From the NCBI GenBank assembly GCA_045596005.1, contig JAZOBQ010000016.1, forward strand, positions 1,783 to 65,782: a stretch of 64,000 nt of DNA, read 5' to 3'. Origin of the DNA: Oscillospiraceae bacterium. GTDB lineage: Bacteria > Bacillota > Clostridia > Oscillospirales > Oscillospiraceae. Each line of letters opens with the position of its first letter. Position 1 is the first letter of the stretch. This document shows positions 1-64,000 of the stretch, piece after piece. The notes beneath the pieces were generated by a model, which saw nothing but the letters and a program-made list of their open reading frames with translations, searched no databases and was not told where the DNA came from. Position numbers and translations under genes: made by a program.

Positions 1-2480
1 TTGGGCGGAAGATTGACTTTGATACGGTATCCGCCTACAGTTTTCTCCCAGCCACACTCCACTTTTCCGTAAATACTTTTCCAGCTTGCTTTGGCGCAGC
101 TGAAGCTTCCGCCGGGTTTGGGGGCAATTTCAAAATGGTTTTCTCCGTCTGTGCGGATGCCGCACATCGTTCTGAAAAGCCACTGGCAGACTGCGCCCTT
201 GGAATAGTGATTAAGAGAAGCTATGCCGCCTTGAGACTGAATGCCCTCCCACGATTCCCATACGGTGCTTGCGCCGTTTTTGGGCATGAAGAGCCAACCG
301 GGCATATCTTCGTTTTCGAGAAGGCGGTAGGCGCTGTCAAGGTCATATTCGGCCAGAACGTCCAGAATCAACGGAGTGGACAAAAAACCGGTGCCGAGTC
401 GCCAACGGTAGTTCTCCAGAGCTCTTATGAGGCGGTTTTGCGCATAGTCTCTCTGGCTTTCGTTCAACAGAGCAAACGCCAAAGGCCGCACCAGTCGCGC
501 CTGCCTGTCGGTGTCCAGCGTATGCTCATCGGTGGCAGCCATGGCCTGATAAGCAAGGGTGCAACTATCGCTGCAACTGCGGAAAAGTTTCGCATCTTCA
601 GTATGGCCGAGTTCCATGGCAATCTCAGCCATTATGCCGAGAACATGGGCGGTATAGGCTGTGGAAACCTCCGGATGGGGTGCGACCATGTCTTTCCAGT
701 CGTTGGGGTACACATCCTTCGGCTCGGCCCACTCTCCGTATGACTGGCCGGAGTTGACGGCATATTTTCTTGCTTCACCATTGAGCCGCAAAGACTTGGA
801 CATAAAACCGCGCTTTCCGCAGCGGCGCATCATAAACCCGGCGTAGAGTTTCATGCGTTCGTAGTATTCTGCCAATATCTGCCTGTCTCCGTACATTTTT
901 CGGAAACGGTAGGGGATGAGAATTCCTGCGTCCGACCAGCCGACGCTTCCGTTCATGGTCCACATATAGAAGTCCACGCCGCCGTAAGGCGCTATCTGGG
1001 GCAGACGACCGTCAGACTTTTGCCAGTCATAGACATCGCGGAGATACTTGCGTGAAAAGGCGGCGTAATCGAAGAGATAGTTTGCGCTTTCGAAGAATAT
1101 CTGCGCATCTCCTGTCCAGCCGTGACGCTCTCTGGTTGGGCAGTCTGTGGGAACGTCAAGAGAGTTGCTCTTAGTGGACCACACAGTCGCCTGAACAAAA
1201 CGGTTGAGTAGGGGATTGGAACTCTCAAAAAATCCTGTTTGCTCAATATCGGAATACACTGCTATGGCTGTAAGGTTTTCGGGAGCGATCTCAAGCTCGG
1301 TATCAAGCTCGGCGTACTGAAAACCGAAAACCGCAAAGGAGGTTTTGTATTCGTTGAGACCATCTTTGCAGGTGTAGCTTATCTGCTGGAGGGGACTGAC
1401 GCGATTTTTGGAAACGCACTGAATATTTTTCTGCGTGAGATTGCCCTCGGCATCCAGCATTTCTCCGAAACGGAAACGAAGCGTCTGTCCCTTTTCCGCG
1501 TAGACGGCAAACTCAATGTATCCGGCCATGTTCTGACCGAAATCCAGAAGCCACTTGCCGTTCGGGGTCTTGAAAACTGTCGGCGCGAAGCGCTCTTTTT
1601 CCACCACGGCTACGTTGTTGGAGGCGGTGGGGACGATGCTGTGACTTGCGAGCTTAGCCCTGCCGCAGTAGCTTGGCACACGGTTTGCATCGATTATCTC
1701 GCCGTCCTTGTTGTCGGCAAAGCGAATTGGTCCGTCGTTGCTCCAATCCCAGTTCCGGTCGGTGACGATGTACTCGCGGCTGCCGTCGGCATAATTTATC
1801 TCAAGCTGGGCGAGGAGCTTTGTTTCGCTGCCATACTGGTTGCGTATGCCCCACGCTCCGCAGCTTCCGCGATACCAACCGTCGGCAAGCTGCACGGTAA
1901 GATCATGCTCGCCTTCGGAAAGCATTTCCGTTATGTCATAGCTTTGATACTGCACGCGCTTGCGGTAATCCGTATGACCGGGAGCAAGACAGAAATTGCC
2001 GACTTTCACCCCGTCGATCCGGGCTTCGTAGAGACCGCAGGCGGTGATATACAGCCTTGCCGATGCGGGCTCATTGACGACTTTGAATTTTTTCCGAAAG
2101 CAGTCCACGGGGTAACGTTCAGCTTTTTTGACTTTGTAATCGCCCGTTATCCATTTGGCCTTCCAGTCTCTCGCTTCAAGCAGACCCATCTCAAAGGCGC
2201 TGATTGCGGTTTCTCCGGGACGATCATTTTCGTCCCAGAGCGTAACTTCCCACACAACGCGTTCGCGGCTGCGGAGAACTCTGCCGCCATACGGTATATG
2301 GCTCATAGAAGCAGAGACTACCTTGCCGCTGTCCCAGACGGTTTCATCTGCAACTTTCGCTACTATGCGATATGCACTTTGACTCAGACCGCCTTCGCAG
2401 TTCCAGTAAAAACGCGGACGGGCGATGTCGATGCCGAGAGGTGCGCGGAGATATTCTGTTTTCAGATCAACAGCATGCAT
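1..2480 (-). CDS. alpha-L-rhamnosidase, GH78 family (C-terminus cut by window edge)
   Basis: Absent from the supplied ORF track because it runs off the window edge. Minus-strand translation from ATG 2480-2478 is stop-free to position 1: [31 protein letters not shown] ... VPTDCPTRERHGWTGDAQIFF ... SLNHYSKGAVCQWLF. I recognise these motifs from GH78 rhamnosidases. The ATG overlaps the stop of the upstream transporter (TAATG). Confidence 0.85.
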   Translation of the reverse strand, partial: MHAVDLKTEYLRAPLGIDIARPRFYWNCEGGLSQSAYRIVAKVADETVWDSGKVVSASMSHIPYGGRVLRSRERVVWEVTLWDENDRPGETAISAFEMGLLEARDWKAKWITGDYKVKKAERYPVDCFRKKFKVVNEPASARLYITACGLYEARIDGVKVGNFCLAPGHTDYRKRVQYQSYDITEMLSEGEHDLTVQLADGWYRGSCGAWGIRNQYGSETKLLAQLEINYADGSREYIVTDRNWDWSNDGPIRFADNKDGEIIDANRVPSYCGRAKLASHSIVPTASNNVAVVEKERFAPTVFKTPNGKWLLDFGQNMAGYIEFAVYAEKGQTLRFRFGEMLDAEGNLTQKNIQCVSKNRVSPLQQISYTCKDGLNEYKTSFAVFGFQYAELDTELEIAPENLTAIAVYSDIEQTGFFESSNPLLNRFVQATVWSTKSNSLDVPTDCPTRERHGWTGDAQIFFESANYLFDYAAFSRKYLRDVYDWQKSDGRLPQIAPYGGVDFYMWTMNGSVGWSDAGILIPYRFRKMYGDRQILAEYYERMKLYAGFMMRRCGKRGFMSKSLRLNGEARKYAVNSGQSYGEWAEPKDVYPNDWKDMVAPHPEVSTAYTAHVLGIMAEIAMELGHTEDAKLFRSCSDSCTLAYQAMAATDEHTLDTDRQARLVRPLAFALLNESQRDYAQNRLIRALENYRWRLGTGFLSTPLILDVLAEYDLDSAYRLLENEDMPGWLFMPKNGASTVWESWEGIQSQGGIASLNHYSKGAVCQWLFRTMCGIRTDGENHFEIAPKPGGSFSCAKASWKSIYGKVECGWEKTVGGYRIKVNLPP

Positions 2481-3928
2481 TATTTACTTCCCTCGCGTCT
2501 GGCTTTGATCTCGGCCTGTTCGGCATGAATGGTTTTTTCGACGTTCAGCTTGCGGAGCAGGAAGACAAGGATGACTCCCGTTATTATTTCAAGTCCGAGG
2601 AAGAAGAATGTGAAAACATTCTGGGTGGCTTGATTTTGCAGGGCGCCAATGGTTTGACCGGTAGCTTCGATGAACTCCGGGGCAATATAGCCTGCGTTGG
2701 CCATGCAAAGGTTCATAATGCCGTTGGCCACGCCGACGCAAACGGTGGCGATGATGGTGTAAACGGAGGTGGAAAGGCCGTCGCAGCGGAAATCATACTT
2801 CCACTCGATATGGTCGAGAACATCGGCGAAGAGCGCCATGAACACATAGGCACTGGGCAAGCCGCCGATATTCTTGATAAACTGACCAATGAGTACGATG
2901 ACCATGTTTTTGGGAGCGATAAGACATACCGCACCGCCGATGGCATAGAGTACGAAACCCCAGAGGGTAACGTTTCGTTTGCCGAATTTCTTTGCAAGAG
3001 GCCACACGGCAAAAATACCGATGCCCATGGGAATGCCGCCAATGACGGAGACCAGCATCTGGGTCATGCCGTCGTTATATGTACCGAGCACATAGTTGCA
3101 GTAATAGACGAGTGCAGAGTTTTTGAAGCTGACACCCAGGCTGTATACAATGTAGTAGGCAATGATAATAAGCCAGTACTTGTCATGGATGACGGCTTTG
3201 AGCTGTTCGAAGATGGGTTTCACACCGGGATTTTCTCCCTCGGTTTCCTCGGTGACGCGCTCTTTGGTGTAGAAATACTCCAGAAGTGTCAGCGGCAGGG
3301 TGATGATGGAAAGGATGCTCATGACCGTTATCCAAAGAGCTTTGTTGGCGCCGAGCATGGGCATGATGAGCATGGGGAAAATCAGCGCCACTATGATACC
3401 GCTTATCATAACGCTGGAGATGTTGTTGAACACGGAAAGACCGCCTCGGTCTTTAGTATCACGCGTGGACAGAGGAACCATGAGTGTGTGGCTCATATTG
3501 TAGATAGTGAAGACTATTGAGTAGAAAAGGTTATAGCTGAGCATGACCCAGATGACCTGAACAGTTTCGGAAGCTGTGGGCACAGTGAAAAGCAAAATGC
3601 CGGAAATTGGCATCAAAATCGCTGAAAGCAGCAGCCAGGGACGTGCCTTGCCCTCTTTTGTGCGGGTGCGGTCGATTATCTGACCCATGACGATATTTGT
3701 GACGGCATCAATGATTTTTGAGGCAATGGGGAAGATCATCAAAAAAGCACCGCCCCATATGCCTGTAAGTTTCAGCACATCTGTATAAAAAACATTCAGA
3801 TAGGAAGACAGTACCGCGTTGAACAGCAGCGCTCCGGCAGGACCGGCAAGATAGCCAAGCCACTTTTCGCCGTTGCCCACATGAGCAGCCTTTATGCGGC
3901 TTTGGGGAAGTTTTAATTCTTTTCTCAC
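2480..3928 (-). CDS. GPH/MFS-type glycoside:cation symporter
   Basis: 482-aa ORF with many hydrophobic segments. N-terminal '[30 protein letters not shown]' and the '[17 protein letters not shown]' loop resemble MelB/GPH symporters. It sits between the GH3 and GH78 genes. Confidence 0.85.
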
Positions 3929-6366
3929 TTTTTTATCTCTCCCTTTAATATGAATTTAAGAACATTTTCCGCTGTGCGCTGGAGTTCTCCGCGCGTGATA
4001 CCGTCGGCATCACCCAGAGTTTTCAGCAGAGTGCCGTCGGAACGGTATTTTTTGCTCATATGCCCCATGTCTCCGGGCATCAGCACATCAACCTGAGAAC
4101 GCACCCTGTATGCGTTGTCTCTCAGCTTGGGGAATTCGGGACTGGCACTTTTTCTCATCCACCAGTCTGTGATCACAAGACCGCCATATCCCCATTCTCT
4201 ACGGAGCAGGGTGGTGACGAGATCGTAGTTATAGTGCGACCAGACTCCGTTTATTTTGTTATAGGAGGTCATAATTGTGTTCGGTTTTGCCTCTTTCACA
4301 ACTATCTCAAATCCACGGAGATATATCTCTCTCAGAGCTCTTTGACTCACTCTGGAATCGTTCACATTGCGTTTGGTTTCCTGATTGTTGCAGGCAAAAT
4401 GCTTGGGGCAGCAGGATTTGCCCTGACTCTGAACACCGCGCACCACGGCGGCGCCCATTTTGCCGGTAAGCAGAGGATCTTCGGAGAAGTATTCGAAATT
4501 GCGTCCGCACAGAGGATTCCTGTGAATATTCATGCCGGGGGAGAGCACGACGTCCACACCGTGTTTGAGCATTTCCTTGCCGACATGAGTGAAAAGCTCT
4601 TCAATCAAATCGTCGTTCCAGGTGCTTCCCAGCGCTGTGCCGCTTGGGAGCAGGGCACAGTATTTGCGCAGACGAAGTCCGGAAGGACCGTCGGCGGTGA
4701 TGACGGGCGGTATGCCTTTTTCGCGCAGAGAAGGCAATATGCCTCCGAATGCGCCGGCGTTGCCGGCTGTGCCGAGGGCGCTGCCCATGCTGCCCTCGCC
4801 GCGGCTGAGAGCCTCCAACTCATCATCGCTTAGCTGGGCAATAAAATCAGCCATGGCCACCTTGCCCGAGGCTAGGTCGGAGAGCTTGTATCCTCTGTCG
4901 CCCGTTGGGGAGATGCTTTCCGGCAGACGGGAGAGTATTCTGCTGCGCAGATCCGCTTTGCCGGCGACGAGCATTTCGCTTGCAGCAAAAAGCTTCCCGT
5001 TTTCTTCTTTGGCGACCATTCTCTCGAACGGTTCTTTCACACCGCAGATCTCTTCGCACTGTTCAACTACCCTTGTCTTATCCACCTGAATACTTCCGGC
5101 ATAGACCGAACCGGTGTAGAAGCGGTATTCGCCCTTTTCCAGAACGAAGGCGTTTTCAAAGCCGCTCTTGCCGGTGTCATCAAAAGAGGCTATACACTTT
5201 TCGTCAAAGCTGAGGCGCAGCGTTTGAGTCTCGCCGGGGGAGAGCACTGCTGTTTTTCCGTAGGCCACAAGAACCCGTGAGGCTTTGCCGAGCATACCCT
5301 GAGGCGCAGCGCACCAAAGCATGACTACTTCGCTGCCGGCGTATGTTCCGACGTTCTTGACCTCGGCGCTTACGCTGTATTTCCCGCCGTCGGGCTCAAA
5401 AGCAAGAGGCTTGATTTCGAAACTTGTATATGAAAGACCGTAGCCGAAGGGGTAAAGCACCTTCTCGGGTGCGAAAGAGTCAAAATAGCGGTAACCGACA
5501 AAAATATCTTCTTTGTAACAGTTGAACTCCGTTCCGCCGAAGCAACTGCTGCTGGGGTAATCGTCGTAGTTTTTTGCAACGGTGTCGGGTAGCTTGCCGC
5601 AGGGATTGACCTTTCCGGTGAGCACATCGGCCACGGAGTTTCCGCTTTCCATGCCGCCCTGCCATGCCAGCAGTACGGAGGAAATCCTGTCTCCGTAGTC
5701 ACCTATCCATGCCATGTCCATTATGCTGCCTATATTCAGGACGACAAGCGTTTGGCTGAATGTGGAGGTGACAACAGCAAGCATGGCTTTTTCCGCATCG
5801 GTAAGATAATAGCTTCCCGGAGTGAGTGTGTTTTCACGGTCTTCACCGGCAGCTCTGCCGATGACTACAATGGCGGTTTCGGAGTTTCCGGCAGCTTCAG
5901 CAACCAAGCTTATATCCAATGGCATCTCGGGATGGCTCATGGGCCAATGACCCCACCAACCGTGGTCCGCCTTGTTGTCCTCGCTCGAGCACCAACGGCT
6001 GTATATGTCGGCAAGCCGGCTGTCCACTTTGACTCCGGCATTGCGGAGTCCTTCCATGAGATTCACCCGGTAAGGGGGATGCACATCGCCGCCGCTTCCA
6101 TAACCAACATAAAACCAGTCGAGCTGGCAGCGTCCGAAAACGGCCACAGACTTATCCGGAGCAAGAGGCAGAGCACCTTTGTTTTTCAGAAGTACGCAGC
6201 CCTCTGCACCGGCGCGCCTCGCAAGAGCAGCTATTTCTGCACTTACCATATCCGAGCCATTGGCACTCAGTTCCTCCTGCATAAGACCGTTGCCCATGCC
6301 CCAGTCAACAACGCGCTGAATGGCTTTTCCCAGCTTTTGCTTAAGCTTTTTCATGATCTCAGACAT
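3925..6366 (-). CDS. glycoside hydrolase family 3 (beta-glucosidase-like)
   Basis: ORF 3925..6639 trimmed to ATG 6366 ([10 protein letters not shown]). ATG 6354, with GGAG about 12 nt upstream, is an alternative. GH3 hallmarks: 'GGLVITDWW' nucleophile region and '[11 protein letters not shown]'. 4-nt overlap with the transporter start. Confidence 0.85.
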
Positions 6367-6431
6367 CTCCTGTAGCAATGTTTTGGTGAGCTTTTCCAAT
6401 ATAATTATATATCTGCCCAAAGGCGTGTGTC

Positions 6432-6460
6432 TTGCATATCTGTTACCGATGCTGTATAAT
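6432..6460 (+). promoter_or_regulatory. sigma-A-type promoter for the AraC regulator
   Basis: TTGCAT-N17-TATAAT read directly, just upstream of the GAGGTG RBS and ATG 6483. Confidence 0.55.
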
Positions 6461-6482
6461 TGTAACCACTTGAGGTGATGAA

Positions 6483-7682
6483 ATGGATAATCTGGATCTG
6501 AACTATCTTTGCACTGTAATAGGCAATCTTTCCGGCATCCCGATAAGACTGTATGAAGGGGAGGAACTTGTTTTTTTCTACTCTTTCGTGAGTTTGCCCA
6601 AGGATCCCGTGGAGCTGTATAGGGATGACATATTTGCAATCGAGGAAAGCGTAGGCTACTATGTGACGCGGATATTCAATTACTACGGAGTTATCAACAG
6701 CGGAAGACAAAAAATCGTGATCGGCCCCACACGCCAGACCGGAAACAGCGACCAGGAACTTAGGGAGCTTGCCTTTCGGTTGGATGTGACTCCGGAGGAT
6801 ACAGATGACTTTCTGTTGGGCATGAAGAGCATAATCCGTATGCCGTTGGAAAGCCTTATGCAGATACTTTGCACCATGAACTATGTACTGAATGGGGATA
6901 AGCTTTCTCTGCATGATATTGCTGTTTTTGACGGTGAGCAGAGTGTTTTGAAGGATACTGATGTGACGGAGAGGTCAGCTCAGGAGTACACCGAGGACAA
7001 TATCCCCACGCAGGATGTGCATAACACCTTTGAGCTGGAACAAACACTTATGAATATGGTAAGCCGCGGAGACAGTGCCGCTTTGAAAAAGTGGCTGAGC
7101 AACGCTCCGGCGGTGCGTGGCGGCATCGTCGCTTCGGAACAGCTCAGGCAGATGAAAAATACCTTTATTGTGTCCGTCACGCTTGTTTCCCGTGCCGCGA
7201 TAAGGGGTGGTATGACGGTGGAGGACGCCTTTTCTTTGAGCGACGCTTACATACAAAAGTGCGAGCTTCTCTCGGCACCGGACAAAATACTGAATCTGCA
7301 GTACCGTATGGTAATAGATTACACGGAAAAGGTGGAGCGTCTGCGTCTGGGAAATCGGCCGTCGGGACTGGTGCTTGATGTGGTCAACTATATACAGCAC
7401 CATCTTTCCGAGCCGATAACTGCCAAGGCAATCGCCACGGAGCTGTATCTGAGCCGACCGTACCTGTCCAGAAAATTCATAGAAGAAACGGGAGAGAGCC
7501 TCACCGATTTTATACTCAAACAAAAAACGGAAGAGGCAAAACGCCTCCTCCGTCATTCGGATAAATCTTTGACTGCGATCGGAAACTATCTCGGTTTCTC
7601 ATCACAAAGTCATTTTTCAAGGGTGTTCAGAAAGTACGCAGCCTGCACTCCGGGAGAATACAGGACGAAATACCGCCGTTAA
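6483..7682 (+). CDS. AraC family transcriptional regulator
   Basis: 399 aa. C-terminal dual HTH of AraC/XylS type ('YLSRKFIEETGESLTDFILKQKTEEAKRLL', 'GFSSQSHFSRVFRKYAACTPGEYR'). Divergent from the GH3-GPH-GH78 operon. Confidence 0.85.
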   Translation: MDNLDLNYLCTVIGNLSGIPIRLYEGEELVFFYSFVSLPKDPVELYRDDIFAIEESVGYYVTRIFNYYGVINSGRQKIVIGPTRQTGNSDQELRELAFRLDVTPEDTDDFLLGMKSIIRMPLESLMQILCTMNYVLNGDKLSLHDIAVFDGEQSVLKDTDVTERSAQEYTEDNIPTQDVHNTFELEQTLMNMVSRGDSAALKKWLSNAPAVRGGIVASEQLRQMKNTFIVSVTLVSRAAIRGGMTVEDAFSLSDAYIQKCELLSAPDKILNLQYRMVIDYTEKVERLRLGNRPSGLVLDVVNYIQHHLSEPITAKAIATELYLSRPYLSRKFIEETGESLTDFILKQKTEEAKRLLRHSDKSLTAIGNYLGFSSQSHFSRVFRKYAACTPGEYRTKYRR

Positions 7683-7683
7683 A

Positions 7684-8826
7684 TCAGCCGAGCAGCTCGG
7701 CGCACAGCTGCATGCGCTGCACTATTTTCACGCCGAAGGGGCAGCGGATTTCACAGCCTCCGCAGCCAATGCAGTCGGCGGCGGTAGCGCCGAGAGATTC
7801 GTAATGCGCTTTTACGGAGGCAGGCACTTCCGGCTGCATGGTGGCGAGATCATAGAGCTTGTTGACCATGGCTATATCAATGTCAACGGGACAGGGCTTG
7901 CAGTGACCGCAGTAAGTGCACTGACCATGGTAGGCGTGGCGCGGAGCGAGCGCGAGAACGGAGGCATAGTCTTTTTCGGCTTCGCCTGCGCTGCAGTAGG
8001 ATACGGCCTCCAAAACGTGCTCGGGGGTGTCGAATCCGGCCAATACAGAGGCGACCGCAGGTCGGGTGAGACAGTAGTGCAGGCACTGGACGGGAGTGAG
8101 CGCCACGCCGAATGGGGAACGCTTGGCGTCGAAAAGTCTGCCTCCCGCGTAAGCTTTCATAACGGTGATGCCAACGTCGAGGCTTTCGCAGAGCTTATAA
8201 AGCTCCGTACGTTCGGGAGCAATGCCGCCGAGAGATGCGTCGTATTCCTCAGCGAAATAAACTTCGACATCTTCGCAGGCGGGCAGCATATCAAATGCGG
8301 GGTTGATGGAAAAAAGGATCATTTCCACAATACCGCTTTCCGCCGCCAGTTTGGCTATGGCGGGATTGTGGGTGCTCATGCCGATATGGCGGATGACGCC
8401 ATCTTCCTTCAGCTTGTACACATACTGAAGGAAGGGTCCGTTGACGATCTCGTTCCAGTCGCTCTCCTGATCGACATAATGGATCATGCCGAGATCGATG
8501 TAGTCTGTCTGAAGACGCTCGAGCAGATCGTCGAAGGCAGGTTTCACCTGCCCAAGATCGCGGGAGCGGACATACTGTCCGTTCTGCCACGTGGAGCCGA
8601 TGTGACCCTGAATGTACCATTTCTCGCGCCGCCCCTTTAGTGCTTCGCCGAGATTTGAGCGCACCTTCGGCTCGCTCATCCAGCAGTCGAGCAGATTGAT
8701 GCCCAGCTTTTCGCATTCTTCGATAACAGCCTTGCAGTCGGCAAGGTCGTGGCGTTCCATCCATTCGGCACCGAATGCGACCTCGCTGACCATCAGTCCG
8801 GTTTTGCCAAGTCTTCTGTAATTCAT
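7684..8826 (-). CDS. aldo/keto reductase with C-terminal 4Fe-4S ferredoxin-type domain
   Basis: 380 aa. N-terminal 'YRRLGKTGLMVSEVAFG' AKR signature. C-terminal Cys clusters 'CTYCGHCKPCP' and 'CIGCGGCEIRCP'. Confidence 0.85.
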   Translation of the reverse strand: MNYRRLGKTGLMVSEVAFGAEWMERHDLADCKAVIEECEKLGINLLDCWMSEPKVRSNLGEALKGRREKWYIQGHIGSTWQNGQYVRSRDLGQVKPAFDDLLERLQTDYIDLGMIHYVDQESDWNEIVNGPFLQYVYKLKEDGVIRHIGMSTHNPAIAKLAAESGIVEMILFSINPAFDMLPACEDVEVYFAEEYDASLGGIAPERTELYKLCESLDVGITVMKAYAGGRLFDAKRSPFGVALTPVQCLHYCLTRPAVASVLAGFDTPEHVLEAVSYCSAGEAEKDYASVLALAPRHAYHGQCTYCGHCKPCPVDIDIAMVNKLYDLATMQPEVPASVKAHYESLGATAADCIGCGGCEIRCPFGVKIVQRMQLCAELLG

Positions 8827-8841
8827 AGAGTCAGTCCTCCG

Positions 8842-10053
8842 TTAGTTATTGCCTGTCGGGGCGTGGTCGTTTCCGACTATCCGGCGGTAGTTTTCCTTGT
8901 CTGTGTCCCCCTCGGTCGAGAAGCAAAGTATGCGCGATTTGCTGCTTAGTCCGAGGGCGTTTTTTATATCCTCAAGCTCCGGATCGCTCAGAACCTCAGC
9001 AACAAAACCCAGTGTTGCGGCTCCGCTTTCGCCGGAGACTATTTTCACGTCGCCGGGGCAAGGCTTTGCCAGAATGCGCATGCCGTTGGCGGAAACGGAG
9101 TCCGGAATGCTGACAAAATGGTCGGCGTGATCTCTAAGTATCTCCCACGCGATAGGGCAGGGTTCTCCGCAGCAGAGACCTGCCATGATGGAGTCCATGT
9201 GACCTGTGACGGCGTGAAGAAGTCCGTCGTTTGCCTGAGCGGTTTTGAAGAAGCAGTCTGCGGCGTTCGGCTCCACGATCGTGATTATGGGCCTTTCTTC
9301 ATCGCCGTAGAGCGCGGCAAAAAAAGCGCAGACGGCCGCCGCCATGGAGCCGACTCCGGCCTGCAGAAATACATGGCTGGGTTTTGCGCCGCCGAGCTGC
9401 TCTACCGCTTCCGCCGCCATGGTGGTGTAACCCTCCATTATCCAGGAGGGTATTTCCTCATAGCCATCCCATGAGGTGTCCTGAACGAGTACCCAGCCGT
9501 TTTGGCTCTCTTTTTCTTTGGCCAGTCTTACGGCATCGTCATAGTTCAGCTCGGTTATGGAGGCGTCTGCGCCCAACGCCTGAATGTTCCTCAGACGTTC
9601 GGGAGCGCTGCCTTTTGGCATGTATACAACGCTTTTCTGACCTAGTCGGTTTGCAGTCCATGCAACGCCGCGCCCGTGGTTTCCGTCCGTCGCGGTGACG
9701 AAGCACAGCTCGCCGAGCTTTGATTTGGTCGCCGGGCTCATAAGCCTGTCATATGGCAGAGCGGAGAGATTGATGTCCAGTTTTTTCGCTATGTATTTTC
9801 CTATGGCGTAGCTGCCGCCCAGCACCTTGAATGCGTTCAGCCCGAAGCGAAAGCTTTCGTCTTTAACGTATATGGATTCCACGCCAAGACTCTTTGACAG
9901 CCCGCAGAGTTTTACAAGCGGTGTAGCGCAGTATTCGGGAAAACTTTGGTGGAATTCCAGCGCGGCCTTTGCGCAGTCCGGGCCAAAACGGGCGACTGGG
10001 GAGAGAGAGTCTTCTGGGCGTCGCTTGAGATGAACGGCTTTTATTCCTTCCAT
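8842..10053 (-). CDS. dpaL: diaminopropionate ammonia-lyase-like PLP enzyme
   Basis: ORF 8842..10080 trimmed to ATG 10053 (AAGGAG 7 nt upstream; MEGIKAV...). Contains the 'LNAFKVLGG' PLP-lysine motif and 'TATDGNHGRGVAW', which I associate with DpaL/YgeX. Confidence 0.7.
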   Translation of the reverse strand: MEGIKAVHLKRRPEDSLSPVARFGPDCAKAALEFHQSFPEYCATPLVKLCGLSKSLGVESIYVKDESFRFGLNAFKVLGGSYAIGKYIAKKLDINLSALPYDRLMSPATKSKLGELCFVTATDGNHGRGVAWTANRLGQKSVVYMPKGSAPERLRNIQALGADASITELNYDDAVRLAKEKESQNGWVLVQDTSWDGYEEIPSWIMEGYTTMAAEAVEQLGGAKPSHVFLQAGVGSMAAAVCAFFAALYGDEERPIITIVEPNAADCFFKTAQANDGLLHAVTGHMDSIMAGLCCGEPCPIAWEILRDHADHFVSIPDSVSANGMRILAKPCPGDVKIVSGESGAATLGFVAEVLSDPELEDIKNALGLSSKSRILCFSTEGDTDKENYRRIVGNDHAPTGNN

Positions 10054-10076
10054 GGATATTCTCCTTGACATGGGGA

Positions 10077-11363
10077 TCAAACATCCACCTTGTCGATCAT
10101 GATGTTCAGGATCTCTTCGTCGGTCTCTTTCATGCCCACACGGCCTATATATCCCATTGAGCGGATGGTCGTTTCAAGGTCGTCTTTGATGAAGCCTTCG
10201 CCGGAACGGAAAACGCGCTCGTGGCTGCCCATATAGTGGCTGACGATCGCGGCGTGGACGCCGGAAGCGATCTTGGCTGCGCAGGAGGCTTTGGCACCGT
10301 CGCAGACTATTCCGCCGACGTTGCCGAGGGTGTTGATAAGAGTGTAGCCTATTTCTTCGTAGCCTCCGCCGAAAAGATAGCTTATACCGGCGCCGGCGGC
10401 ACTCGCGGCGCTTACGGCACCGCAGAAAGCGGAGAGCGAGCCTATGTATTTCTTGAGATGGATGGCAATGAGATTTGACAGCACGAGTGCGCGATACAGC
10501 TTTTCCTCACTGACTTTGAGGTCCTTTGCGTATTCAATGACCGGCAAAGAGACAGTCATGCCCTGGTTGCCGGAGCCGGAGTTGATGATGACCGGCAGAG
10601 CACAGCCGCCCATGCGCGCGTCGGAACCGGCGGCCGCCATGGCACAGGCGCGAGTACGCACATTGTCGCCGAAAACCTGCAGCAGGGTGTAGCCAACAGC
10701 GGCTCCGTAAGTGCCTTTGATGCCCTCCGCGGCAATGGCGGAGTTCATCTCGATCTGGCGTGAGATGATGGAACGCACGTCCTCAATATCCACCTCGTTT
10801 GCAAAATCGAGAATGCTTCGTACGTTGAGTCCGGAATAGTCCTCCTTGCGCTGCTCGCTCGCGGCGATATCGTTTATGAAGATAACTTCGCCGTCATGTT
10901 CGATGCGCGTAATAAGGGTGTGGCGGTTTACGACGGATACGGAGGCGCTGTGACCTTTTCCGCTGAGCACCGCAACGATGTAGAGATTATCCACATCCCT
11001 CACAAGGGTGGTCGAGCACATCTTTTCCGCAATGAGTGTTTTGCAGCGGGCAACGTCATCTTCCGATACCATACCGAGCACCTCAAGCTCTGTGTCTGCG
11101 TTTCCGCAGAGAGCGCCGAGTATGGCCGCGGCCTCTATACCGACGAGACCGCCGGAATTGGGAACGGTGACTCCCTTTACGTTCTTGATGATATTGCCGG
11201 AGCATTTTATCTCTATGTGCTCAGGCATGAATCCAAGAACGCTGCGGGCCTTTGCCGAGGCATAGGCTATGGCGATGGGCTCGGTGCAGCCGAGGGCAGG
11301 TATAAGCTCGTGCTCAAGTATGCGTATGAAGTTTGCGTAATTTTCTCTTTTCATGATTTTCAC
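10077..11363 (-). CDS. UPF0597 / YhaM-like L-cysteine desulfidase family protein
   Basis: 428 aa. 'ELIPALGCTEPIAIAYA' near the N-terminus and a Gly/Ala-rich C-terminal half are typical of this serine-dehydratase-alpha-like family. Confidence 0.75.
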   Translation of the reverse strand: MKIMKRENYANFIRILEHELIPALGCTEPIAIAYASAKARSVLGFMPEHIEIKCSGNIIKNVKGVTVPNSGGLVGIEAAAILGALCGNADTELEVLGMVSEDDVARCKTLIAEKMCSTTLVRDVDNLYIVAVLSGKGHSASVSVVNRHTLITRIEHDGEVIFINDIAASEQRKEDYSGLNVRSILDFANEVDIEDVRSIISRQIEMNSAIAAEGIKGTYGAAVGYTLLQVFGDNVRTRACAMAAAGSDARMGGCALPVIINSGSGNQGMTVSLPVIEYAKDLKVSEEKLYRALVLSNLIAIHLKKYIGSLSAFCGAVSAASAAGAGISYLFGGGYEEIGYTLINTLGNVGGIVCDGAKASCAAKIASGVHAAIVSHYMGSHERVFRSGEGFIKDDLETTIRSMGYIGRVGMKETDEEILNIMIDKVDV

Positions 11364-11915
11364 GCTCTCATTCGTTCGTAATTGTCTCGGGCGGATATAT
11401 GCTGCGGAGTATGCGGAGTAACATTTTAAATATTATATCGTGTTTTCGATACATCGGCAAGAGCATGCGCATTTTGGAAAAATAAAAGTATATATACGCG
11501 TTTATAACGCTTGGCTGATATATGCTGAAGCTTAGCTGAAAAAGGTCGTTACTAAAAGGGACGGGATTTTTCTGTTTGGGTAGGCGATATACGGAAAAGT
11601 GAGTAATAAAATGCAGGCATGAGAGTGCGGCGGAATGACATAGGCGTTTGGAGAGATATAAATGCAGAAAAGGTTGACATAAAAACAAAACCAGCATTTC
11701 GCTGAATAGTTGTTAAAATAACAATAGGAATGCATATCCTAAAGTCCTGCATATTTTGACATAAGGCAATTTTTTTTGTTATGAATGTTTGTATATTGGA
11801 AATGTTGGCTGTCAAAACAGAAAAATACGGGGAAATATGATGTTTACATAACGCATAAACACATTGTGATTTCCAACAAAAAACAGATATTTCCGAATTC
11901 TTTCATTTGGCTTTC

Positions 11916-11944
11916 TTGACTATGCAAAAGCAAATGGTTATTAT
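11916..11944 (+). promoter_or_regulatory. sigma-A-type promoter for the tannase-like gene
   Basis: TTGACT-N17-TATTAT read directly inside the 719-bp AT-rich gap. It implies a leader of roughly 130 nt before ATG 12083. Confidence 0.45.
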
Positions 11945-12082
11945 TATAGTTGTCCAAACGGTGGGCTCATACAGGGGCATATTTGTGCAAAATGTGCAAT
12001 CTGTGTCGGGAGATGACGATTTTGCAAATGCCTTGTGTTTGCCGCAGAGACACATTCAATAAAAAGGAATGGAGAATGAAGA

Positions 12083-15000
12083 ATGAAAGCTAAGAAACTG
12101 TTTGCACTTGTGCTTGTTCTGGCCATGGTCGTTTCTCTCGTACCTGCAGTTTATGCTGCCGAGACCGATCCCCTGAGCATCGCAGATGCAAAGGTCACCG
12201 TCCTGACCCCCAAAGTCGACGGTAAGGACCTCATCGTTACCAAGTATGAGGACACCTATTGCGCAAGCCCCAACCGCCCTGCTGATCAGCAGATAGCACT
12301 TTTTGTTCCTGAAACTGCAACCGCCGATTCCCCCATTATTTACATGGTCGATAACTCCGGCTGGCGCAGCGATGCTTATGCAGATGTTAAGAATACCGTT
12401 GCCAGCTACGGCAAGGAAATGCAGACCCTGCCTCCCTTCCAGGGCGGCGGCACCGTTGAGGTACAGGTAGGCGACTACAAGACCGGCGAAAATGACCGCA
12501 TCGGCGAGTGCCTTGCAAATGGCTACATCATCATGGTAGCAGGTCTCCGCAGCCGCGCTGACGGCCTGACCGGCGAGGAGTATCTCGGCCATTCTCCCGC
12601 AACCATGACCGATGCCAAGGCTGCTATCCGCTTTGTCAAGTACAATGCAGATGCTCTGCCCGCAGGTAACACCGACCGCATCGTAATCACCGGCACCTCC
12701 GGCGGCGGCGCTCTGAGCGTTGTCACCGCTGCATCCGGTAACTCCGCAGACTACTACGAGTCCCTCTATGAGATCGGCGCAGCCGGCATCGTGAAGAATG
12801 CCGACGGCAGCTACAGCGACACCCTTTCCGACGATATCTGGGCAACCATCGCTTACTGCCCCATCACCGACCTCGGCAATGCCTGCGCAGCCTATGAGTG
12901 GCAGTGGGCAGACGCACGTATCGCTCTCATCGAGAGCGGCGCTGACCTCGGCAGCGGCTTCATGGCTCCCAAGTATCCCGCAGCAGAGACCATGGCTGAG
13001 GCTACCGAATACCTCATTGCACGCTATGAGGCATATCTCGATTCTCTCGGACTCGAGACCGTTTCCGCAGCAAACCTCGAAGAAACCATCATCAAGCACA
13101 TGACTGCCGAGATCGAAGAGTCCATCAAGGAAATCGGCGTTGAGCAGATGAAGGCTGACCTCAAGGGCGCTGACTGGCTCGTATTCAACGAGGACGGCAC
13201 CTACACTTATGATTATGAAAAGCATGTCAACTGGGTCGGCACCCAGACTGCTTTCAAGGCTCCCTCTGCTTTCTCCAACGTTGGTATGAAGGCATGGGCA
13301 GGCAACATGAACGAAGACGACCTCTTCGGCAGCCGCAGTGATGCTTACAGCCCCTTCAACGCATATGCATGGGAGCATGACGATACCGATAACGAAGTTG
13401 GTATGGACGACACCGGCCTGACCTGGGACGAGTACATGGCAACCGCAGAAGGCAAGGCTCTTGCAAAGCAGATCAAGATGACCAGCCCCATCCAGTATCT
13501 CCAGAGCGAGACCGACGGCGATTCCGCTCCCAACTGGTACGTCCGCTACGGTATGGCTGACCGCGACAGCTCCTTCGCTGTTGAGGCAGTTCTGAACGCA
13601 GCTCTCGACGCCGACAAGTCCATCGAGGACAAGACCTTCGAGTACGCATGGCTGAAGGGTCACGCCGGCGACTACGACGTTCAGGAAGCTTACGCATGGC
13701 TCGCTGAGCAGCTTGCTGAGGACACCGATCCTCTGAGCTTCGCTGACGCAAAGAAGACCGTTCTTACTCCCAAGCTCGACGGCAAGGACATCACCGTTAC
13801 CATGTACGAAGATGTCTACTGCGCATCTCCCAACCGCGTACAGGATCAGAAGATCGCTGTTTATGTTCCCGACAACGCAACCGCATCCTCTCCCATTATT
13901 TTCATGGTCAACAACGGCGGCTGGCAGTCCAACTCCTACTCCGGACGCAACGGCGTTGACACCTATGGCTGGGTCGAAGAGACCAAGCGCGGCGAGACCA
14001 AGCTTGTCCTGAAGGGCAACTATGTCTCCACCTCCGACTCCGATGCAGTCGGCAAGGCTCTCAGCGAGGGTTATGTTATCGTTTCCTGCGGTGCACGCAG
14101 CCGCAACAACGGTGCTACCGATGGCCTCTACCTCGGCCACAGCCCTGCAACCATGACCGATACCAAGGCTGCATTCCGCTATCTGCGTTACAATGCTGAC
14201 CTGCTGCCTGCAGGCGATCCCGAGAAGATCGTTGTCACCGGCACTTCCGGCGGCGGCGCTCTGAGCGTAGTTCTCTCCGCTTCCGGTGACAGCGCTGACT
14301 ACTTCGAGTCCCTCTACGAGATCGGTGCAGCCGGTATCGAAAAGAAGGCAGACGGCAGCTACGTTTCCACCATTTCCGACGCCATCTGGGGTACCATCGC
14401 ATACTGCCCCATCACTGACTTCGCAAGCGCATGCGCAGCTTATGAGTGGACTTGGGGCGCTGCCCGTACCGCTCTTATGGAAGCAGGCGCTAAGGGTTAT
14501 GATTACGCAGGCATCAGCGCTGATGAGCAGAACGCTGCATCCGCTGAACTGAAGGCCAGCTTCGAAGAGTATCTTGATGCTCTCGGCATCGGCGTCACCT
14601 CCGATACCATGGAAGATGCTATCATCGAACTCATGGAGAAGGAAATTGCCGAGTCCATCAAGGAGTTCGGCGTTGCAAAGATGAAGAAGGATCTCGGCGA
14701 CTATGACTGGCTCGTTATCAACGACGACGGCAGCTTCACCTATAACTATGAGAAGCATGTTCTCGCAACCGGTATGGAATCCACCTTCAAGGCAGCTTCT
14801 GCATTCTCCAACTACGGCCTGTACCTTGACGAACAGGAACAGCGCAACGAGGACAACCTCTTCGGCACTGTAAACGATGACTACAGCCCCTTCAACGAGT
14901 ATGCATGGAACAACGACAAGAGAGAAAACGAGGTCGGTAAGGACGACACCGGCAAGACCTGGGACGAGTACATGGCAACTGCCGAAGGCAAGGCTCTTGC

Positions 15001-15667
15001 AAAGCAGCTCAAGATGACCAGCCCCATTGAGTACCTGCTGAGCGAGACCGACGGCACCTCCGCTCCCAACTGGTACGTACGCTACGGTATGTATGACCGC
15101 GACAGCTCCTGGGCAATCGAGACCATGCTGTACTACACCATCCTCGAAGACAAGTCCATTGAGGACATCGATTTCGAGTTCGCATGGCTGAAGGGTCACT
15201 CCGGCAACTATGATGTTCAGGAAGCCTACGCATGGCTGGCTGAGAAGGTCGGCAACAGCGCTCCCGTTGCCACCAACCAGAACATCACCGTTGACGGCAA
15301 GGTCGTTAAGCCTGAGGCTTACAACGTAGGCGGCGAGAACTATTTCAAGCTCCGCGACATCGCTTACCTGCTCAACGGCACCGACGCTCAGTTCTCCGTT
15401 GATTACATCGACGCTGCACGCGCAGTCTATGTCGTCACCGGCGAAGCTTACAAGGCCATCGGCGGCGAGATGGAGAAGGGCGCAGACAAGTCCGCAAGCT
15501 GCGTACTCAGCACCCAGTCCGTCATCATCGATGCTCTTGCATCCAACATCAAGGCTTATAACTTCGGCGGCAACAACTACTTCCGTCTCAGAGACCTCGG
15601 CGATGCTCTCGGCTTCTCCGTTGACTATGACGATGCTACCCGCACCGTTATCATCGAGACCAAGTAA
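12083..15667 (+). CDS. secreted protein with two tandem tannase-like (tannin acyl hydrolase, subtype-B-like) modules and a C-terminal copper-amine-oxidase-N-like stalk domain
   Basis: 1194 aa. Signal peptide MKAKKLFALVLVLAMVVSLVPAVYA/AE, with GGAG 8 nt upstream. Each module carries 'HSPATMTD.KAA.R...YNAD..PAG....IV.TGTSGGGALS', 'AYCPITD...CAAYEW', 'WYVRYGM.DRDSS' and 'WLKGH.G.YDV'. From memory these match the Ser, Asp and His regions of Lactobacillus plantarum-type tannase. The C-terminal ~135 aa has two 'GG.NYF.LRD' stalk repeats. Confidence 0.85.
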   Translation: MKAKKLFALVLVLAMVVSLVPAVYAAETDPLSIADAKVTVLTPKVDGKDLIVTKYEDTYCASPNRPADQQIALFVPETATADSPIIYMVDNSGWRSDAYADVKNTVASYGKEMQTLPPFQGGGTVEVQVGDYKTGENDRIGECLANGYIIMVAGLRSRADGLTGEEYLGHSPATMTDAKAAIRFVKYNADALPAGNTDRIVITGTSGGGALSVVTAASGNSADYYESLYEIGAAGIVKNADGSYSDTLSDDIWATIAYCPITDLGNACAAYEWQWADARIALIESGADLGSGFMAPKYPAAETMAEATEYLIARYEAYLDSLGLETVSAANLEETIIKHMTAEIEESIKEIGVEQMKADLKGADWLVFNEDGTYTYDYEKHVNWVGTQTAFKAPSAFSNVGMKAWAGNMNEDDLFGSRSDAYSPFNAYAWEHDDTDNEVGMDDTGLTWDEYMATAEGKALAKQIKMTSPIQYLQSETDGDSAPNWYVRYGMADRDSSFAVEAVLNAALDADKSIEDKTFEYAWLKGHAGDYDVQEAYAWLAEQLAEDTDPLSFADAKKTVLTPKLDGKDITVTMYEDVYCASPNRVQDQKIAVYVPDNATASSPIIFMVNNGGWQSNSYSGRNGVDTYGWVEETKRGETKLVLKGNYVSTSDSDAVGKALSEGYVIVSCGARSRNNGATDGLYLGHSPATMTDTKAAFRYLRYNADLLPAGDPEKIVVTGTSGGGALSVVLSASGDSADYFESLYEIGAAGIEKKADGSYVSTISDAIWGTIAYCPITDFASACAAYEWTWGAARTALMEAGAKGYDYAGISADEQNAASAELKASFEEYLDALGIGVTSDTMEDAIIELMEKEIAESIKEFGVAKMKKDLGDYDWLVINDDGSFTYNYEKHVLATGMESTFKAASAFSNYGLYLDEQEQRNEDNLFGTVNDDYSPFNEYAWNNDKRENEVGKDDTGKTWDEYMATAEGKALAKQLKMTSPIEYLLSETDGTSAPNWYVRYGMYDRDSSWAIETMLYYTILEDKSIEDIDFEFAWLKGHSGNYDVQEAYAWLAEKVGNSAPVATNQNITVDGKVVKPEAYNVGGENYFKLRDIAYLLNGTDAQFSVDYIDAARAVYVVTGEAYKAIGGEMEKGADKSASCVLSTQSVIIDALASNIKAYNFGGNNYFRLRDLGDALGFSVDYDDATRTVIIETK
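12161..15250 (+). repeat. in-frame tandem duplication of the ~510-aa tannase-like module (12161-13720 and 13721-15250)
   Basis: The two halves align end to end, e.g. ETDPLSIADAKVTVLTPKVDGKDLIVTKYEDTYCASPNR vs DTDPLSFADAKKTVLTPKLDGKDITVTMYEDVYCASPNR. The DNA copies are clearly diverged by eye, so the duplication is old. Confidence 0.85.
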
Positions 15668-15743
15668 GCTGCGATAAACCAGAAGTTGAGAATGAAGGCA
15701 CATAAAGGCTTTGATTCCCGGCTTTGATACAATATAATAATGG

Positions 15744-15785
15744 CTCCGCCCTACGGCATCGCGCTGTGGGGTGGAGTTTTTGTTT
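15744..15785 (+). terminator. Rho-independent terminator of the tannase-like gene
   Basis: Stem CTCCGCCC (15744-15751) pairs with GGGTGGAG (15769-15776) with one G-U pair, followed by TTTTTGTTT. Confidence 0.55.
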
Positions 15786-15790
15786 CAAAA

Positions 15791-15830
15791 AAACCGGCTA
15801 AGCTTCCCGTGTGGGCGGCTTAGCCGGTTT
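15791..15830. terminator. bidirectional terminator between the tannase gene and the radical SAM gene
   Basis: Perfect stem CCGGCTAAGC (15794-15803) / GCTTAGCCGG (15818-15827). An A-run lies upstream and a T-run downstream. It sits between convergent genes. Confidence 0.7.
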
Positions 15831-15846
15831 TGTGTTTGTAATGGTT

Positions 15847-16845
15847 TTATATCGCACCGGAGAGGGGGCAAGCATCGCTGCCGAAGCGGAAATGACCATC
15901 CGATGAATCGTTCAGCGCCGGACAGGGGCGGCAGTAATTGCAAAGCCTGCAATCTGCACAGGGATTATCTTTTGCCTGATCTTCGGCCTGCCTGAGCTGA
16001 CGCAGAATTTCCGAGCGTGTCCAGTATTCTTCTGCGCTTGACCATTTCTCAGGATAGTTCAAGTGGCGGCAGGGTGTGAACTGACCGTCCACATCTATGC
16101 AATAGCTGCACAATGCGGCTGTGCAGCCTTTGTAAAGACCGCGGTTAGTATTTCCCCAGAGCTTATTGTCGCAGCTGAGAGCCAGCAGTGAGGAAAAACA
16201 ATGCTGGATTATCAGCTCCACATTTCCGTGGCTGCGTTTCGCAAGACCTGCGACATATTTCATTTGTTCAAGTGTCGGATAGGTATCCAGTTTACCTTCG
16301 GATGTGGGTTTGGGGTCGATGATAATTATGCCGCCGACCTCATATTTTTGAGCCAGAGCGATCATATCGGGAAGCTTCGCCACAGAGTTTCTGTGCATGA
16401 CCCAGTTTATCATTGTGTTTGGAAACTGCTTTTTCTGTAAAAGCTCCAAAGCATCGATCGCATATTGATATCCGTCGCGTGTTTCTGCGTTGTCCGTTTC
16501 GGTAGGACCGTTGAGCGAGACGCAGATCATATCGATGCCGGCACTTACGAGTTTGTCGAGAGCCTCTTCGTCAAAGTGCCAGCCGGAAATGGCAATGCTG
16601 GGCGCGATGCCAAGGCGGCGCGCCGCGGCAACGACCTCGTAAAGATGCGGATAGCACATGGTTTCTCCTCCGCTGAGTTCCACATGCTCCACGCCGAGAC
16701 GGGCAGCTTCTTCCAGCGCTTTTATCGCTGCCTCCGCGGGAATGTCCTTTCCGCCCTCCAGAGTGCAGTAACATTGTGGGCAGCGGAGGGGGCAGCGCGT
16801 GGTAAGTTCGATGTTTATTCCGTTTGGGATATACTCAATGCTCAT
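15847..16845 (-). CDS. radical SAM / SPASM-domain peptide-modifying enzyme
   Basis: 332 aa. CPLRCPQC (CxxxCxxC) at residues 18-25, 'ELSGGE' SAM motif and a C-terminal Cys-rich SPASM-like region ('CTAALCSYCIDVDGQFTPC', 'CADCRLCNYCRPCP'). GAGGTG RBS 8 nt upstream. Immediately downstream of two precursor genes. No N-terminal extension that could hold an RRE. Confidence 0.9.
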   Translation of the reverse strand: MSIEYIPNGINIELTTRCPLRCPQCYCTLEGGKDIPAEAAIKALEEAARLGVEHVELSGGETMCYPHLYEVVAAARRLGIAPSIAISGWHFDEEALDKLVSAGIDMICVSLNGPTETDNAETRDGYQYAIDALELLQKKQFPNTMINWVMHRNSVAKLPDMIALAQKYEVGGIIIIDPKPTSEGKLDTYPTLEQMKYVAGLAKRSHGNVELIIQHCFSSLLALSCDNKLWGNTNRGLYKGCTAALCSYCIDVDGQFTPCRHLNYPEKWSSAEEYWTRSEILRQLRQAEDQAKDNPCADCRLCNYCRPCPALNDSSDGHFRFGSDACPLSGAI

Positions 16846-16865
16846 TTTTTTCCACCTCTACCATT

Positions 16866-16892
16866 GAGAGCTGCCCACATCGGGCAGCTCTC
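16866..16892 (-). promoter_or_regulatory. intercistronic stem-loop between precursor genes and the radical SAM gene
   Basis: Perfect 11-bp stem GAGAGCTGCCC (16866-16876) / GGGCAGCTCTC (16882-16892) with a 5-nt loop, in the 62-nt gap. No U-tract follows on the minus strand. Confidence 0.6.
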
Positions 16893-16907
16893 AGATGCAT
16901 ATATCTC

Positions 16908-17225
16908 TTAGCGGCTCTTATACCACTTGTAGATGGCGAGACCGGCACCGCCGATAGCGATGGCTGCCTTTGCCACTGCCCATGCGGTAGCGGTGACGGC
17001 AACGCCGCCGCTTACGTCCTCGAGCGCGTTCTCGTCAAGCTCGTCGCCGGGATTAGTGAGCTGATCGAGTGCACGGCCGATTTCGAGTACTTCTTCCAGA
17101 GTGAACTCAACGCCGTTTTCGGCAAAGAGACTGCGAACGGCCTCGGGATTTTCCTGAGCGAGCATTTTTTCAACAAAAGCCTTGTCTTCCATGAGCTTGG
17201 ACAAAACTGCATTTTCAATAGCCAT
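16908..17225 (-). CDS. precursor peptide P1: Nif11-like leader, double-glycine site, 31-aa Cys-free hydrophobic/cationic core
   Basis: 105 aa. The leader '..EDKAFVEKMLAQENPEAVRSLFAENGVEFTLEEV..DELDENALEDVSGG' has Nif11-type shape, with hydrophobics at -4/-7/-12 from GG. Core: VAVTATAWAVAKAAIAIGGAGLAIYKWYKSR. GGAGG RBS upstream. Confidence 0.85.
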   Translation of the reverse strand: MAIENAVLSKLMEDKAFVEKMLAQENPEAVRSLFAENGVEFTLEEVLEIGRALDQLTNPGDELDENALEDVSGGVAVTATAWAVAKAAIAIGGAGLAIYKWYKSR

Positions 17226-17260
17226 ATTATATATCCTCCCCTGATTTTTTTCTTGAAGTT

Positions 17261-17581
17261 TTACCAGATGGTCTTTTTGCCGGCGGCTTTTCTGGCCTTG
17301 TTGACCTCTGCCATCGTGTTGGCGAACAGGGCAACACCGGAAGCGACGATAGCGATCTCTGCCAGCAGACCGCCGGAAACGCCTTCGAGTGCGGCTTCGG
17401 AAAGCTCGTCTTCGTTTCCGCCGATAACCATTTCGGCGATCTGGTTGATCTGCTCAAGTGTGAAGTCCACACCCTTATCGGCGAATGAGCTCTGCACGTC
17501 TTCGGGATCTTCCATAGCTGCGATGGCGGCAACGAAATCCTTGTCGCCCATCAGGTCTTTTATCTTGTTGATGTTTTCCAT
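17261..17581 (-). CDS. precursor peptide P2: Nif11-like leader, double-glycine site, 35-aa Cys-free core
   Basis: ORF 17261..17833 trimmed to ATG 17581 (AAGGA 8 nt upstream), giving 106 aa. Leader 'MENINKIKDLMGDKDFVAAIAAMEDPEDVQSSFADKGVDFTLEQI..DELSEAALEGVSGG'. Core LLAEIAIVASGVALFANTMAEVNKARKAAGKKTIW. Confidence 0.85.
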   Translation of the reverse strand: MENINKIKDLMGDKDFVAAIAAMEDPEDVQSSFADKGVDFTLEQINQIAEMVIGGNEDELSEAALEGVSGGLLAEIAIVASGVALFANTMAEVNKARKAAGKKTIW

Positions 17582-17586
17582 ATCAT

Positions 17587-17745
17587 TTATCCTTTCTTTT
17601 TGTTTATTATCAATGCCAGTACAAGGCCGGCCACGAGTCCCAGTATGGTGAAGATGAACGAGGTCCCGGCAAGATAGTCTATAACAATGCCGACCACGCC
17701 GCCGATCAGTATGTCGGAGATGAAGCTTAAAGTTTTGATTTTCAT
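17587..17745 (-). CDS. 52-aa two-TM small membrane protein (AtpZ/AtpI-like pattern); candidate immunity or accessory protein
   Basis: Below the ORF-track size cutoff; translated by hand. AAAGGAGG lies 6 nt upstream of ATG 17745. Product: MKIKTLSFISDILIGGVVGIVIDYLAGTSFIFTILGLVAGLVLALIINKKKG, with stop TAA at 17587-17589. It ends 5 nt before the P2 start. Confidence 0.6.
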   Translation of the reverse strand: MKIKTLSFISDILIGGVVGIVIDYLAGTSFIFTILGLVAGLVLALIINKKKG

Positions 17746-17801
17746 GCTGCGTCCTCCTTTCCGCGTTGCTTCGGACTTCTGTTGTCCTGCTTTCTGACAT
17801 C

Positions 17802-17830
17802 TTATACACGGCTACGGAGGAGATGTTACA
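17802..17830 (-). promoter_or_regulatory. island promoter motif copy A (TGTAAC-N15-GTGTATAA)
   Basis: The minus strand reads TGTAAC ATCTCCTCCGTAGCC GTGTATAA. It lies in the gap between the PP2C stop (17844) and the small membrane ORF (17745). Confidence 0.5.
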
Positions 17831-17843
17831 CAAAAATCAAAAT

Positions 17844-18548
17844 TTATTTTGCAATGATACAGACGGCGGTATTGTTGTCCTGCTTCGGGTCAGCGGCGGC
17901 GAGGACTATTCGGCGCATCGAATCGAGCCATTCGCCCGCTGTGGAGGTCTCGGCAAGAGTGCGGAGCATGTCGTCCTCCGTTACCGGCTCCCAGAAACCG
18001 TCCGAGCAAAGCAGGAATCTGTCGCCGGGGAGTACGGACAGCTCGGTGCTGTCTATCTTCGGTTTTTCGCCGACTTCACCCAACACGCGGAAAACTTTGT
18101 TTCTGTCCTTGTGATGGCGGAGCGCATCGGGGGGCAGCTCACCAAGCCTTACGGCCATTTGTACAAGGCTGTGGTCGACGGACTGAAATATTATCTCACC
18201 GCCGCGAAACTGGTAGATCCTGCTGTCGCCGACATGGGCAGCTACAGCCGAGCCCTCTTTTAACCACAGCGCCGCAAGGGTCGTGTGGGCAAAGGCAGTC
18301 TTGGCACAGATGACATCGCTCGCGTTCAGTATGGCGTAGAGAAGCTCATCCTCATCGAAATCCTTGCCGTCAACAAAATCTGTGATTTCATCGACGGCGA
18401 GCTGCGAGGCGATCTCGCCACCGGCGTGTCCGCCGAGACCGTCGGCCACTATGGCGAGCAGGGCAGAGCCTGACGCGCTCACTCCGAGGGAGTCTTCGTT
18501 GTTGCCGCGTTTTCCAATATCGGTATATACGGAGTACTGATAATCCAT
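17844..18548 (-). CDS. PP2C-family Ser/Thr phosphatase
   Basis: ORF 17844..18560 (alternative GTG start) trimmed to ATG 18548 (MDYQYSVYTDIGKRGNNEDS). Contains 'AIVADGLGGHAGGEIAS' and 'LLCSDG' PP2C motifs. Confidence 0.85.
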   Translation of the reverse strand: MDYQYSVYTDIGKRGNNEDSLGVSASGSALLAIVADGLGGHAGGEIASQLAVDEITDFVDGKDFDEDELLYAILNASDVICAKTAFAHTTLAALWLKEGSAVAAHVGDSRIYQFRGGEIIFQSVDHSLVQMAVRLGELPPDALRHHKDRNKVFRVLGEVGEKPKIDSTELSVLPGDRFLLCSDGFWEPVTEDDMLRTLAETSTAGEWLDSMRRIVLAAADPKQDNNTAVCIIAK

Positions 18549-18585
18549 GGACGAGATCACATCCTTGCGTTTGAAATCATCATTA

Positions 18586-18614
18586 CATACACGGCTTAAT
18601 GATCGTTTGTTACA
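18586..18614 (-). promoter_or_regulatory. island promoter motif copy D (TGTAAC-N16-GTGTATG)
   Basis: The minus strand reads TGTAAC AAACGATCATTAAGCC GTGTATG. It lies between the LRR lipoprotein stop (18638) and the PP2C start. The spacer is 1 nt longer than in the other copies. Confidence 0.4.
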
Positions 18615-18637
18615 TAAAGAAAGTATGCGGAAAAGTG

Positions 18638-20005
18638 TCAGGAGGGGTCTTTTATCTCATAATCGTTTATCCAGGCGACGCAGCCGGGAAGATTCTTGCC
18701 CCAGCCTTCTTCCTTCTTGACTGTGCTCCAATTGCCGGCAGAGCCGTTATAGTAGAGCGTTCTCAGCTCACTTGTGCCGTAGAAAAATTCGGAGCCTACG
18801 GTTTTTAGAGTACGGGGAAGGGAGAGCTTCGTCATGGATTCGCAGTTATAGAAAGCGCGGGTGCCGATGTTCTCGAGGCCTTCAGGCAGGATCATTTCAA
18901 GAAGGTTTTTACAGCCGTAAAAACCTTGCTCTCCAATAGAAAGCACCTGAGCGCCGAGTTTTACAGCTTCGAGGCTTTCGCAGTCCTTGAAGCTCGCAAA
19001 GCCAACGGATGAGCCGCACTCAAGGGTCTTAAGCTCGCTGCAGCCGTTGAAAAGGAGATCGCCCATGGTTTCAACATTAGAGCCTATCCTTGCCGTTACT
19101 ATTCCGGTGCAGCCGGAGAACGCGCGGCTGCCGATCACGGTGACGCTTTCGGGAAGCGTGACTTCCTTAAGTTTTGCGCAGTCTGCGAAGGCATAGTCGC
19201 CGATGGTTTTGAGGTTTTCGGAAAAGCTTACATTCTGCAGCTCGCTGCAGCCGCTGAAGGCGTGGCTTTCGAGATGCTCAACGCTGTCTTCGAGAACGAG
19301 GCTGACGAGCTTTGTATTGTTGCTCAGCGCGGCTGCGCTGACATTGCAGGCCACGCGAAGACTGGTAAGACCGGTGCAGGCATCGAAAACGCAGTTGCCG
19401 AGCTGCTGAATGCTGCTACCGAGAATGGCGTTTTTAAGCTCGCTGCAGCCGGAGAATACATAAGAGCCGACGGTCTTGATATTGCCGCCGAGGTTGACGT
19501 CAGTAAGCTTGACGCAGCCGGAAAAAGCATAGTCTGCGATCTCCTCAAGTCCGCTGCCGAAATCGATCTGGGTGAGCTCACTGCAGTTTGCAAAGGCGTA
19601 GTACTCAATTTTGCGTACACTGTCGCCGATGATGATCTTCTGCACCTTGTCAGCTTTGGCGAATACTTTTTCACCGATGAGACTGACTCCGTCGCCGATC
19701 TCGATGATGGTAATGCTGTCGACAAAGTCTTTGAATGCCGTGGTATCGGTAATGCTCTGGGTGATATCCGCACCGCTGAGCAGGAGTCTGCCGTCCTCGT
19801 ATAAGGAGAACAAAACGCCGCTGCCAAGCATTTCCTCATAAATTACGATGGGTTCGTTTCGGCTATAGTTTCCGTCGGACTGAGTGCTCTGGCTGGGCTG
19901 GGTCTCCAGTGCGGGAAGGCTTTCGGGGTCGGGACCTGAGCTGCCGCAGCCGACCATGAGCAGGGCGAGGGAAAGAGAGAGTCCCAGAATGATTCTTTTC
20001 ATCAT
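18638..20005 (-). CDS. lipoprotein with BspA-type leucine-rich repeats
   Basis: 455 aa. Lipobox 'LLMVGC'. About 12 tandem ~23-aa repeats of the form 'I.IGD.AF..C..L..V.LP.S' (e.g. VTLPESVTVIGSRAFSGCTGI). Confidence 0.85.
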   Translation of the reverse strand: MMKRIILGLSLSLALLMVGCGSSGPDPESLPALETQPSQSTQSDGNYSRNEPIVIYEEMLGSGVLFSLYEDGRLLLSGADITQSITDTTAFKDFVDSITIIEIGDGVSLIGEKVFAKADKVQKIIIGDSVRKIEYYAFANCSELTQIDFGSGLEEIADYAFSGCVKLTDVNLGGNIKTVGSYVFSGCSELKNAILGSSIQQLGNCVFDACTGLTSLRVACNVSAAALSNNTKLVSLVLEDSVEHLESHAFSGCSELQNVSFSENLKTIGDYAFADCAKLKEVTLPESVTVIGSRAFSGCTGIVTARIGSNVETMGDLLFNGCSELKTLECGSSVGFASFKDCESLEAVKLGAQVLSIGEQGFYGCKNLLEMILPEGLENIGTRAFYNCESMTKLSLPRTLKTVGSEFFYGTSELRTLYYNGSAGNWSTVKKEEGWGKNLPGCVAWINDYEIKDPS

Positions 20006-20014
20006 AATATCTCC

Positions 20015-21370
20015 TCAGATGGTGATATGCACAAATGTAAGGGTGGTGGAGCCGAGACGGATCTGATCTCCGCATTTGAGCTGAGCGGAAGTGCCGCGAG
20101 CGAGCTTGCTGCCATTCAGATAGCTGCCGTTGCCGCCCTCCGGACTTTCGTCGACGAGGTGGAAAGCGTCCCCACTGCGCCTTACAAGGGCGTGTGCGGC
20201 GCGGTGTATCTTTACGTCTGCCAGAGTGCCGTCGGGCCATTTGCTGTTTCGGTTCAAGGGCAAAGTCTCGCTTTCCAACAGCTTGACGGCACCACTGCTT
20301 CCGTTCATGAGCAAAGCCGCGAAGCCATTATCGAGTATTTTGCGTGCCTGCGCGCCGGTTACAAGAATGAGCGCTTCATCGTTGAGACGGAAAAGGGCAG
20401 GCGTTTCAAGCTGTATATGCTTGCCGGACTCAATCGCTTCACCCTTGATGAAAGTGCCGTTTGACGAACCGGAGTCTTTCAGGAAATATTTCTGATTATA
20501 CTGCAATATTTCCGCGTGGAGCTTGCTGATGGACTTGTTGCCCTCGATGACAATGTCGCACTTGATGGGAGAGCGGCCGATTATTGTCTGCGGCTTTTTC
20601 AGTATGTATGCCTTTTCTGCTGCCGGATGGAGCAAAACGGCTGGGATCTGGTTTACAACGCGGACGGTCGCGTCTGCGTCGGACTCATAACCGTCACAGA
20701 CGGTCATGTCGCCGGGATCGCACTCAAAAACTGTGTGGTTGTCGGCTTCATCGCCAAGATCCGCGTAAGAGTTGTTTTCCGGTTCCGGTTCGGGCTTGGA
20801 GAGATCCTTGAGCACGAAGTTTTTGATATCAAATGCCGGAGTTCGCTCCTTTTTCTGAACGGGAGCAGGCTCGTTTTTCGGCGGCTGCTCTTTTTGGGGC
20901 ACGGCATCCGGCTTGAGGCGCAGCGAGCCGGCCGGTGCTTTGCAGGCAGTAAATTCAGCGGTCTCGCAGAGCTTGGCGATGAGAGCGGCGTCGCCGGGAT
21001 AGTCGCTGCAGCGAAGATAATGAAGGTGGCTCAGCTGCATGCGCAGACCCTTGGGCAGCTCCGCATTGTCGATCAGAACGGGAATGACCTTCTTATTGCA
21101 TTTAAGTGCGTAGACTATCTCGCTTTTGCAGTTGTGGGAGAGACTGGAATCAGCGGAGATGAAAGCGACGACGACTTTGGCGTCTTCGAGATGACTTTCA
21201 ATGTTGTCCAGCCAGTCGTCGCCGGCGTGGTTTCCGTCATCATACCAGATGCGGTAGCCGCCTAGAACGACCTGCTCGAAAAAAGGATAGAGCTTTGCCT
21301 TGTCCTTGTGGCAATAACTCATGAAGATATAAGGTTCTTTTCCCTCATAGGGGATGGCGCGACAAATCAT
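20015..21370 (-). CDS. TIR domain protein with two C-terminal FHA domains
   Basis: 451 aa. The N-terminus 'YIFMSYCHKDKAKLYPFFEQVVLGGYRIWYDD..GDDWLDNIESHLEDAKVVVAFISADSSLSHNCKSEIVYAL' has the TIR_2 pattern, including the conserved Glu after 'C.SE'. FHA1 is 'IIGRS..CDIVI.GNKSISKLHAEI......FLKDSGSSNGTFI'. FHA2 is degenerate ('HLVDESPEGGNGSYLNGSKL'). The RBS overlaps the STAS stop. Confidence 0.85.
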   Translation of the reverse strand: MICRAIPYEGKEPYIFMSYCHKDKAKLYPFFEQVVLGGYRIWYDDGNHAGDDWLDNIESHLEDAKVVVAFISADSSLSHNCKSEIVYALKCNKKVIPVLIDNAELPKGLRMQLSHLHYLRCSDYPGDAALIAKLCETAEFTACKAPAGSLRLKPDAVPQKEQPPKNEPAPVQKKERTPAFDIKNFVLKDLSKPEPEPENNSYADLGDEADNHTVFECDPGDMTVCDGYESDADATVRVVNQIPAVLLHPAAEKAYILKKPQTIIGRSPIKCDIVIEGNKSISKLHAEILQYNQKYFLKDSGSSNGTFIKGEAIESGKHIQLETPALFRLNDEALILVTGAQARKILDNGFAALLMNGSSGAVKLLESETLPLNRNSKWPDGTLADVKIHRAAHALVRRSGDAFHLVDESPEGGNGSYLNGSKLARGTSAQLKCGDQIRLGSTTLTFVHITI

Positions 21371-21385
21371 ACTTATCTCATCTCC

Positions 21386-21751
21386 TTAGTCTTCTATCAT
21401 AAGAAGCTCGGTTATGCCGGTCTCGTCCATTTCGCGGTAGACAGCATCGGGGATATTCTTAAGGACAATTTCACCGCGGCGGAAATGGTCAATAAGCTGC
21501 TGGGAATTGAGCAGGGCGTTCAAAACGGAGGGGGAGATAAAGCTGACTTCGCCAAAATCCAGATTCACTCTGACGCCAACGGTCGTGAAAGCGTCAAGCT
21601 CGTCCTGAATGTGGTGCGCGGCCTCGCTTCTGAGCTCACCCTTGAGTTTTATGAGGATACCGCCGTCGGTTTCAAGTTCCTCTGCGCTCAAAACCAGCTT
21701 TTCTCCGTCGTAAAACAGCATGGTGTCGTCCTGTATTTTTCTTGTAAGCAT
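21386..21751 (-). CDS. STAS-domain protein (anti-sigma-factor-antagonist-like)
   Basis: 121 aa. 'LIKLKGELRSEAAHHIQDELD......VNLDFGEVSFISPSVLNALL' fits the SpoIIAA/RsbV fold pattern, with a Ser at the usual phospho-site position. GAGGTG RBS. Confidence 0.75.
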   Translation of the reverse strand: MLTRKIQDDTMLFYDGEKLVLSAEELETDGGILIKLKGELRSEAAHHIQDELDAFTTVGVRVNLDFGEVSFISPSVLNALLNSQQLIDHFRRGEIVLKNIPDAVYREMDETGITELLMIED

Positions 21752-21762
21752 GCTTTTTCACC

Positions 21763-24714
21763 TCATTCCGCTATCTGACGGCTTGCAAGGGCATAAAACA
21801 TTCCGTTTTTGTCCTGCATCAGGGAGTCATAGCTGCCCTCCTGAATCACTTCGCCGTCGTTCATAACAATGATGCGGTCGCAGTTTTTGATGGTGCTGAG
21901 TCGGTGTGCAACGACTATTCTTGTGACCTTCATTTTGTCGAGGCTACTGCTGACAGCGGCCTGGGTCATATTATCAAGAGCGCTGGTCGCCTCGTCGAAA
22001 ATCAGTATTTTCGGATTGCCGCAGATGGCGCGTGCTATAAGTATTCGCTGCTGCTGGCCGCCGGAAATGGTGCTGCAGTTTTCGCTCAGCATTGTGTGAA
22101 GTCCCATGGGCATCTGAGCGATATCCTCTTTGAGACCGACCTGCTGCACAACTTCGTTTACGCGGGCAAGCTTGGCTTCGGGAGCGGTTATGGTGATATT
22201 CTCGTAAATCGTGCCGGAAATGAGCCTTCCGTTCTGGAGTACAACGCCGAGCTGACGTCGGTATGCGCCCTTGTTGATGGAACGCAGGTCTTTTTTGTCG
22301 ACCGTTACCATGCCGCTTTGAGGAGCTTCGAAGCCGAGAAGAAGCTTGAGCAAGGTGGATTTTCCGCAGCCGGAGGGGCCAACGATGCCGACGTATTCGC
22401 CGGGACGGATATCAATGGAAATGTCGTTGAGGACATTTTTGCCGCCCTTGTCATAGGCAAAGCTGACGTGCTCAAGGCTGAGTCCGCCGCTGAGCATGCC
22501 GGGCATTTCCTTCGATTCGTCATCTTCGGGCACTGTGGAGAAAACGGGCCAGAAGCGCATGATCTCGTTTCGCTCCTTGAAGAGCTGCATGGCTTCACCG
22601 ACGAGTGAGTCAAGTGCGCCGGTGAAGGCGCCGAAAGCGGAGTTGAAAGCGACAAAGGTGCCGACGGAAATGCTTCCGAAATCAAGCTTTCTGATAATGT
22701 ACCAGTAAAGCACCATCGAGAAAACGGACTTGATAACGGTGGAGATCGCCTCTTCAACGGAGATGAGGCGGTTGACGCGGATCTCCTCGTACTGCTGACG
22801 GGCGTAGGGGCGCATGAAAGACAGCAGCGCGCGTTCTTCGACTCCTGCCATGCGTATCTTGTCAACACCGCTCAGATACTGATAAAGCTTGCTTCCGGAC
22901 TCGGACTCCGCCTCCGCGATGCGGAGCTGAGCCTTGTTCACGGTGGCGGTGATAGCCACGACGATGATGAGGTAAACGGCGTATATTCCGAGGCTGACTC
23001 CCGTGAGTTTGCCGCTGTAGCTGAACATACGGATAAGGTAAAACACGGAGAAAACAGCGGAAATGCCGCTGACGATCAATGTGTTTGCATAAGCGGAGGC
23101 GGTTTGTCCAATGCCGGAAACGCGTCCGGCGAGGTCGGCGCTGTCATAGGCGCGGAAGAAAGATTCCGGCAGGTGGAACAGACGGTGGTAAACCGCGTTT
23201 TGCAGTTCGTTGCCGACCCGACTCGTCATACGGTATGCGAATAGGTTTTTGACGATGGAGAAAGCAACGTTGCCTATCATAAAGGTGAGCATAACAAGAC
23301 AAAGCTGGGTAAGATTGCCGATGTTGCCCACGGGAATATAGTCGTCATATATCATTCCGTTGAGCGTGGGGATAAGCACGCCTATCAGCGAGCATAAGAT
23401 GACAAGAACGATATACGGTCTGAGGTCGCGGGGCTTGATGCTTTTTTTGCAGAAGCTGATTACGTCCTTTTTGTTCAGAGACTTCAGCGGAAGCGTTCTG
23501 CCGATGGACCAGGCCTGGGGCGAGATCTGCTGCGCAAGCTCGGGTGTGAGCGGAGAGATGCTGTCATCGGAGCAGCGAAAAAACATATATTTTCCCTTTT
23601 TGTCGGGCACGACAGCGACGGTTTCTTTGTCCAGCGTGCCGACAAGTCCGCCGCAGTCGGATTTATACCACTCCGCGTCGAGAACGACCTTTCTGCAGAT
23701 GAAATTCGATGCGCGTGCGATCTCACTGAGCTCGGGATTCTTGCCGCAGCGGGTGTGAAGCTCGTCGGCCTTTATAAGTGAGATGCCGCTATGTCTGCAC
23801 ACAAACTGGAGAGCCTGATAGTAGTCGTTTCCGCTTTGCTCGGACTGGCCGAGATCGGAAAAGGTGTCTTTCAGTACGTTTACGACCTTTTGGCGGGACT
23901 CACTGTCTGCGCTGTCGGCTTTGATGATGAAGCCTTTGTCCTTGACAACGATCTGCTTCGTGTAAAACTCAATGAGACTGTTTTCGAAGCCTTCCTGCTC
24001 GTATGTGGAAATACCGCGGCGCATAAGGAACTCTCTGTGCAGTTCGGCGGTCGCGCCTCCGGCCACGGGCGAGAGTACAGCGTCATCTCCGGAGGTCTTG
24101 ATCTGCAGACGCCAGTTTTTGTGGTTTATATCCCTGAAAACAAGCGCAGGGATCAATTTCTGCTCGTCTCCGGATTTGAGCTCGCAATAGAAAACGGGTT
24201 TGCCTGCCCGTCCGTTTTCCAAAGGGACTATGGAGACAAAAACCTCGCCTTTTTCAAGGAGATAGGCTTCGCCTGTCTCCCGGGAAAGAAAGGTGTCCGT
24301 GCTGGAGAGGATGATCTTTTCGCTGAGACGGCAGCGTTCATAATAGTCGAGCAGACTTCCTGCAAAACCGAGACTGTCAAAGCCGGAGATTTCCCTGCGG
24401 CCGAGAAAGTTTTTGTAAAGTACGCTCGTGGCGCTGTTGTGGGATACGCTGAGCATGGCCTCGCCGCCCTCAGCCTTTATGAGCAGATACCAGCTGCGCT
24501 GAAGCTCGTCCTCATGGGCGAGCGAAGGAACGGCTCTTTGCCTGTCGCTGTCCTTGACGGAGGCGTAGAAACAGGCCTCGCCGTATTTTCCGTTTTCAAC
24601 AGGGATGATATATACAAGAACTTCTCCCTTTTTTACGCGGTAGACCGCGTTGGGAGACTGGGAGAGGATATACTCATTTTCGGCCAAAACGATTTCGTTT
24701 GTGTTTTCGTTCAT
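21763..24714 (-). CDS. NHLM/NHLP-type bacteriocin export ABC transporter (permease/ATPase) with duplicated N-terminal beta-barrel module and a Cys-less C39-like domain
   Basis: 983 aa. Walker A 'GPSGCGKST', signature 'LSGGQQQR' and a 6-TM exporter core. The N-terminal ~260 aa are two copies of a ~115-aa module ('KKGEVLVYIIPVENGKYGEACFY' / 'EKGEVFVSIVPLENGRAGKPVFY'). Confidence 0.9.
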   Translation of the reverse strand: MNENTNEIVLAENEYILSQSPNAVYRVKKGEVLVYIIPVENGKYGEACFYASVKDSDRQRAVPSLAHEDELQRSWYLLIKAEGGEAMLSVSHNSATSVLYKNFLGRREISGFDSLGFAGSLLDYYERCRLSEKIILSSTDTFLSRETGEAYLLEKGEVFVSIVPLENGRAGKPVFYCELKSGDEQKLIPALVFRDINHKNWRLQIKTSGDDAVLSPVAGGATAELHREFLMRRGISTYEQEGFENSLIEFYTKQIVVKDKGFIIKADSADSESRQKVVNVLKDTFSDLGQSEQSGNDYYQALQFVCRHSGISLIKADELHTRCGKNPELSEIARASNFICRKVVLDAEWYKSDCGGLVGTLDKETVAVVPDKKGKYMFFRCSDDSISPLTPELAQQISPQAWSIGRTLPLKSLNKKDVISFCKKSIKPRDLRPYIVLVILCSLIGVLIPTLNGMIYDDYIPVGNIGNLTQLCLVMLTFMIGNVAFSIVKNLFAYRMTSRVGNELQNAVYHRLFHLPESFFRAYDSADLAGRVSGIGQTASAYANTLIVSGISAVFSVFYLIRMFSYSGKLTGVSLGIYAVYLIIVVAITATVNKAQLRIAEAESESGSKLYQYLSGVDKIRMAGVEERALLSFMRPYARQQYEEIRVNRLISVEEAISTVIKSVFSMVLYWYIIRKLDFGSISVGTFVAFNSAFGAFTGALDSLVGEAMQLFKERNEIMRFWPVFSTVPEDDESKEMPGMLSGGLSLEHVSFAYDKGGKNVLNDISIDIRPGEYVGIVGPSGCGKSTLLKLLLGFEAPQSGMVTVDKKDLRSINKGAYRRQLGVVLQNGRLISGTIYENITITAPEAKLARVNEVVQQVGLKEDIAQMPMGLHTMLSENCSTISGGQQQRILIARAICGNPKILIFDEATSALDNMTQAAVSSSLDKMKVTRIVVAHRLSTIKNCDRIIVMNDGEVIQEGSYDSLMQDKNGMFYALASRQIAE

Positions 24715-24731
24715 TGAGATACCCTCCCTCC

Positions 24732-26906
24732 TTAAATATTCTGTACGAAGGTTCTGTAAATGCCTTCTTCCTGCATCAGTGATTTGTGGGTGCCGCGCTG
24801 GACTATCTTGCCGTTTCTCATGACAACGATCTGGTTGCAGTCGCGGAATGCGCTCAGACGGTGGGCGACGATGATGCAGGTGATGCCGCGGCGTCTTATG
24901 TTGCTGAGCACCTGTTTTTCGACTACGGGGTCGAGCGCGGAAGTGGCCTCGTCCATAACGAGAATACTGGGGTTTGTGGCAAGGGCGCGTGCGATCTCAA
25001 GGCGCTGACGCTGACCTCCGGAAAGATTCATGGCGTTTTCGTTAAGCACATAATCGTAAGCGCCGGGACAGCTTATGATGAAATCGTGGATGCAGGCGTC
25101 CTTGGCGGCGAGGATCATATCCTCCTCCAGAATGGCTGAATTCCACATCGTGAGATTATCGCGGATGCTGCCGGAGAAGAGTGTGATATTCTGGCTCACT
25201 GTGGCCACGCTGGCATTGAGGCAGCTTTTGGATATCGTTTCGATGGGTGCGCCGTCGAGAAGGATCTGACCGCCCCAGGGATGATAAAGACCGCTCACCA
25301 GCTTCGAAACCGTGGACTTGCCGCAGCCGGATGGACCGACAAAGGCGATGCTCTCGCCGCTGTAAAGATGGAAACTGAACCCTTCGACAAGTGCGGGTTT
25401 GAGCGCGCTGTATCCAAAGGAAACGTCGCGCAGTTCGATCTCGCCGCTGAGTTTTTTCTGTGCGGAGCGGACGGAGCTCTGCTCATAGCGAGCGTCTTCG
25501 GGGTATTTCTGAACGTCCTCCACACGCGTGATGCTGGCTTTCATGGTCTGGATCTTCTGAGCAAAGGTGACGAGTTTGTTAACGGGCTCGATGAATGAGT
25601 CGAAGAGGGAGCAGAATGCGGTGAGACCACCGAGACTCAGACTTCCGGTGATGACAAGGATACCGCCGACGAGCAGATGCAATATGTCGGTGATGTTGCC
25701 CGCGGTTTCGGGGACTGCGTTCAGAACACGCTGGAAAGCGCTCTGCTTTTGCTCAAGGTTGGAGTGCTTGACCTGATAGCCGAGTACGCGGGAGACATAT
25801 TCATTTTCGGCGCCGGAGGCTTTGAGCGTGTCGGTGATGCTAAGTCCGGCACAGACCGCGCCGTAAAGCTTGCCGCCGCTCATCTGCTGCTTGATGGAAG
25901 ATTCGGAAATGAATCTGCGGCTGAGTACAACAACGGCTATGCAGACCGCAACGTTGAGAAGACCGATGAGCGTCATCAAAGGGCTGTAAAACAGCAAAAC
26001 TATGAGATAAAAAGCCGCAACGATTATGTTCAGAACTGTTTCCGCAAGGTCACCTGCGAGAAACGCGCTGACTTCGGTGTTGCTGTTCATTCGGCTGACG
26101 AGATCGCCGGCATAGCGCTGGTCGAAAAAGCTCATGGGAAGATGCAGCATATGGGTCAGAAACTTCACTCCGGAGGTGAGTGTAAGCTTGCTGCGGAGTT
26201 TCTGGAGAATGAGGTCTCTGTAATAATGCAGACCCAGCTTGAGCGCAGCCAGCAGTCCCATGAACACGAGAATTTTCGTGAGCCAGTCCGTGTAACCGGC
26301 CGCAAGAATGTCATCGATGAACATCTGCGACAATACGGGCAGGACGAGGCCGGGGAACACCATGAGAAGTCCTATGTAGAAAAGTTTGAACAAAACGCCG
26401 TACTGTCCGCTCAGCCTCTGGCGGAGCATATCCCATGCGGTGTTTTGCTTTTTTTCTTTTTCAAAAGCATCTGTAAGCATAAATGTGAGCACAACGCCGG
26501 TGAAACCCTCGTCGAACTCCTCCCATGTCAGCCTGCGGCGGCCCACAGCGGGGTCGTTGAGATAGACGTATTCTTTTTTGTTTTTGCCGCTGCCTTTGGA
26601 CTTGAAACCTTCGAGCACAACAAAGTGGCAGAAGTTCCAGTGGACGATGCAGGGCATGTCAAATTCGCGGAGAGCTTCCGGCTCTTTGCGGAAACCTCTG
26701 CATTCAAGACCATATTTCTTGGCGGCTCGCATGATATTGCCGGCGTTGCAGCCGTCACGAGAAACGCCGGTTTCTATTCGCATCTGTTCCAGAGGGAGAA
26801 ATTTGCCGAAATAGGAGAATATCATCGACAGCGATGCAGCCCCGCATTCGGTAGCTTCCATCTGAAAGACGCTGGGTGTCTTTCTGTAATTGGCCATATC
26901 AGTCAC
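24732..26906 (-). CDS. peptidase-containing ABC transporter (C39 double-glycine peptidase + exporter), NHLM type
   Basis: 724 aa. The N-terminus 'PSVFQMEATECGAASLSMIFSYFG' carries the catalytic Cys of the C39 domain. Walker A 'GPSGCGKST' and signature 'LSGGQRQR'. Confidence 0.9.
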   Translation of the reverse strand: MTDMANYRKTPSVFQMEATECGAASLSMIFSYFGKFLPLEQMRIETGVSRDGCNAGNIMRAAKKYGLECRGFRKEPEALREFDMPCIVHWNFCHFVVLEGFKSKGSGKNKKEYVYLNDPAVGRRRLTWEEFDEGFTGVVLTFMLTDAFEKEKKQNTAWDMLRQRLSGQYGVLFKLFYIGLLMVFPGLVLPVLSQMFIDDILAAGYTDWLTKILVFMGLLAALKLGLHYYRDLILQKLRSKLTLTSGVKFLTHMLHLPMSFFDQRYAGDLVSRMNSNTEVSAFLAGDLAETVLNIIVAAFYLIVLLFYSPLMTLIGLLNVAVCIAVVVLSRRFISESSIKQQMSGGKLYGAVCAGLSITDTLKASGAENEYVSRVLGYQVKHSNLEQKQSAFQRVLNAVPETAGNITDILHLLVGGILVITGSLSLGGLTAFCSLFDSFIEPVNKLVTFAQKIQTMKASITRVEDVQKYPEDARYEQSSVRSAQKKLSGEIELRDVSFGYSALKPALVEGFSFHLYSGESIAFVGPSGCGKSTVSKLVSGLYHPWGGQILLDGAPIETISKSCLNASVATVSQNITLFSGSIRDNLTMWNSAILEEDMILAAKDACIHDFIISCPGAYDYVLNENAMNLSGGQRQRLEIARALATNPSILVMDEATSALDPVVEKQVLSNIRRRGITCIIVAHRLSAFRDCNQIVVMRNGKIVQRGTHKSLMQEEGIYRTFVQNI

Positions 26907-27735
26907 CCCAGATATCGCTGAGCTTGGAGAAAAGTTTGGTGATGGGGGCGACCTCGTCGGTCACTATTCTGGCGGTGACGAGACTGCCGTTTTGTACATT
27001 GACGGTGGAACCCTTGTCGTTGGACCAGTAGTAGCCGCTGAGGGTATTGGCGTCGGGGTAAAGCTCACATGCGACGGCTACAACTGCACCGTCGCGCACG
27101 AATATGGATTCAAGGTTGTTGCCGCTGCCTATGACGCTGGCCATGGCTTCGCTGGGGGTCGCATAGGCGTCGATATTGATGACACGGGCGACCATATTGC
27201 CGTAGGAACTGCTGTCGAGGGAGTCAAGCGTGACATTTACCTGCATGCCGCGCTCGAGTTTTTTCGCGTTGGCAAGAGGAACGTAGCAGACGATCATCTG
27301 CGAAGCCTGGGAGGTGGGGGATACGCGGATTATATCCTTTCCAGGAGTGAACTTGTCGTCATTTTGGACTGCGATCTCGGAAACGACACCGACCTGGTCT
27401 GAATATACGACAACGACTTCGTTGGAGGAATTGCGGTAGGTCATGACAGGGTCGCCGAGATGCACTTCGTCTCCGGCGCGGACGCGCACGGATACGACGG
27501 TACCAGCATCCTGAGTATAGACGGAGTTGGATCCGACTACAGAACTGACAAGGCCCTTCGCGGTGACCGTCTCGGGGATAGTTCCGACAAAGGACCAGAT
27601 AAGGCTTATTACAATAATAAAAGTAATGCCGATAAGAGCGAGCCAGGACATTGGTGAGGTGATTTTGAGCACCTTGTCGAGCTGCTCGGGATTGGACATT
27701 CTTTCGAGAGATGATTTTCTGTAGAGATCAGCCAT
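26899..27735 (-). CDS. HlyD-family secretion adaptor (NHLM bacteriocin system type)
   Basis: 278 aa. One N-terminal TM segment ('WLALIGITFIIVISLIWSFVG') followed by a beta-rich barrel-sandwich region. It overlaps both neighbouring genes by 8 nt. Confidence 0.8.
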   Translation of the reverse strand: MADLYRKSSLERMSNPEQLDKVLKITSPMSWLALIGITFIIVISLIWSFVGTIPETVTAKGLVSSVVGSNSVYTQDAGTVVSVRVRAGDEVHLGDPVMTYRNSSNEVVVVYSDQVGVVSEIAVQNDDKFTPGKDIIRVSPTSQASQMIVCYVPLANAKKLERGMQVNVTLDSLDSSSYGNMVARVINIDAYATPSEAMASVIGSGNNLESIFVRDGAVVAVACELYPDANTLSGYYWSNDKGSTVNVQNGSLVTARIVTDEVAPITKLFSKLSDIWGD

Positions 27736-28270
27736 GGTTTATGTACTCCTTCCAGTAGGCGTCGTTGAAAGAGGCGAGCTTGTCCAGCGCGCGGGACAGC
27801 AGAACGCGGGCGTTTCCGGGACTGATGCCGAGCTTCTTGGCGATTTCGTCACTGGAGCGATTCTCAAAATAGCGCATCATGACGATCTGCTGCTGGCGTT
27901 CGGGCAGCTGCTTAATGGCCATCATAAGGGCGCTGTGAAGCTGTTCAAGATAAATGCCCTCGTCCATATCTATGCTCTGGTCGCGCATGGTATCGGAGAC
28001 CGACTCAAAATCAACATAGGAGACATGGTCGCGGTAATAGTTCTTGAGGCGGCTGTTGACGATGAGATAAAGCCATGTCGTCAAAGAGCTTTTTTCGGGG
28101 TCGTAGTCATCATAGTGGCTGTAGCAATATATAAAGACTTCGCTCGTGAGGTCTTCGGCATCAGCATAGTTGGAGATCCTTTTATGAACATAGCCGAGAA
28201 CACGGTCAAAATTGGCGCTGTAAAAATCCTCGTATGCGGGTTTTTCATTTTTCGGCAAAAGTTTCAGCAT
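27728..28270 (-). CDS. ECF-like (two-domain) sigma-70 family RNA polymerase sigma factor
   Basis: ORF 27728..28408 trimmed to ATG 28270 (MLKLLPKNEK). Region 2: 'DAEDLTSEVFIYCYSHYDDYDPEKSSLTTWLYLIVNSRLKNYYRD'. Region 4: 'LPERQQQIVMMRYFENRSSDEIAKKLGISPGNARVLLSRALDKL'. It is the first gene of the minus-strand arm. Confidence 0.85.
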   Translation of the reverse strand: MLKLLPKNEKPAYEDFYSANFDRVLGYVHKRISNYADAEDLTSEVFIYCYSHYDDYDPEKSSLTTWLYLIVNSRLKNYYRDHVSYVDFESVSDTMRDQSIDMDEGIYLEQLHSALMMAIKQLPERQQQIVMMRYFENRSSDEIAKKLGISPGNARVLLSRALDKLASFNDAYWKEYINHG

Positions 28271-28286
28271 TTTTTTCACCCCAAAG

Positions 28287-28315
28287 TGTAACGTTTCGTT
28301 TTCTGCTGTGTAATA
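28287..28315 (+). promoter_or_regulatory. island promoter motif copy C (TGTAAC-N15-GTGTAATA)
   Basis: The plus strand reads TGTAAC GTTTCGTTTTCTGCT GTGTAATA. It lies 46 nt upstream of ATG 28361 and is divergent from the sigma gene. Confidence 0.5.
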
Positions 28316-28360
28316 AGAGACAGAATCATAATATTGACTTGGGAAAGGATGCGAAAAATT

Positions 28361-28555
28361 ATGGCAAGGAACATTGAAAAGCTGCTTCGTCTGGTCGCGG
28401 ATTATCACGAATTCTGCGGCGATGCCGAGGTGAAGCGCGGCGCGAGAGAGCTGGACGAACTCAGCCTTGAAGAACTCGATTTCATCGCTGCTGCCGGCAT
28501 GCTCCCCTTAAAGGAAGACGAAAAAGACGACGAAAACAAAAAGACGGTTTTCTGA
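28361..28555 (+). CDS. 64-aa peptide with double-glycine-type leader signature and a short acidic tail
   Basis: ORF track 28334..28555 uses a TTG start. ATG 28361, with GGAAAGGA about 11 nt upstream, is preferred. Product: MARNIEKLLRLVADYHEFCGDAEVKRGARELDELSLEELDFIAAAGMLPLKEDEKDDENKKTVF. 'DELSLEELDFIAAAG' parallels 'DELSEEDLDDVSGG' of P3. Confidence 0.5.
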   Translation: MARNIEKLLRLVADYHEFCGDAEVKRGARELDELSLEELDFIAAAGMLPLKEDEKDDENKKTVF

Positions 28556-28901
28556 TTTTTGTAAAAAACTGGATATGCTCACGAACAGTTAATAATTATA
28601 ATCATATTAGCACAAAAAGGTACCCAATGCAACAAATCCCTTGGTGTTTTCTACAAATAAGGGCAGCGGAAGAAGGCAGTCTTACACCGGCATTTTTCCG
28701 GAGCTGAAGGGTATGACGGCAGATAAAATCAAGACTTAGAACATGATATACGGCACACTTTCAAGCAGATGATTTCCGGAAGGAAGTCACCTGCGTGTTT
28801 CCGTTTCCGGAGAAAGCGGCTTTTACGGGGAATACCGGGGCTGAGAGGATTCGGTAGGGAAGGACGCAGCCAAACAGCGTCTAAAAGGAGATGATATTCA
28901 T

Positions 28902-30275
28902 ATGCTGGAGATAAACTCCCTTGTCATGGAACACTACAAAATACTGGGTGTGGCCGGAAAGGGCGGAATGGGACGGGTATACCACGCGCTTGACATACGC
29001 GATGGAAGCCATTGGGCGATAAAGGAAGACCTTGATGCTGCCGGAGGCGATTTTCTGCGCGAAGAGGCGGAGCTTCTGGCGCAGCTATCTCATCCTGCTC
29101 TGCCTGTCAGCCGTGGGATTTGCAGCTGGCAGGGAACACAGTACATGACCATGCAGTTTATGTCGGGAGAAACTCTTGCGGGAATGTTGAAAAAGCAGGA
29201 AAAGTATCCGGAAACCCAGGTGCTGGACTGGTTTTTGCAAATATGCGACGTTCTGAAATATCTCCACAGCCGACCGAAACCTGTTGTCTACCGCGATCTC
29301 AAGCCGTCGAATATAATAATCGATGAAGAGAAACGGATAAGGATAATTGACTTCGGAATAGCCGAGGAATATACAAGACAAGACGGCGGGGAACAGATGC
29401 AAAAAGGCGGACTCACAAAAGGTTTCGCTGCGCCGGAGCAGTATAACCGCCGCTTCAAAGCCGATGTGCGTACCGACATCTACGCCCTTGGAGTAACGGT
29501 TCACTATTTGCTGACGGGCAAAAATCCCACAAAACCGCCGTATGAATTTCTCCCGGTCAGAAAGCTTGTGCCGGATGTCTCGCCGGCTATGGAGGAGATA
29601 GTTAAAAAATGCCTTCAGCCAAACCCGGATATGCGCTATGCCGGTGCGGACGAGCTGTATGACGAGCTGAAGAATATCGACAAAACCAACCGTCGGATGC
29701 GCAGAAAAAAAAGCATGCGAATCATAGCCGCGCTTGCAGTTATCGCCATTGTCGCGGCTGCGGTGTTCATTTTGGAGAGCAAGCTTGAAAGCGGCAGACA
29801 AAAGGAGATCGACGAGTATTATTCGCTTGTCGAGGCTTCGGAAGTCGCGGCTTTGAATGAGGATTTTATTCTTGCAGCGGAGAAAGCCGAAAAGGCGATA
29901 GCCATGCAGCCGAATGAGATCAGTGCCTATCTCGCGGCGGCGAACTGCCTCGTGCAGCAGGGAGATTTCGAAGCGTGCCGAAAATACGTGAGTGCGGAAA
30001 TTCTTGACCGTTTTCCCGAATGCTACGAAAACGAGGACTTCCTCGAGCTGATGGCACGGATGTATGACAGAAGCGGAGATGCAGAGAATGCGCTGTATTA
30101 TTATCTGAGCTTGTGTGAGATTAACGGCGCAAGAGCCGATCACTGGCTGGCACTGGCGGACTGCCAGATAAGACTCGGGAAAAACGAAGACGCGAAGACC
30201 AGCTTGAATAATTACCTGAACGCGGGAGGAGACGAGACCGTGTATCGGGAGCTGTCGGCCGGACTCGCCGGATAA
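28902..30275 (+). CDS. Hanks-type Ser/Thr protein kinase, membrane-anchored, extracellular TPR-like domain
   Basis: 457 aa. Contains 'GKGGMGRVY', 'AIKE', 'VVYRDLKPSNIII', 'DFGIAEE' and 'GFAAPEQ'. TM segment 'IIAALAVIAIVAAAVFIL' is followed by a helical repeat region. Confidence 0.9.
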   Translation: MLEINSLVMEHYKILGVAGKGGMGRVYHALDIRDGSHWAIKEDLDAAGGDFLREEAELLAQLSHPALPVSRGICSWQGTQYMTMQFMSGETLAGMLKKQEKYPETQVLDWFLQICDVLKYLHSRPKPVVYRDLKPSNIIIDEEKRIRIIDFGIAEEYTRQDGGEQMQKGGLTKGFAAPEQYNRRFKADVRTDIYALGVTVHYLLTGKNPTKPPYEFLPVRKLVPDVSPAMEEIVKKCLQPNPDMRYAGADELYDELKNIDKTNRRMRRKKSMRIIAALAVIAIVAAAVFILESKLESGRQKEIDEYYSLVEASEVAALNEDFILAAEKAEKAIAMQPNEISAYLAAANCLVQQGDFEACRKYVSAEILDRFPECYENEDFLELMARMYDRSGDAENALYYYLSLCEINGARADHWLALADCQIRLGKNEDAKTSLNNYLNAGGDETVYRELSAGLAG

Positions 30276-30318
30276 AACGGCGGGACGCCGATGCAGATAG
30301 GAAAGAAGGAGGCTAACC

Positions 30319-31764
30319 ATGAAACTGACGAAGGCTATGCTTGCCCTCACGCTGCTGATTGCGCTGATAATGGCCGCGGCCGGGGTTGCTGCGATGTCAG
30401 CTCCGGATACGAACACAGCGGAGGAAATAGATTCTAAACATTATGTAAACCAGGGCGACTATTACTATGAGGAAGGCGAGTACCTCATGGCGCTCGCTTG
30501 CTACAACAGTGCGCTGGCGATAAATGAAACCGATATAGCTGCTCTGCACGGAGCGGCAAAGAGCAACAACGCGCTGGAGTATCTGGACGACGCTCTGGAA
30601 TGCTATGATAAACTTGTGGGGCTTGCCCCGGACGTTGCCGAGATACGGCTCGAACGGGTGAATACCCTTCTCATATCCGGCAGACTCGATGAGGCGAAAA
30701 ACGCTCTGGAGGAGGCTATGAGCGTCTTCGACGATGAGAAAATGGAACAGCTTTACCGCCAGATGGTTGTGGAGTCTCCGGAGGTGGGTCTCAAGCCGGG
30801 CACATATGACAGCTATCAGCTTCTCCACATGAGCACGGATAGTCCCAACGCGCTTATTTACTATACCACCGACGGGAGCGAACCTAACCTCGGTTCGGAC
30901 ATCTGTGTGGACGGAGTGGTTATCAGTGCGCCGGAAACTTTGCTCAAGGTCAAATGCATCAACTACCTTGGCTATGAAAGCGAGACTGTGGAGCTGAGCT
31001 ACACGGTCACGGTGCCGGTGGAGGAAGTGTTCAAGAACGATGAATCCGCGTTCGCGCTGGCAGTAAGGACCCTCATGGGACGCAGCGAGCGACAGGCCAT
31101 ATATAACTATGAGCTGGCACAAATCCGCGAGCTTTACATAGTAGGAAAGGGCCGTTACAGCGACATCGAGGATGCAACGTTCCGCAACGATATGTACAGC
31201 TCAAGCTCTTATCTGAACCACTTTACGGATAGAGGCAGCTGTGACCTTGACTATCTCAGGTACACACCTTTCCTTGAAACGCTGGGCGTATGCTGGCAAA
31301 AGGGAGTAGATCTCGAACCGATCACCGAACTTGAGTATCTGAAAAATCTTTCTCTGCTGAATAACGGTATCACCGACATCTCGGCTCTTGCGGAAATAGA
31401 CTCGCTCGAAAAGCTCGCACTTGGTTGGAACAAGATAAGCGACGTCGAGCCTTTGCGCAACATGACAAATCTTGTTTCCCTGGGACTTTGGAACAACAAT
31501 ATCAGCAGTATCGACGCACTGTCCGGTCTTAATAAACTTCAGTATCTGGATGTAAGCTATAATAAGCTGACAAATGTTGACGCCGCGGCGCAGCTTGGCG
31601 AGCTTAAGGAATTCTGGGCGGCCAACAATATGCTCACAAACATAGATGCCCTTGATCCGGACGGCGTACTGCGCATCCTGATGATATCCGGCAATTCGCT
31701 GGAAGGATATCGGGAGTGGAGAGAAACTCATCCGGATCTGGTTCGAAGCGATTACGTGGAATAA
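30319..31764 (+). CDS. membrane-anchored TPR / Fn3-associated-like / internalin-type LRR protein
   Basis: 481 aa. N-terminal anchor 'AMLALTLLIALIMAAAGVAA' and TPR-like helices. 'IYYTTDGSEPNLGS' resembles the chitobiase C-terminal-like motif. About 6 repeats of 22 aa follow ('LKNLSLLNNGITDISALAEIDS'). Confidence 0.8.
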   Translation: MKLTKAMLALTLLIALIMAAAGVAAMSAPDTNTAEEIDSKHYVNQGDYYYEEGEYLMALACYNSALAINETDIAALHGAAKSNNALEYLDDALECYDKLVGLAPDVAEIRLERVNTLLISGRLDEAKNALEEAMSVFDDEKMEQLYRQMVVESPEVGLKPGTYDSYQLLHMSTDSPNALIYYTTDGSEPNLGSDICVDGVVISAPETLLKVKCINYLGYESETVELSYTVTVPVEEVFKNDESAFALAVRTLMGRSERQAIYNYELAQIRELYIVGKGRYSDIEDATFRNDMYSSSSYLNHFTDRGSCDLDYLRYTPFLETLGVCWQKGVDLEPITELEYLKNLSLLNNGITDISALAEIDSLEKLALGWNKISDVEPLRNMTNLVSLGLWNNNISSIDALSGLNKLQYLDVSYNKLTNVDAAAQLGELKEFWAANNMLTNIDALDPDGVLRILMISGNSLEGYREWRETHPDLVRSDYVE

Positions 31765-31782
31765 ATGTACGGGAGGATAGCT

Positions 31783-33870
31783 ATGGATTTTAATATGCAA
31801 ACTATATTGCCGATCGCTGTCGCTGCCGACTGCATTATTCTGCTTATACTTGCCGCAGCCAGAAAATGCACCAAAAAGACCTTTTTTGTGATTGCTTTGA
31901 TCACGGCCTTGTGCTGCGGAGCATTTGCCTTTGTCACCAAAGACGAGGAGGCCCAGACCAGAAGCGAGACGGAGATAAAGGGACACATCTATATGGCTTC
32001 TCAGCTGCTGGAGCAGTTTTGTCCCGATGAGGCTCTCGTCGCTTTGGGACAGATAAGCGAGGCAGAGGGCGAAAATTACGGAGTAAACGGACTGCGTGCT
32101 CTGGCTTACAATCATTGCGGAGCATATTCCGCGGGCGCTTACCTGACGAATGATGCGGCGGAAGAGGAACTTCTGGCGCTGCACTCAGCCTGCGTCAAAA
32201 AAGAGCGCTGCGATGAGGAGATTGCGGGCAGGATCATACTGAACAGCATGGAGCTTCTGGCGCTTTCGGGTCAGGAAATGGCACGCTATGACGCTGAAAT
32301 AGAGCTGCGATACGGTATGGTGACGATGGCTGACGACAGCAGCGACCCAGTGCTGCAGATAAAAGCCGCGCTTTTCAATGAGGAATACGACAAAGCATAT
32401 CAGCTTACTGAGGCTCTGGCTGCGGAAGGCACTCTCGCGGACGATATCCTCATGGCGGAGATGTATGTCAAGGATTTCGGCAAGAGGACTCTGGCCGAGG
32501 GCGACCGGGCGTTCGACGAACTGCTCACGAAGGCAACGGATTTGCAGATCAGACTTAACAGGATCGCTGCTGAGAACGGTGTGGACAGTCAGGAATACGA
32601 AAACTGCCGCGCGGACTACGCTCTGGCTTTGATCGAACTCGACGCGGAAAGCTCCAAACGAGCAATAAACTATCTTGAACTGTGCTACAGCGAAGGCACG
32701 GTTTATGAACTTGCTTATCACCTGCAGATGGCAAGGCTGTATTTTGGTGCAGGAGACAGAACCGAAGCGGCAAAGCAGCTCTACGCAGTGTTCGCAGAAA
32801 AAAATCTGGACAAGAACCAGTGGCTTGCTGTAGAAGTTGAGGTTTTGCGAGATGCCTTCCTCAACGGAACGGACAATATGGAAAACCCGGAATTTGACAA
32901 TCTTTATGAGAAACTTCTGGCCTGCCTATACAGAGAGGTATTCAAATACCAGGACACAGATACGCAGTTTCGTGCATTCCTGAGCGAATATCTGAAGGAT
33001 ATCTTCAGTGGTATTTACATAGGCCGTCCCGATGTAACCGAATTCCCGACTGTAAAGGTGTCCATATCCACAAGCTTTGACTATGAGCTCACACCGGAGA
33101 ATATGATACTGACCGATACTCAGTGCGAGATCTCCGAGTTCAGCGCGGTGGAGAATGACGACGCGCTGATGTCCATCTGCTTCGTTCTGGACAGAAGCGG
33201 CAGTATGATGGGCTCATATCTGGCAAGTGCCAAGCAGGCGATCAAGGGTTTTGCCACGAATATTGACGGCAGTACGCTTGCGGCGCTGGTGTCGTTCGAC
33301 CATGAAGCGCGCGTGGATTGTCCGATAGTCGACTCGGCATATATGGTGGCAGCACAGGTGGATAAGATCGAAGCCACCGGAGGCACAAGCATAGCCGCCG
33401 GATTGATGTGCGCCGCGGACGAGCTCGCCAATGCCAAAGGCAGAAAGGTCATCATACTTCTTTCCGACGGTGTGGACGGCAGTCCCGAGCTGCTAAACAG
33501 AGCTTTGTCTCAGCTTCAGATGGAAGGAATAGTTGTCTACTCGATCGGTTTGCCCGGATGTGATGAGAATTATCTTTTCAAAATCGCGGAGGATACCGAG
33601 GGTACCTACTTCCCCGCGAACAGCGTAGCTGACCTGAGTTCGATTTATACCGAGATCAGAGGCTCACTCAGGAATTCCTTCACCCTCACCTATGAAGCGA
33701 ACGATGACGGACAGACGGAAAGAAGTATCTGGGTCGAGGCAGTGGATTCCATGGCGCAGTCCAGAAGAAAGTACACAAGCGATGTGTCCAAAGCGCAATA
33801 CAGCTATATCAACGACGTGCAGATATCTGATTTCTTCAAACAGATCGGCGGCACTTTGGGAGGTGAATGA
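31783..33870 (+). CDS. membrane-anchored von Willebrand factor A (vWA) domain protein
   Basis: ORF 31765..33870 trimmed to ATG 31783 (GGGAGG RBS; MDFNMQ). One TM segment, a long helical region, then vWA with the MIDAS motif 'FVLDRSGSM', 'GGTSIAAGL' and 'ILLSDGVDG'. Confidence 0.85.
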   Translation: MDFNMQTILPIAVAADCIILLILAAARKCTKKTFFVIALITALCCGAFAFVTKDEEAQTRSETEIKGHIYMASQLLEQFCPDEALVALGQISEAEGENYGVNGLRALAYNHCGAYSAGAYLTNDAAEEELLALHSACVKKERCDEEIAGRIILNSMELLALSGQEMARYDAEIELRYGMVTMADDSSDPVLQIKAALFNEEYDKAYQLTEALAAEGTLADDILMAEMYVKDFGKRTLAEGDRAFDELLTKATDLQIRLNRIAAENGVDSQEYENCRADYALALIELDAESSKRAINYLELCYSEGTVYELAYHLQMARLYFGAGDRTEAAKQLYAVFAEKNLDKNQWLAVEVEVLRDAFLNGTDNMENPEFDNLYEKLLACLYREVFKYQDTDTQFRAFLSEYLKDIFSGIYIGRPDVTEFPTVKVSISTSFDYELTPENMILTDTQCEISEFSAVENDDALMSICFVLDRSGSMMGSYLASAKQAIKGFATNIDGSTLAALVSFDHEARVDCPIVDSAYMVAAQVDKIEATGGTSIAAGLMCAADELANAKGRKVIILLSDGVDGSPELLNRALSQLQMEGIVVYSIGLPGCDENYLFKIAEDTEGTYFPANSVADLSSIYTEIRGSLRNSFTLTYEANDDGQTERSIWVEAVDSMAQSRRKYTSDVSKAQYSYINDVQISDFFKQIGGTLGGE

Positions 33871-33871
33871 G

Positions 33872-34444
33872 ATGAGTAAGTTTTTGCGGTTTATCACCAC
33901 TCTTACGGTGGGATTCGGTTTGCTGCTGCTGTATGCATATCTCGTTTATCAAAACAGCGTGGACAAGATGGAGCTGCTGAGACAGCCAAGTTACTATACA
34001 CTTGAAAACTACTGGTACCTGCTTGTCGCGGGATGCGGCTGTGTAGGATTTGCGATAATAAGCTGTTTTTGTGCGTGGAACAAGAAGCTTGATAAGAAGA
34101 TAGTTGTGCTGCCCAATGCTGTCGCGGCGGAAAACGAAGAGCTTCTCGACTGGCTGACGGGCTCGTCTCTCGACACTGCGCGAAACGCAAAACGCAGCGA
34201 GACCTCAGCTGATATTAAGTCGGCAGAGAGCAGCGGGCGAAAGGCGGAGGAAAACTCTCCGATTTCGAAAAAGAGCGCCGCAGTGCACGGCGATACTGAA
34301 CTAAGCTCAATGGATTGCGGCACGGTTTATGAAAACGATGCGGAGGGCACTGTGCTTACTCAGCTCGATGATGGCCTTACCGTGCTTTCGGACGAGGGCG
34401 AGACTGTGTTCGATAAAGACGACACGGTCCTGCGTTCGGAATAA
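33872..34444 (+). CDS. two-TM membrane protein with acidic tail carrying five Thr-Val motifs
   Basis: ORF 33692..34444 trimmed to ATG 33872 (GGAGG 8 nt upstream; one nt after the vWA stop). TM segments are 'FITTLTVGFGLLLLYAYLVY' and 'YLLVAGCGCVGFAIISCFCAW'. Tail: 'GTVYENDAEGTVLTQLDDGLTVLSDEGETVFDKDDTVLRSE'. Confidence 0.7.
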   Translation: MSKFLRFITTLTVGFGLLLLYAYLVYQNSVDKMELLRQPSYYTLENYWYLLVAGCGCVGFAIISCFCAWNKKLDKKIVVLPNAVAAENEELLDWLTGSSLDTARNAKRSETSADIKSAESSGRKAEENSPISKKSAAVHGDTELSSMDCGTVYENDAEGTVLTQLDDGLTVLSDEGETVFDKDDTVLRSE

Positions 34445-34459
34445 AAGGGGGTGCAGCAA

Positions 34460-36016
34460 ATGAAAACGAAAGCCTTGCTTTTTGTAATACTGATGCTTGC
34501 ACTCGCTGCAATGCTCACGGCCTGCGCCGCACCTGAAGCGGATAACATTACAGAGCTGCCTGCGGCAGCCGAGGATGTCAGCGGCATAGTGGCAGAAGCG
34601 GACGCACTTTTCGAAGAAGGAAAGTTTTCCGAGAGTATGGAACGCTATCTCGAAGCTATGGAGAAAAACATCAGAGACGTAGATGCGCGTCTGGGCGTTG
34701 CGAAGTGCCAGGTGGAGATGGAAAACTACGCCGTTGCCATTGTCAACATTTCGATGATACGCGAGCTGGCACCGGACAGAATTGAAATATGCGACCTGTA
34801 TCTGCGTATGGCCGAGAAAAGCGGAGAGAGCCGATATGCCAGAACGGCGGTGGAGATAGCCGAAGAATACGGCCACGACACCATTATGGAGAAAATACCG
34901 GTCGCGCCGAGTTTCTCGCATGAGGCAGGAGCTTACTCCGAGCGCATTGTGATGGAAATAAGCCATCCTGACCCCGATGCAAAGATTTATCTCACACTGC
35001 ATAACGATACAAACAGCTACTTTTATTTTTACGATACAGTTTATCATTATCCGATAAAGCTTGTCCGCGGATTGAATACGGTCGAGGCATACGTAGTCAA
35101 AAACGGCATCCCAAGCGAGATGGCTGTAGTAGAATACAACATAGATTATCCCTGCGAGGAAGTCAGCTTCGCAGAGCCGCTTATCGAAAAGATCGCTCGC
35201 AACATACTCGGAAAATACGACGGGCCTATCACGAATTATGATTGCGAGGAAATGGATCATCTCGACTGGTATTCTCTGATGGACGAGAATATGAACTATA
35301 ACAAGCTAATGAGCATGAGGGTAGATACTATCGAAGACCTTCAGTATTTTCCGGTGATCACTTATCTTAACCTGCAGTATCAGGACAAGGTGAAGGATTT
35401 CTCTCCGTTGACTTATTGCCCGATGCTCTATCAGATAGAACTAAACGGCTGCAGATTCACAAACACAGATATTATCCGTTATGTTCCCTATGCGGTGTAT
35501 ATCGGTCTGAATGACAATGAACTGACGGATATATCCGCACTTTTGGAGAGAAACGACATTTGGGGACTGTCGGTTCAGCGAAACAAGAACCTTGTGGTGG
35601 ACGAGATCGTCAGGAACAATAAGGAGCTTTACTATCTCGATATTGACGATACACAGCTCGAGGATTACAGCGTGCTTACTGAGCTTGAGCAGCTTGAGCG
35701 GCTTCAGATCTACGGTGTAAGCAACATAGACTATGAAGTTTTGGGAGAACTGACAAGTCTTGTTGACCTCGATATTTCCTATAATTACGAACGCTTTGAT
35801 TACAGAAACAGCATAGACGATCTGTCCTTCCTGCCGAAACTGCAGAAGCTCGAATTTCTGTATCTGAACGGCGTAAACGATCCTGCGGATCTTGATTACA
35901 TTGCTCAGCTCCCCAATCTAACGAACCTTTATTTGTATGAATGCGATGCAACAGAAGATCAGGAAGCGATGGAGGCACTGAAGATGGCGCTGCCCAACTG
36001 TTCCATATACTATTGA
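34460..36016 (+). CDS. lipoprotein, TPR / Fn3-associated-like / internalin-type LRR (paralog of 30319..31764)
   Basis: The ORF track start 34451 is GTG. ATG 34460, with AGGGGG upstream, is preferred (MKTKALLFVILMLALAAMLTAC, lipobox LTAC). It has the same three-part architecture as 30319..31764. Confidence 0.8.
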   Translation: MKTKALLFVILMLALAAMLTACAAPEADNITELPAAAEDVSGIVAEADALFEEGKFSESMERYLEAMEKNIRDVDARLGVAKCQVEMENYAVAIVNISMIRELAPDRIEICDLYLRMAEKSGESRYARTAVEIAEEYGHDTIMEKIPVAPSFSHEAGAYSERIVMEISHPDPDAKIYLTLHNDTNSYFYFYDTVYHYPIKLVRGLNTVEAYVVKNGIPSEMAVVEYNIDYPCEEVSFAEPLIEKIARNILGKYDGPITNYDCEEMDHLDWYSLMDENMNYNKLMSMRVDTIEDLQYFPVITYLNLQYQDKVKDFSPLTYCPMLYQIELNGCRFTNTDIIRYVPYAVYIGLNDNELTDISALLERNDIWGLSVQRNKNLVVDEIVRNNKELYYLDIDDTQLEDYSVLTELEQLERLQIYGVSNIDYEVLGELTSLVDLDISYNYERFDYRNSIDDLSFLPKLQKLEFLYLNGVNDPADLDYIAQLPNLTNLYLYECDATEDQEAMEALKMALPNCSIYY

Positions 36017-36036
36017 CGGGGTGAATCTCTCAGAAT

Positions 36037-36795
36037 ATGAAATTCATGATCGAAGCCGCCTGTGCCTGCAGTACGGGCAAGGTGCGAAAAAACAACGAGG
36101 ATAATTTCTTTTTCGACGGAAGGTGCCTTGAGGAGGAAAATTCCGGTCTGAAGCATCCGGTGTATATGGAGCAGATCATCCGGCACGGAAGCTGTTTCGC
36201 CGTTTTCGACGGTATGGGCGGTGAGAATTTCGGAGAGCTGGCGTCCTACACCGCGGCGAGGGAAATGCAAAGCTGCGAGCGCGTTTTGTCCGATTTCTTT
36301 ATCCCGGAGCGCAGATATCTCATCCGTATGACTGAGCAGCTCAACCGCAGCGTGCTTGAAGCGGCGAGAGAAAAATGCACAGACCGAATGGGTACGACCA
36401 TGGCGGCACTTTATTTTAATCCGCGCTATGTTTATTCCTGCAATCTGGGTGATAGCAGAGCCTACCGTCTGCGCGACGGAGAATTCATGCAGTTGTCCCG
36501 TGACCATGCGGACTCGATGTATAACGGCGGACGCAAAGCTCCGCTGACACAGTTTCTCGGAATGGACTCCGAGGAGAGACTGATAGAGCCGTATATCGCA
36601 AAGGGAGAACTCGCGCGGGGAGATATGTACCTTCTGTGCAGCGACGGTCTGAGTGATATGGTGACAAACTTTGAAATATCTGATATTATGATCAAAAGCG
36701 ATGATGTGGAGTCGTGTGCCGCACAGCTTGTGGAAGCAGCGCTTGAGCGCGGCGGAATTGACAACACGACCGTTATTGTGTGCAGAATAGTGTAA
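36037..36795 (+). CDS. PP2C-family Ser/Thr phosphatase
   Basis: 252 aa. Contains 'STGKVRKNNEDNFF', 'AVFDGMGGENFGELAS' and 'LLCSDGLSDMV'. Confidence 0.85.
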   Translation: MKFMIEAACACSTGKVRKNNEDNFFFDGRCLEEENSGLKHPVYMEQIIRHGSCFAVFDGMGGENFGELASYTAAREMQSCERVLSDFFIPERRYLIRMTEQLNRSVLEAAREKCTDRMGTTMAALYFNPRYVYSCNLGDSRAYRLRDGEFMQLSRDHADSMYNGGRKAPLTQFLGMDSEERLIEPYIAKGELARGDMYLLCSDGLSDMVTNFEISDIMIKSDDVESCAAQLVEAALERGGIDNTTVIVCRIV

Positions 36796-36839
36796 AACAC
36801 AGCCAAATTTCATCCATTAATTTGAGAGAGGGTGTTCGC

Positions 36840-44707: not shown

Positions 44708-46411
44708 TTACATGAACCTTGCGCCCCAAGCGTCGCACCAGGGGTCAACGGGATTGGTGCCCTTGAAAGAGCTCTTGCCCGTAAGTTTATCCACAGCGGC
44801 TTCAACGCAGAAGCGGCTGGAAGAATAGCAGTTGATAAAGGTACTTATAAAGGGAACGTCTATCATGTGATAAGGAGAGCAGAAGCTCATGAAAAGGGTG
44901 GGTATATCCTTGATGTACCAGGGTTCGTTGGCTGCCATGAGGGGTATCCAGTCCAGACGGCGGGAGGTATAGTTCGAGCCGGTGGCAACATTGGCGGCAA
45001 CGATTGAGAGATCGAATTTCTGTTTCATATCTTCAGCACCGCAGAAGAAGATCTCACCGCGTTCCATACTTGCATAGTCGTAGAGACTGACCTCAAAACC
45101 GGCTTTTTCGAGAGCTTCTTTGAGAGGCTGGGTGATGTTTTCGCTTTCGCCGAAGCCGCCGCTCTGGTTTTCGCCGAGAACGGTGAGGCGGATGCGTCTG
45201 GTTTTTTCAGGGGAGATGGGCAAAAGTGCCTGATTGTCCTTGACGAGGGTGATGGCCTTGTCAGCACATTCCTCGGCCCAACGTGTGTGTTCATCGCAGC
45301 CGAGAACGCAAAGAGCCTCGGCGGAGGGCAGACTGCTGCGGTGGAGTCCGAGACTTGCCTTGAGCGCAAGCTGGCGGCATACGGCCTCATCGAGACGCTC
45401 ATAGCTGATCTCGCCGGATTCAAGACCCTCGCGGACGGCGGCATAGTCCTCATCAATGTTTTTGCAGAAAACTATCATATCTGCTCCGGCGCTGATAGAG
45501 GCACGGATGGCGTCAGACCTGCTGCGGAGGGCGGAAAAACCGACCATCGGGGTGGCGTCGGTGGTAATTAGACCGTTGAAACCGAGTTTTTCGCGGATGA
45601 TGCCCATAATGAGGTTGCGGCTCTGGGAGGCAGGGAGCATATCCTCGTCGCGGATGTCGGGATCGACCAATCTTTCCAAAGCGGGCTGGAGAATATGACC
45701 GCACATAATGGTCTGTGCGCCCTTGTCTATGAGAGACTTGTATACCATGCCGAAACCGGCCATCCACTCGTCTGACGAAAGGGAATTGACCGTGGGCATA
45801 AGGTGATGGTCGCGCTCGTCAACACCATCGCCGGGGAAGTGCTTTATGCATACGGCCATGGGACGCTCTGCGAGCGCAACGCCGTCCATATAGGCGGAGG
45901 CCATTTCGAGAACGGTTTTGGGATCGGAGCCAAAGGTGCGGACATTAGTGATGGGATTGCGCCAGTTATAGTCGATGTCGATTATGGGAGCGTATGCCCA
46001 GTTGCAGCCGACGGCGCAGCCTTCGCGGGCGCAGACGTAGCCGAGGCGTTTGGCCTGCTCGCTGTTCCCGGTGGCGGCGACCTGCAGAGGACGGCCGAAG
46101 AATGTGCCCTCGGGGGAAATGCCGTTTCCGCCGCTTTCGAGATTGCAGGGGAAGAGCATTGGAATCGCAGAAACGGCGTTCATGGCGGCGTAGGCTTTTT
46201 GAATGTCGCTGCCGTTTCCTGCGCGGTACATGAATGCACCGGGGCGGTATTTGCTTATGAGAGCCTGAAGCTGAGCGCAGTCGGTGGTGATATCGGTGAG
46301 GCAGAAAAGCTGACCGATCTTGTCCTCAGTGCTCATAGAGGCGAGACTTTCACGAACCCAGATAATATCCTCGTTGGAAAGATAAAAAGGTTTGGAACTG
46401 TAATCCAGCAT
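44708..46411 (-). CDS. glycoside hydrolase family 3 protein
   Basis: 567 aa. Contains 'EDKIGQLF', 'KHFPGDGVDERDHH' and 'GLITTDA' GH3 N-terminal domain motifs. Confidence 0.85.
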   Translation of the reverse strand: MLDYSSKPFYLSNEDIIWVRESLASMSTEDKIGQLFCLTDITTDCAQLQALISKYRPGAFMYRAGNGSDIQKAYAAMNAVSAIPMLFPCNLESGGNGISPEGTFFGRPLQVAATGNSEQAKRLGYVCAREGCAVGCNWAYAPIIDIDYNWRNPITNVRTFGSDPKTVLEMASAYMDGVALAERPMAVCIKHFPGDGVDERDHHLMPTVNSLSSDEWMAGFGMVYKSLIDKGAQTIMCGHILQPALERLVDPDIRDEDMLPASQSRNLIMGIIREKLGFNGLITTDATPMVGFSALRSRSDAIRASISAGADMIVFCKNIDEDYAAVREGLESGEISYERLDEAVCRQLALKASLGLHRSSLPSAEALCVLGCDEHTRWAEECADKAITLVKDNQALLPISPEKTRRIRLTVLGENQSGGFGESENITQPLKEALEKAGFEVSLYDYASMERGEIFFCGAEDMKQKFDLSIVAANVATGSNYTSRRLDWIPLMAANEPWYIKDIPTLFMSFCSPYHMIDVPFISTFINCYSSSRFCVEAAVDKLTGKSSFKGTNPVDPWCDAWGARFM

Positions 46412-46429
46412 TGGGGGATTCCTCCCGTG

Positions 46430-48844
46430 TTATAGAGTGAGAGAAGCGCTGAGACCGGTTTCGGTACTCACAGAAAGTGTGACGGAACTGTCGCAGCGAA
46501 GAATGGCGAGTGCGCGTCCTCTGTAAAGACGGCATTTGTTTTCGGTATAGTTGTGCAGAGGCTTCGGGTCGCCGCTGCCAAGACCAAGGAGAGTACCACC
46601 GACGAGAGAAAGGCTTATTTCGCAGTCATCGGCATCATAAATGAGACCGTTTTCATCGCGCAGGCAGATGTTCACATAGCGGATGCGGCCTTCGGAAGAC
46701 TCGGGTTCGAGGGAAACGGATGCGGCGGAAGAAGCGCTGTGCAGCCGGTGACGACCGATCTCGCTGCCGTTTTCATAGCTTATGGCCTCGATGGTGCCGG
46801 GGGTATAAACTGTCTCAAAAGAGGCGATAAAGCCTGCAGCCTTTCCGGCAGGCTTTCTGCCGAGAGACACGCCGTTTATGATAAGCTCAACTTCGTCGCC
46901 GGGGGAGTAGACCTCGACAACGACGGATTTGTTTTCAAATCCGGGGTATGTCCAGCTGCTGTGGCTGTCGCTGAGTACCCAGGGGGTTTTTATGAGCTTT
47001 TCGCCGTAATGCGCGGGGGATTGAACGGCGATATAGGGAGCGTTTCTGAGACCGAAAACCATCTCGCGCAGATAGGATGCGGGGCGGCGGAAGCCTGTTA
47101 TGTCGATATCGCCGCAATATGCGAGCTGGCAGGGATACTGTGCGCCGAAGCCACCCTCGCCGAAGCGGTATGCAGGAACACCGACGCCTGCTTCGCCGAT
47201 ATAGTCCCAACCGGTCCAGGTGAAATCACCGATGACGGAGGGAAGTTTTTCAACAAGCGCCCAATTGCGGGCAATCTGGGGAGGATAGGTCTCGCTGCCG
47301 ACGATGACGCGGTCGGGATAGCTGACGGAGTCAGGCTCATAGCGCGAGGCCATATAGTTGTAACCCACAAGGTCCATACCGACGGAGGCGGCATCGATTC
47401 GGGACGATACGAGAGGATGGCGTACGATCTCGTCCATATGGGTATCCATGGCGGTCATAAAATCGTTGACGTTGCCGACATCCTCGCCGCGTGAGGCTGC
47501 AGCGGAGATAACATCACCCATTATGCGGGGAACATGGTCGCCGGAGGCGAAAACGCCGTTAATGGAAACCATAGCGTAGCGAGTTGGGTCAAGGGTCTTA
47601 ATATATCCGACCATCTCGCGGCCAAAGGCAGAGCCCTGAGCGGTGCCGACTTCGGGTATCTCGTTGCCGAGAGAATAGAAAATGACGCTGGGATGGTTGT
47701 AGTCGTTTTTCACCATGGCTTCGATATCTTCGTGCCACCATTTGTCAATGAAAAGGGCATAGTCGTTGTCCTTTTTTGGCCGTGTCCACATATCGAAGCT
47801 CTCGTCCATCACATACATACCGAGCTTGTCGCAGGCGCGAAGCAGAGGAGCGGAGGCAGGGTTATGAGCGCAGCGAATGGCGTTGAAACCGGCCTGTTTG
47901 AGGATGCGGATCTTGCGCATTTCGGCTTCGTCGCAGGCAACGGCACCGAGGAGACCGTTGTCGTGATGTATGCAGGCTCCACGAAGATTTACGCTATTTC
48001 CGTTTACTCTCAGACCGCAGCGGGAGTCAAGCTTCAGAGTGCGAATGCCGAAATCGGCATCAAGACTGTCGATGACCTTGTCATTTTCTTCGAGGCGGGC
48101 GCGGCAGGAATAAAGATTTGGATCTTCCGCGCTCCAGAGTGCAGGGGAATCCACATTGAATTTTAACTCAATGGTTTCGTTTCTGCCGCCGAGCAGACTG
48201 ATGGGACAGCAAGCGGTGGATACAAGGCGTCCGGAGGGGTCAAAAATATCACAGACGAAGCTGAGGGAATGGCCGTTGAAACCTTTGTTGACGAGGGAAG
48301 CCTTGAGCTTCATGGAGGCATAATCGTCCTCGATATATTCGGTGGAGATCGCAATGCCTTCGTCGGCTATGCAGCACGCTTCGGAGCAGAGAAACCATAC
48401 ATCGCGGTAAATTCCGCTGCCGGAGTACCATCTGCTGTTGGGCATGCCGTTGTTTTTTACGAGCACGCGGAGCTCGTTTTTCTCCCCGTAAAGGAGATAG
48501 TCGTTCAGATATACTACGAAGGGGGAATAGCCGTAAGGGCGCTTTCCGACAAGCTGTCCGTTAAGATAGACGAGGGCGTTCATGTATATGCCCTCGAACT
48601 TCACGGCGACGAGCTTGCCACGCAGGCTTTCGGACGCGACGAATTCCTTGACATATACATAGTTTCCGCCGTCGCGGTAGGCTGTGTCACCGCCGTTGGG
48701 ACTGTCGGGACGGGGAGAACGCTCGAGCATTGCGTCGTGAGGGAGACTTATGTCGCGGGCATTTTCGGGAATATTCCAGACGAGGGAGAAGGCGTTGACT
48801 TCCTCCCAGAACTTCCAGTCATTGTTCCAAAGCTCATATTTCAT
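46430..48844 (-). CDS. glycoside hydrolase family 2 (beta-galactosidase/glucuronidase-like)
   Basis: 804 aa. Sugar-binding N-terminal domain ('VKFEGIYMNALVYLNGQLVG'). Catalytic region 'IRCAHNP', 'NHPSVIFYSLGNE' and 'GDFTWTGWDY'. Confidence 0.85.
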   Translation of the reverse strand: MKYELWNNDWKFWEEVNAFSLVWNIPENARDISLPHDAMLERSPRPDSPNGGDTAYRDGGNYVYVKEFVASESLRGKLVAVKFEGIYMNALVYLNGQLVGKRPYGYSPFVVYLNDYLLYGEKNELRVLVKNNGMPNSRWYSGSGIYRDVWFLCSEACCIADEGIAISTEYIEDDYASMKLKASLVNKGFNGHSLSFVCDIFDPSGRLVSTACCPISLLGGRNETIELKFNVDSPALWSAEDPNLYSCRARLEENDKVIDSLDADFGIRTLKLDSRCGLRVNGNSVNLRGACIHHDNGLLGAVACDEAEMRKIRILKQAGFNAIRCAHNPASAPLLRACDKLGMYVMDESFDMWTRPKKDNDYALFIDKWWHEDIEAMVKNDYNHPSVIFYSLGNEIPEVGTAQGSAFGREMVGYIKTLDPTRYAMVSINGVFASGDHVPRIMGDVISAAASRGEDVGNVNDFMTAMDTHMDEIVRHPLVSSRIDAASVGMDLVGYNYMASRYEPDSVSYPDRVIVGSETYPPQIARNWALVEKLPSVIGDFTWTGWDYIGEAGVGVPAYRFGEGGFGAQYPCQLAYCGDIDITGFRRPASYLREMVFGLRNAPYIAVQSPAHYGEKLIKTPWVLSDSHSSWTYPGFENKSVVVEVYSPGDEVELIINGVSLGRKPAGKAAGFIASFETVYTPGTIEAISYENGSEIGRHRLHSASSAASVSLEPESSEGRIRYVNICLRDENGLIYDADDCEISLSLVGGTLLGLGSGDPKPLHNYTENKCRLYRGRALAILRCDSSVTLSVSTETGLSASLTL

Positions 48845-48863
48845 ATGTTGTGCCTCCGGGAAA

Positions 48864-49709
48864 TCAAAGAGAGTTGCTGCCGTAAAGCTGCATCATATCG
48901 GCTTTGTTGATGAAGAAGGATGCGCCGCCCCAACACACGCGGCAGAGTTTGTGCTCGGGGTCGCCCTGCTCGGCGTAGAAGTGGTTGAGCTTGTCTTCGA
49001 TAAGGGCGTCGCCGGCATAAATATGTTCCACGAGGGAGATGTAGTCGTCGATGTAGGAATGGGCGATGGGAGCGCCGTTATGGGCAGGGAAGATAAGGTC
49101 GCTTTCGAGCATTCTGCTGCGGAGCCTGAGCGTGTTTGCGTGGTGGGCGCGCAGTTTTTCGTCGAGGACGAAGTCCACGCCGGGAATGGCCTCGGTCTCA
49201 TACATGAGGACCTGGGCGCTCTCAAGCTCGTCCCCGACGAATATGAAGCCGTTTTTTCTGTCGATATAGGCGAGAGAGCCGTTGGAATGGGCGGAGATGT
49301 CCATAAGCTCAATGCTGCGCTCGCCAAGCTCGATGATGTCGCCGTCTTTGACGAACTTGCATTCGTAATCGGGATAAGGTAGGGCGCTGAGGTCAAAAGG
49401 CGCGCGGTGGCAGGTGTAGATATCATCTTTGCCGCCGGGGAGCATTATTACGCTGTCCCATTCGCCGTTGCCGCCGGAATGGTCGAGGTGGCCGTGGGAG
49501 TTGGAGACGATAAGAGGCTTGTCGGTGAGTCTTTCGACGTGAGCACGGAGATTTCCGGCACCCCATCCGGTGTCTATGAGGAGGGCTTTGTCCTTGCCTT
49601 CAAGCAGGTACATATTCTGAGAGCCGCCCATGAAGTTGATGACCCATGTATCGGCATTTATTTTCCAACTCATATAAGAGCCAAAAATCTGAACAGGATT
49701 GGGTTCCAT
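48864..49709 (-). CDS. MBL-fold metallo-hydrolase
   Basis: 281 aa. 'SNSHGHLDHSGGN' HxHxDH motif, with later His/Asp ligands ('DISAHSNG'). Confidence 0.8.
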   Translation of the reverse strand: MEPNPVQIFGSYMSWKINADTWVINFMGGSQNMYLLEGKDKALLIDTGWGAGNLRAHVERLTDKPLIVSNSHGHLDHSGGNGEWDSVIMLPGGKDDIYTCHRAPFDLSALPYPDYECKFVKDGDIIELGERSIELMDISAHSNGSLAYIDRKNGFIFVGDELESAQVLMYETEAIPGVDFVLDEKLRAHHANTLRLRSRMLESDLIFPAHNGAPIAHSYIDDYISLVEHIYAGDALIEDKLNHFYAEQGDPEHKLCRVCWGGASFFINKADMMQLYGSNSL

Positions 49710-49786
49710 ATTGTTATCTCCTTTCGTATATCAAGACCCCCGTGGCTTTGCCTCGGGGGTCATATTGTGTCCGTATTATTATACGC

Positions 49787-50791
49787 TCAATTCTGTGTGG
49801 CGGCAATAGCGCGGGACTTCTTTTCTTTCCAGGCTTTGTGAAGTGCGAACTTATAACTGTTGGAGGTATAGACGAGGAAGAGCAGAACGACAACGCCGTC
49901 CATAACGGTCTTCATGGAGCTTCCGCAGCCCAGTTTGACAAGACCGGAGGTGAGGCAGGCTTGGCAGAATGCACCGATCATGGTACCGATGTTTCTGTCG
50001 GAATATCTTGCAAGAGCCTGACCGATGAACATGGGCAGGAAGGCGCTCATCATGTAAGAGGAACTGGAAAGACCGGCCTTGGGTGCGACCATACCGTTTT
50101 TGCAAAGGAAGAGTACACCGGCGCAGGCCATCATGGCACCCGCGATAATGTAGCAGATGAGAGAGTTGCTTTTTTCATTAACGCCGACCTCCACGGCATT
50201 TTTCTGGCCTGTCTGGAGGGAACGGCAGTTGTAGCCGAATTTAGTGAAGTTCAGAAGATAGATAAGAATGATAAGTACGACAAGGGTGAGCAGAATGCTG
50301 TAGACAGGCTCGCTCCAGATGAGGAGGTCGAACTCGGTCATAAGACGAACGCCCTTGGACTTATTGATGGAAAAGCCTATCGCCTCGAAGACCATGGCAA
50401 CACCGAGAGAGGAGACCATGGGAGGCAGCTTGAGAGTAATATAGACGATGCCGGAGATAAGACCGCATACCATGCCTATGGCAATGCAGACGAGCAGCAT
50501 CATAACAGGACCCATGCCCAGCTCTTTGGCGAGGTTGCCGCCGCCGATAACGGAGAGCAGCAGAACGCTGCCGACAGAGAAGTCGAAACGTCCGGAAGTG
50601 AGGTTATAGCTGAGGGCAAGGGCGATGAAACCCGAGTAAAGGGTGTTGTACAAAATGGTCTTGAGGTCTCCACCGACGCCGAAACCGGCCTCTCCGAAGA
50701 GATTGGTAGCCAGCATGAAAAGAAGATAGACGATGATGGCGGGAGCGACCGTGATGAGAGAATTCTTCAGTATACGCAAGAGTTTGTTCAT
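49787..50791 (-). CDS. sugar ABC transporter permease (CUT2/RbsC-like)
   Basis: 334 aa. Polytopic, Gly/Ala/Leu-rich, in an operon with a duplicated-ATPase gene. Confidence 0.8.
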   Translation of the reverse strand: MNKLLRILKNSLITVAPAIIVYLLFMLATNLFGEAGFGVGGDLKTILYNTLYSGFIALALSYNLTSGRFDFSVGSVLLLSVIGGGNLAKELGMGPVMMLLVCIAIGMVCGLISGIVYITLKLPPMVSSLGVAMVFEAIGFSINKSKGVRLMTEFDLLIWSEPVYSILLTLVVLIILIYLLNFTKFGYNCRSLQTGQKNAVEVGVNEKSNSLICYIIAGAMMACAGVLFLCKNGMVAPKAGLSSSSYMMSAFLPMFIGQALARYSDRNIGTMIGAFCQACLTSGLVKLGCGSSMKTVMDGVVVLLFLVYTSNSYKFALHKAWKEKKSRAIAATQN

Positions 50792-50816
50792 AAGCGCACC
50801 TCTTCTTTCAGGGTGA

Positions 50817-50840
50817 GGGGCGGGCGGTTTGTCCCGCCCC
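50817..50840 (-). promoter_or_regulatory. intra-operon GC-rich stem-loop after the substrate-binding protein gene
   Basis: GGGGCGGG (50817-50824) / CCCGCCCC (50833-50840) with an 8-nt loop, in the 95-nt gap between the SBP stop and the permease start. No U-tract. Confidence 0.5.
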
Positions 50841-50886
50841 TGCCCCTGTTTAGCGTAGGGTTAATATATTGCTGTAGGTATGAAGC

Positions 50887-52131
50887 TTAGCGACGAGCCT
50901 GGATCTCCTCTGCGGTAACAGCAGTGTAGAGAGCGGCATAATCTTCAACAGTGACGTCGGGGTTGTAAGCAACGAGCAGCTCGCGGATATCGTCGATGTC
51001 GAATGCCCAGCCGTTGTCGCCACCCTGGATGGAGCCGTAGTAACCGGCCTGCTCAACGCTGGTGACCTTCCACCAACCGGAGTCTATCAGAGGAGCGGTG
51101 CCGTCAGCATTGCGGATGGGAGTGCCCTGAACAGCGTTGATGATGAGGGGAATGCCCATGCCGAAAACGTCGATGATCTCGGTAGCGGTACCGACATAGA
51201 AGCCTGCGCCGAACATGCCGATAGCGGCTTCACCCATGGTCTCGCCGGCAGCAGCGACCTTGACCTGGCCGAACTTGCCTGCATCCTGCATGGGCTTGAT
51301 CCACATGAGAGCGGTGAGGGTGGAGTAGATACCGTCAACCTCGTCCATGCCGAGAACGGTGGTCTGGCCTGCCTCGAAAGCACCGTCGGTGCCGGGGAAG
51401 CCTGCTACTTCGTAAACGAGCTCGATGTCAACGCCCTTTGCCTGGAAGTCGGCAATAGCGTCCATGGCGCCCTGCCAACGGTCTATGAACATCTGAACGC
51501 CGAAGTTCTTACCGCCGGAAACGCCAGCGATCTTGTGGCAGCCGGCTTCGACCAGCATCTCAATGCAGCCGTAACCGTACTCATAGTCAGCATTGCCGAC
51601 ATAGAAGGAACCGAGGTAGTAGGGGTTAGCCATGATCTCGGGGTTCTCTACGATGGCCTTGTTTGCGCCCTGGCCGAAGTAGTACATGCCGTACTCAGCA
51701 GCCTTCAGGAGAGCCTGTTCGTTGGAGACGTTGTAGTAACCGAAGATGGCGTCGCAGCCGGCAGCGGCGCAGGCGTCGATGAAGGCCAGCTCGCCTTCTG
51801 CGGAGTTGAGAGCTTCGGAAGCCATGATCTCAATGTTGTAAGCCTCAGCGAGATACTCGAAATAGCTTTCGAGAACCAGCCACTGCTCAGCGGTGGGGTC
51901 ATAGTTTACAAAACCGATTTTGATGGTCTCTGCGGGATAGCGACCCTTGGAGTCGGTCTCGGGCTCTGCGGGAGCAGCGGGCTCAGCAGGAGCGGCGGGA
52001 TCTGCGGGAGCAGCAGGCTCTGCGGGAGCAGCGGGCTCTGCGGGAGCTGCAGGCTCGGCGGGAGCACCGCCACAGGCAGCAAGGGCGAATACCATTGCCA
52101 GAGCCAGCAGCAGGGAAATAAGCTTTTTCAT
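50887..52131 (-). CDS. ABC transporter substrate-binding lipoprotein (PBP type 1-like) with Pro/Ala/Glu repeat linker
   Basis: 414 aa. Lipobox 'ALAAC', followed by GGAPAEPAAPAEPAAPAEPAAPADPAAPAEPAAPAEPETD, then a periplasmic-binding fold ('IKIGFVNYD'). Confidence 0.8.
   Translation of the reverse strand: MKKLISLLLALAMVFALAACGGAPAEPAAPAEPAAPAEPAAPADPAAPAEPAAPAEPETDSKGRYPAETIKIGFVNYDPTAEQWLVLESYFEYLAEAYNIEIMASEALNSAEGELAFIDACAAAGCDAIFGYYNVSNEQALLKAAEYGMYYFGQGANKAIVENPEIMANPYYLGSFYVGNADYEYGYGCIEMLVEAGCHKIAGVSGGKNFGVQMFIDRWQGAMDAIADFQAKGVDIELVYEVAGFPGTDGAFEAGQTTVLGMDEVDGIYSTLTALMWIKPMQDAGKFGQVKVAAAGETMGEAAIGMFGAGFYVGTATEIIDVFGMGIPLIINAVQGTPIRNADGTAPLIDSGWWKVTSVEQAGYYGSIQGGDNGWAFDIDDIRELLVAYNPDVTVEDYAALYTAVTAEEIQARR
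51958..52066 (-). repeat. about six tandem 18-nt units encoding (PAEPAA)n
   Basis: Read directly: repeated ctgcgggagcagc(g/a)ggct units on the plus strand. They lie in frame within the SBP gene. Confidence 0.7.
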
Positions 52132-52213
52132 AATGTTTCCTCCTTAGTAATTTAGAGACTAACTATCTATGCATACGGGCTGTTGCTCCGATACATACAG
52201 GTGTTGCCCGGAC

Positions 52214-53170
52214 TTACCTGGGCAGAAGCTTGGTGCGATAGGTCATGCTTGCTACATATACAACGGCGATAAACACGATGGCGCGGAATATCTGTATGGT
52301 GGCGGTGGAGAGATTCATCATGGTAAGACCCATGTTCAGAACGGTGATGGTTGCGGAGCCGACCAGACCTGCGCTGATGCGGCTGCGGGGGCCGCCGGTG
52401 AGAGGCATGCCGCCGAGAACGAGAGCGACCATAACGTCGGTACCCATGGAGCTGCCGGTGGCGGAGCCTGCGGTGCGGGTGCGCATGAGCATTACAAATG
52501 CGGCAAGGGCAACGCCAAAAGCTGCCACGACGAAAGCGAGGATCTTGACTTTGGCGGGCTTGAGACCGGTCTGACGGAAGGTTATGGGGTTGCCGCCGAG
52601 AAGCTTTACTTCGCGGCCAAGTCTCGTGTAGTTGAAAAGGAAAAGGCAGACGAGAAAATAAATAACCAGAACGGCCAGATTCAGCCAGGTGAGCTGCGTG
52701 TCGTTGAGGGTGATGATGGGTTTGACGGCGTTGGAGAAGAAAATGGTGGTCTCGGTGCCCATCATAACGAGAACGAGTGCGCTGAGGATGGAACCCAGAA
52801 CGATGGTGACTATGAAGAGGGGAACCTCGACGTAGGCAGCGAAAAGACCCTTGAGAATATTCAGCACAAGGGAGGTGGCCAGACAGCCGACAAAGACCAT
52901 GAAAGCACTGCCGGTGGCGATGCCGACATAGCAGCCGACAACGGCGCTCATGCAGAGAGTGCCGCCCATGGACATATCAAAGCAGCCGGAACCGAATACG
53001 AAAACGGAGCCGATACTGACAAGTGCGGTCAGCATGACTGTTGCCAGCATACCCTGAAGCGTGGACACGGCGAGAAGCTTGCCCTTAGTGAGTATGGCAA
53101 AGACGATCACCACAAGAGCAAAGCCGATTATGGGGAAATAATTTTTGAGACGGTCAGCGAATTTTTTCAT
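52214..53170 (-). CDS. sugar ABC transporter permease (CUT2/RbsC-like)
   Basis: 318 aa, polytopic, paralogous in character to 49787..50791. Confidence 0.8.
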   Translation of the reverse strand: MKKFADRLKNYFPIIGFALVVIVFAILTKGKLLAVSTLQGMLATVMLTALVSIGSVFVFGSGCFDMSMGGTLCMSAVVGCYVGIATGSAFMVFVGCLATSLVLNILKGLFAAYVEVPLFIVTIVLGSILSALVLVMMGTETTIFFSNAVKPIITLNDTQLTWLNLAVLVIYFLVCLFLFNYTRLGREVKLLGGNPITFRQTGLKPAKVKILAFVVAAFGVALAAFVMLMRTRTAGSATGSSMGTDVMVALVLGGMPLTGGPRSRISAGLVGSATITVLNMGLTMMNLSTATIQIFRAIVFIAVVYVASMTYRTKLLPR

Positions 53171-53186
53171 TTCTTTTCCCCTCCTT

Positions 53187-54695
53187 TTAAATCATGCAGT
53201 CAATGATCTGACTGTCGCGGAGCTCGGGACTGCGCATAAACTCACCGGCCAGACTTCCGTCTTTGAGGATAAGAAGACGGTCTGCCATGCCGATTAGTTC
53301 AGCGAGCTCCTCGGAGATCATGATTATTGTTTTTCCTGCGGCCTTCATGTCCTCAATGAGTTGGTACATGGCGGCTTTTACGCCGATATCGACGCCGCGG
53401 GTGGGACAGTCAAGAATGAGAATGTCGCAGTCCTTGCCGACCCATTTGCCGAAGACGACCTTCTGCTTGTTGCCGCCGGAGAGGTACTGAACGTTCTGTT
53501 CGATGGAAGCGCACTTGATGGACAGTGACTCCACCTGAGTGTTTACATATGCCTTTTCGGCTGCGGGGGTGATAATGATACCCTTGTTGATCTTGTCCAG
53601 TGCAGCGGAGGCGATGTTGTCTCTGATGGACGCTGCGAGGACGAGTGCTTCCTTGTCACGATCCTTGGAAACATAGCCGAAGCCGAGGGAGGTGGACTGA
53701 GCGGCGCTCGTGATGCACTGACCGGAGGGAACGTGCAAAACAGAGCCGGTGAGGAGTTTCTCGTCGCCGAAAAGCACTTTGCCGAGCTCGTGCATACCGC
53801 AGTGGGAAAGTCCGCCGATGCCGAGGATCTCACCCTTGTGGACCTGCATCGAGAAGTTGATGAGCAATCCGGAGCCGGAGGTAACATCCTTTACGTCGAG
53901 CACTATCTCGTCGCTGAGCTCGCAGTTGAAGTCGCTGCGGTAATACTTTTCGCCCATTTCGCGTCCGACCATGTGCTTTTTTATGAGGTTTGAGTCGAAT
54001 TCGCTGCGGTCGAGAGCGGCTATGTAGTTGCCGTCGCGGAGGACGACCATGCGGTCGCATATCTCCATGAGTTCTTCAAGGTCGTGGGAGATGAAGATAA
54101 CGCACTTGTTTTCGTCGCGCATCTTTTTCATAATGCTGTAAATGATGTCGCGGCCTCTCTGGCTCAGTGCGGTGGTGGTTTCGTCGACGACCAGAACTTC
54201 GGGTTCGGCAGCCATGACGCGGGCAAGCTCAACGAGCTTTCTGTCCTGTATGTTGAGGTTGTCGATCACCTGTGCGGCGTTGATGTCGCTGCAGCCGATG
54301 TCGTTGAGTGCTTTCTGCGCGGCGCGGTTCATGGCGCTGCGGGAAATACCGGGGCCGCGGCGGAACTGACCTTCCTTGCCGAGGAAGATGTTCTGGGCAA
54401 TGCTGATGCCGGGAACGTAACCCTGTTCCTGAACTATCATGCCGATGCCCTTTGCGGCGCCTTCAATCATGGTGGACACCTTGTGGAGCTGTCCCTTGTA
54501 GTAGATCTCGCCGCTTGTGGCGGGCTGCATGCCGGCCAGAATGGAGGTTATGGTGGACTTGCCGGAGCCGTTTTCTCCGATGAGTCCGGTGATCTGTCCG
54601 CGATAGATTTTCAGATCAACATGGTTCAAAGCTATGGTGGGGCCGAAATTCTTGCAGAGGTCTTTGGTTTCTATGATCAGCTGTTGTTCGTTCAT
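53187..54695 (-). CDS. sugar ABC transporter ATP-binding protein (fused double ATPase, RbsA/MglA-like)
   Basis: ORF 53187..54731 trimmed to ATG 54695 (MNEQQLIIETKDL). Walker A 'GENGSGKST', Walker B region 'VLVVDETT..LS', second-half signature 'LSGGNKQK' and 'ILILDCPTRGVD'. Confidence 0.9.
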   Translation of the reverse strand: MNEQQLIIETKDLCKNFGPTIALNHVDLKIYRGQITGLIGENGSGKSTITSILAGMQPATSGEIYYKGQLHKVSTMIEGAAKGIGMIVQEQGYVPGISIAQNIFLGKEGQFRRGPGISRSAMNRAAQKALNDIGCSDINAAQVIDNLNIQDRKLVELARVMAAEPEVLVVDETTTALSQRGRDIIYSIMKKMRDENKCVIFISHDLEELMEICDRMVVLRDGNYIAALDRSEFDSNLIKKHMVGREMGEKYYRSDFNCELSDEIVLDVKDVTSGSGLLINFSMQVHKGEILGIGGLSHCGMHELGKVLFGDEKLLTGSVLHVPSGQCITSAAQSTSLGFGYVSKDRDKEALVLAASIRDNIASAALDKINKGIIITPAAEKAYVNTQVESLSIKCASIEQNVQYLSGGNKQKVVFGKWVGKDCDILILDCPTRGVDIGVKAAMYQLIEDMKAAGKTIIMISEELAELIGMADRLLILKDGSLAGEFMRSPELRDSQIIDCMI

Positions 54696-54835
54696 GGCAT
54701 GGTCACCCCGTAAATTTAGTAACTTTGACATCCGAAATTGAATGAAATAGCCTTTATTATATTAAATATAACAAAACTGACCATTACAGTACACACACGA
54801 TTCGGCTTGAAATCCGACTTTTTTTGATACATGCA

Positions 54836-54865
54836 TTGACAGTATCTATGCTTAATGATTATACT
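54836..54865 (+). promoter_or_regulatory. sigma-A-type promoter for the AraC regulator
   Basis: TTGACA-N18-TATACT read directly. The ORF-track ATG 54855 lies inside it, which favours the downstream GTG start. Confidence 0.5.
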
Positions 54866-54893
54866 TGTATCAAAAGAGGGGAGGGCGCGAATT

Positions 54894-64000: not shown

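Follow-up and report, generated by a model that had tools for sequence, protein, structure and literature searches.

The window, i.e., the whole stretch of 64,000 nucleotides from an Oscillospiraceae bacterium analysed in the present study, contains on its minus strand two precursor genes, P2 and P1, followed directly by the gene of a radical SAM/SPASM enzyme (Table 1). The initial annotation had given the same gene order, and its coordinates hold. The three genes make up a single transcription unit with a hairpin inside and a strong terminator at the end, and the enzyme gene is preceded by the ribosome-binding site GAGGTGG. The hairpin between P1 and the enzyme gene has a centroid energy of -25 kcal/mol (z = -5.57), and its stability was equalled in 0 of 200 shuffles. 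It may be a candidate attenuator or mRNA-stability element that sets the peptide:enzyme ratio.

Table 1. Features of the precursor, enzyme and export genes and of neighbouring elements in the window
Feature	Position	Strand	Remarks
Intrinsic terminator at the operon end	15787-15830	minus	stem of 14 bp with a downstream T-run; -28.7 kcal/mol, z = -7.73
Radical SAM/SPASM gene	15847-16845	minus	332 aa; stand-alone, without RRE or prenyltransferase domain
Perfect hairpin, 12 bp, without U-run	16865-16893	minus	intergenic, between P1 and the enzyme gene
Precursor P1	16908-17225	minus	105 aa
P1 core	16911-17003	minus	31 aa, ends in YKWYKSR
P1 Trp101 codon	16923-16925	minus	
Precursor P2	17261-17581	minus	106 aa
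P2 core	17264-17368	minus	35 aa, ends in KKTIW
P2 C-terminal Trp codon	17264-17266	minus	
Membrane protein gene	17587-17745	minus	52 aa, two predicted membrane helices; first gene of the small operon
Four genes between exporter and peptide genes	17844-21751	minus	STAS, TIR+FHA, BspA-type LRR protein, PP2C phosphatase (Pfam and NCBIfam matches)
Promoter-like site 5' of the small operon	17854-17881	minus	9/12 consensus match (weak evidence)
Second NHLP-type ABC exporter subunit	21763-24714	minus	N-terminal extension of ~300 aa; TIGR03797, 731.4 bits (cut-off 709.4)
C39-peptidase ABC exporter	24732-26906	minus	TIGR03796, 935.9 bits (cut-off 853.3); PF03412
HlyD-type secretion adaptor, NHLP system	26899-27735	minus	TIGR03794, 171.6 bits (cut-off 156.2)
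ECF-type sigma factor, cluster head	27728-28408	minus	TIGR02937, 106.6 bits
Second pair of similar peptide genes	39056-39759		

The gene of the 52-aa protein, which opens the small operon, has a strong ribosome-binding site, AAAGGAGGA. The protein gives a weak match to PF09527, below the cut-off, and the absence of a homologue from all 80 related loci rules it out as a conserved component of the system; it is considered a candidate immunity or accessory protein. The four genes between the exporter and the peptides occur in the same order in a related locus, L001, and partly in L003 and L035, and they may have a regulatory role. The call of the BspA-type LRR protein as a lipoprotein is based solely on its N-terminal sequence. 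The proteins of the export system, matching TIGR03794, TIGR03796 and TIGR03797 above the cut-offs, are mutually adjacent, as is expected of an NHLP bacteriocin export system, and the predicted function of the C39-peptidase ABC exporter is cleavage after GG and export of the peptides. An ECF-type sigma factor like that at the head of the cluster is present in 21 related loci. The tblastn search of the window revealed neither a prenyltransferase domain nor DUF7005 (E > 0.8), and no PqqD/RRE-type protein was found among the 12 cluster genes scanned.

Both precursors possess Nif11-type leaders, comprising residues 1-74 in P1 (end DVSGG) and residues 1-71 in P2 (end GVSGG). The score of P1 with TIGR03798 (Nif11-like leader) is 33.6 bits, over the cut-off of 32.3, and that of P2 is 30.2 bits, slightly under it. 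P1 and P2 are clearly homologous (phmmer, E about 1e-13) and their leaders share the ending VSGG. On this basis, they are Nif11-like leader RiPP precursors with a GG cleavage motif, P2 being assigned through its homology to P1. P1 also passes, marginally, the model of class IIb bacteriocins of the lactobin A/cerein 7B type (TIGR03949, 21.7 bits at a cut-off of 21.5), which P2 did not match. The cores after the GG site, VAVTATAWAVAKAAIAIGGAGLAIYKWYKSR and LLAEIAIVASGVALFANTMAEVNKARKAAGKKTIW, are exactly those quoted earlier, and there is no cysteine in either full precursor, as the initial annotation had stated. A peptide orthologous to P2, ending in KGKKTIW, is encoded in L001. The window also contains a second pair of similar peptide genes that had been missed (Table 1); this pair, which can be regarded as an internal control, has no adjoining enzyme gene and no terminal Trp.

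The enzyme contains the motif C18-x3-C22-x2-C25, and the first beta-strand of its AF2 model (pLDDT 90.9) begins at residue 9. Because the CxxxCxxC motif starts at residue 18 and the strand at residue 9, an N-terminal RRE could not be accommodated, as had been noticed before. Cysteines C216, C241, C296-x2-C299-x5-C305-x2-C308 and C326 and the element G254-x4-C259 are invariant in 25 homologues. The set from C241 to C326 fits the SPASM pattern C-x9-15-G-x4-C...C-x2-C-x5-C-x3-C...C with the last spacing being x2, not x3. The sole Pfam assignment of the enzyme is the generic radical SAM domain PF04055 (E 4.5e-22). Although the SPASM family PF13186, recorded for some homologues, was not matched by the enzyme at E 0.01, the previous designation as a SPASM enzyme is right by the motif and by the fold, which aligns over the full length with the SPASM enzymes SuiB, PqqE and anSME. 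The eight invariant C-terminal cysteines could fully ligate two auxiliary clusters, and an open site for a substrate thiolate need not be assumed. Two more cysteines, C27 and C64, are invariant in the 25 homologues and do not belong to the cluster motifs. The catalytic and cluster residues of the enzyme are all intact and invariant.

The comparison with NCBIfam radical SAM/SPASM maturase models, which had been proposed as a check, placed the enzyme under the curated cut-off of every family listed (the best 25 of 40 matched families), by a factor of 4 to 17. The best match was PqqE (TIGR02109; 98.4 bits against a cut-off of 381), covering residues 6-171 of the enzyme. The MftC model (TIGR03962) scored 64.1 bits against 265 and aligned with residues 9-306 (E 1.2e-17), the StsB model scored 55 bits against 625, and TIGR04103 (Nif11-class peptide radical SAM maturase 3) scored 43.2 bits against 725. 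The models of SkfB, PapB and epimerases were absent among the best 25 of 40 matches. With all listed NCBIfam families below the cut-off and only a generic Pfam domain, naming the enzyme from curated libraries had to be abandoned. As was found by the profile search of the PDB, PqqE (6c8v) is similar to the enzyme over the full length (E 1e-23), and the top Foldseek matches of the enzyme model were SuiB, PqqE, SkfB and anSME. SuiB (5v1s) was the best structural match (TMq 0.75, E 7e-16, identity 18%), with the catalytic and SPASM parts aligned (TM 0.60 of the target). The epimerase EpeE/YydG came at rank 40 with TMq 0.52, no MftC structure was among the matches of the profile or fold search, and the identity to solved structures was at most 21%. 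The closest characterised relatives, at the level of remote homology, are PqqE by sequence and SuiB by fold, both of which make aromatic-to-aliphatic C-C bonds.

Homologues of the enzyme from different species were compared in 80 loci. Nif11-type GG peptides adjoin the enzyme homologue in 59 of them, ABC exporters are present in 50 and the HlyD adaptor in 32, and a recognisable precursor nearby is missing in 20, many of which are on short contigs. Throughout the clade of the window, the enzyme gene has retained its place immediately behind the peptide genes, within one transcription unit. The pairing of enzyme and peptides is beyond chance. The conserved adjacency to precursors and NHLP exporters supports the earlier view of the enzyme as a peptide maturase, and this genomic context rules out a non-RiPP enzyme of the anSME type. 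The combination of chemistry and leader had been expected to be unusual; as a one-genome oddity it does not survive the comparison, being recurrent and conserved (59/80 loci). The enzyme family, found mostly in Bacillota of the rumen and gut, comprises about 250 clusters at an identity level of 50% and bears no curated name. Some related loci contain an additional, TIGR04103-like enzyme (219 bits, also below the cut-off), and since it co-occurs there as a second enzyme, the two families are distinct.

The 148 unique cores collected from the family loci are hypervariable, and their hydrophobic parts show neither a conserved position nor a motif. The one feature conserved among the cores of the family is a Trp at the C-terminal end or close to it: Trp is the terminal residue in 125 cores and lies within the last six residues in 134, at a background of 0.9% terminal Trp in ORFs of at least 200 aa. 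By group, terminal Trp occurs in 81/87 cores of prenyltransferase-containing loci, 22/28 cores of other loci and 21/31 cores of the window's own clade, the last value still being about 70-fold above the background. Terminal Trp is absent from P1 and from 23 of the 148 cores. In the clade of the window, K or R is found within the last six residues of 31/33 cores. In L079, an independent context without Nif11 peptides, the enzyme gene lies amid WXG100/DUF4176 genes, and the two 460-aa proteins encoded directly downstream end in PRRW and FRRW. Of 160 precursors, 138 contain L-x4-[LMIV] in the leader, ahead of the GG site. The C-terminal Trp signature had been missed by the initial annotation.

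Where the locus lacks a prenyltransferase, the terminal Trp is preceded by highly variable residues (IPW, CTW, LMW, VGW, ISW), so that no fixed crosslink partner is evident. The motif T-[RK]-x-[RK]-W is found in 43/87 cores of prenyltransferase loci vs 0/59 elsewhere, and, being confined to these loci, it cannot define the radical SAM reaction as a fixed partner motif; position -4 is occupied mostly by Thr in the clade with the prenyltransferase and by varying residues in the others. The spacing K-x3-W, present in P2 (K-KTI-W) and missing in P1, is not conserved in the family. Cysteine is lacking in 105 of the 148 cores (71%), and the statement that thioether chemistry is impossible on P1 and P2 stands. 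The sactipeptide or ranthipeptide reading was rejected, as the P1 and P2 cores offer no Cys donor; an RRE is absent as well, and the score with the StsB model is below its cut-off.

A domain of ~300 aa is fused to the enzyme in about 30 loci and is encoded by a separate gene in about 11 more. Because the sequence profile of this N-terminal domain gave only chance bromodomain matches among PDB sequences, structure prediction was needed to assign its fold. The AF2 model (pLDDT about 85 over the domain) matches solely ABBA aromatic prenyltransferases, the best being bacterial Trp dimethylallyltransferases. In L018, L049 and L065, an IPP isomerase is additionally fused, and other multi-domain proteins containing the enzyme are encoded in L007. 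The clade of the window has none of the prenyltransferase, IPP isomerase and DUF7005 that occur elsewhere. Taking the modelled fold into account, the fusions with prenyltransferase and IPP isomerase link the enzyme physically with a Trp-directed reaction; in the fused clades, the requirement for terminal Trp could stem from the prenyltransferase, not from the radical SAM domain. These fusions of the sister clades had also escaped the initial annotation.

It can be proposed, with the arguments for and against in approximate balance, that the enzyme serves as the single tailoring enzyme in a conserved operon of Nif11-leader/double-glycine peptides and makes a Trp-indole C-C crosslink at the C-terminal region. 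Taken separately, a modification of the Trp-containing C-terminal region is somewhat probable, and the more specific suggestion that this modification is a Trp crosslink is tentative. According to the proposed scheme, P2 and P1 would be translated with Nif11-type leaders of ~70 residues, and the RRE-less enzyme would bind directly to the leader, the acidic L-x4-L stretch immediately N-terminal to the GG site being the probable binding site. The L(X)4L region of Nif11 leaders has been described as a hotspot for enzymes that modify the peptides, and leader dependence is strict in the Trp prenyltransferase MppC (PMC12715784). The enzyme would split SAM to give the 5'-deoxyadenosyl radical and act on the basic, Trp-containing end of the core, namely KKTIW in P2 and YKWYKSR in P1. 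The bond would presumably run from the Trp indole to an sp3 carbon in an adjoining residue, in the manner of SuiB/StrB and PqqE, giving a small C-terminal cyclophane (-2 Da). The C39-peptidase ABC exporter with the partner ABC subunit and the HlyD adaptor would then perform the GG cut and secretion. The products would be two cationic, membrane-active peptides resembling class IIb bacteriocins, possibly with an antimicrobial role.

The initial annotation had offered epimerisation and C-C crosslinking side by side. The part of it concerned with the K/W clusters is favoured by the terminal Trp and by PqqE and SuiB as the closest relatives. The other part, an epimerase converting selected L-Val, L-Ile or L-Ala residues of the hydrophobic core to D-residues in the manner of YydG/EpeE or PoyD, with no change in mass, is now disfavoured and appears very unlikely. 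The cores are indeed Val/Ile/Ala-rich, and the invariant C27 or C64 could serve as a hydrogen-atom donor, but conserved positions are lacking in the hydrophobic part, the fold match to EpeE is weak compared with that to SuiB (0.52 vs 0.75), no epimerase family is among the best 25 of 40 NCBIfam matches, and this reading accounts for neither the terminal Trp nor the fusion with a Trp-type prenyltransferase. Proteusin epimerases do use Nif11/NHLP leaders (PMC11002830).

The main rival to the crosslink, in itself unlikely and ranked above epimerisation, is an MftC-like reaction, in which hydrogen abstraction from C-beta of the C-terminal Trp would be followed by oxidative decarboxylation to an indolyl-enamide (about -46 Da), possibly with a second radical step. 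MftC is the known radical SAM/SPASM precedent that requires a C-terminal aromatic residue. A Trp placed strictly at the end is more typical of this chemistry than of the known cyclophane formers with their internal aromatic residue. Depending on the clade, 68-93% of the cores end in Trp, with variable residues ahead of it where the prenyltransferase is absent, and both ~460-aa proteins of L079 also end in Trp; the MftC model aligns with most of the enzyme, which, like MftC and PqqE, has no fused RRE. However, the score with this model is far below the cut-off, an MftB-like partner is absent, the penultimate residue is unconserved, as opposed to Val-Tyr in MftA, and SuiB and PqqE were ranked first in the fold and profile searches. 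Besides, P1 and the 23 cores without terminal Trp could not be substrates of such a reaction. The terminal Trp may also have no role beyond anchoring the mature peptide in the membrane; some unmodified bacteriocins, e.g., leucocin A, end in Trp. It is quite improbable that a different modification takes place, or that P1 and P2 are unmodified class IIb-type bacteriocins with the enzyme acting elsewhere or persisting as a relic in a clade that lost the prenyltransferase. The marginal match of P1 to a family of unmodified peptides, the absence of prenyltransferase, IPP isomerase and DUF7005 from the window's clade, its C-terminal motif, the loosest of the three groups, and the 20 loci without a recognisable precursor nearby are consistent with this explanation. 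The intact, invariant catalytic and cluster residues, the retention of the gene right after the peptide genes across the clade and the enrichment of terminal Trp there argue against it.

Comparison with known systems reveals partial similarities. The best relative by sequence is PqqE, which links Glu C-gamma with the aromatic ring of Tyr in a ribosomal peptide; it resembles the enzyme in size, in the SPASM domain and in having no fused RRE. In contrast, the NCBIfam match to PqqE covers only the N-terminal half, neither PqqD, PqqA nor another pqq gene is among the cluster genes, and the PqqE substrates contain E-x3-Y and are made into a cofactor, whereas the peptides here have Nif11 leaders, GG sites and Trp and are exported. 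SuiB/StrB also act on the Trp indole of a Cys-free substrate, and KKTIW of P2 happens to fit K-x3-W; the N-terminal RRE domain of SuiB is missing here, and the leader type, exporter and quorum-sensing context all differ. The MftC system differs in its terminal Tyr, Trp being found here, and in the conserved penultimate Val, MftB and the other mycofactocin genes, none of which has a counterpart at the locus. Proteusin/Nif11-NHLP systems (PoyD-type epimerases, PlpX spliceases, TIGR04103) have long leaders of the Nif11/NHLP type, cleavage at GG and the NHLP export trio in common with the present system, but their XYG splice motif and RRE partner are absent here.

Class IIb two-peptide bacteriocins are similar in the two adjacent GG-leader peptides, the cationic Gly/Ala-rich helical cores with small-xxx-small motifs and the C39-ABC export. 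They have short leaders and are unmodified, in contrast to the Nif11-type leaders of ~70 residues and the radical SAM enzyme encoded in the same operon here. Among prenyltransferases, MppC is an ABBA enzyme acting on Trp of a Nif11-leader peptide (PMC12715784), sharing its fold with the domain fused to the enzyme family in sister clades, whereas the window has no prenyltransferase. PalQ, which prenylates a strictly C-terminal Trp (PMC13290415), is of the ComQ/IDS type, not ABBA.

No description of the enzyme family or of a fusion between an ABBA prenyltransferase and a radical SAM enzyme was found in the open-access literature, and we rate the enzyme as a member of an uncharacterised family of a known kind and as a good experimental lead. 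At present, no source of new peptide chemistry is richer than the radical SAM enzymes, and new enzyme-motif pairs have usually given a new bond type. The system is compact, consisting of two peptides and one enzyme with the terminal Trp as the hypothetical site, and the family forms a natural series that begins with the stand-alone enzyme and leads to prenyltransferase-enzyme-isomerase fusions. Should the product prove to be a Lys/Arg-Trp cyclophane, the system would add another example of a known reaction type, on an unusual bacteriocin-like scaffold. A new chemistry would provide an additional RiPP class, a way to modify protein C-termini and an account of how Nif11 leaders guide RRE-less enzymes.

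It is conceivable, if rather doubtful, that the locus represents the minimal form of an undescribed RiPP class, in which a C-terminal Trp is modified by a radical SAM enzyme through a reaction new for Trp (oxidative decarboxylation or terminal-Trp cyclisation), the same enzyme being built into bi-, tri- and multi-domain proteins with ABBA prenyltransferase, IPP isomerase or DUF7005 in sister lineages. The enzyme might then even act on the RRW ends of the ~460-aa proteins that L079 encodes beside genes of the type VII secretion type, in which case the modification would concern proteins and not peptides alone.

The genes of the two precursor peptides, P1 and P2, and of the radical SAM/SPASM enzyme form one short operon, as follows from the hairpin between P1 and the enzyme gene and from the terminator. 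The position of the hairpin could reduce expression of the enzyme relative to the peptides; a hairpin between precursor and modification genes is a common layout in peptide operons. A gene for a tannase-B-like secreted protein is convergent on the operon. The ORF opposite this gene is probably a shadow ORF, and nothing favours a real gene.

Coordinates of the operon, the wider cluster and neighbouring features in the window
Feature	Position	Strand	Remarks
ORF, 1215 aa	12056-15703	-	opposite tannase-like gene
Tannase-B-like secreted protein, 1194 aa	12083-15667	+	two tandem halves
Intrinsic terminator, strong	15787-15830	-	z = -7.7
Radical SAM gene, 332 aa	15847-16845	-	
Hairpin between P1 and enzyme gene	16865-16893	-	12-bp perfect stem, no U-run; centroid -25 kcal/mol, z = -5.6
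Precursor P1	16908-17225	-	
Precursor P2	17261-17581	-	
Two-helix membrane protein, 52 aa	17587-17745	-	
Ser/Thr signalling island, part	17844-21751	-	
N-terminal extension of TIGR03797-type exporter	21763-22660 region		residues 1-300
Second ABC exporter	upstream in cluster	-	TIGR03797, 731 bits
C39-peptidase ABC	upstream in cluster	-	TIGR03796, 936 bits
HlyD adaptor	upstream in cluster	-	TIGR03794
STAS, TIR+FHA, BspA-LRR, PP2C genes	upstream in cluster	-	Pfam/NCBIfam matches
ECF sigma factor	27728-28408	-	head of cluster, upstream of peptide operon
Ser/Thr signalling island, part	28902-38969	+	
Second Nif11-leader/GG pair, one gene	39056-39472	-	
Second Nif11-leader/GG pair, other gene	39424-39759	-	

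P1 passes the Nif11-leader model (33.6 bits, cut-off 32.3). Against the class IIb lactobin A/cerein 7B model, its core, the part after the GG site, scores only marginally over the threshold (21.7 bits, cut-off 21.5). P2 lies slightly below the Nif11 cut-off, yet is plainly homologous. The cores carry charges of +4 and +3, with many small-xxx-small motifs in both. Both peptides are free of Cys, as the initial annotation had stated, and the core sequences quoted there are exact. The NHLP-type export trio (HlyD adaptor and two ABC proteins) is complete in the window, every member scoring over its curated cut-off. P1 and P2 are an exported, GG-cleaved Nif11-leader pair served by one tailoring enzyme. 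Once modified, the peptides would be cut after GG by the C39 domain of the exporter matching TIGR03796 and then exported, since this is what exporters of the family are established to do.

The only Pfam match of the enzyme is the radical SAM core. The comparison with NCBIfam models proposed in the initial annotation matched 40 families, and the best 25 of 40 all scored far below cut-off, including PqqE (98 bits vs 381, N-terminal half only), NirJ2 (72 vs 500), MftC (64 vs 265, residues 9-306) and TIGR04103, Nif11 maturase 3 (43 vs 725). Across 25 aligned homologues, cysteines C18, C22 and C25 of the SAM cluster are invariant, the CxxxCxxC motif starting at residue 18 as annotated, and so are two additional cysteines, C27 and C64; the SPASM pattern comprises eight invariant C-terminal cysteines (C216, C241...G254-x4-C259, C296-x2-C299-x5-C305-x2-C308, C326). 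AF2 predicts the structure with confidence (pLDDT 90.9, pTM 0.90). The best structural matches of the model are SuiB (Foldseek TM-score normalised to the query, TMq, 0.75; E 7e-16), PqqE (0.62; 2.3e-13), SkfB (0.66; 2.6e-12) and anSME (0.69; 7.7e-11), the epimerase EpeE being placed at rank 40 (0.52; 5.3e-9). PqqE was also the top match in a profile search of PDB sequences (E 1e-23, full length). SuiB is the streptide Lys-Trp crosslinker. Judging by sequence and predicted fold, the nearest characterised enzymes are those joining an aliphatic carbon to an aromatic ring, but the enzyme belongs to none of these families.

The predicted absence of an RRE, the leader-binding domain of many RiPP enzymes, was borne out, and the enzyme is a compact SPASM protein. 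Leader recognition without an RRE poses no problem for the Nif11 leader class. In SuiB, the leader is bound at the catalytic barrel and not at the RRE. Of 160 precursors, 138 carry the motif L-x4-[LMIV] directly ahead of the GG site; the L(X)4L region of Nif11 leaders has been called a hotspot for modifying enzymes, and MppC, an ABBA prenyltransferase acting on Trp, has a strict requirement for the leader (PMC12715784).

A word-indexed search found 356 homologues of the enzyme at E <= 1e-10, nearly all from metagenomes, and an exhaustive profile search of 1.84 billion proteins, with a limit of E <= 1e-30, gave 249 representatives of clusters at 50% identity. Neighbourhoods were sampled at 80 loci, with one genome scanned per species, mainly from Clostridia and Negativicutes of rumen, gut and digesters; a few carry the labels Treponema, Spirochaetaceae, Synergistaceae or Acidobacteria. 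With the window's proteins as queries, P1/P2-type precursors were found at 59 of the 80 loci (154 hits, up to 6 per locus), ABC exporters at 50-51, the HlyD adaptor at 32, the sigma factor at 21 and STAS at 18, many of the loci lacking such neighbours being short contigs. A water-deer rumen MAG (L001) reproduces the gene order of the window, with orthologues of both peptides and 60% enzyme identity. The association of enzyme, precursors and exporter is real and conserved, and gene context sets the enzyme apart from non-RiPP SPASM enzymes, a grouping that the initial annotation had named as a refutation. Six loci (L043, L053, L058, L059, L060, L073) contain a second, distinct radical SAM/SPASM enzyme (e.g. 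L058:4229-5752), which is ~507 aa long, has TPR repeats at its C-terminus and comes closest to the TIGR04103 model (219 bits, below cut-off); such clusters are predicted to encode two radical SAM steps.

The cores are hypervariable, ranging from strongly hydrophobic to hydrophilic. Cys is absent from 105 of the 148 unique cores, so thioether chemistry, which the initial annotation had rightly excluded for the window pair, is excluded family-wide. The constant feature is Trp, the last residue in 125 of 148 cores and present within the last six in 134, these being unique sequences of related genomes and not independent events; among ORFs of 200 aa or longer at these loci, just 0.9% have a terminal Trp. 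Each precursor ORF was taken to begin at its first start codon, and a pattern served to locate the GG site, which mis-cuts a few cores (e.g. at the internal GGAG of P1) and leaves C-termini unaffected. Trp-ending cores make up 81/87 at loci with an extra N-terminal domain, 22/28 at other loci and 21/31 in the window's own clade, where Lys or Arg occurs among the last six residues of 31/33 cores. The window follows the pattern, with YKWYKSR at the end of P1 and KKTIW at the end of P2. The motif T-[RKNG]-x-[RK]-W (43/87) is confined to loci with the extra domain; without it, the residues preceding Trp vary freely (IPW, CTW, LMW, VGW).

A second Nif11-leader/GG pair of the same type is encoded in the window, 22 kb from the enzyme and with no modifying enzyme adjoining. 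Its cores, FAVTTAILIAAAKIAGVGLASFLAAYLVTRSISKALHSLGC and FNGMILIFGTLIVVSAIAGAKAGWHDGKKKACKDPRRD, contain one Cys each and end in HSLGC and KDPRRD, with no terminal Trp; this pair may leave the cell through the same ABC system or undergo modification in trans. In Sarcina sp. DSM 11001 (L079:7944-12115), the enzyme sits among WXG100 and DUF4176 genes of the type VII secretion type, with neither Nif11 peptides nor an ABC exporter at the locus, and two 460-aa proteins encoded immediately downstream end in PRRW and FRRW. These proteins, together with the enzyme-less second pair, indicate that Trp is tied to the enzyme and not to the leader or exporter. At L023 (3235-8996), the enzyme has an FtsK/SpoIIIE ATPase of 1536 aa and two further radical SAM genes as neighbours, and no Nif11 peptides are present. 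In such contexts, the enzyme family may possibly modify protein C-termini.

In about 30 loci, a ~300-aa domain precedes the radical SAM domain in frame (e.g. L029:7032-8978, L020:1115-2992, L014:7086-8975), and in about 11 further loci it is a separate neighbouring gene. It has no match in Pfam, NCBIfam or PDB sequences. In its AF2 model (pLDDT ~85 over the domain), alpha-alpha-beta-beta units are repeated, and ABBA aromatic prenyltransferases occupy all of the first 50 Foldseek ranks, with bacterial tryptophan dimethylallyltransferases (5-DMATS 6zs0, IptA, PriB) at the head and the cyanobactin Trp prenyltransferase KgpF among them. The model was built on a 7-sequence alignment, and the TM-scores of 0.45-0.5 are lowered because it includes ~70 low-confidence radical SAM residues. 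The predicted fold is thus that of an ABBA aromatic (Trp-type) prenyltransferase, and the invariant Glu, Arg, Lys and Tyr would be of the kinds used by such enzymes for indole and diphosphate binding. L018:7056-9521, L049:1625-4102 and L065:3375-5780 are triple fusions in which the prenyltransferase and radical SAM domains are followed by an IPP isomerase (Nudix; LLHRAFS and CCSHP motifs), which implies that DMAPP is supplied inside the same protein; at L012 the isomerase is the next gene, unfused (7313-7840). DUF7005 (PF22541; HExxH-like YHECTH motif) is a frequent companion (L012:8779-9654 and ~30 other loci) and is fused ahead of the prenyltransferase-radical SAM protein in L007:6063-8969; a UPF0489 protein also recurs beside the system (L012:7837-8697, L014:8923-9882).

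The prenyltransferase domain, IPP isomerase, DUF7005 and UPF0489 are all absent from the window. A simple neighbour-joining distance tree placed it with L001-L005, L008, L011, L016, L023, L027, L035 and L055, in a clade uniformly without prenyltransferase, isomerase and DUF7005; the window therefore represents the minimal form, with the enzyme alone.

The physical fusion with a Trp-type prenyltransferase is an argument that the two domains share one substrate and act on one part of it, and four options for the chemistry of the radical SAM domain can be ranked, all of which we infer; some of the probability falls to none of the four. A C-C crosslink from Trp to an aliphatic carbon comes first, as a tentative and still doubtful candidate, put forward because SuiB and PqqE are the nearest enzymes, basic residues adjoin Trp and the reaction could apply to P1 as well as P2; radical SAM links of Trp already known include Lys-Trp (StrB) and Arg-Trp (WprB) (PMC11851443). 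An MftC-like oxidative decarboxylation of the terminal Trp would best account for an obligatory last residue with variable neighbours but is inapplicable to P1, and is unlikely. Epimerisation, which the initial annotation had set beside crosslinking, is compatible with the core composition but finds no support in conservation, fold or fusions; this half of the proposal has become improbable, while crosslinking keeps its tentative place. Some other modification, or none, is quite unlikely.

Streptide, darobactin, triceptides, epipeptides, proteusins and mycofactocin are known examples of Cys-free ribosomal peptides with radical SAM modification, and radical SAM enzymes paired with Nif11 leaders are known as well, so the general idea is not surprising. 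What is new is an enzyme family without a curated model, the substrate signature of a terminal Trp, and the natural series of prenyltransferase and IPP-isomerase fusions. No description of the family was found in the open-access literature, an earlier listing in a bioinformatic survey being possible, nor was a prenyltransferase-radical SAM fusion found described in the literature.

A Ser/Thr signalling island surrounds the peptide and exporter genes. It comprises two Ser/Thr kinases, of which one has TPR repeats and the other an NADase-type glycan-binding domain, along with several LRR proteins, two PP2C phosphatases, a VWA protein, STAS and a TIR+FHA protein. In L001, L003 and L035, STAS, TIR-FHA, LRR, PP2C and kinase genes adjoin the system again, which suggests that peptide production or export is under phosphorylation-based control. 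The 983-aa TIGR03797-type exporter subunit is extended at its N-terminus by ~300 aa that match no Pfam model, and this extension appears to be internally repeated, two similar segments of ~150 residues being seen in its translation.

Follow-up and report, generated by a model that had tools for sequence, protein, structure and literature searches.

A family of small sigma-coupled proteins with an invariant Ala-Ala pseudo-leader, often found near a C39 ABC exporter

Genes at the locus

The window, by which we mean the whole 64,000-nt stretch of DNA that was analysed, carries a 64-codon open reading frame (ORF) with an ATG start that encodes the protein MARNIEKLLRLVADYHEFCGDAEVKRGARELDELSLEELDFIAAAGMLPLKEDEKDDENKKTVF (Table 1); its position and translation are as the initial annotation gave them. 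The gene of an ECF-type sigma factor runs divergently from this ORF, and the two starts lie 90 nt apart. The start of the sigma gene was set by homology with the 180-aa proteins of two related loci (L009, from an Oscillospiraceae MAG, and L040, a metagenome contig of 1.2 kb), and the factor has 252 homologues at E ≤ 1e-10. Beyond the sigma gene lie the genes of an NHLM-type exporter, made up of an HlyD-family protein, an ABC protein with a C39 peptidase domain and a second ABC subunit. The C39 domain is close to LahT150 (6MPZ, E 1.3e-47), and both the Gln/Cys motif and the His motif WNFxHFVVL align; in LahT, Gln21 is the proposed oxyanion stabiliser and Cys27 bears a covalently bound inhibitor (PMC6363468). 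Past the second ABC subunit, on the same side, the genes encode a TIR-FHA protein, an LRR protein of the BspA type and a PP2C phosphatase.

On its 3′ side, the small ORF is separated by 346 nt from an arm of genes for a Ser/Thr kinase-TPR protein, TPR-LRR, vWA and LRR proteins, a PP2C phosphatase and a second kinase. An Rfam scan of positions 28000-29100 gave no match. No intrinsic terminator was found 3′ of the small ORF, and transcription may read through into the kinase gene. Contigs from one metatranscriptome run (X9, Logan contigs) overlap the sigma gene at 27902-28119 and the kinase gene, at its start, at 28827-28956; none covers the small ORF, an absence that proves nothing either way. 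The four other leader-bearing peptides that had been proposed for the window are present, all on the minus strand, and are Nif11-type double-glycine (GG) peptides with hydrophobic cores.

Table 1. Features of the small gene and its surroundings in the window
Feature	Position	Strand	Remark
Small protein P0001, 64 aa	28361..28555	+	Member of an unnamed sigma-coupled "Ala-Ala pseudo-leader" family
N-terminal helix, residues 3-18, NIEKLLRLVADYHEF	28367..28414	+	AlphaFold2 helix; family conservation
Pseudo-leader, residues 31-45, LDELSLEELDFIAAA	28451..28495	+	Double-glycine code with Ala-Ala at -2/-1
Variable hydrophilic tail, 19 aa	28496..28552	+	Low pLDDT, 51-63 per 10-residue block
ECF-type promoter motif GTAAC-N15-GTGTA of the small gene	28288..28312	+	Ends 48 nt before the ATG
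GTAAC/GTGTA motif	39818..39842	-	Upstream of Nif11-type GG genes 39424-39759 and 39056-39406
GTAAC/GTGTA motif	17805..17829	-	Upstream of a small membrane-protein gene and GG genes 17261-17581 and 16908-17225
GTAAC/GTGTA motif	18588..18613	-	Upstream of PP2C phosphatase gene 17844-18560 (-)
ECF-type sigma-70 family factor, 180 aa	27728..28270	-	Pfam Sigma70_r2/r4_2; TIGR02937
NHLM-type HlyD-family secretion protein	26899..27735	-	TIGR03794, 171.6 bits against a cut-off of 156.2
Peptidase-containing ABC exporter (C39 + ABC)	24732..26906	-	Pfam; TIGR03796, 935.9 bits
Second ABC exporter subunit (NHLM ABC2), long N-terminal extension	21763..24714	-	TIGR03797, 731.4 bits
Nif11-type double-glycine peptides, hydrophobic cores	39424-39759, 39056-39406, 17261-17581, 16908-17225	-	

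The small gene and its product

The 64-codon ORF is a real gene under purifying selection. Compared with its close DNA homologues in L009 and L040, pS is 0.72-0.97 (saturated) and pN ∼0.32, with dN/dS = 0.17 where it could be computed. A search of 61 relatives' genomes with the single protein returned only chance-level matches (E 0.02-0.95), all inside long frames. The protein has no match in Pfam, NCBIfam, the PDB sequence profile search or Foldseek, and neither a Nif11 model nor any other family model of Pfam or NCBIfam matches the ORF even at E 10 or 0.1, which agrees with the earlier remark that the Nif11-like N-terminal part is missing. In the ESM Atlas the protein falls among clusters of "hypothetical protein", with one lantibiotic-leader cluster (score 0.84) that we take as a lead only. 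An AlphaFold2 model built on the family alignment (mean pLDDT 76.5) predicts three helices, at residues 3-18, 22-32 and 36-45, and a tail that is disordered or of low confidence.

The family

A word-indexed search with the small protein found just three relatives. A profile of these three together with the ORF (four sequences), searched against 1.84 billion representative proteins, gave 103 matches at E ≤ 1e-3, of which 29 lie at E ≤ 1e-10, and so the ORF, whose conservation had been named as a point to check, proves to be conserved. Length is 51-84 aa in 100 of the 103 matches. Of the three long matches, P0076 (565 aa), P0093 (265 aa) and P0085 (1823 aa), the first two were inspected: P0076 was rejected as a spurious repeat match, and P0093 was set aside as a repeat protein. 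No fusion with a sigma factor or a C39 domain was seen among the 103 matches on this inspection. The family thus comprises about 100 sequence clusters, for which we found no published description in the full-text literature searched (most subscription journals lie outside its coverage). It is rare: the family profile finds it in at least 11 of 401 genomes of the window's order and at least 5 of 399 of the class, both being floors, as a search that started from the sigma factor added four loci that the profile had missed. A metagenome scan with one family alignment found nothing, and a scan with another found one contig only, L040.

The family has two conserved parts and is otherwise only 22% identical per column. 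Outside the pseudo-leader, the best conserved part is the N-terminal helix, with the consensus x-I-E-x-L-L-R-L-V-A-D-Y-x-x-F across 102 aligned representatives; F18 is invariant, while L9 and D14 are nearly so. About 15 variable residues separate this helix from the pseudo-leader segment, D-E-L-S-x-E-E-L-D-x-V-A-A-A (n = 102). Numbered from a putative cleavage site after the Ala-Ala pair, position -12 is Leu in 91 sequences and Met in 8 (L/M/F/I in 102/102), -11 is Ser in 64, -8 is Glu in 71 and Asp in 25 (E/D in 96/102), -7 is Leu in 101 (L/M in 102/102), -4 is Val in 61 and Ile in 38 (V/I/L/A in 102/102), and -3 is Ala in 85 and otherwise Ser, Phe, Tyr, Asn or Val. Positions -2/-1 are Ala-Ala in 102/102, and also in all 42 rows of a wider alignment that includes remote relatives. 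Across the ∼100 clusters, positions -12, -8, -7 and -4 and the Ala-Ala pair are 94-100% conserved. The tails that follow are 7-27 aa long (median 16), hydrophilic (mean GRAVY -1.28) and rich in Lys, Pro, Glu and Asp. Apart from a Pro at +4 in 55 of 102 they are unconserved, and those of close homologues diverge completely.

The pseudo-leader compared with double-glycine leaders

The segment ELSLEELDFIAAAG is present in the ORF, where cleavage after A45 would put I42 at -4, L39 at -7, L34 at -12 and L31 at -15, leaving the tail GMLPLKEDEKDDENKKTVF of 19 aa and net charge -2. The hydrophobic residues described earlier at -4, -7, -12 and -15 are therefore all found in this protein; in the family the first three hold, while -15 is mostly Ser, Asp, Glu or Pro. 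Residues 34-45 keep the double-glycine recognition code (L-12, S-11, E/D-8, L-7, V/I-4, A-3). Profile-profile alignment with hhalign places the family's ELSxEELDxVAA on the ELxEExLDxVSG of the Nif11-type GG peptides of the window and locus L028, in register and with Ala-Ala on Gly-Gly, over 16 columns (probability 56%, E 1.1e-4). The alignment covers only the last 16 leader columns of the Nif11-type peptides. The resemblance of this segment to GG leaders, first noticed by eye, is thus borne out and lies under selection.

Published work gives the C39 recognition code as L(-12)-x3-E(-8)-L(-7) with hydrophobic knobs at -4, -7 and -12 (PMC6363468, PMC10885120); for LahT150, the last 13 leader residues suffice and changes at -3 are tolerated (PMC6363468). 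Judged by its sequence, the pseudo-leader keeps every determinant that LahT150 and PCAT1 need, that is, the hydrophobic residues at -4, -7 and -12 and the acidic residue at -8. What the family does not have is the Gly at -2 with Gly, Ala or Ser at -1 of a double-glycine leader, as it carries Ala-Ala in 102/102, and the N-terminal Nif11 domain of the Nif11-type peptides (TIGR03798 / PF07862) is likewise absent. The canonical scissile pair is GG, GA or GS (PMC10885120, PMC6363468), and in cyanobacterial GG proteins a GG-to-AA change has served to inactivate the secretion motif (PMC4997328). In PCAT1, cleavage is strictly coupled to translocation, and published structures show a very narrow cleft at the scissile site (PMC6959990). 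True GG peptides encoded in the same loci as the Ala-Ala gene retain Gly-Gly, including those with short hydrophilic cores (L054), and in L037 a GG-bearing paralogue adjoins the Ala-Ala gene.

We considered whether the Ala-rich site could belong to a signal peptidase of the AxA type and rejected this, as -2/-1 are invariant and -3 varies, which is the pattern of a C39 site and not of a -3/-1 site, and there is also no hydrophobic core region. Assignment to the ComC/BlpC type fares no better. The ComC signature PF03047 matches 1 of 102 family members (E 0.067), and among the locus proteins that were scanned with Pfam none matched a sensor histidine kinase or response-regulator family, the other ORFs being checked by eye.

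Two arguments follow from this pattern. That the code for docking on a C39 domain has been kept so exactly speaks for a third helix that still encounters such a domain. An Ala-Ala pair that is invariant beside true Gly-Gly substrates, which the initial annotation had counted as a weakness of the site, argues that the protein was selected not to behave as a substrate and would be functionally distinct from ordinary cleaved substrates. The N-terminal helix is best conserved, yet unnecessary for C39 recognition, and so should need another partner; the sole constant candidate for this role is the sigma factor, which we infer from the context described below.

Genomic context across loci

Twenty-two family loci were compared: the window, L009, L010, L011, nine from the window's order, four from the class, L040 and four found by searching with the sigma factor first. 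A sigma factor of the same ECF-type clade is adjacent or in the same cluster in 20 of the 22, the exceptions being L011 and L037. Among the remote loci, about 13 have the small gene first and the sigma gene directly behind it, the two sharing 4 nt or lying 1 nt apart; the three close loci (window, L009 and L040) have them in divergent orientation. The pairing spans three distant groups, namely the window's order, other members of the class and the Selenomonadaceae, and the other neighbours differ between them. Approached from the other side, the sigma clade (E ≤ 1e-35) occurs in 17 of 401 genomes of the order, and the small gene lies beside it or in its cluster in 14 of these 17; the remaining three hold the most distant sigmas.

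The small gene therefore has the position expected of an ECF anti-sigma gene, adjacent to and co-transcribed with that of its sigma factor (adjacent or in the cluster in 20/22 loci; divergent at 90 nt in the window). In the window, L009, L010 and L040, no further anti-sigma candidate adjoins the sigma gene. The small protein has no recognisable anti-sigma domain (zinc-binding ASD, RskA/ChrR type) and no PDB sequence or fold match.

Second in frequency among the neighbours, after the sigma factor, comes the NHLM-type exporter (C39 ABC, second ABC and HlyD). A C39 domain was found in the fetched DNA of 10 of the 17 loci scanned, against a background of 16 of 201 genomes of the order with TIGR03796 above cut-off, so that the proposed link to a C39 ABC exporter stands. 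By coordinates, an exporter is also next to the pair in G121 and G267, and ABC1 and ABC2 recur in related loci. Five genomes in which no exporter was seen beside the pair (G820, G821, G600, G432 and G096) were checked genome-wide. G820 and G821 have an exporter elsewhere in the genome, G600 has a full-length match below cut-off and G432 a copy cut by the contig end, while G096, which is 97% complete, has the sigma/small-gene pair and no C39 domain at all. In the Selenomonadaceae the pair persists, with the exporter located elsewhere. The associations with the sigma factor and with the exporter are both non-random, and that with the sigma factor is the tighter.

The remaining neighbours vary. 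Among them are RsbW-like kinases, STAS proteins and phosphatases of the SpoIIE type that carry 5TMR-LYT or HAMP-like sensor parts; true GG peptides that are Cys-rich or short and hydrophilic; and giant surface proteins, a TIR-Sel1 protein and housekeeping genes. The placement of the small gene at the head of a kinase/vWA arm, which had been read as a functional tie, is not conserved: the next gene is convergent in L009 (a kinase-DUF285/LRR protein) and in L040 (the tail of an LPXTG protein), and remote loci have other neighbours. The constant neighbour is the sigma factor and not the arm.

A shared promoter motif

The motif GTAAC-N14-17-GTGTA occurs at four sites in the window against 0.07 expected, and 0 of 100 shuffles reach four, which upholds the promoter motif first proposed here. 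One site precedes the small gene, and the others lie upstream of GG peptide genes and of a PP2C phosphatase gene (Table 1). The motif also immediately precedes the homologues of the small ORF in L009, L010 and L011 and lies upstream of the Nif11 peptides of L028. Sharing this motif places the small gene in the regulon of the GG peptides. The regulon is presumably that of the neighbouring sigma factor, an assignment that draws on the ECF-like -35/-10 shape of the motif and on co-location.

A possible coupling of transcription to export

The reading that we favour, tentatively and as a possibility somewhat short of an even chance, is that the ORF encodes a small helical, anti-sigma-like partner of the sigma factor, whose pseudo-leader docks on the peptidase domain of the exporter and so ties transcription to export. 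The conserved N-terminal helix (LLRLVADYxxF) would hold the sigma factor, while the third helix, a copy of the double-glycine leader whose code is plainly present, would fit the hydrophobic groove of the C39 domain. With Ala-Ala in place of the scissile Gly-Gly, the published specificity predicts a poor or non-cleavable pseudo-substrate. Free peptidase domains could then capture the regulator, or slowly export or clip it, which would release the sigma factor, and the freed sigma would transcribe the Nif11-type GG peptide genes together with the regulator's own gene from GTAAC-N15-GTGTA promoters. As true GG peptides compete for the exporter, the regulator would return to the sigma factor, and the outcome would be precursor synthesis matched to export capacity. 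Such control would follow the logic of a FlgM-type checkpoint, or of partner switching as with NepR, here set on an ABC exporter. We infer each of the three molecular steps, that the protein binds the sigma factor, that it binds the C39 domain and that it is not cleaved. The broader claim, that the family is a new class of anti-sigma factor acting by leader mimicry, in which an uncleavable Ala-Ala copy of the export tag lets the peptidase domain sequester or expel a sigma inhibitor, is on our estimate rather unlikely.

The sigma factor could also have other controllers. The RsbW-like kinase, STAS protein and SpoIIE-type phosphatase of several remote loci could be its real ones, and the Ser/Thr kinases, PP2C and FHA proteins of the window could likewise act on it.

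The initial annotation had proposed an exported signal, and we regard this as doubtful, though a substantial competitor. The small protein would then be the precursor of a peptide signal, with C39 cleavage after Ala-Ala or slow export releasing the tail as a strain-specific pheromone; membrane sensors (kinases and LRR proteins here, 5TMR-LYT or HAMP SpoIIE-type proteins with RsbW/STAS elsewhere) would activate the sigma factor, and the gene would be autoinduced. Much of what was observed is consistent with such a precursor, including the complete C39 code with small residues at -1/-2, the enrichment of the NHLM exporter (10/17 loci, plus G121 and G267, against 16/201) and the complete, pherotype-like divergence of tails between close homologues. 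A sigma-type promoter common to the GG peptides, a gene order of small gene then regulator that resembles comC-comDE, and the presence of some membrane-linked sensor module in most loci point the same way, and sigma-dependent expression next to a regulator gene fits a comC-like pheromone gene equally well. The leader likeness and the exporter linkage behind the original idea have therefore stood, while the invariant Ala-Ala, the C39-less genome and the unconserved arm position speak against it. Among 102 members and all remote relatives, a cleaved leader would be expected to show GG, GA or GS, the canonical pairs (PMC10885120, PMC6363468), at times, as true substrates from the same loci do, and GG-to-AA has itself served as a disabling mutation (PMC4997328). 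Moreover, conservation is best in the N-terminal helix, which is dispensable for leader recognition; the loci have no receptor type in common; G096 has the pair but no C39 domain; and some tails are only 7-8 aa. The context is at least as compatible with the fallback offered at the outset, a small regulator in the cytoplasm (an anti-sigma, for instance), as with an exported autoinducer.

Two simpler accounts each drop one half of the favoured coupling of sigma factor and exporter. The protein might act on the exporter alone, as a pseudo-substrate that plugs or gates it to time or limit export, with sigma adjacency reflecting co-regulation and nothing else. In favour of this account are the recognition code, whose scissile pair is non-canonical, expression together with the substrates from one promoter type, and the coupling of cleavage to transport in PCAT1 (PMC6959990), by which an uncleaved binder would stall the pump. 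It leaves unexplained both the conserved N-terminal helix and the close pairing with the sigma gene, often with translational coupling, in loci such as L010 and L031, where the exporter is elsewhere or was not found, and we consider it improbable. Conversely, the protein could be a plain sigma partner, an anti-sigma or a co-factor, whose leader likeness is only inherited from an ancestral GG peptide gene and now serves no purpose with the exporter. The sigma factor as neighbour at 20 of the 22 loci and the presence of the gene in the C39-less G096 agree with this, and the GG paralogue beside the Ala-Ala gene in L037 hints at an origin from a GG peptide. A mere vestige would be expected to decay, however, and here -12, -8, -7, -4 and the Ala-Ala pair remain 94-100% conserved, with the exporter strongly enriched nearby; this last account seems to us the most improbable of those considered.

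Relation to known systems

Like the double-glycine leaders of LahA/LahT, ComC/BlpC and class II bacteriocins, the small protein has an amphipathic recognition helix and small residues at -2/-1, and its loci contain an NHLM-type C39 ABC exporter near LahT150 and a promoter type common to GG peptides. Unlike them, the family has an invariant Ala-Ala, an extra conserved N-terminal helix and no Nif11 domain; its tail is short, hydrophilic and unconserved, not a bacteriocin-like core, and its constant neighbour is a sigma factor rather than an exporter or a histidine kinase/response regulator pair. The window also has all three components of the NHLM/NHLP export system (TIGR03794, TIGR03796 and TIGR03797) above curated cut-offs, although the matched NCBIfam models cover the exporter and the Nif11 leader only, and not the small partner of the sigma factor.

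The closest functional parallels lie among exported or displaced anti-sigma factors. FlgM is an anti-sigma that is exported through the flagellar apparatus, which frees sigma-28, and NepR is an anti-sigma of ∼60 aa that is displaced by the sigma-mimic PhyR. The family resembles both in its size, its helical and partly disordered nature and its genetic coupling to a dedicated alternative sigma factor, and the control proposed for it, by export or partner switching, is of the same kind. It differs in that neither its sequence nor its fold matches any anti-sigma family, sigma binding being putative, and in that the proposed releasing partner is the peptidase domain of an ABC exporter, for which we found no precedent in the literature searched. 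Nor did the full-text literature searched describe a FlgM-style secretion checkpoint for ABC/PCAT exporters.

Significance

How bacteria match the synthesis of toxic or signal peptides to the capacity of their dedicated exporters is poorly understood, and so is the control of many ECF-type sigma factors that have no recognisable anti-sigma. The family gives a testable link between these two questions. If the mechanism favoured here is true, it would add a mode of sigma-factor regulation, and in the form of a leader-mimicry class it would mean that transcription of bacteriocin-like and GG peptides is gated by the busyness of an ABC exporter. PCAT exporters such as LahT are widely used tools for RiPP leader removal, and the family would provide a natural pseudo-substrate for studying or inhibiting them. 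If the protein is instead an exported signal, Ala-Ala would be a natural PCAT site within a sigma-driven peptide-signalling circuit.

Promoter motif and surroundings of the export module

The promoter motif GTAAC-N15-GTGTA occurs at four sites in the window, against 0.07 expected, and marks out a regulon: two of the sites lie upstream of operons for Nif11-type double-glycine (GG) peptides, one precedes the small gene, and one precedes a gene for a PP2C phosphatase. Within the window, the motif is absent ahead of the kinase gene at 28902 and ahead of the exporter operon.

Promoter motif sites and a hydrophobic ORF in the window
Feature	Position	Strand
GTAAC-N15-GTGTA site	17805-17829	-
GTAAC-N15-GTGTA site	18588-18613	-
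GTAAC-N15-GTGTA site	28288-28312	+
GTAAC-N15-GTGTA site	39818-39842	-
Two-span hydrophobic ORF, ~50 aa, MKIKTLSFISDILIGG...	approx. 17600-17745	-

The two-span hydrophobic ORF is the first gene behind the promoter at 17805-17829, followed by two Nif11-type peptides, and may encode an immunity protein. The export module is flanked on both sides, at 17844-21370 (-) and 28902-38969 (+), by dense signalling and conflict-type genes, which encode TIR-FHA, a BspA-type LRR protein, two PP2C phosphatases, vWA and TPR-LRR proteins and two Ser/Thr kinases, one of them with a NADase-translocation-like F5/8 domain. Within the module, the second ABC subunit (21763-24714, -) carries an N-terminal extension of ~300 aa that lies outside the TIGR03797 model for this subunit and has no domain match in Pfam; its orthologue in L009, another locus with related genes, has an internal duplication, as judged by eye.

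Related loci and possible origin of the AA family

In seven remote loci (L024, L026, L029, L031, L036, L038 and L039), the exporter, AA protein and sigma factor share an operon with an RsbW-like kinase and a SpoIIE-type phosphatase bearing a 5TMR-LYT or HAMP-like sensor. A STAS protein is additionally present in L036 and L031, and the gene sets of the seven loci look like a putative partner-switching module. By eye, a STAS-like ORF was also seen in L028.

True GG peptide arrays lie directly 3′ of the AA-sigma pair in L054 (2276-3246), L030 (4741-5192), L029 (8853-9230) and L051 (1991-3342), with some cores short, hydrophilic and Pro-rich (16-23 aa) and others Cys-rich (CxxC, ~40-60 aa).

The pseudo-leader-like motif recurs in P0093, a 265-aa profile match to the AA family, where about five tandem repeats of LFG.L.DDELSDEELH.IAAA form a polyprotein-like layout behind a hydrophobic N-terminus that, by eye, resembles a signal peptide. 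In L037 (2639-2848 and 2957-3163), an AA-family gene adjoins a GG peptide (…DEDRLAKVVGG|…) whose N-terminal part is like the AA protein (L..LSDS…DDRLSKLIG). These two genes look like a paralogue pair, an arrangement that suggests that the AA family was derived from a GG peptide gene.
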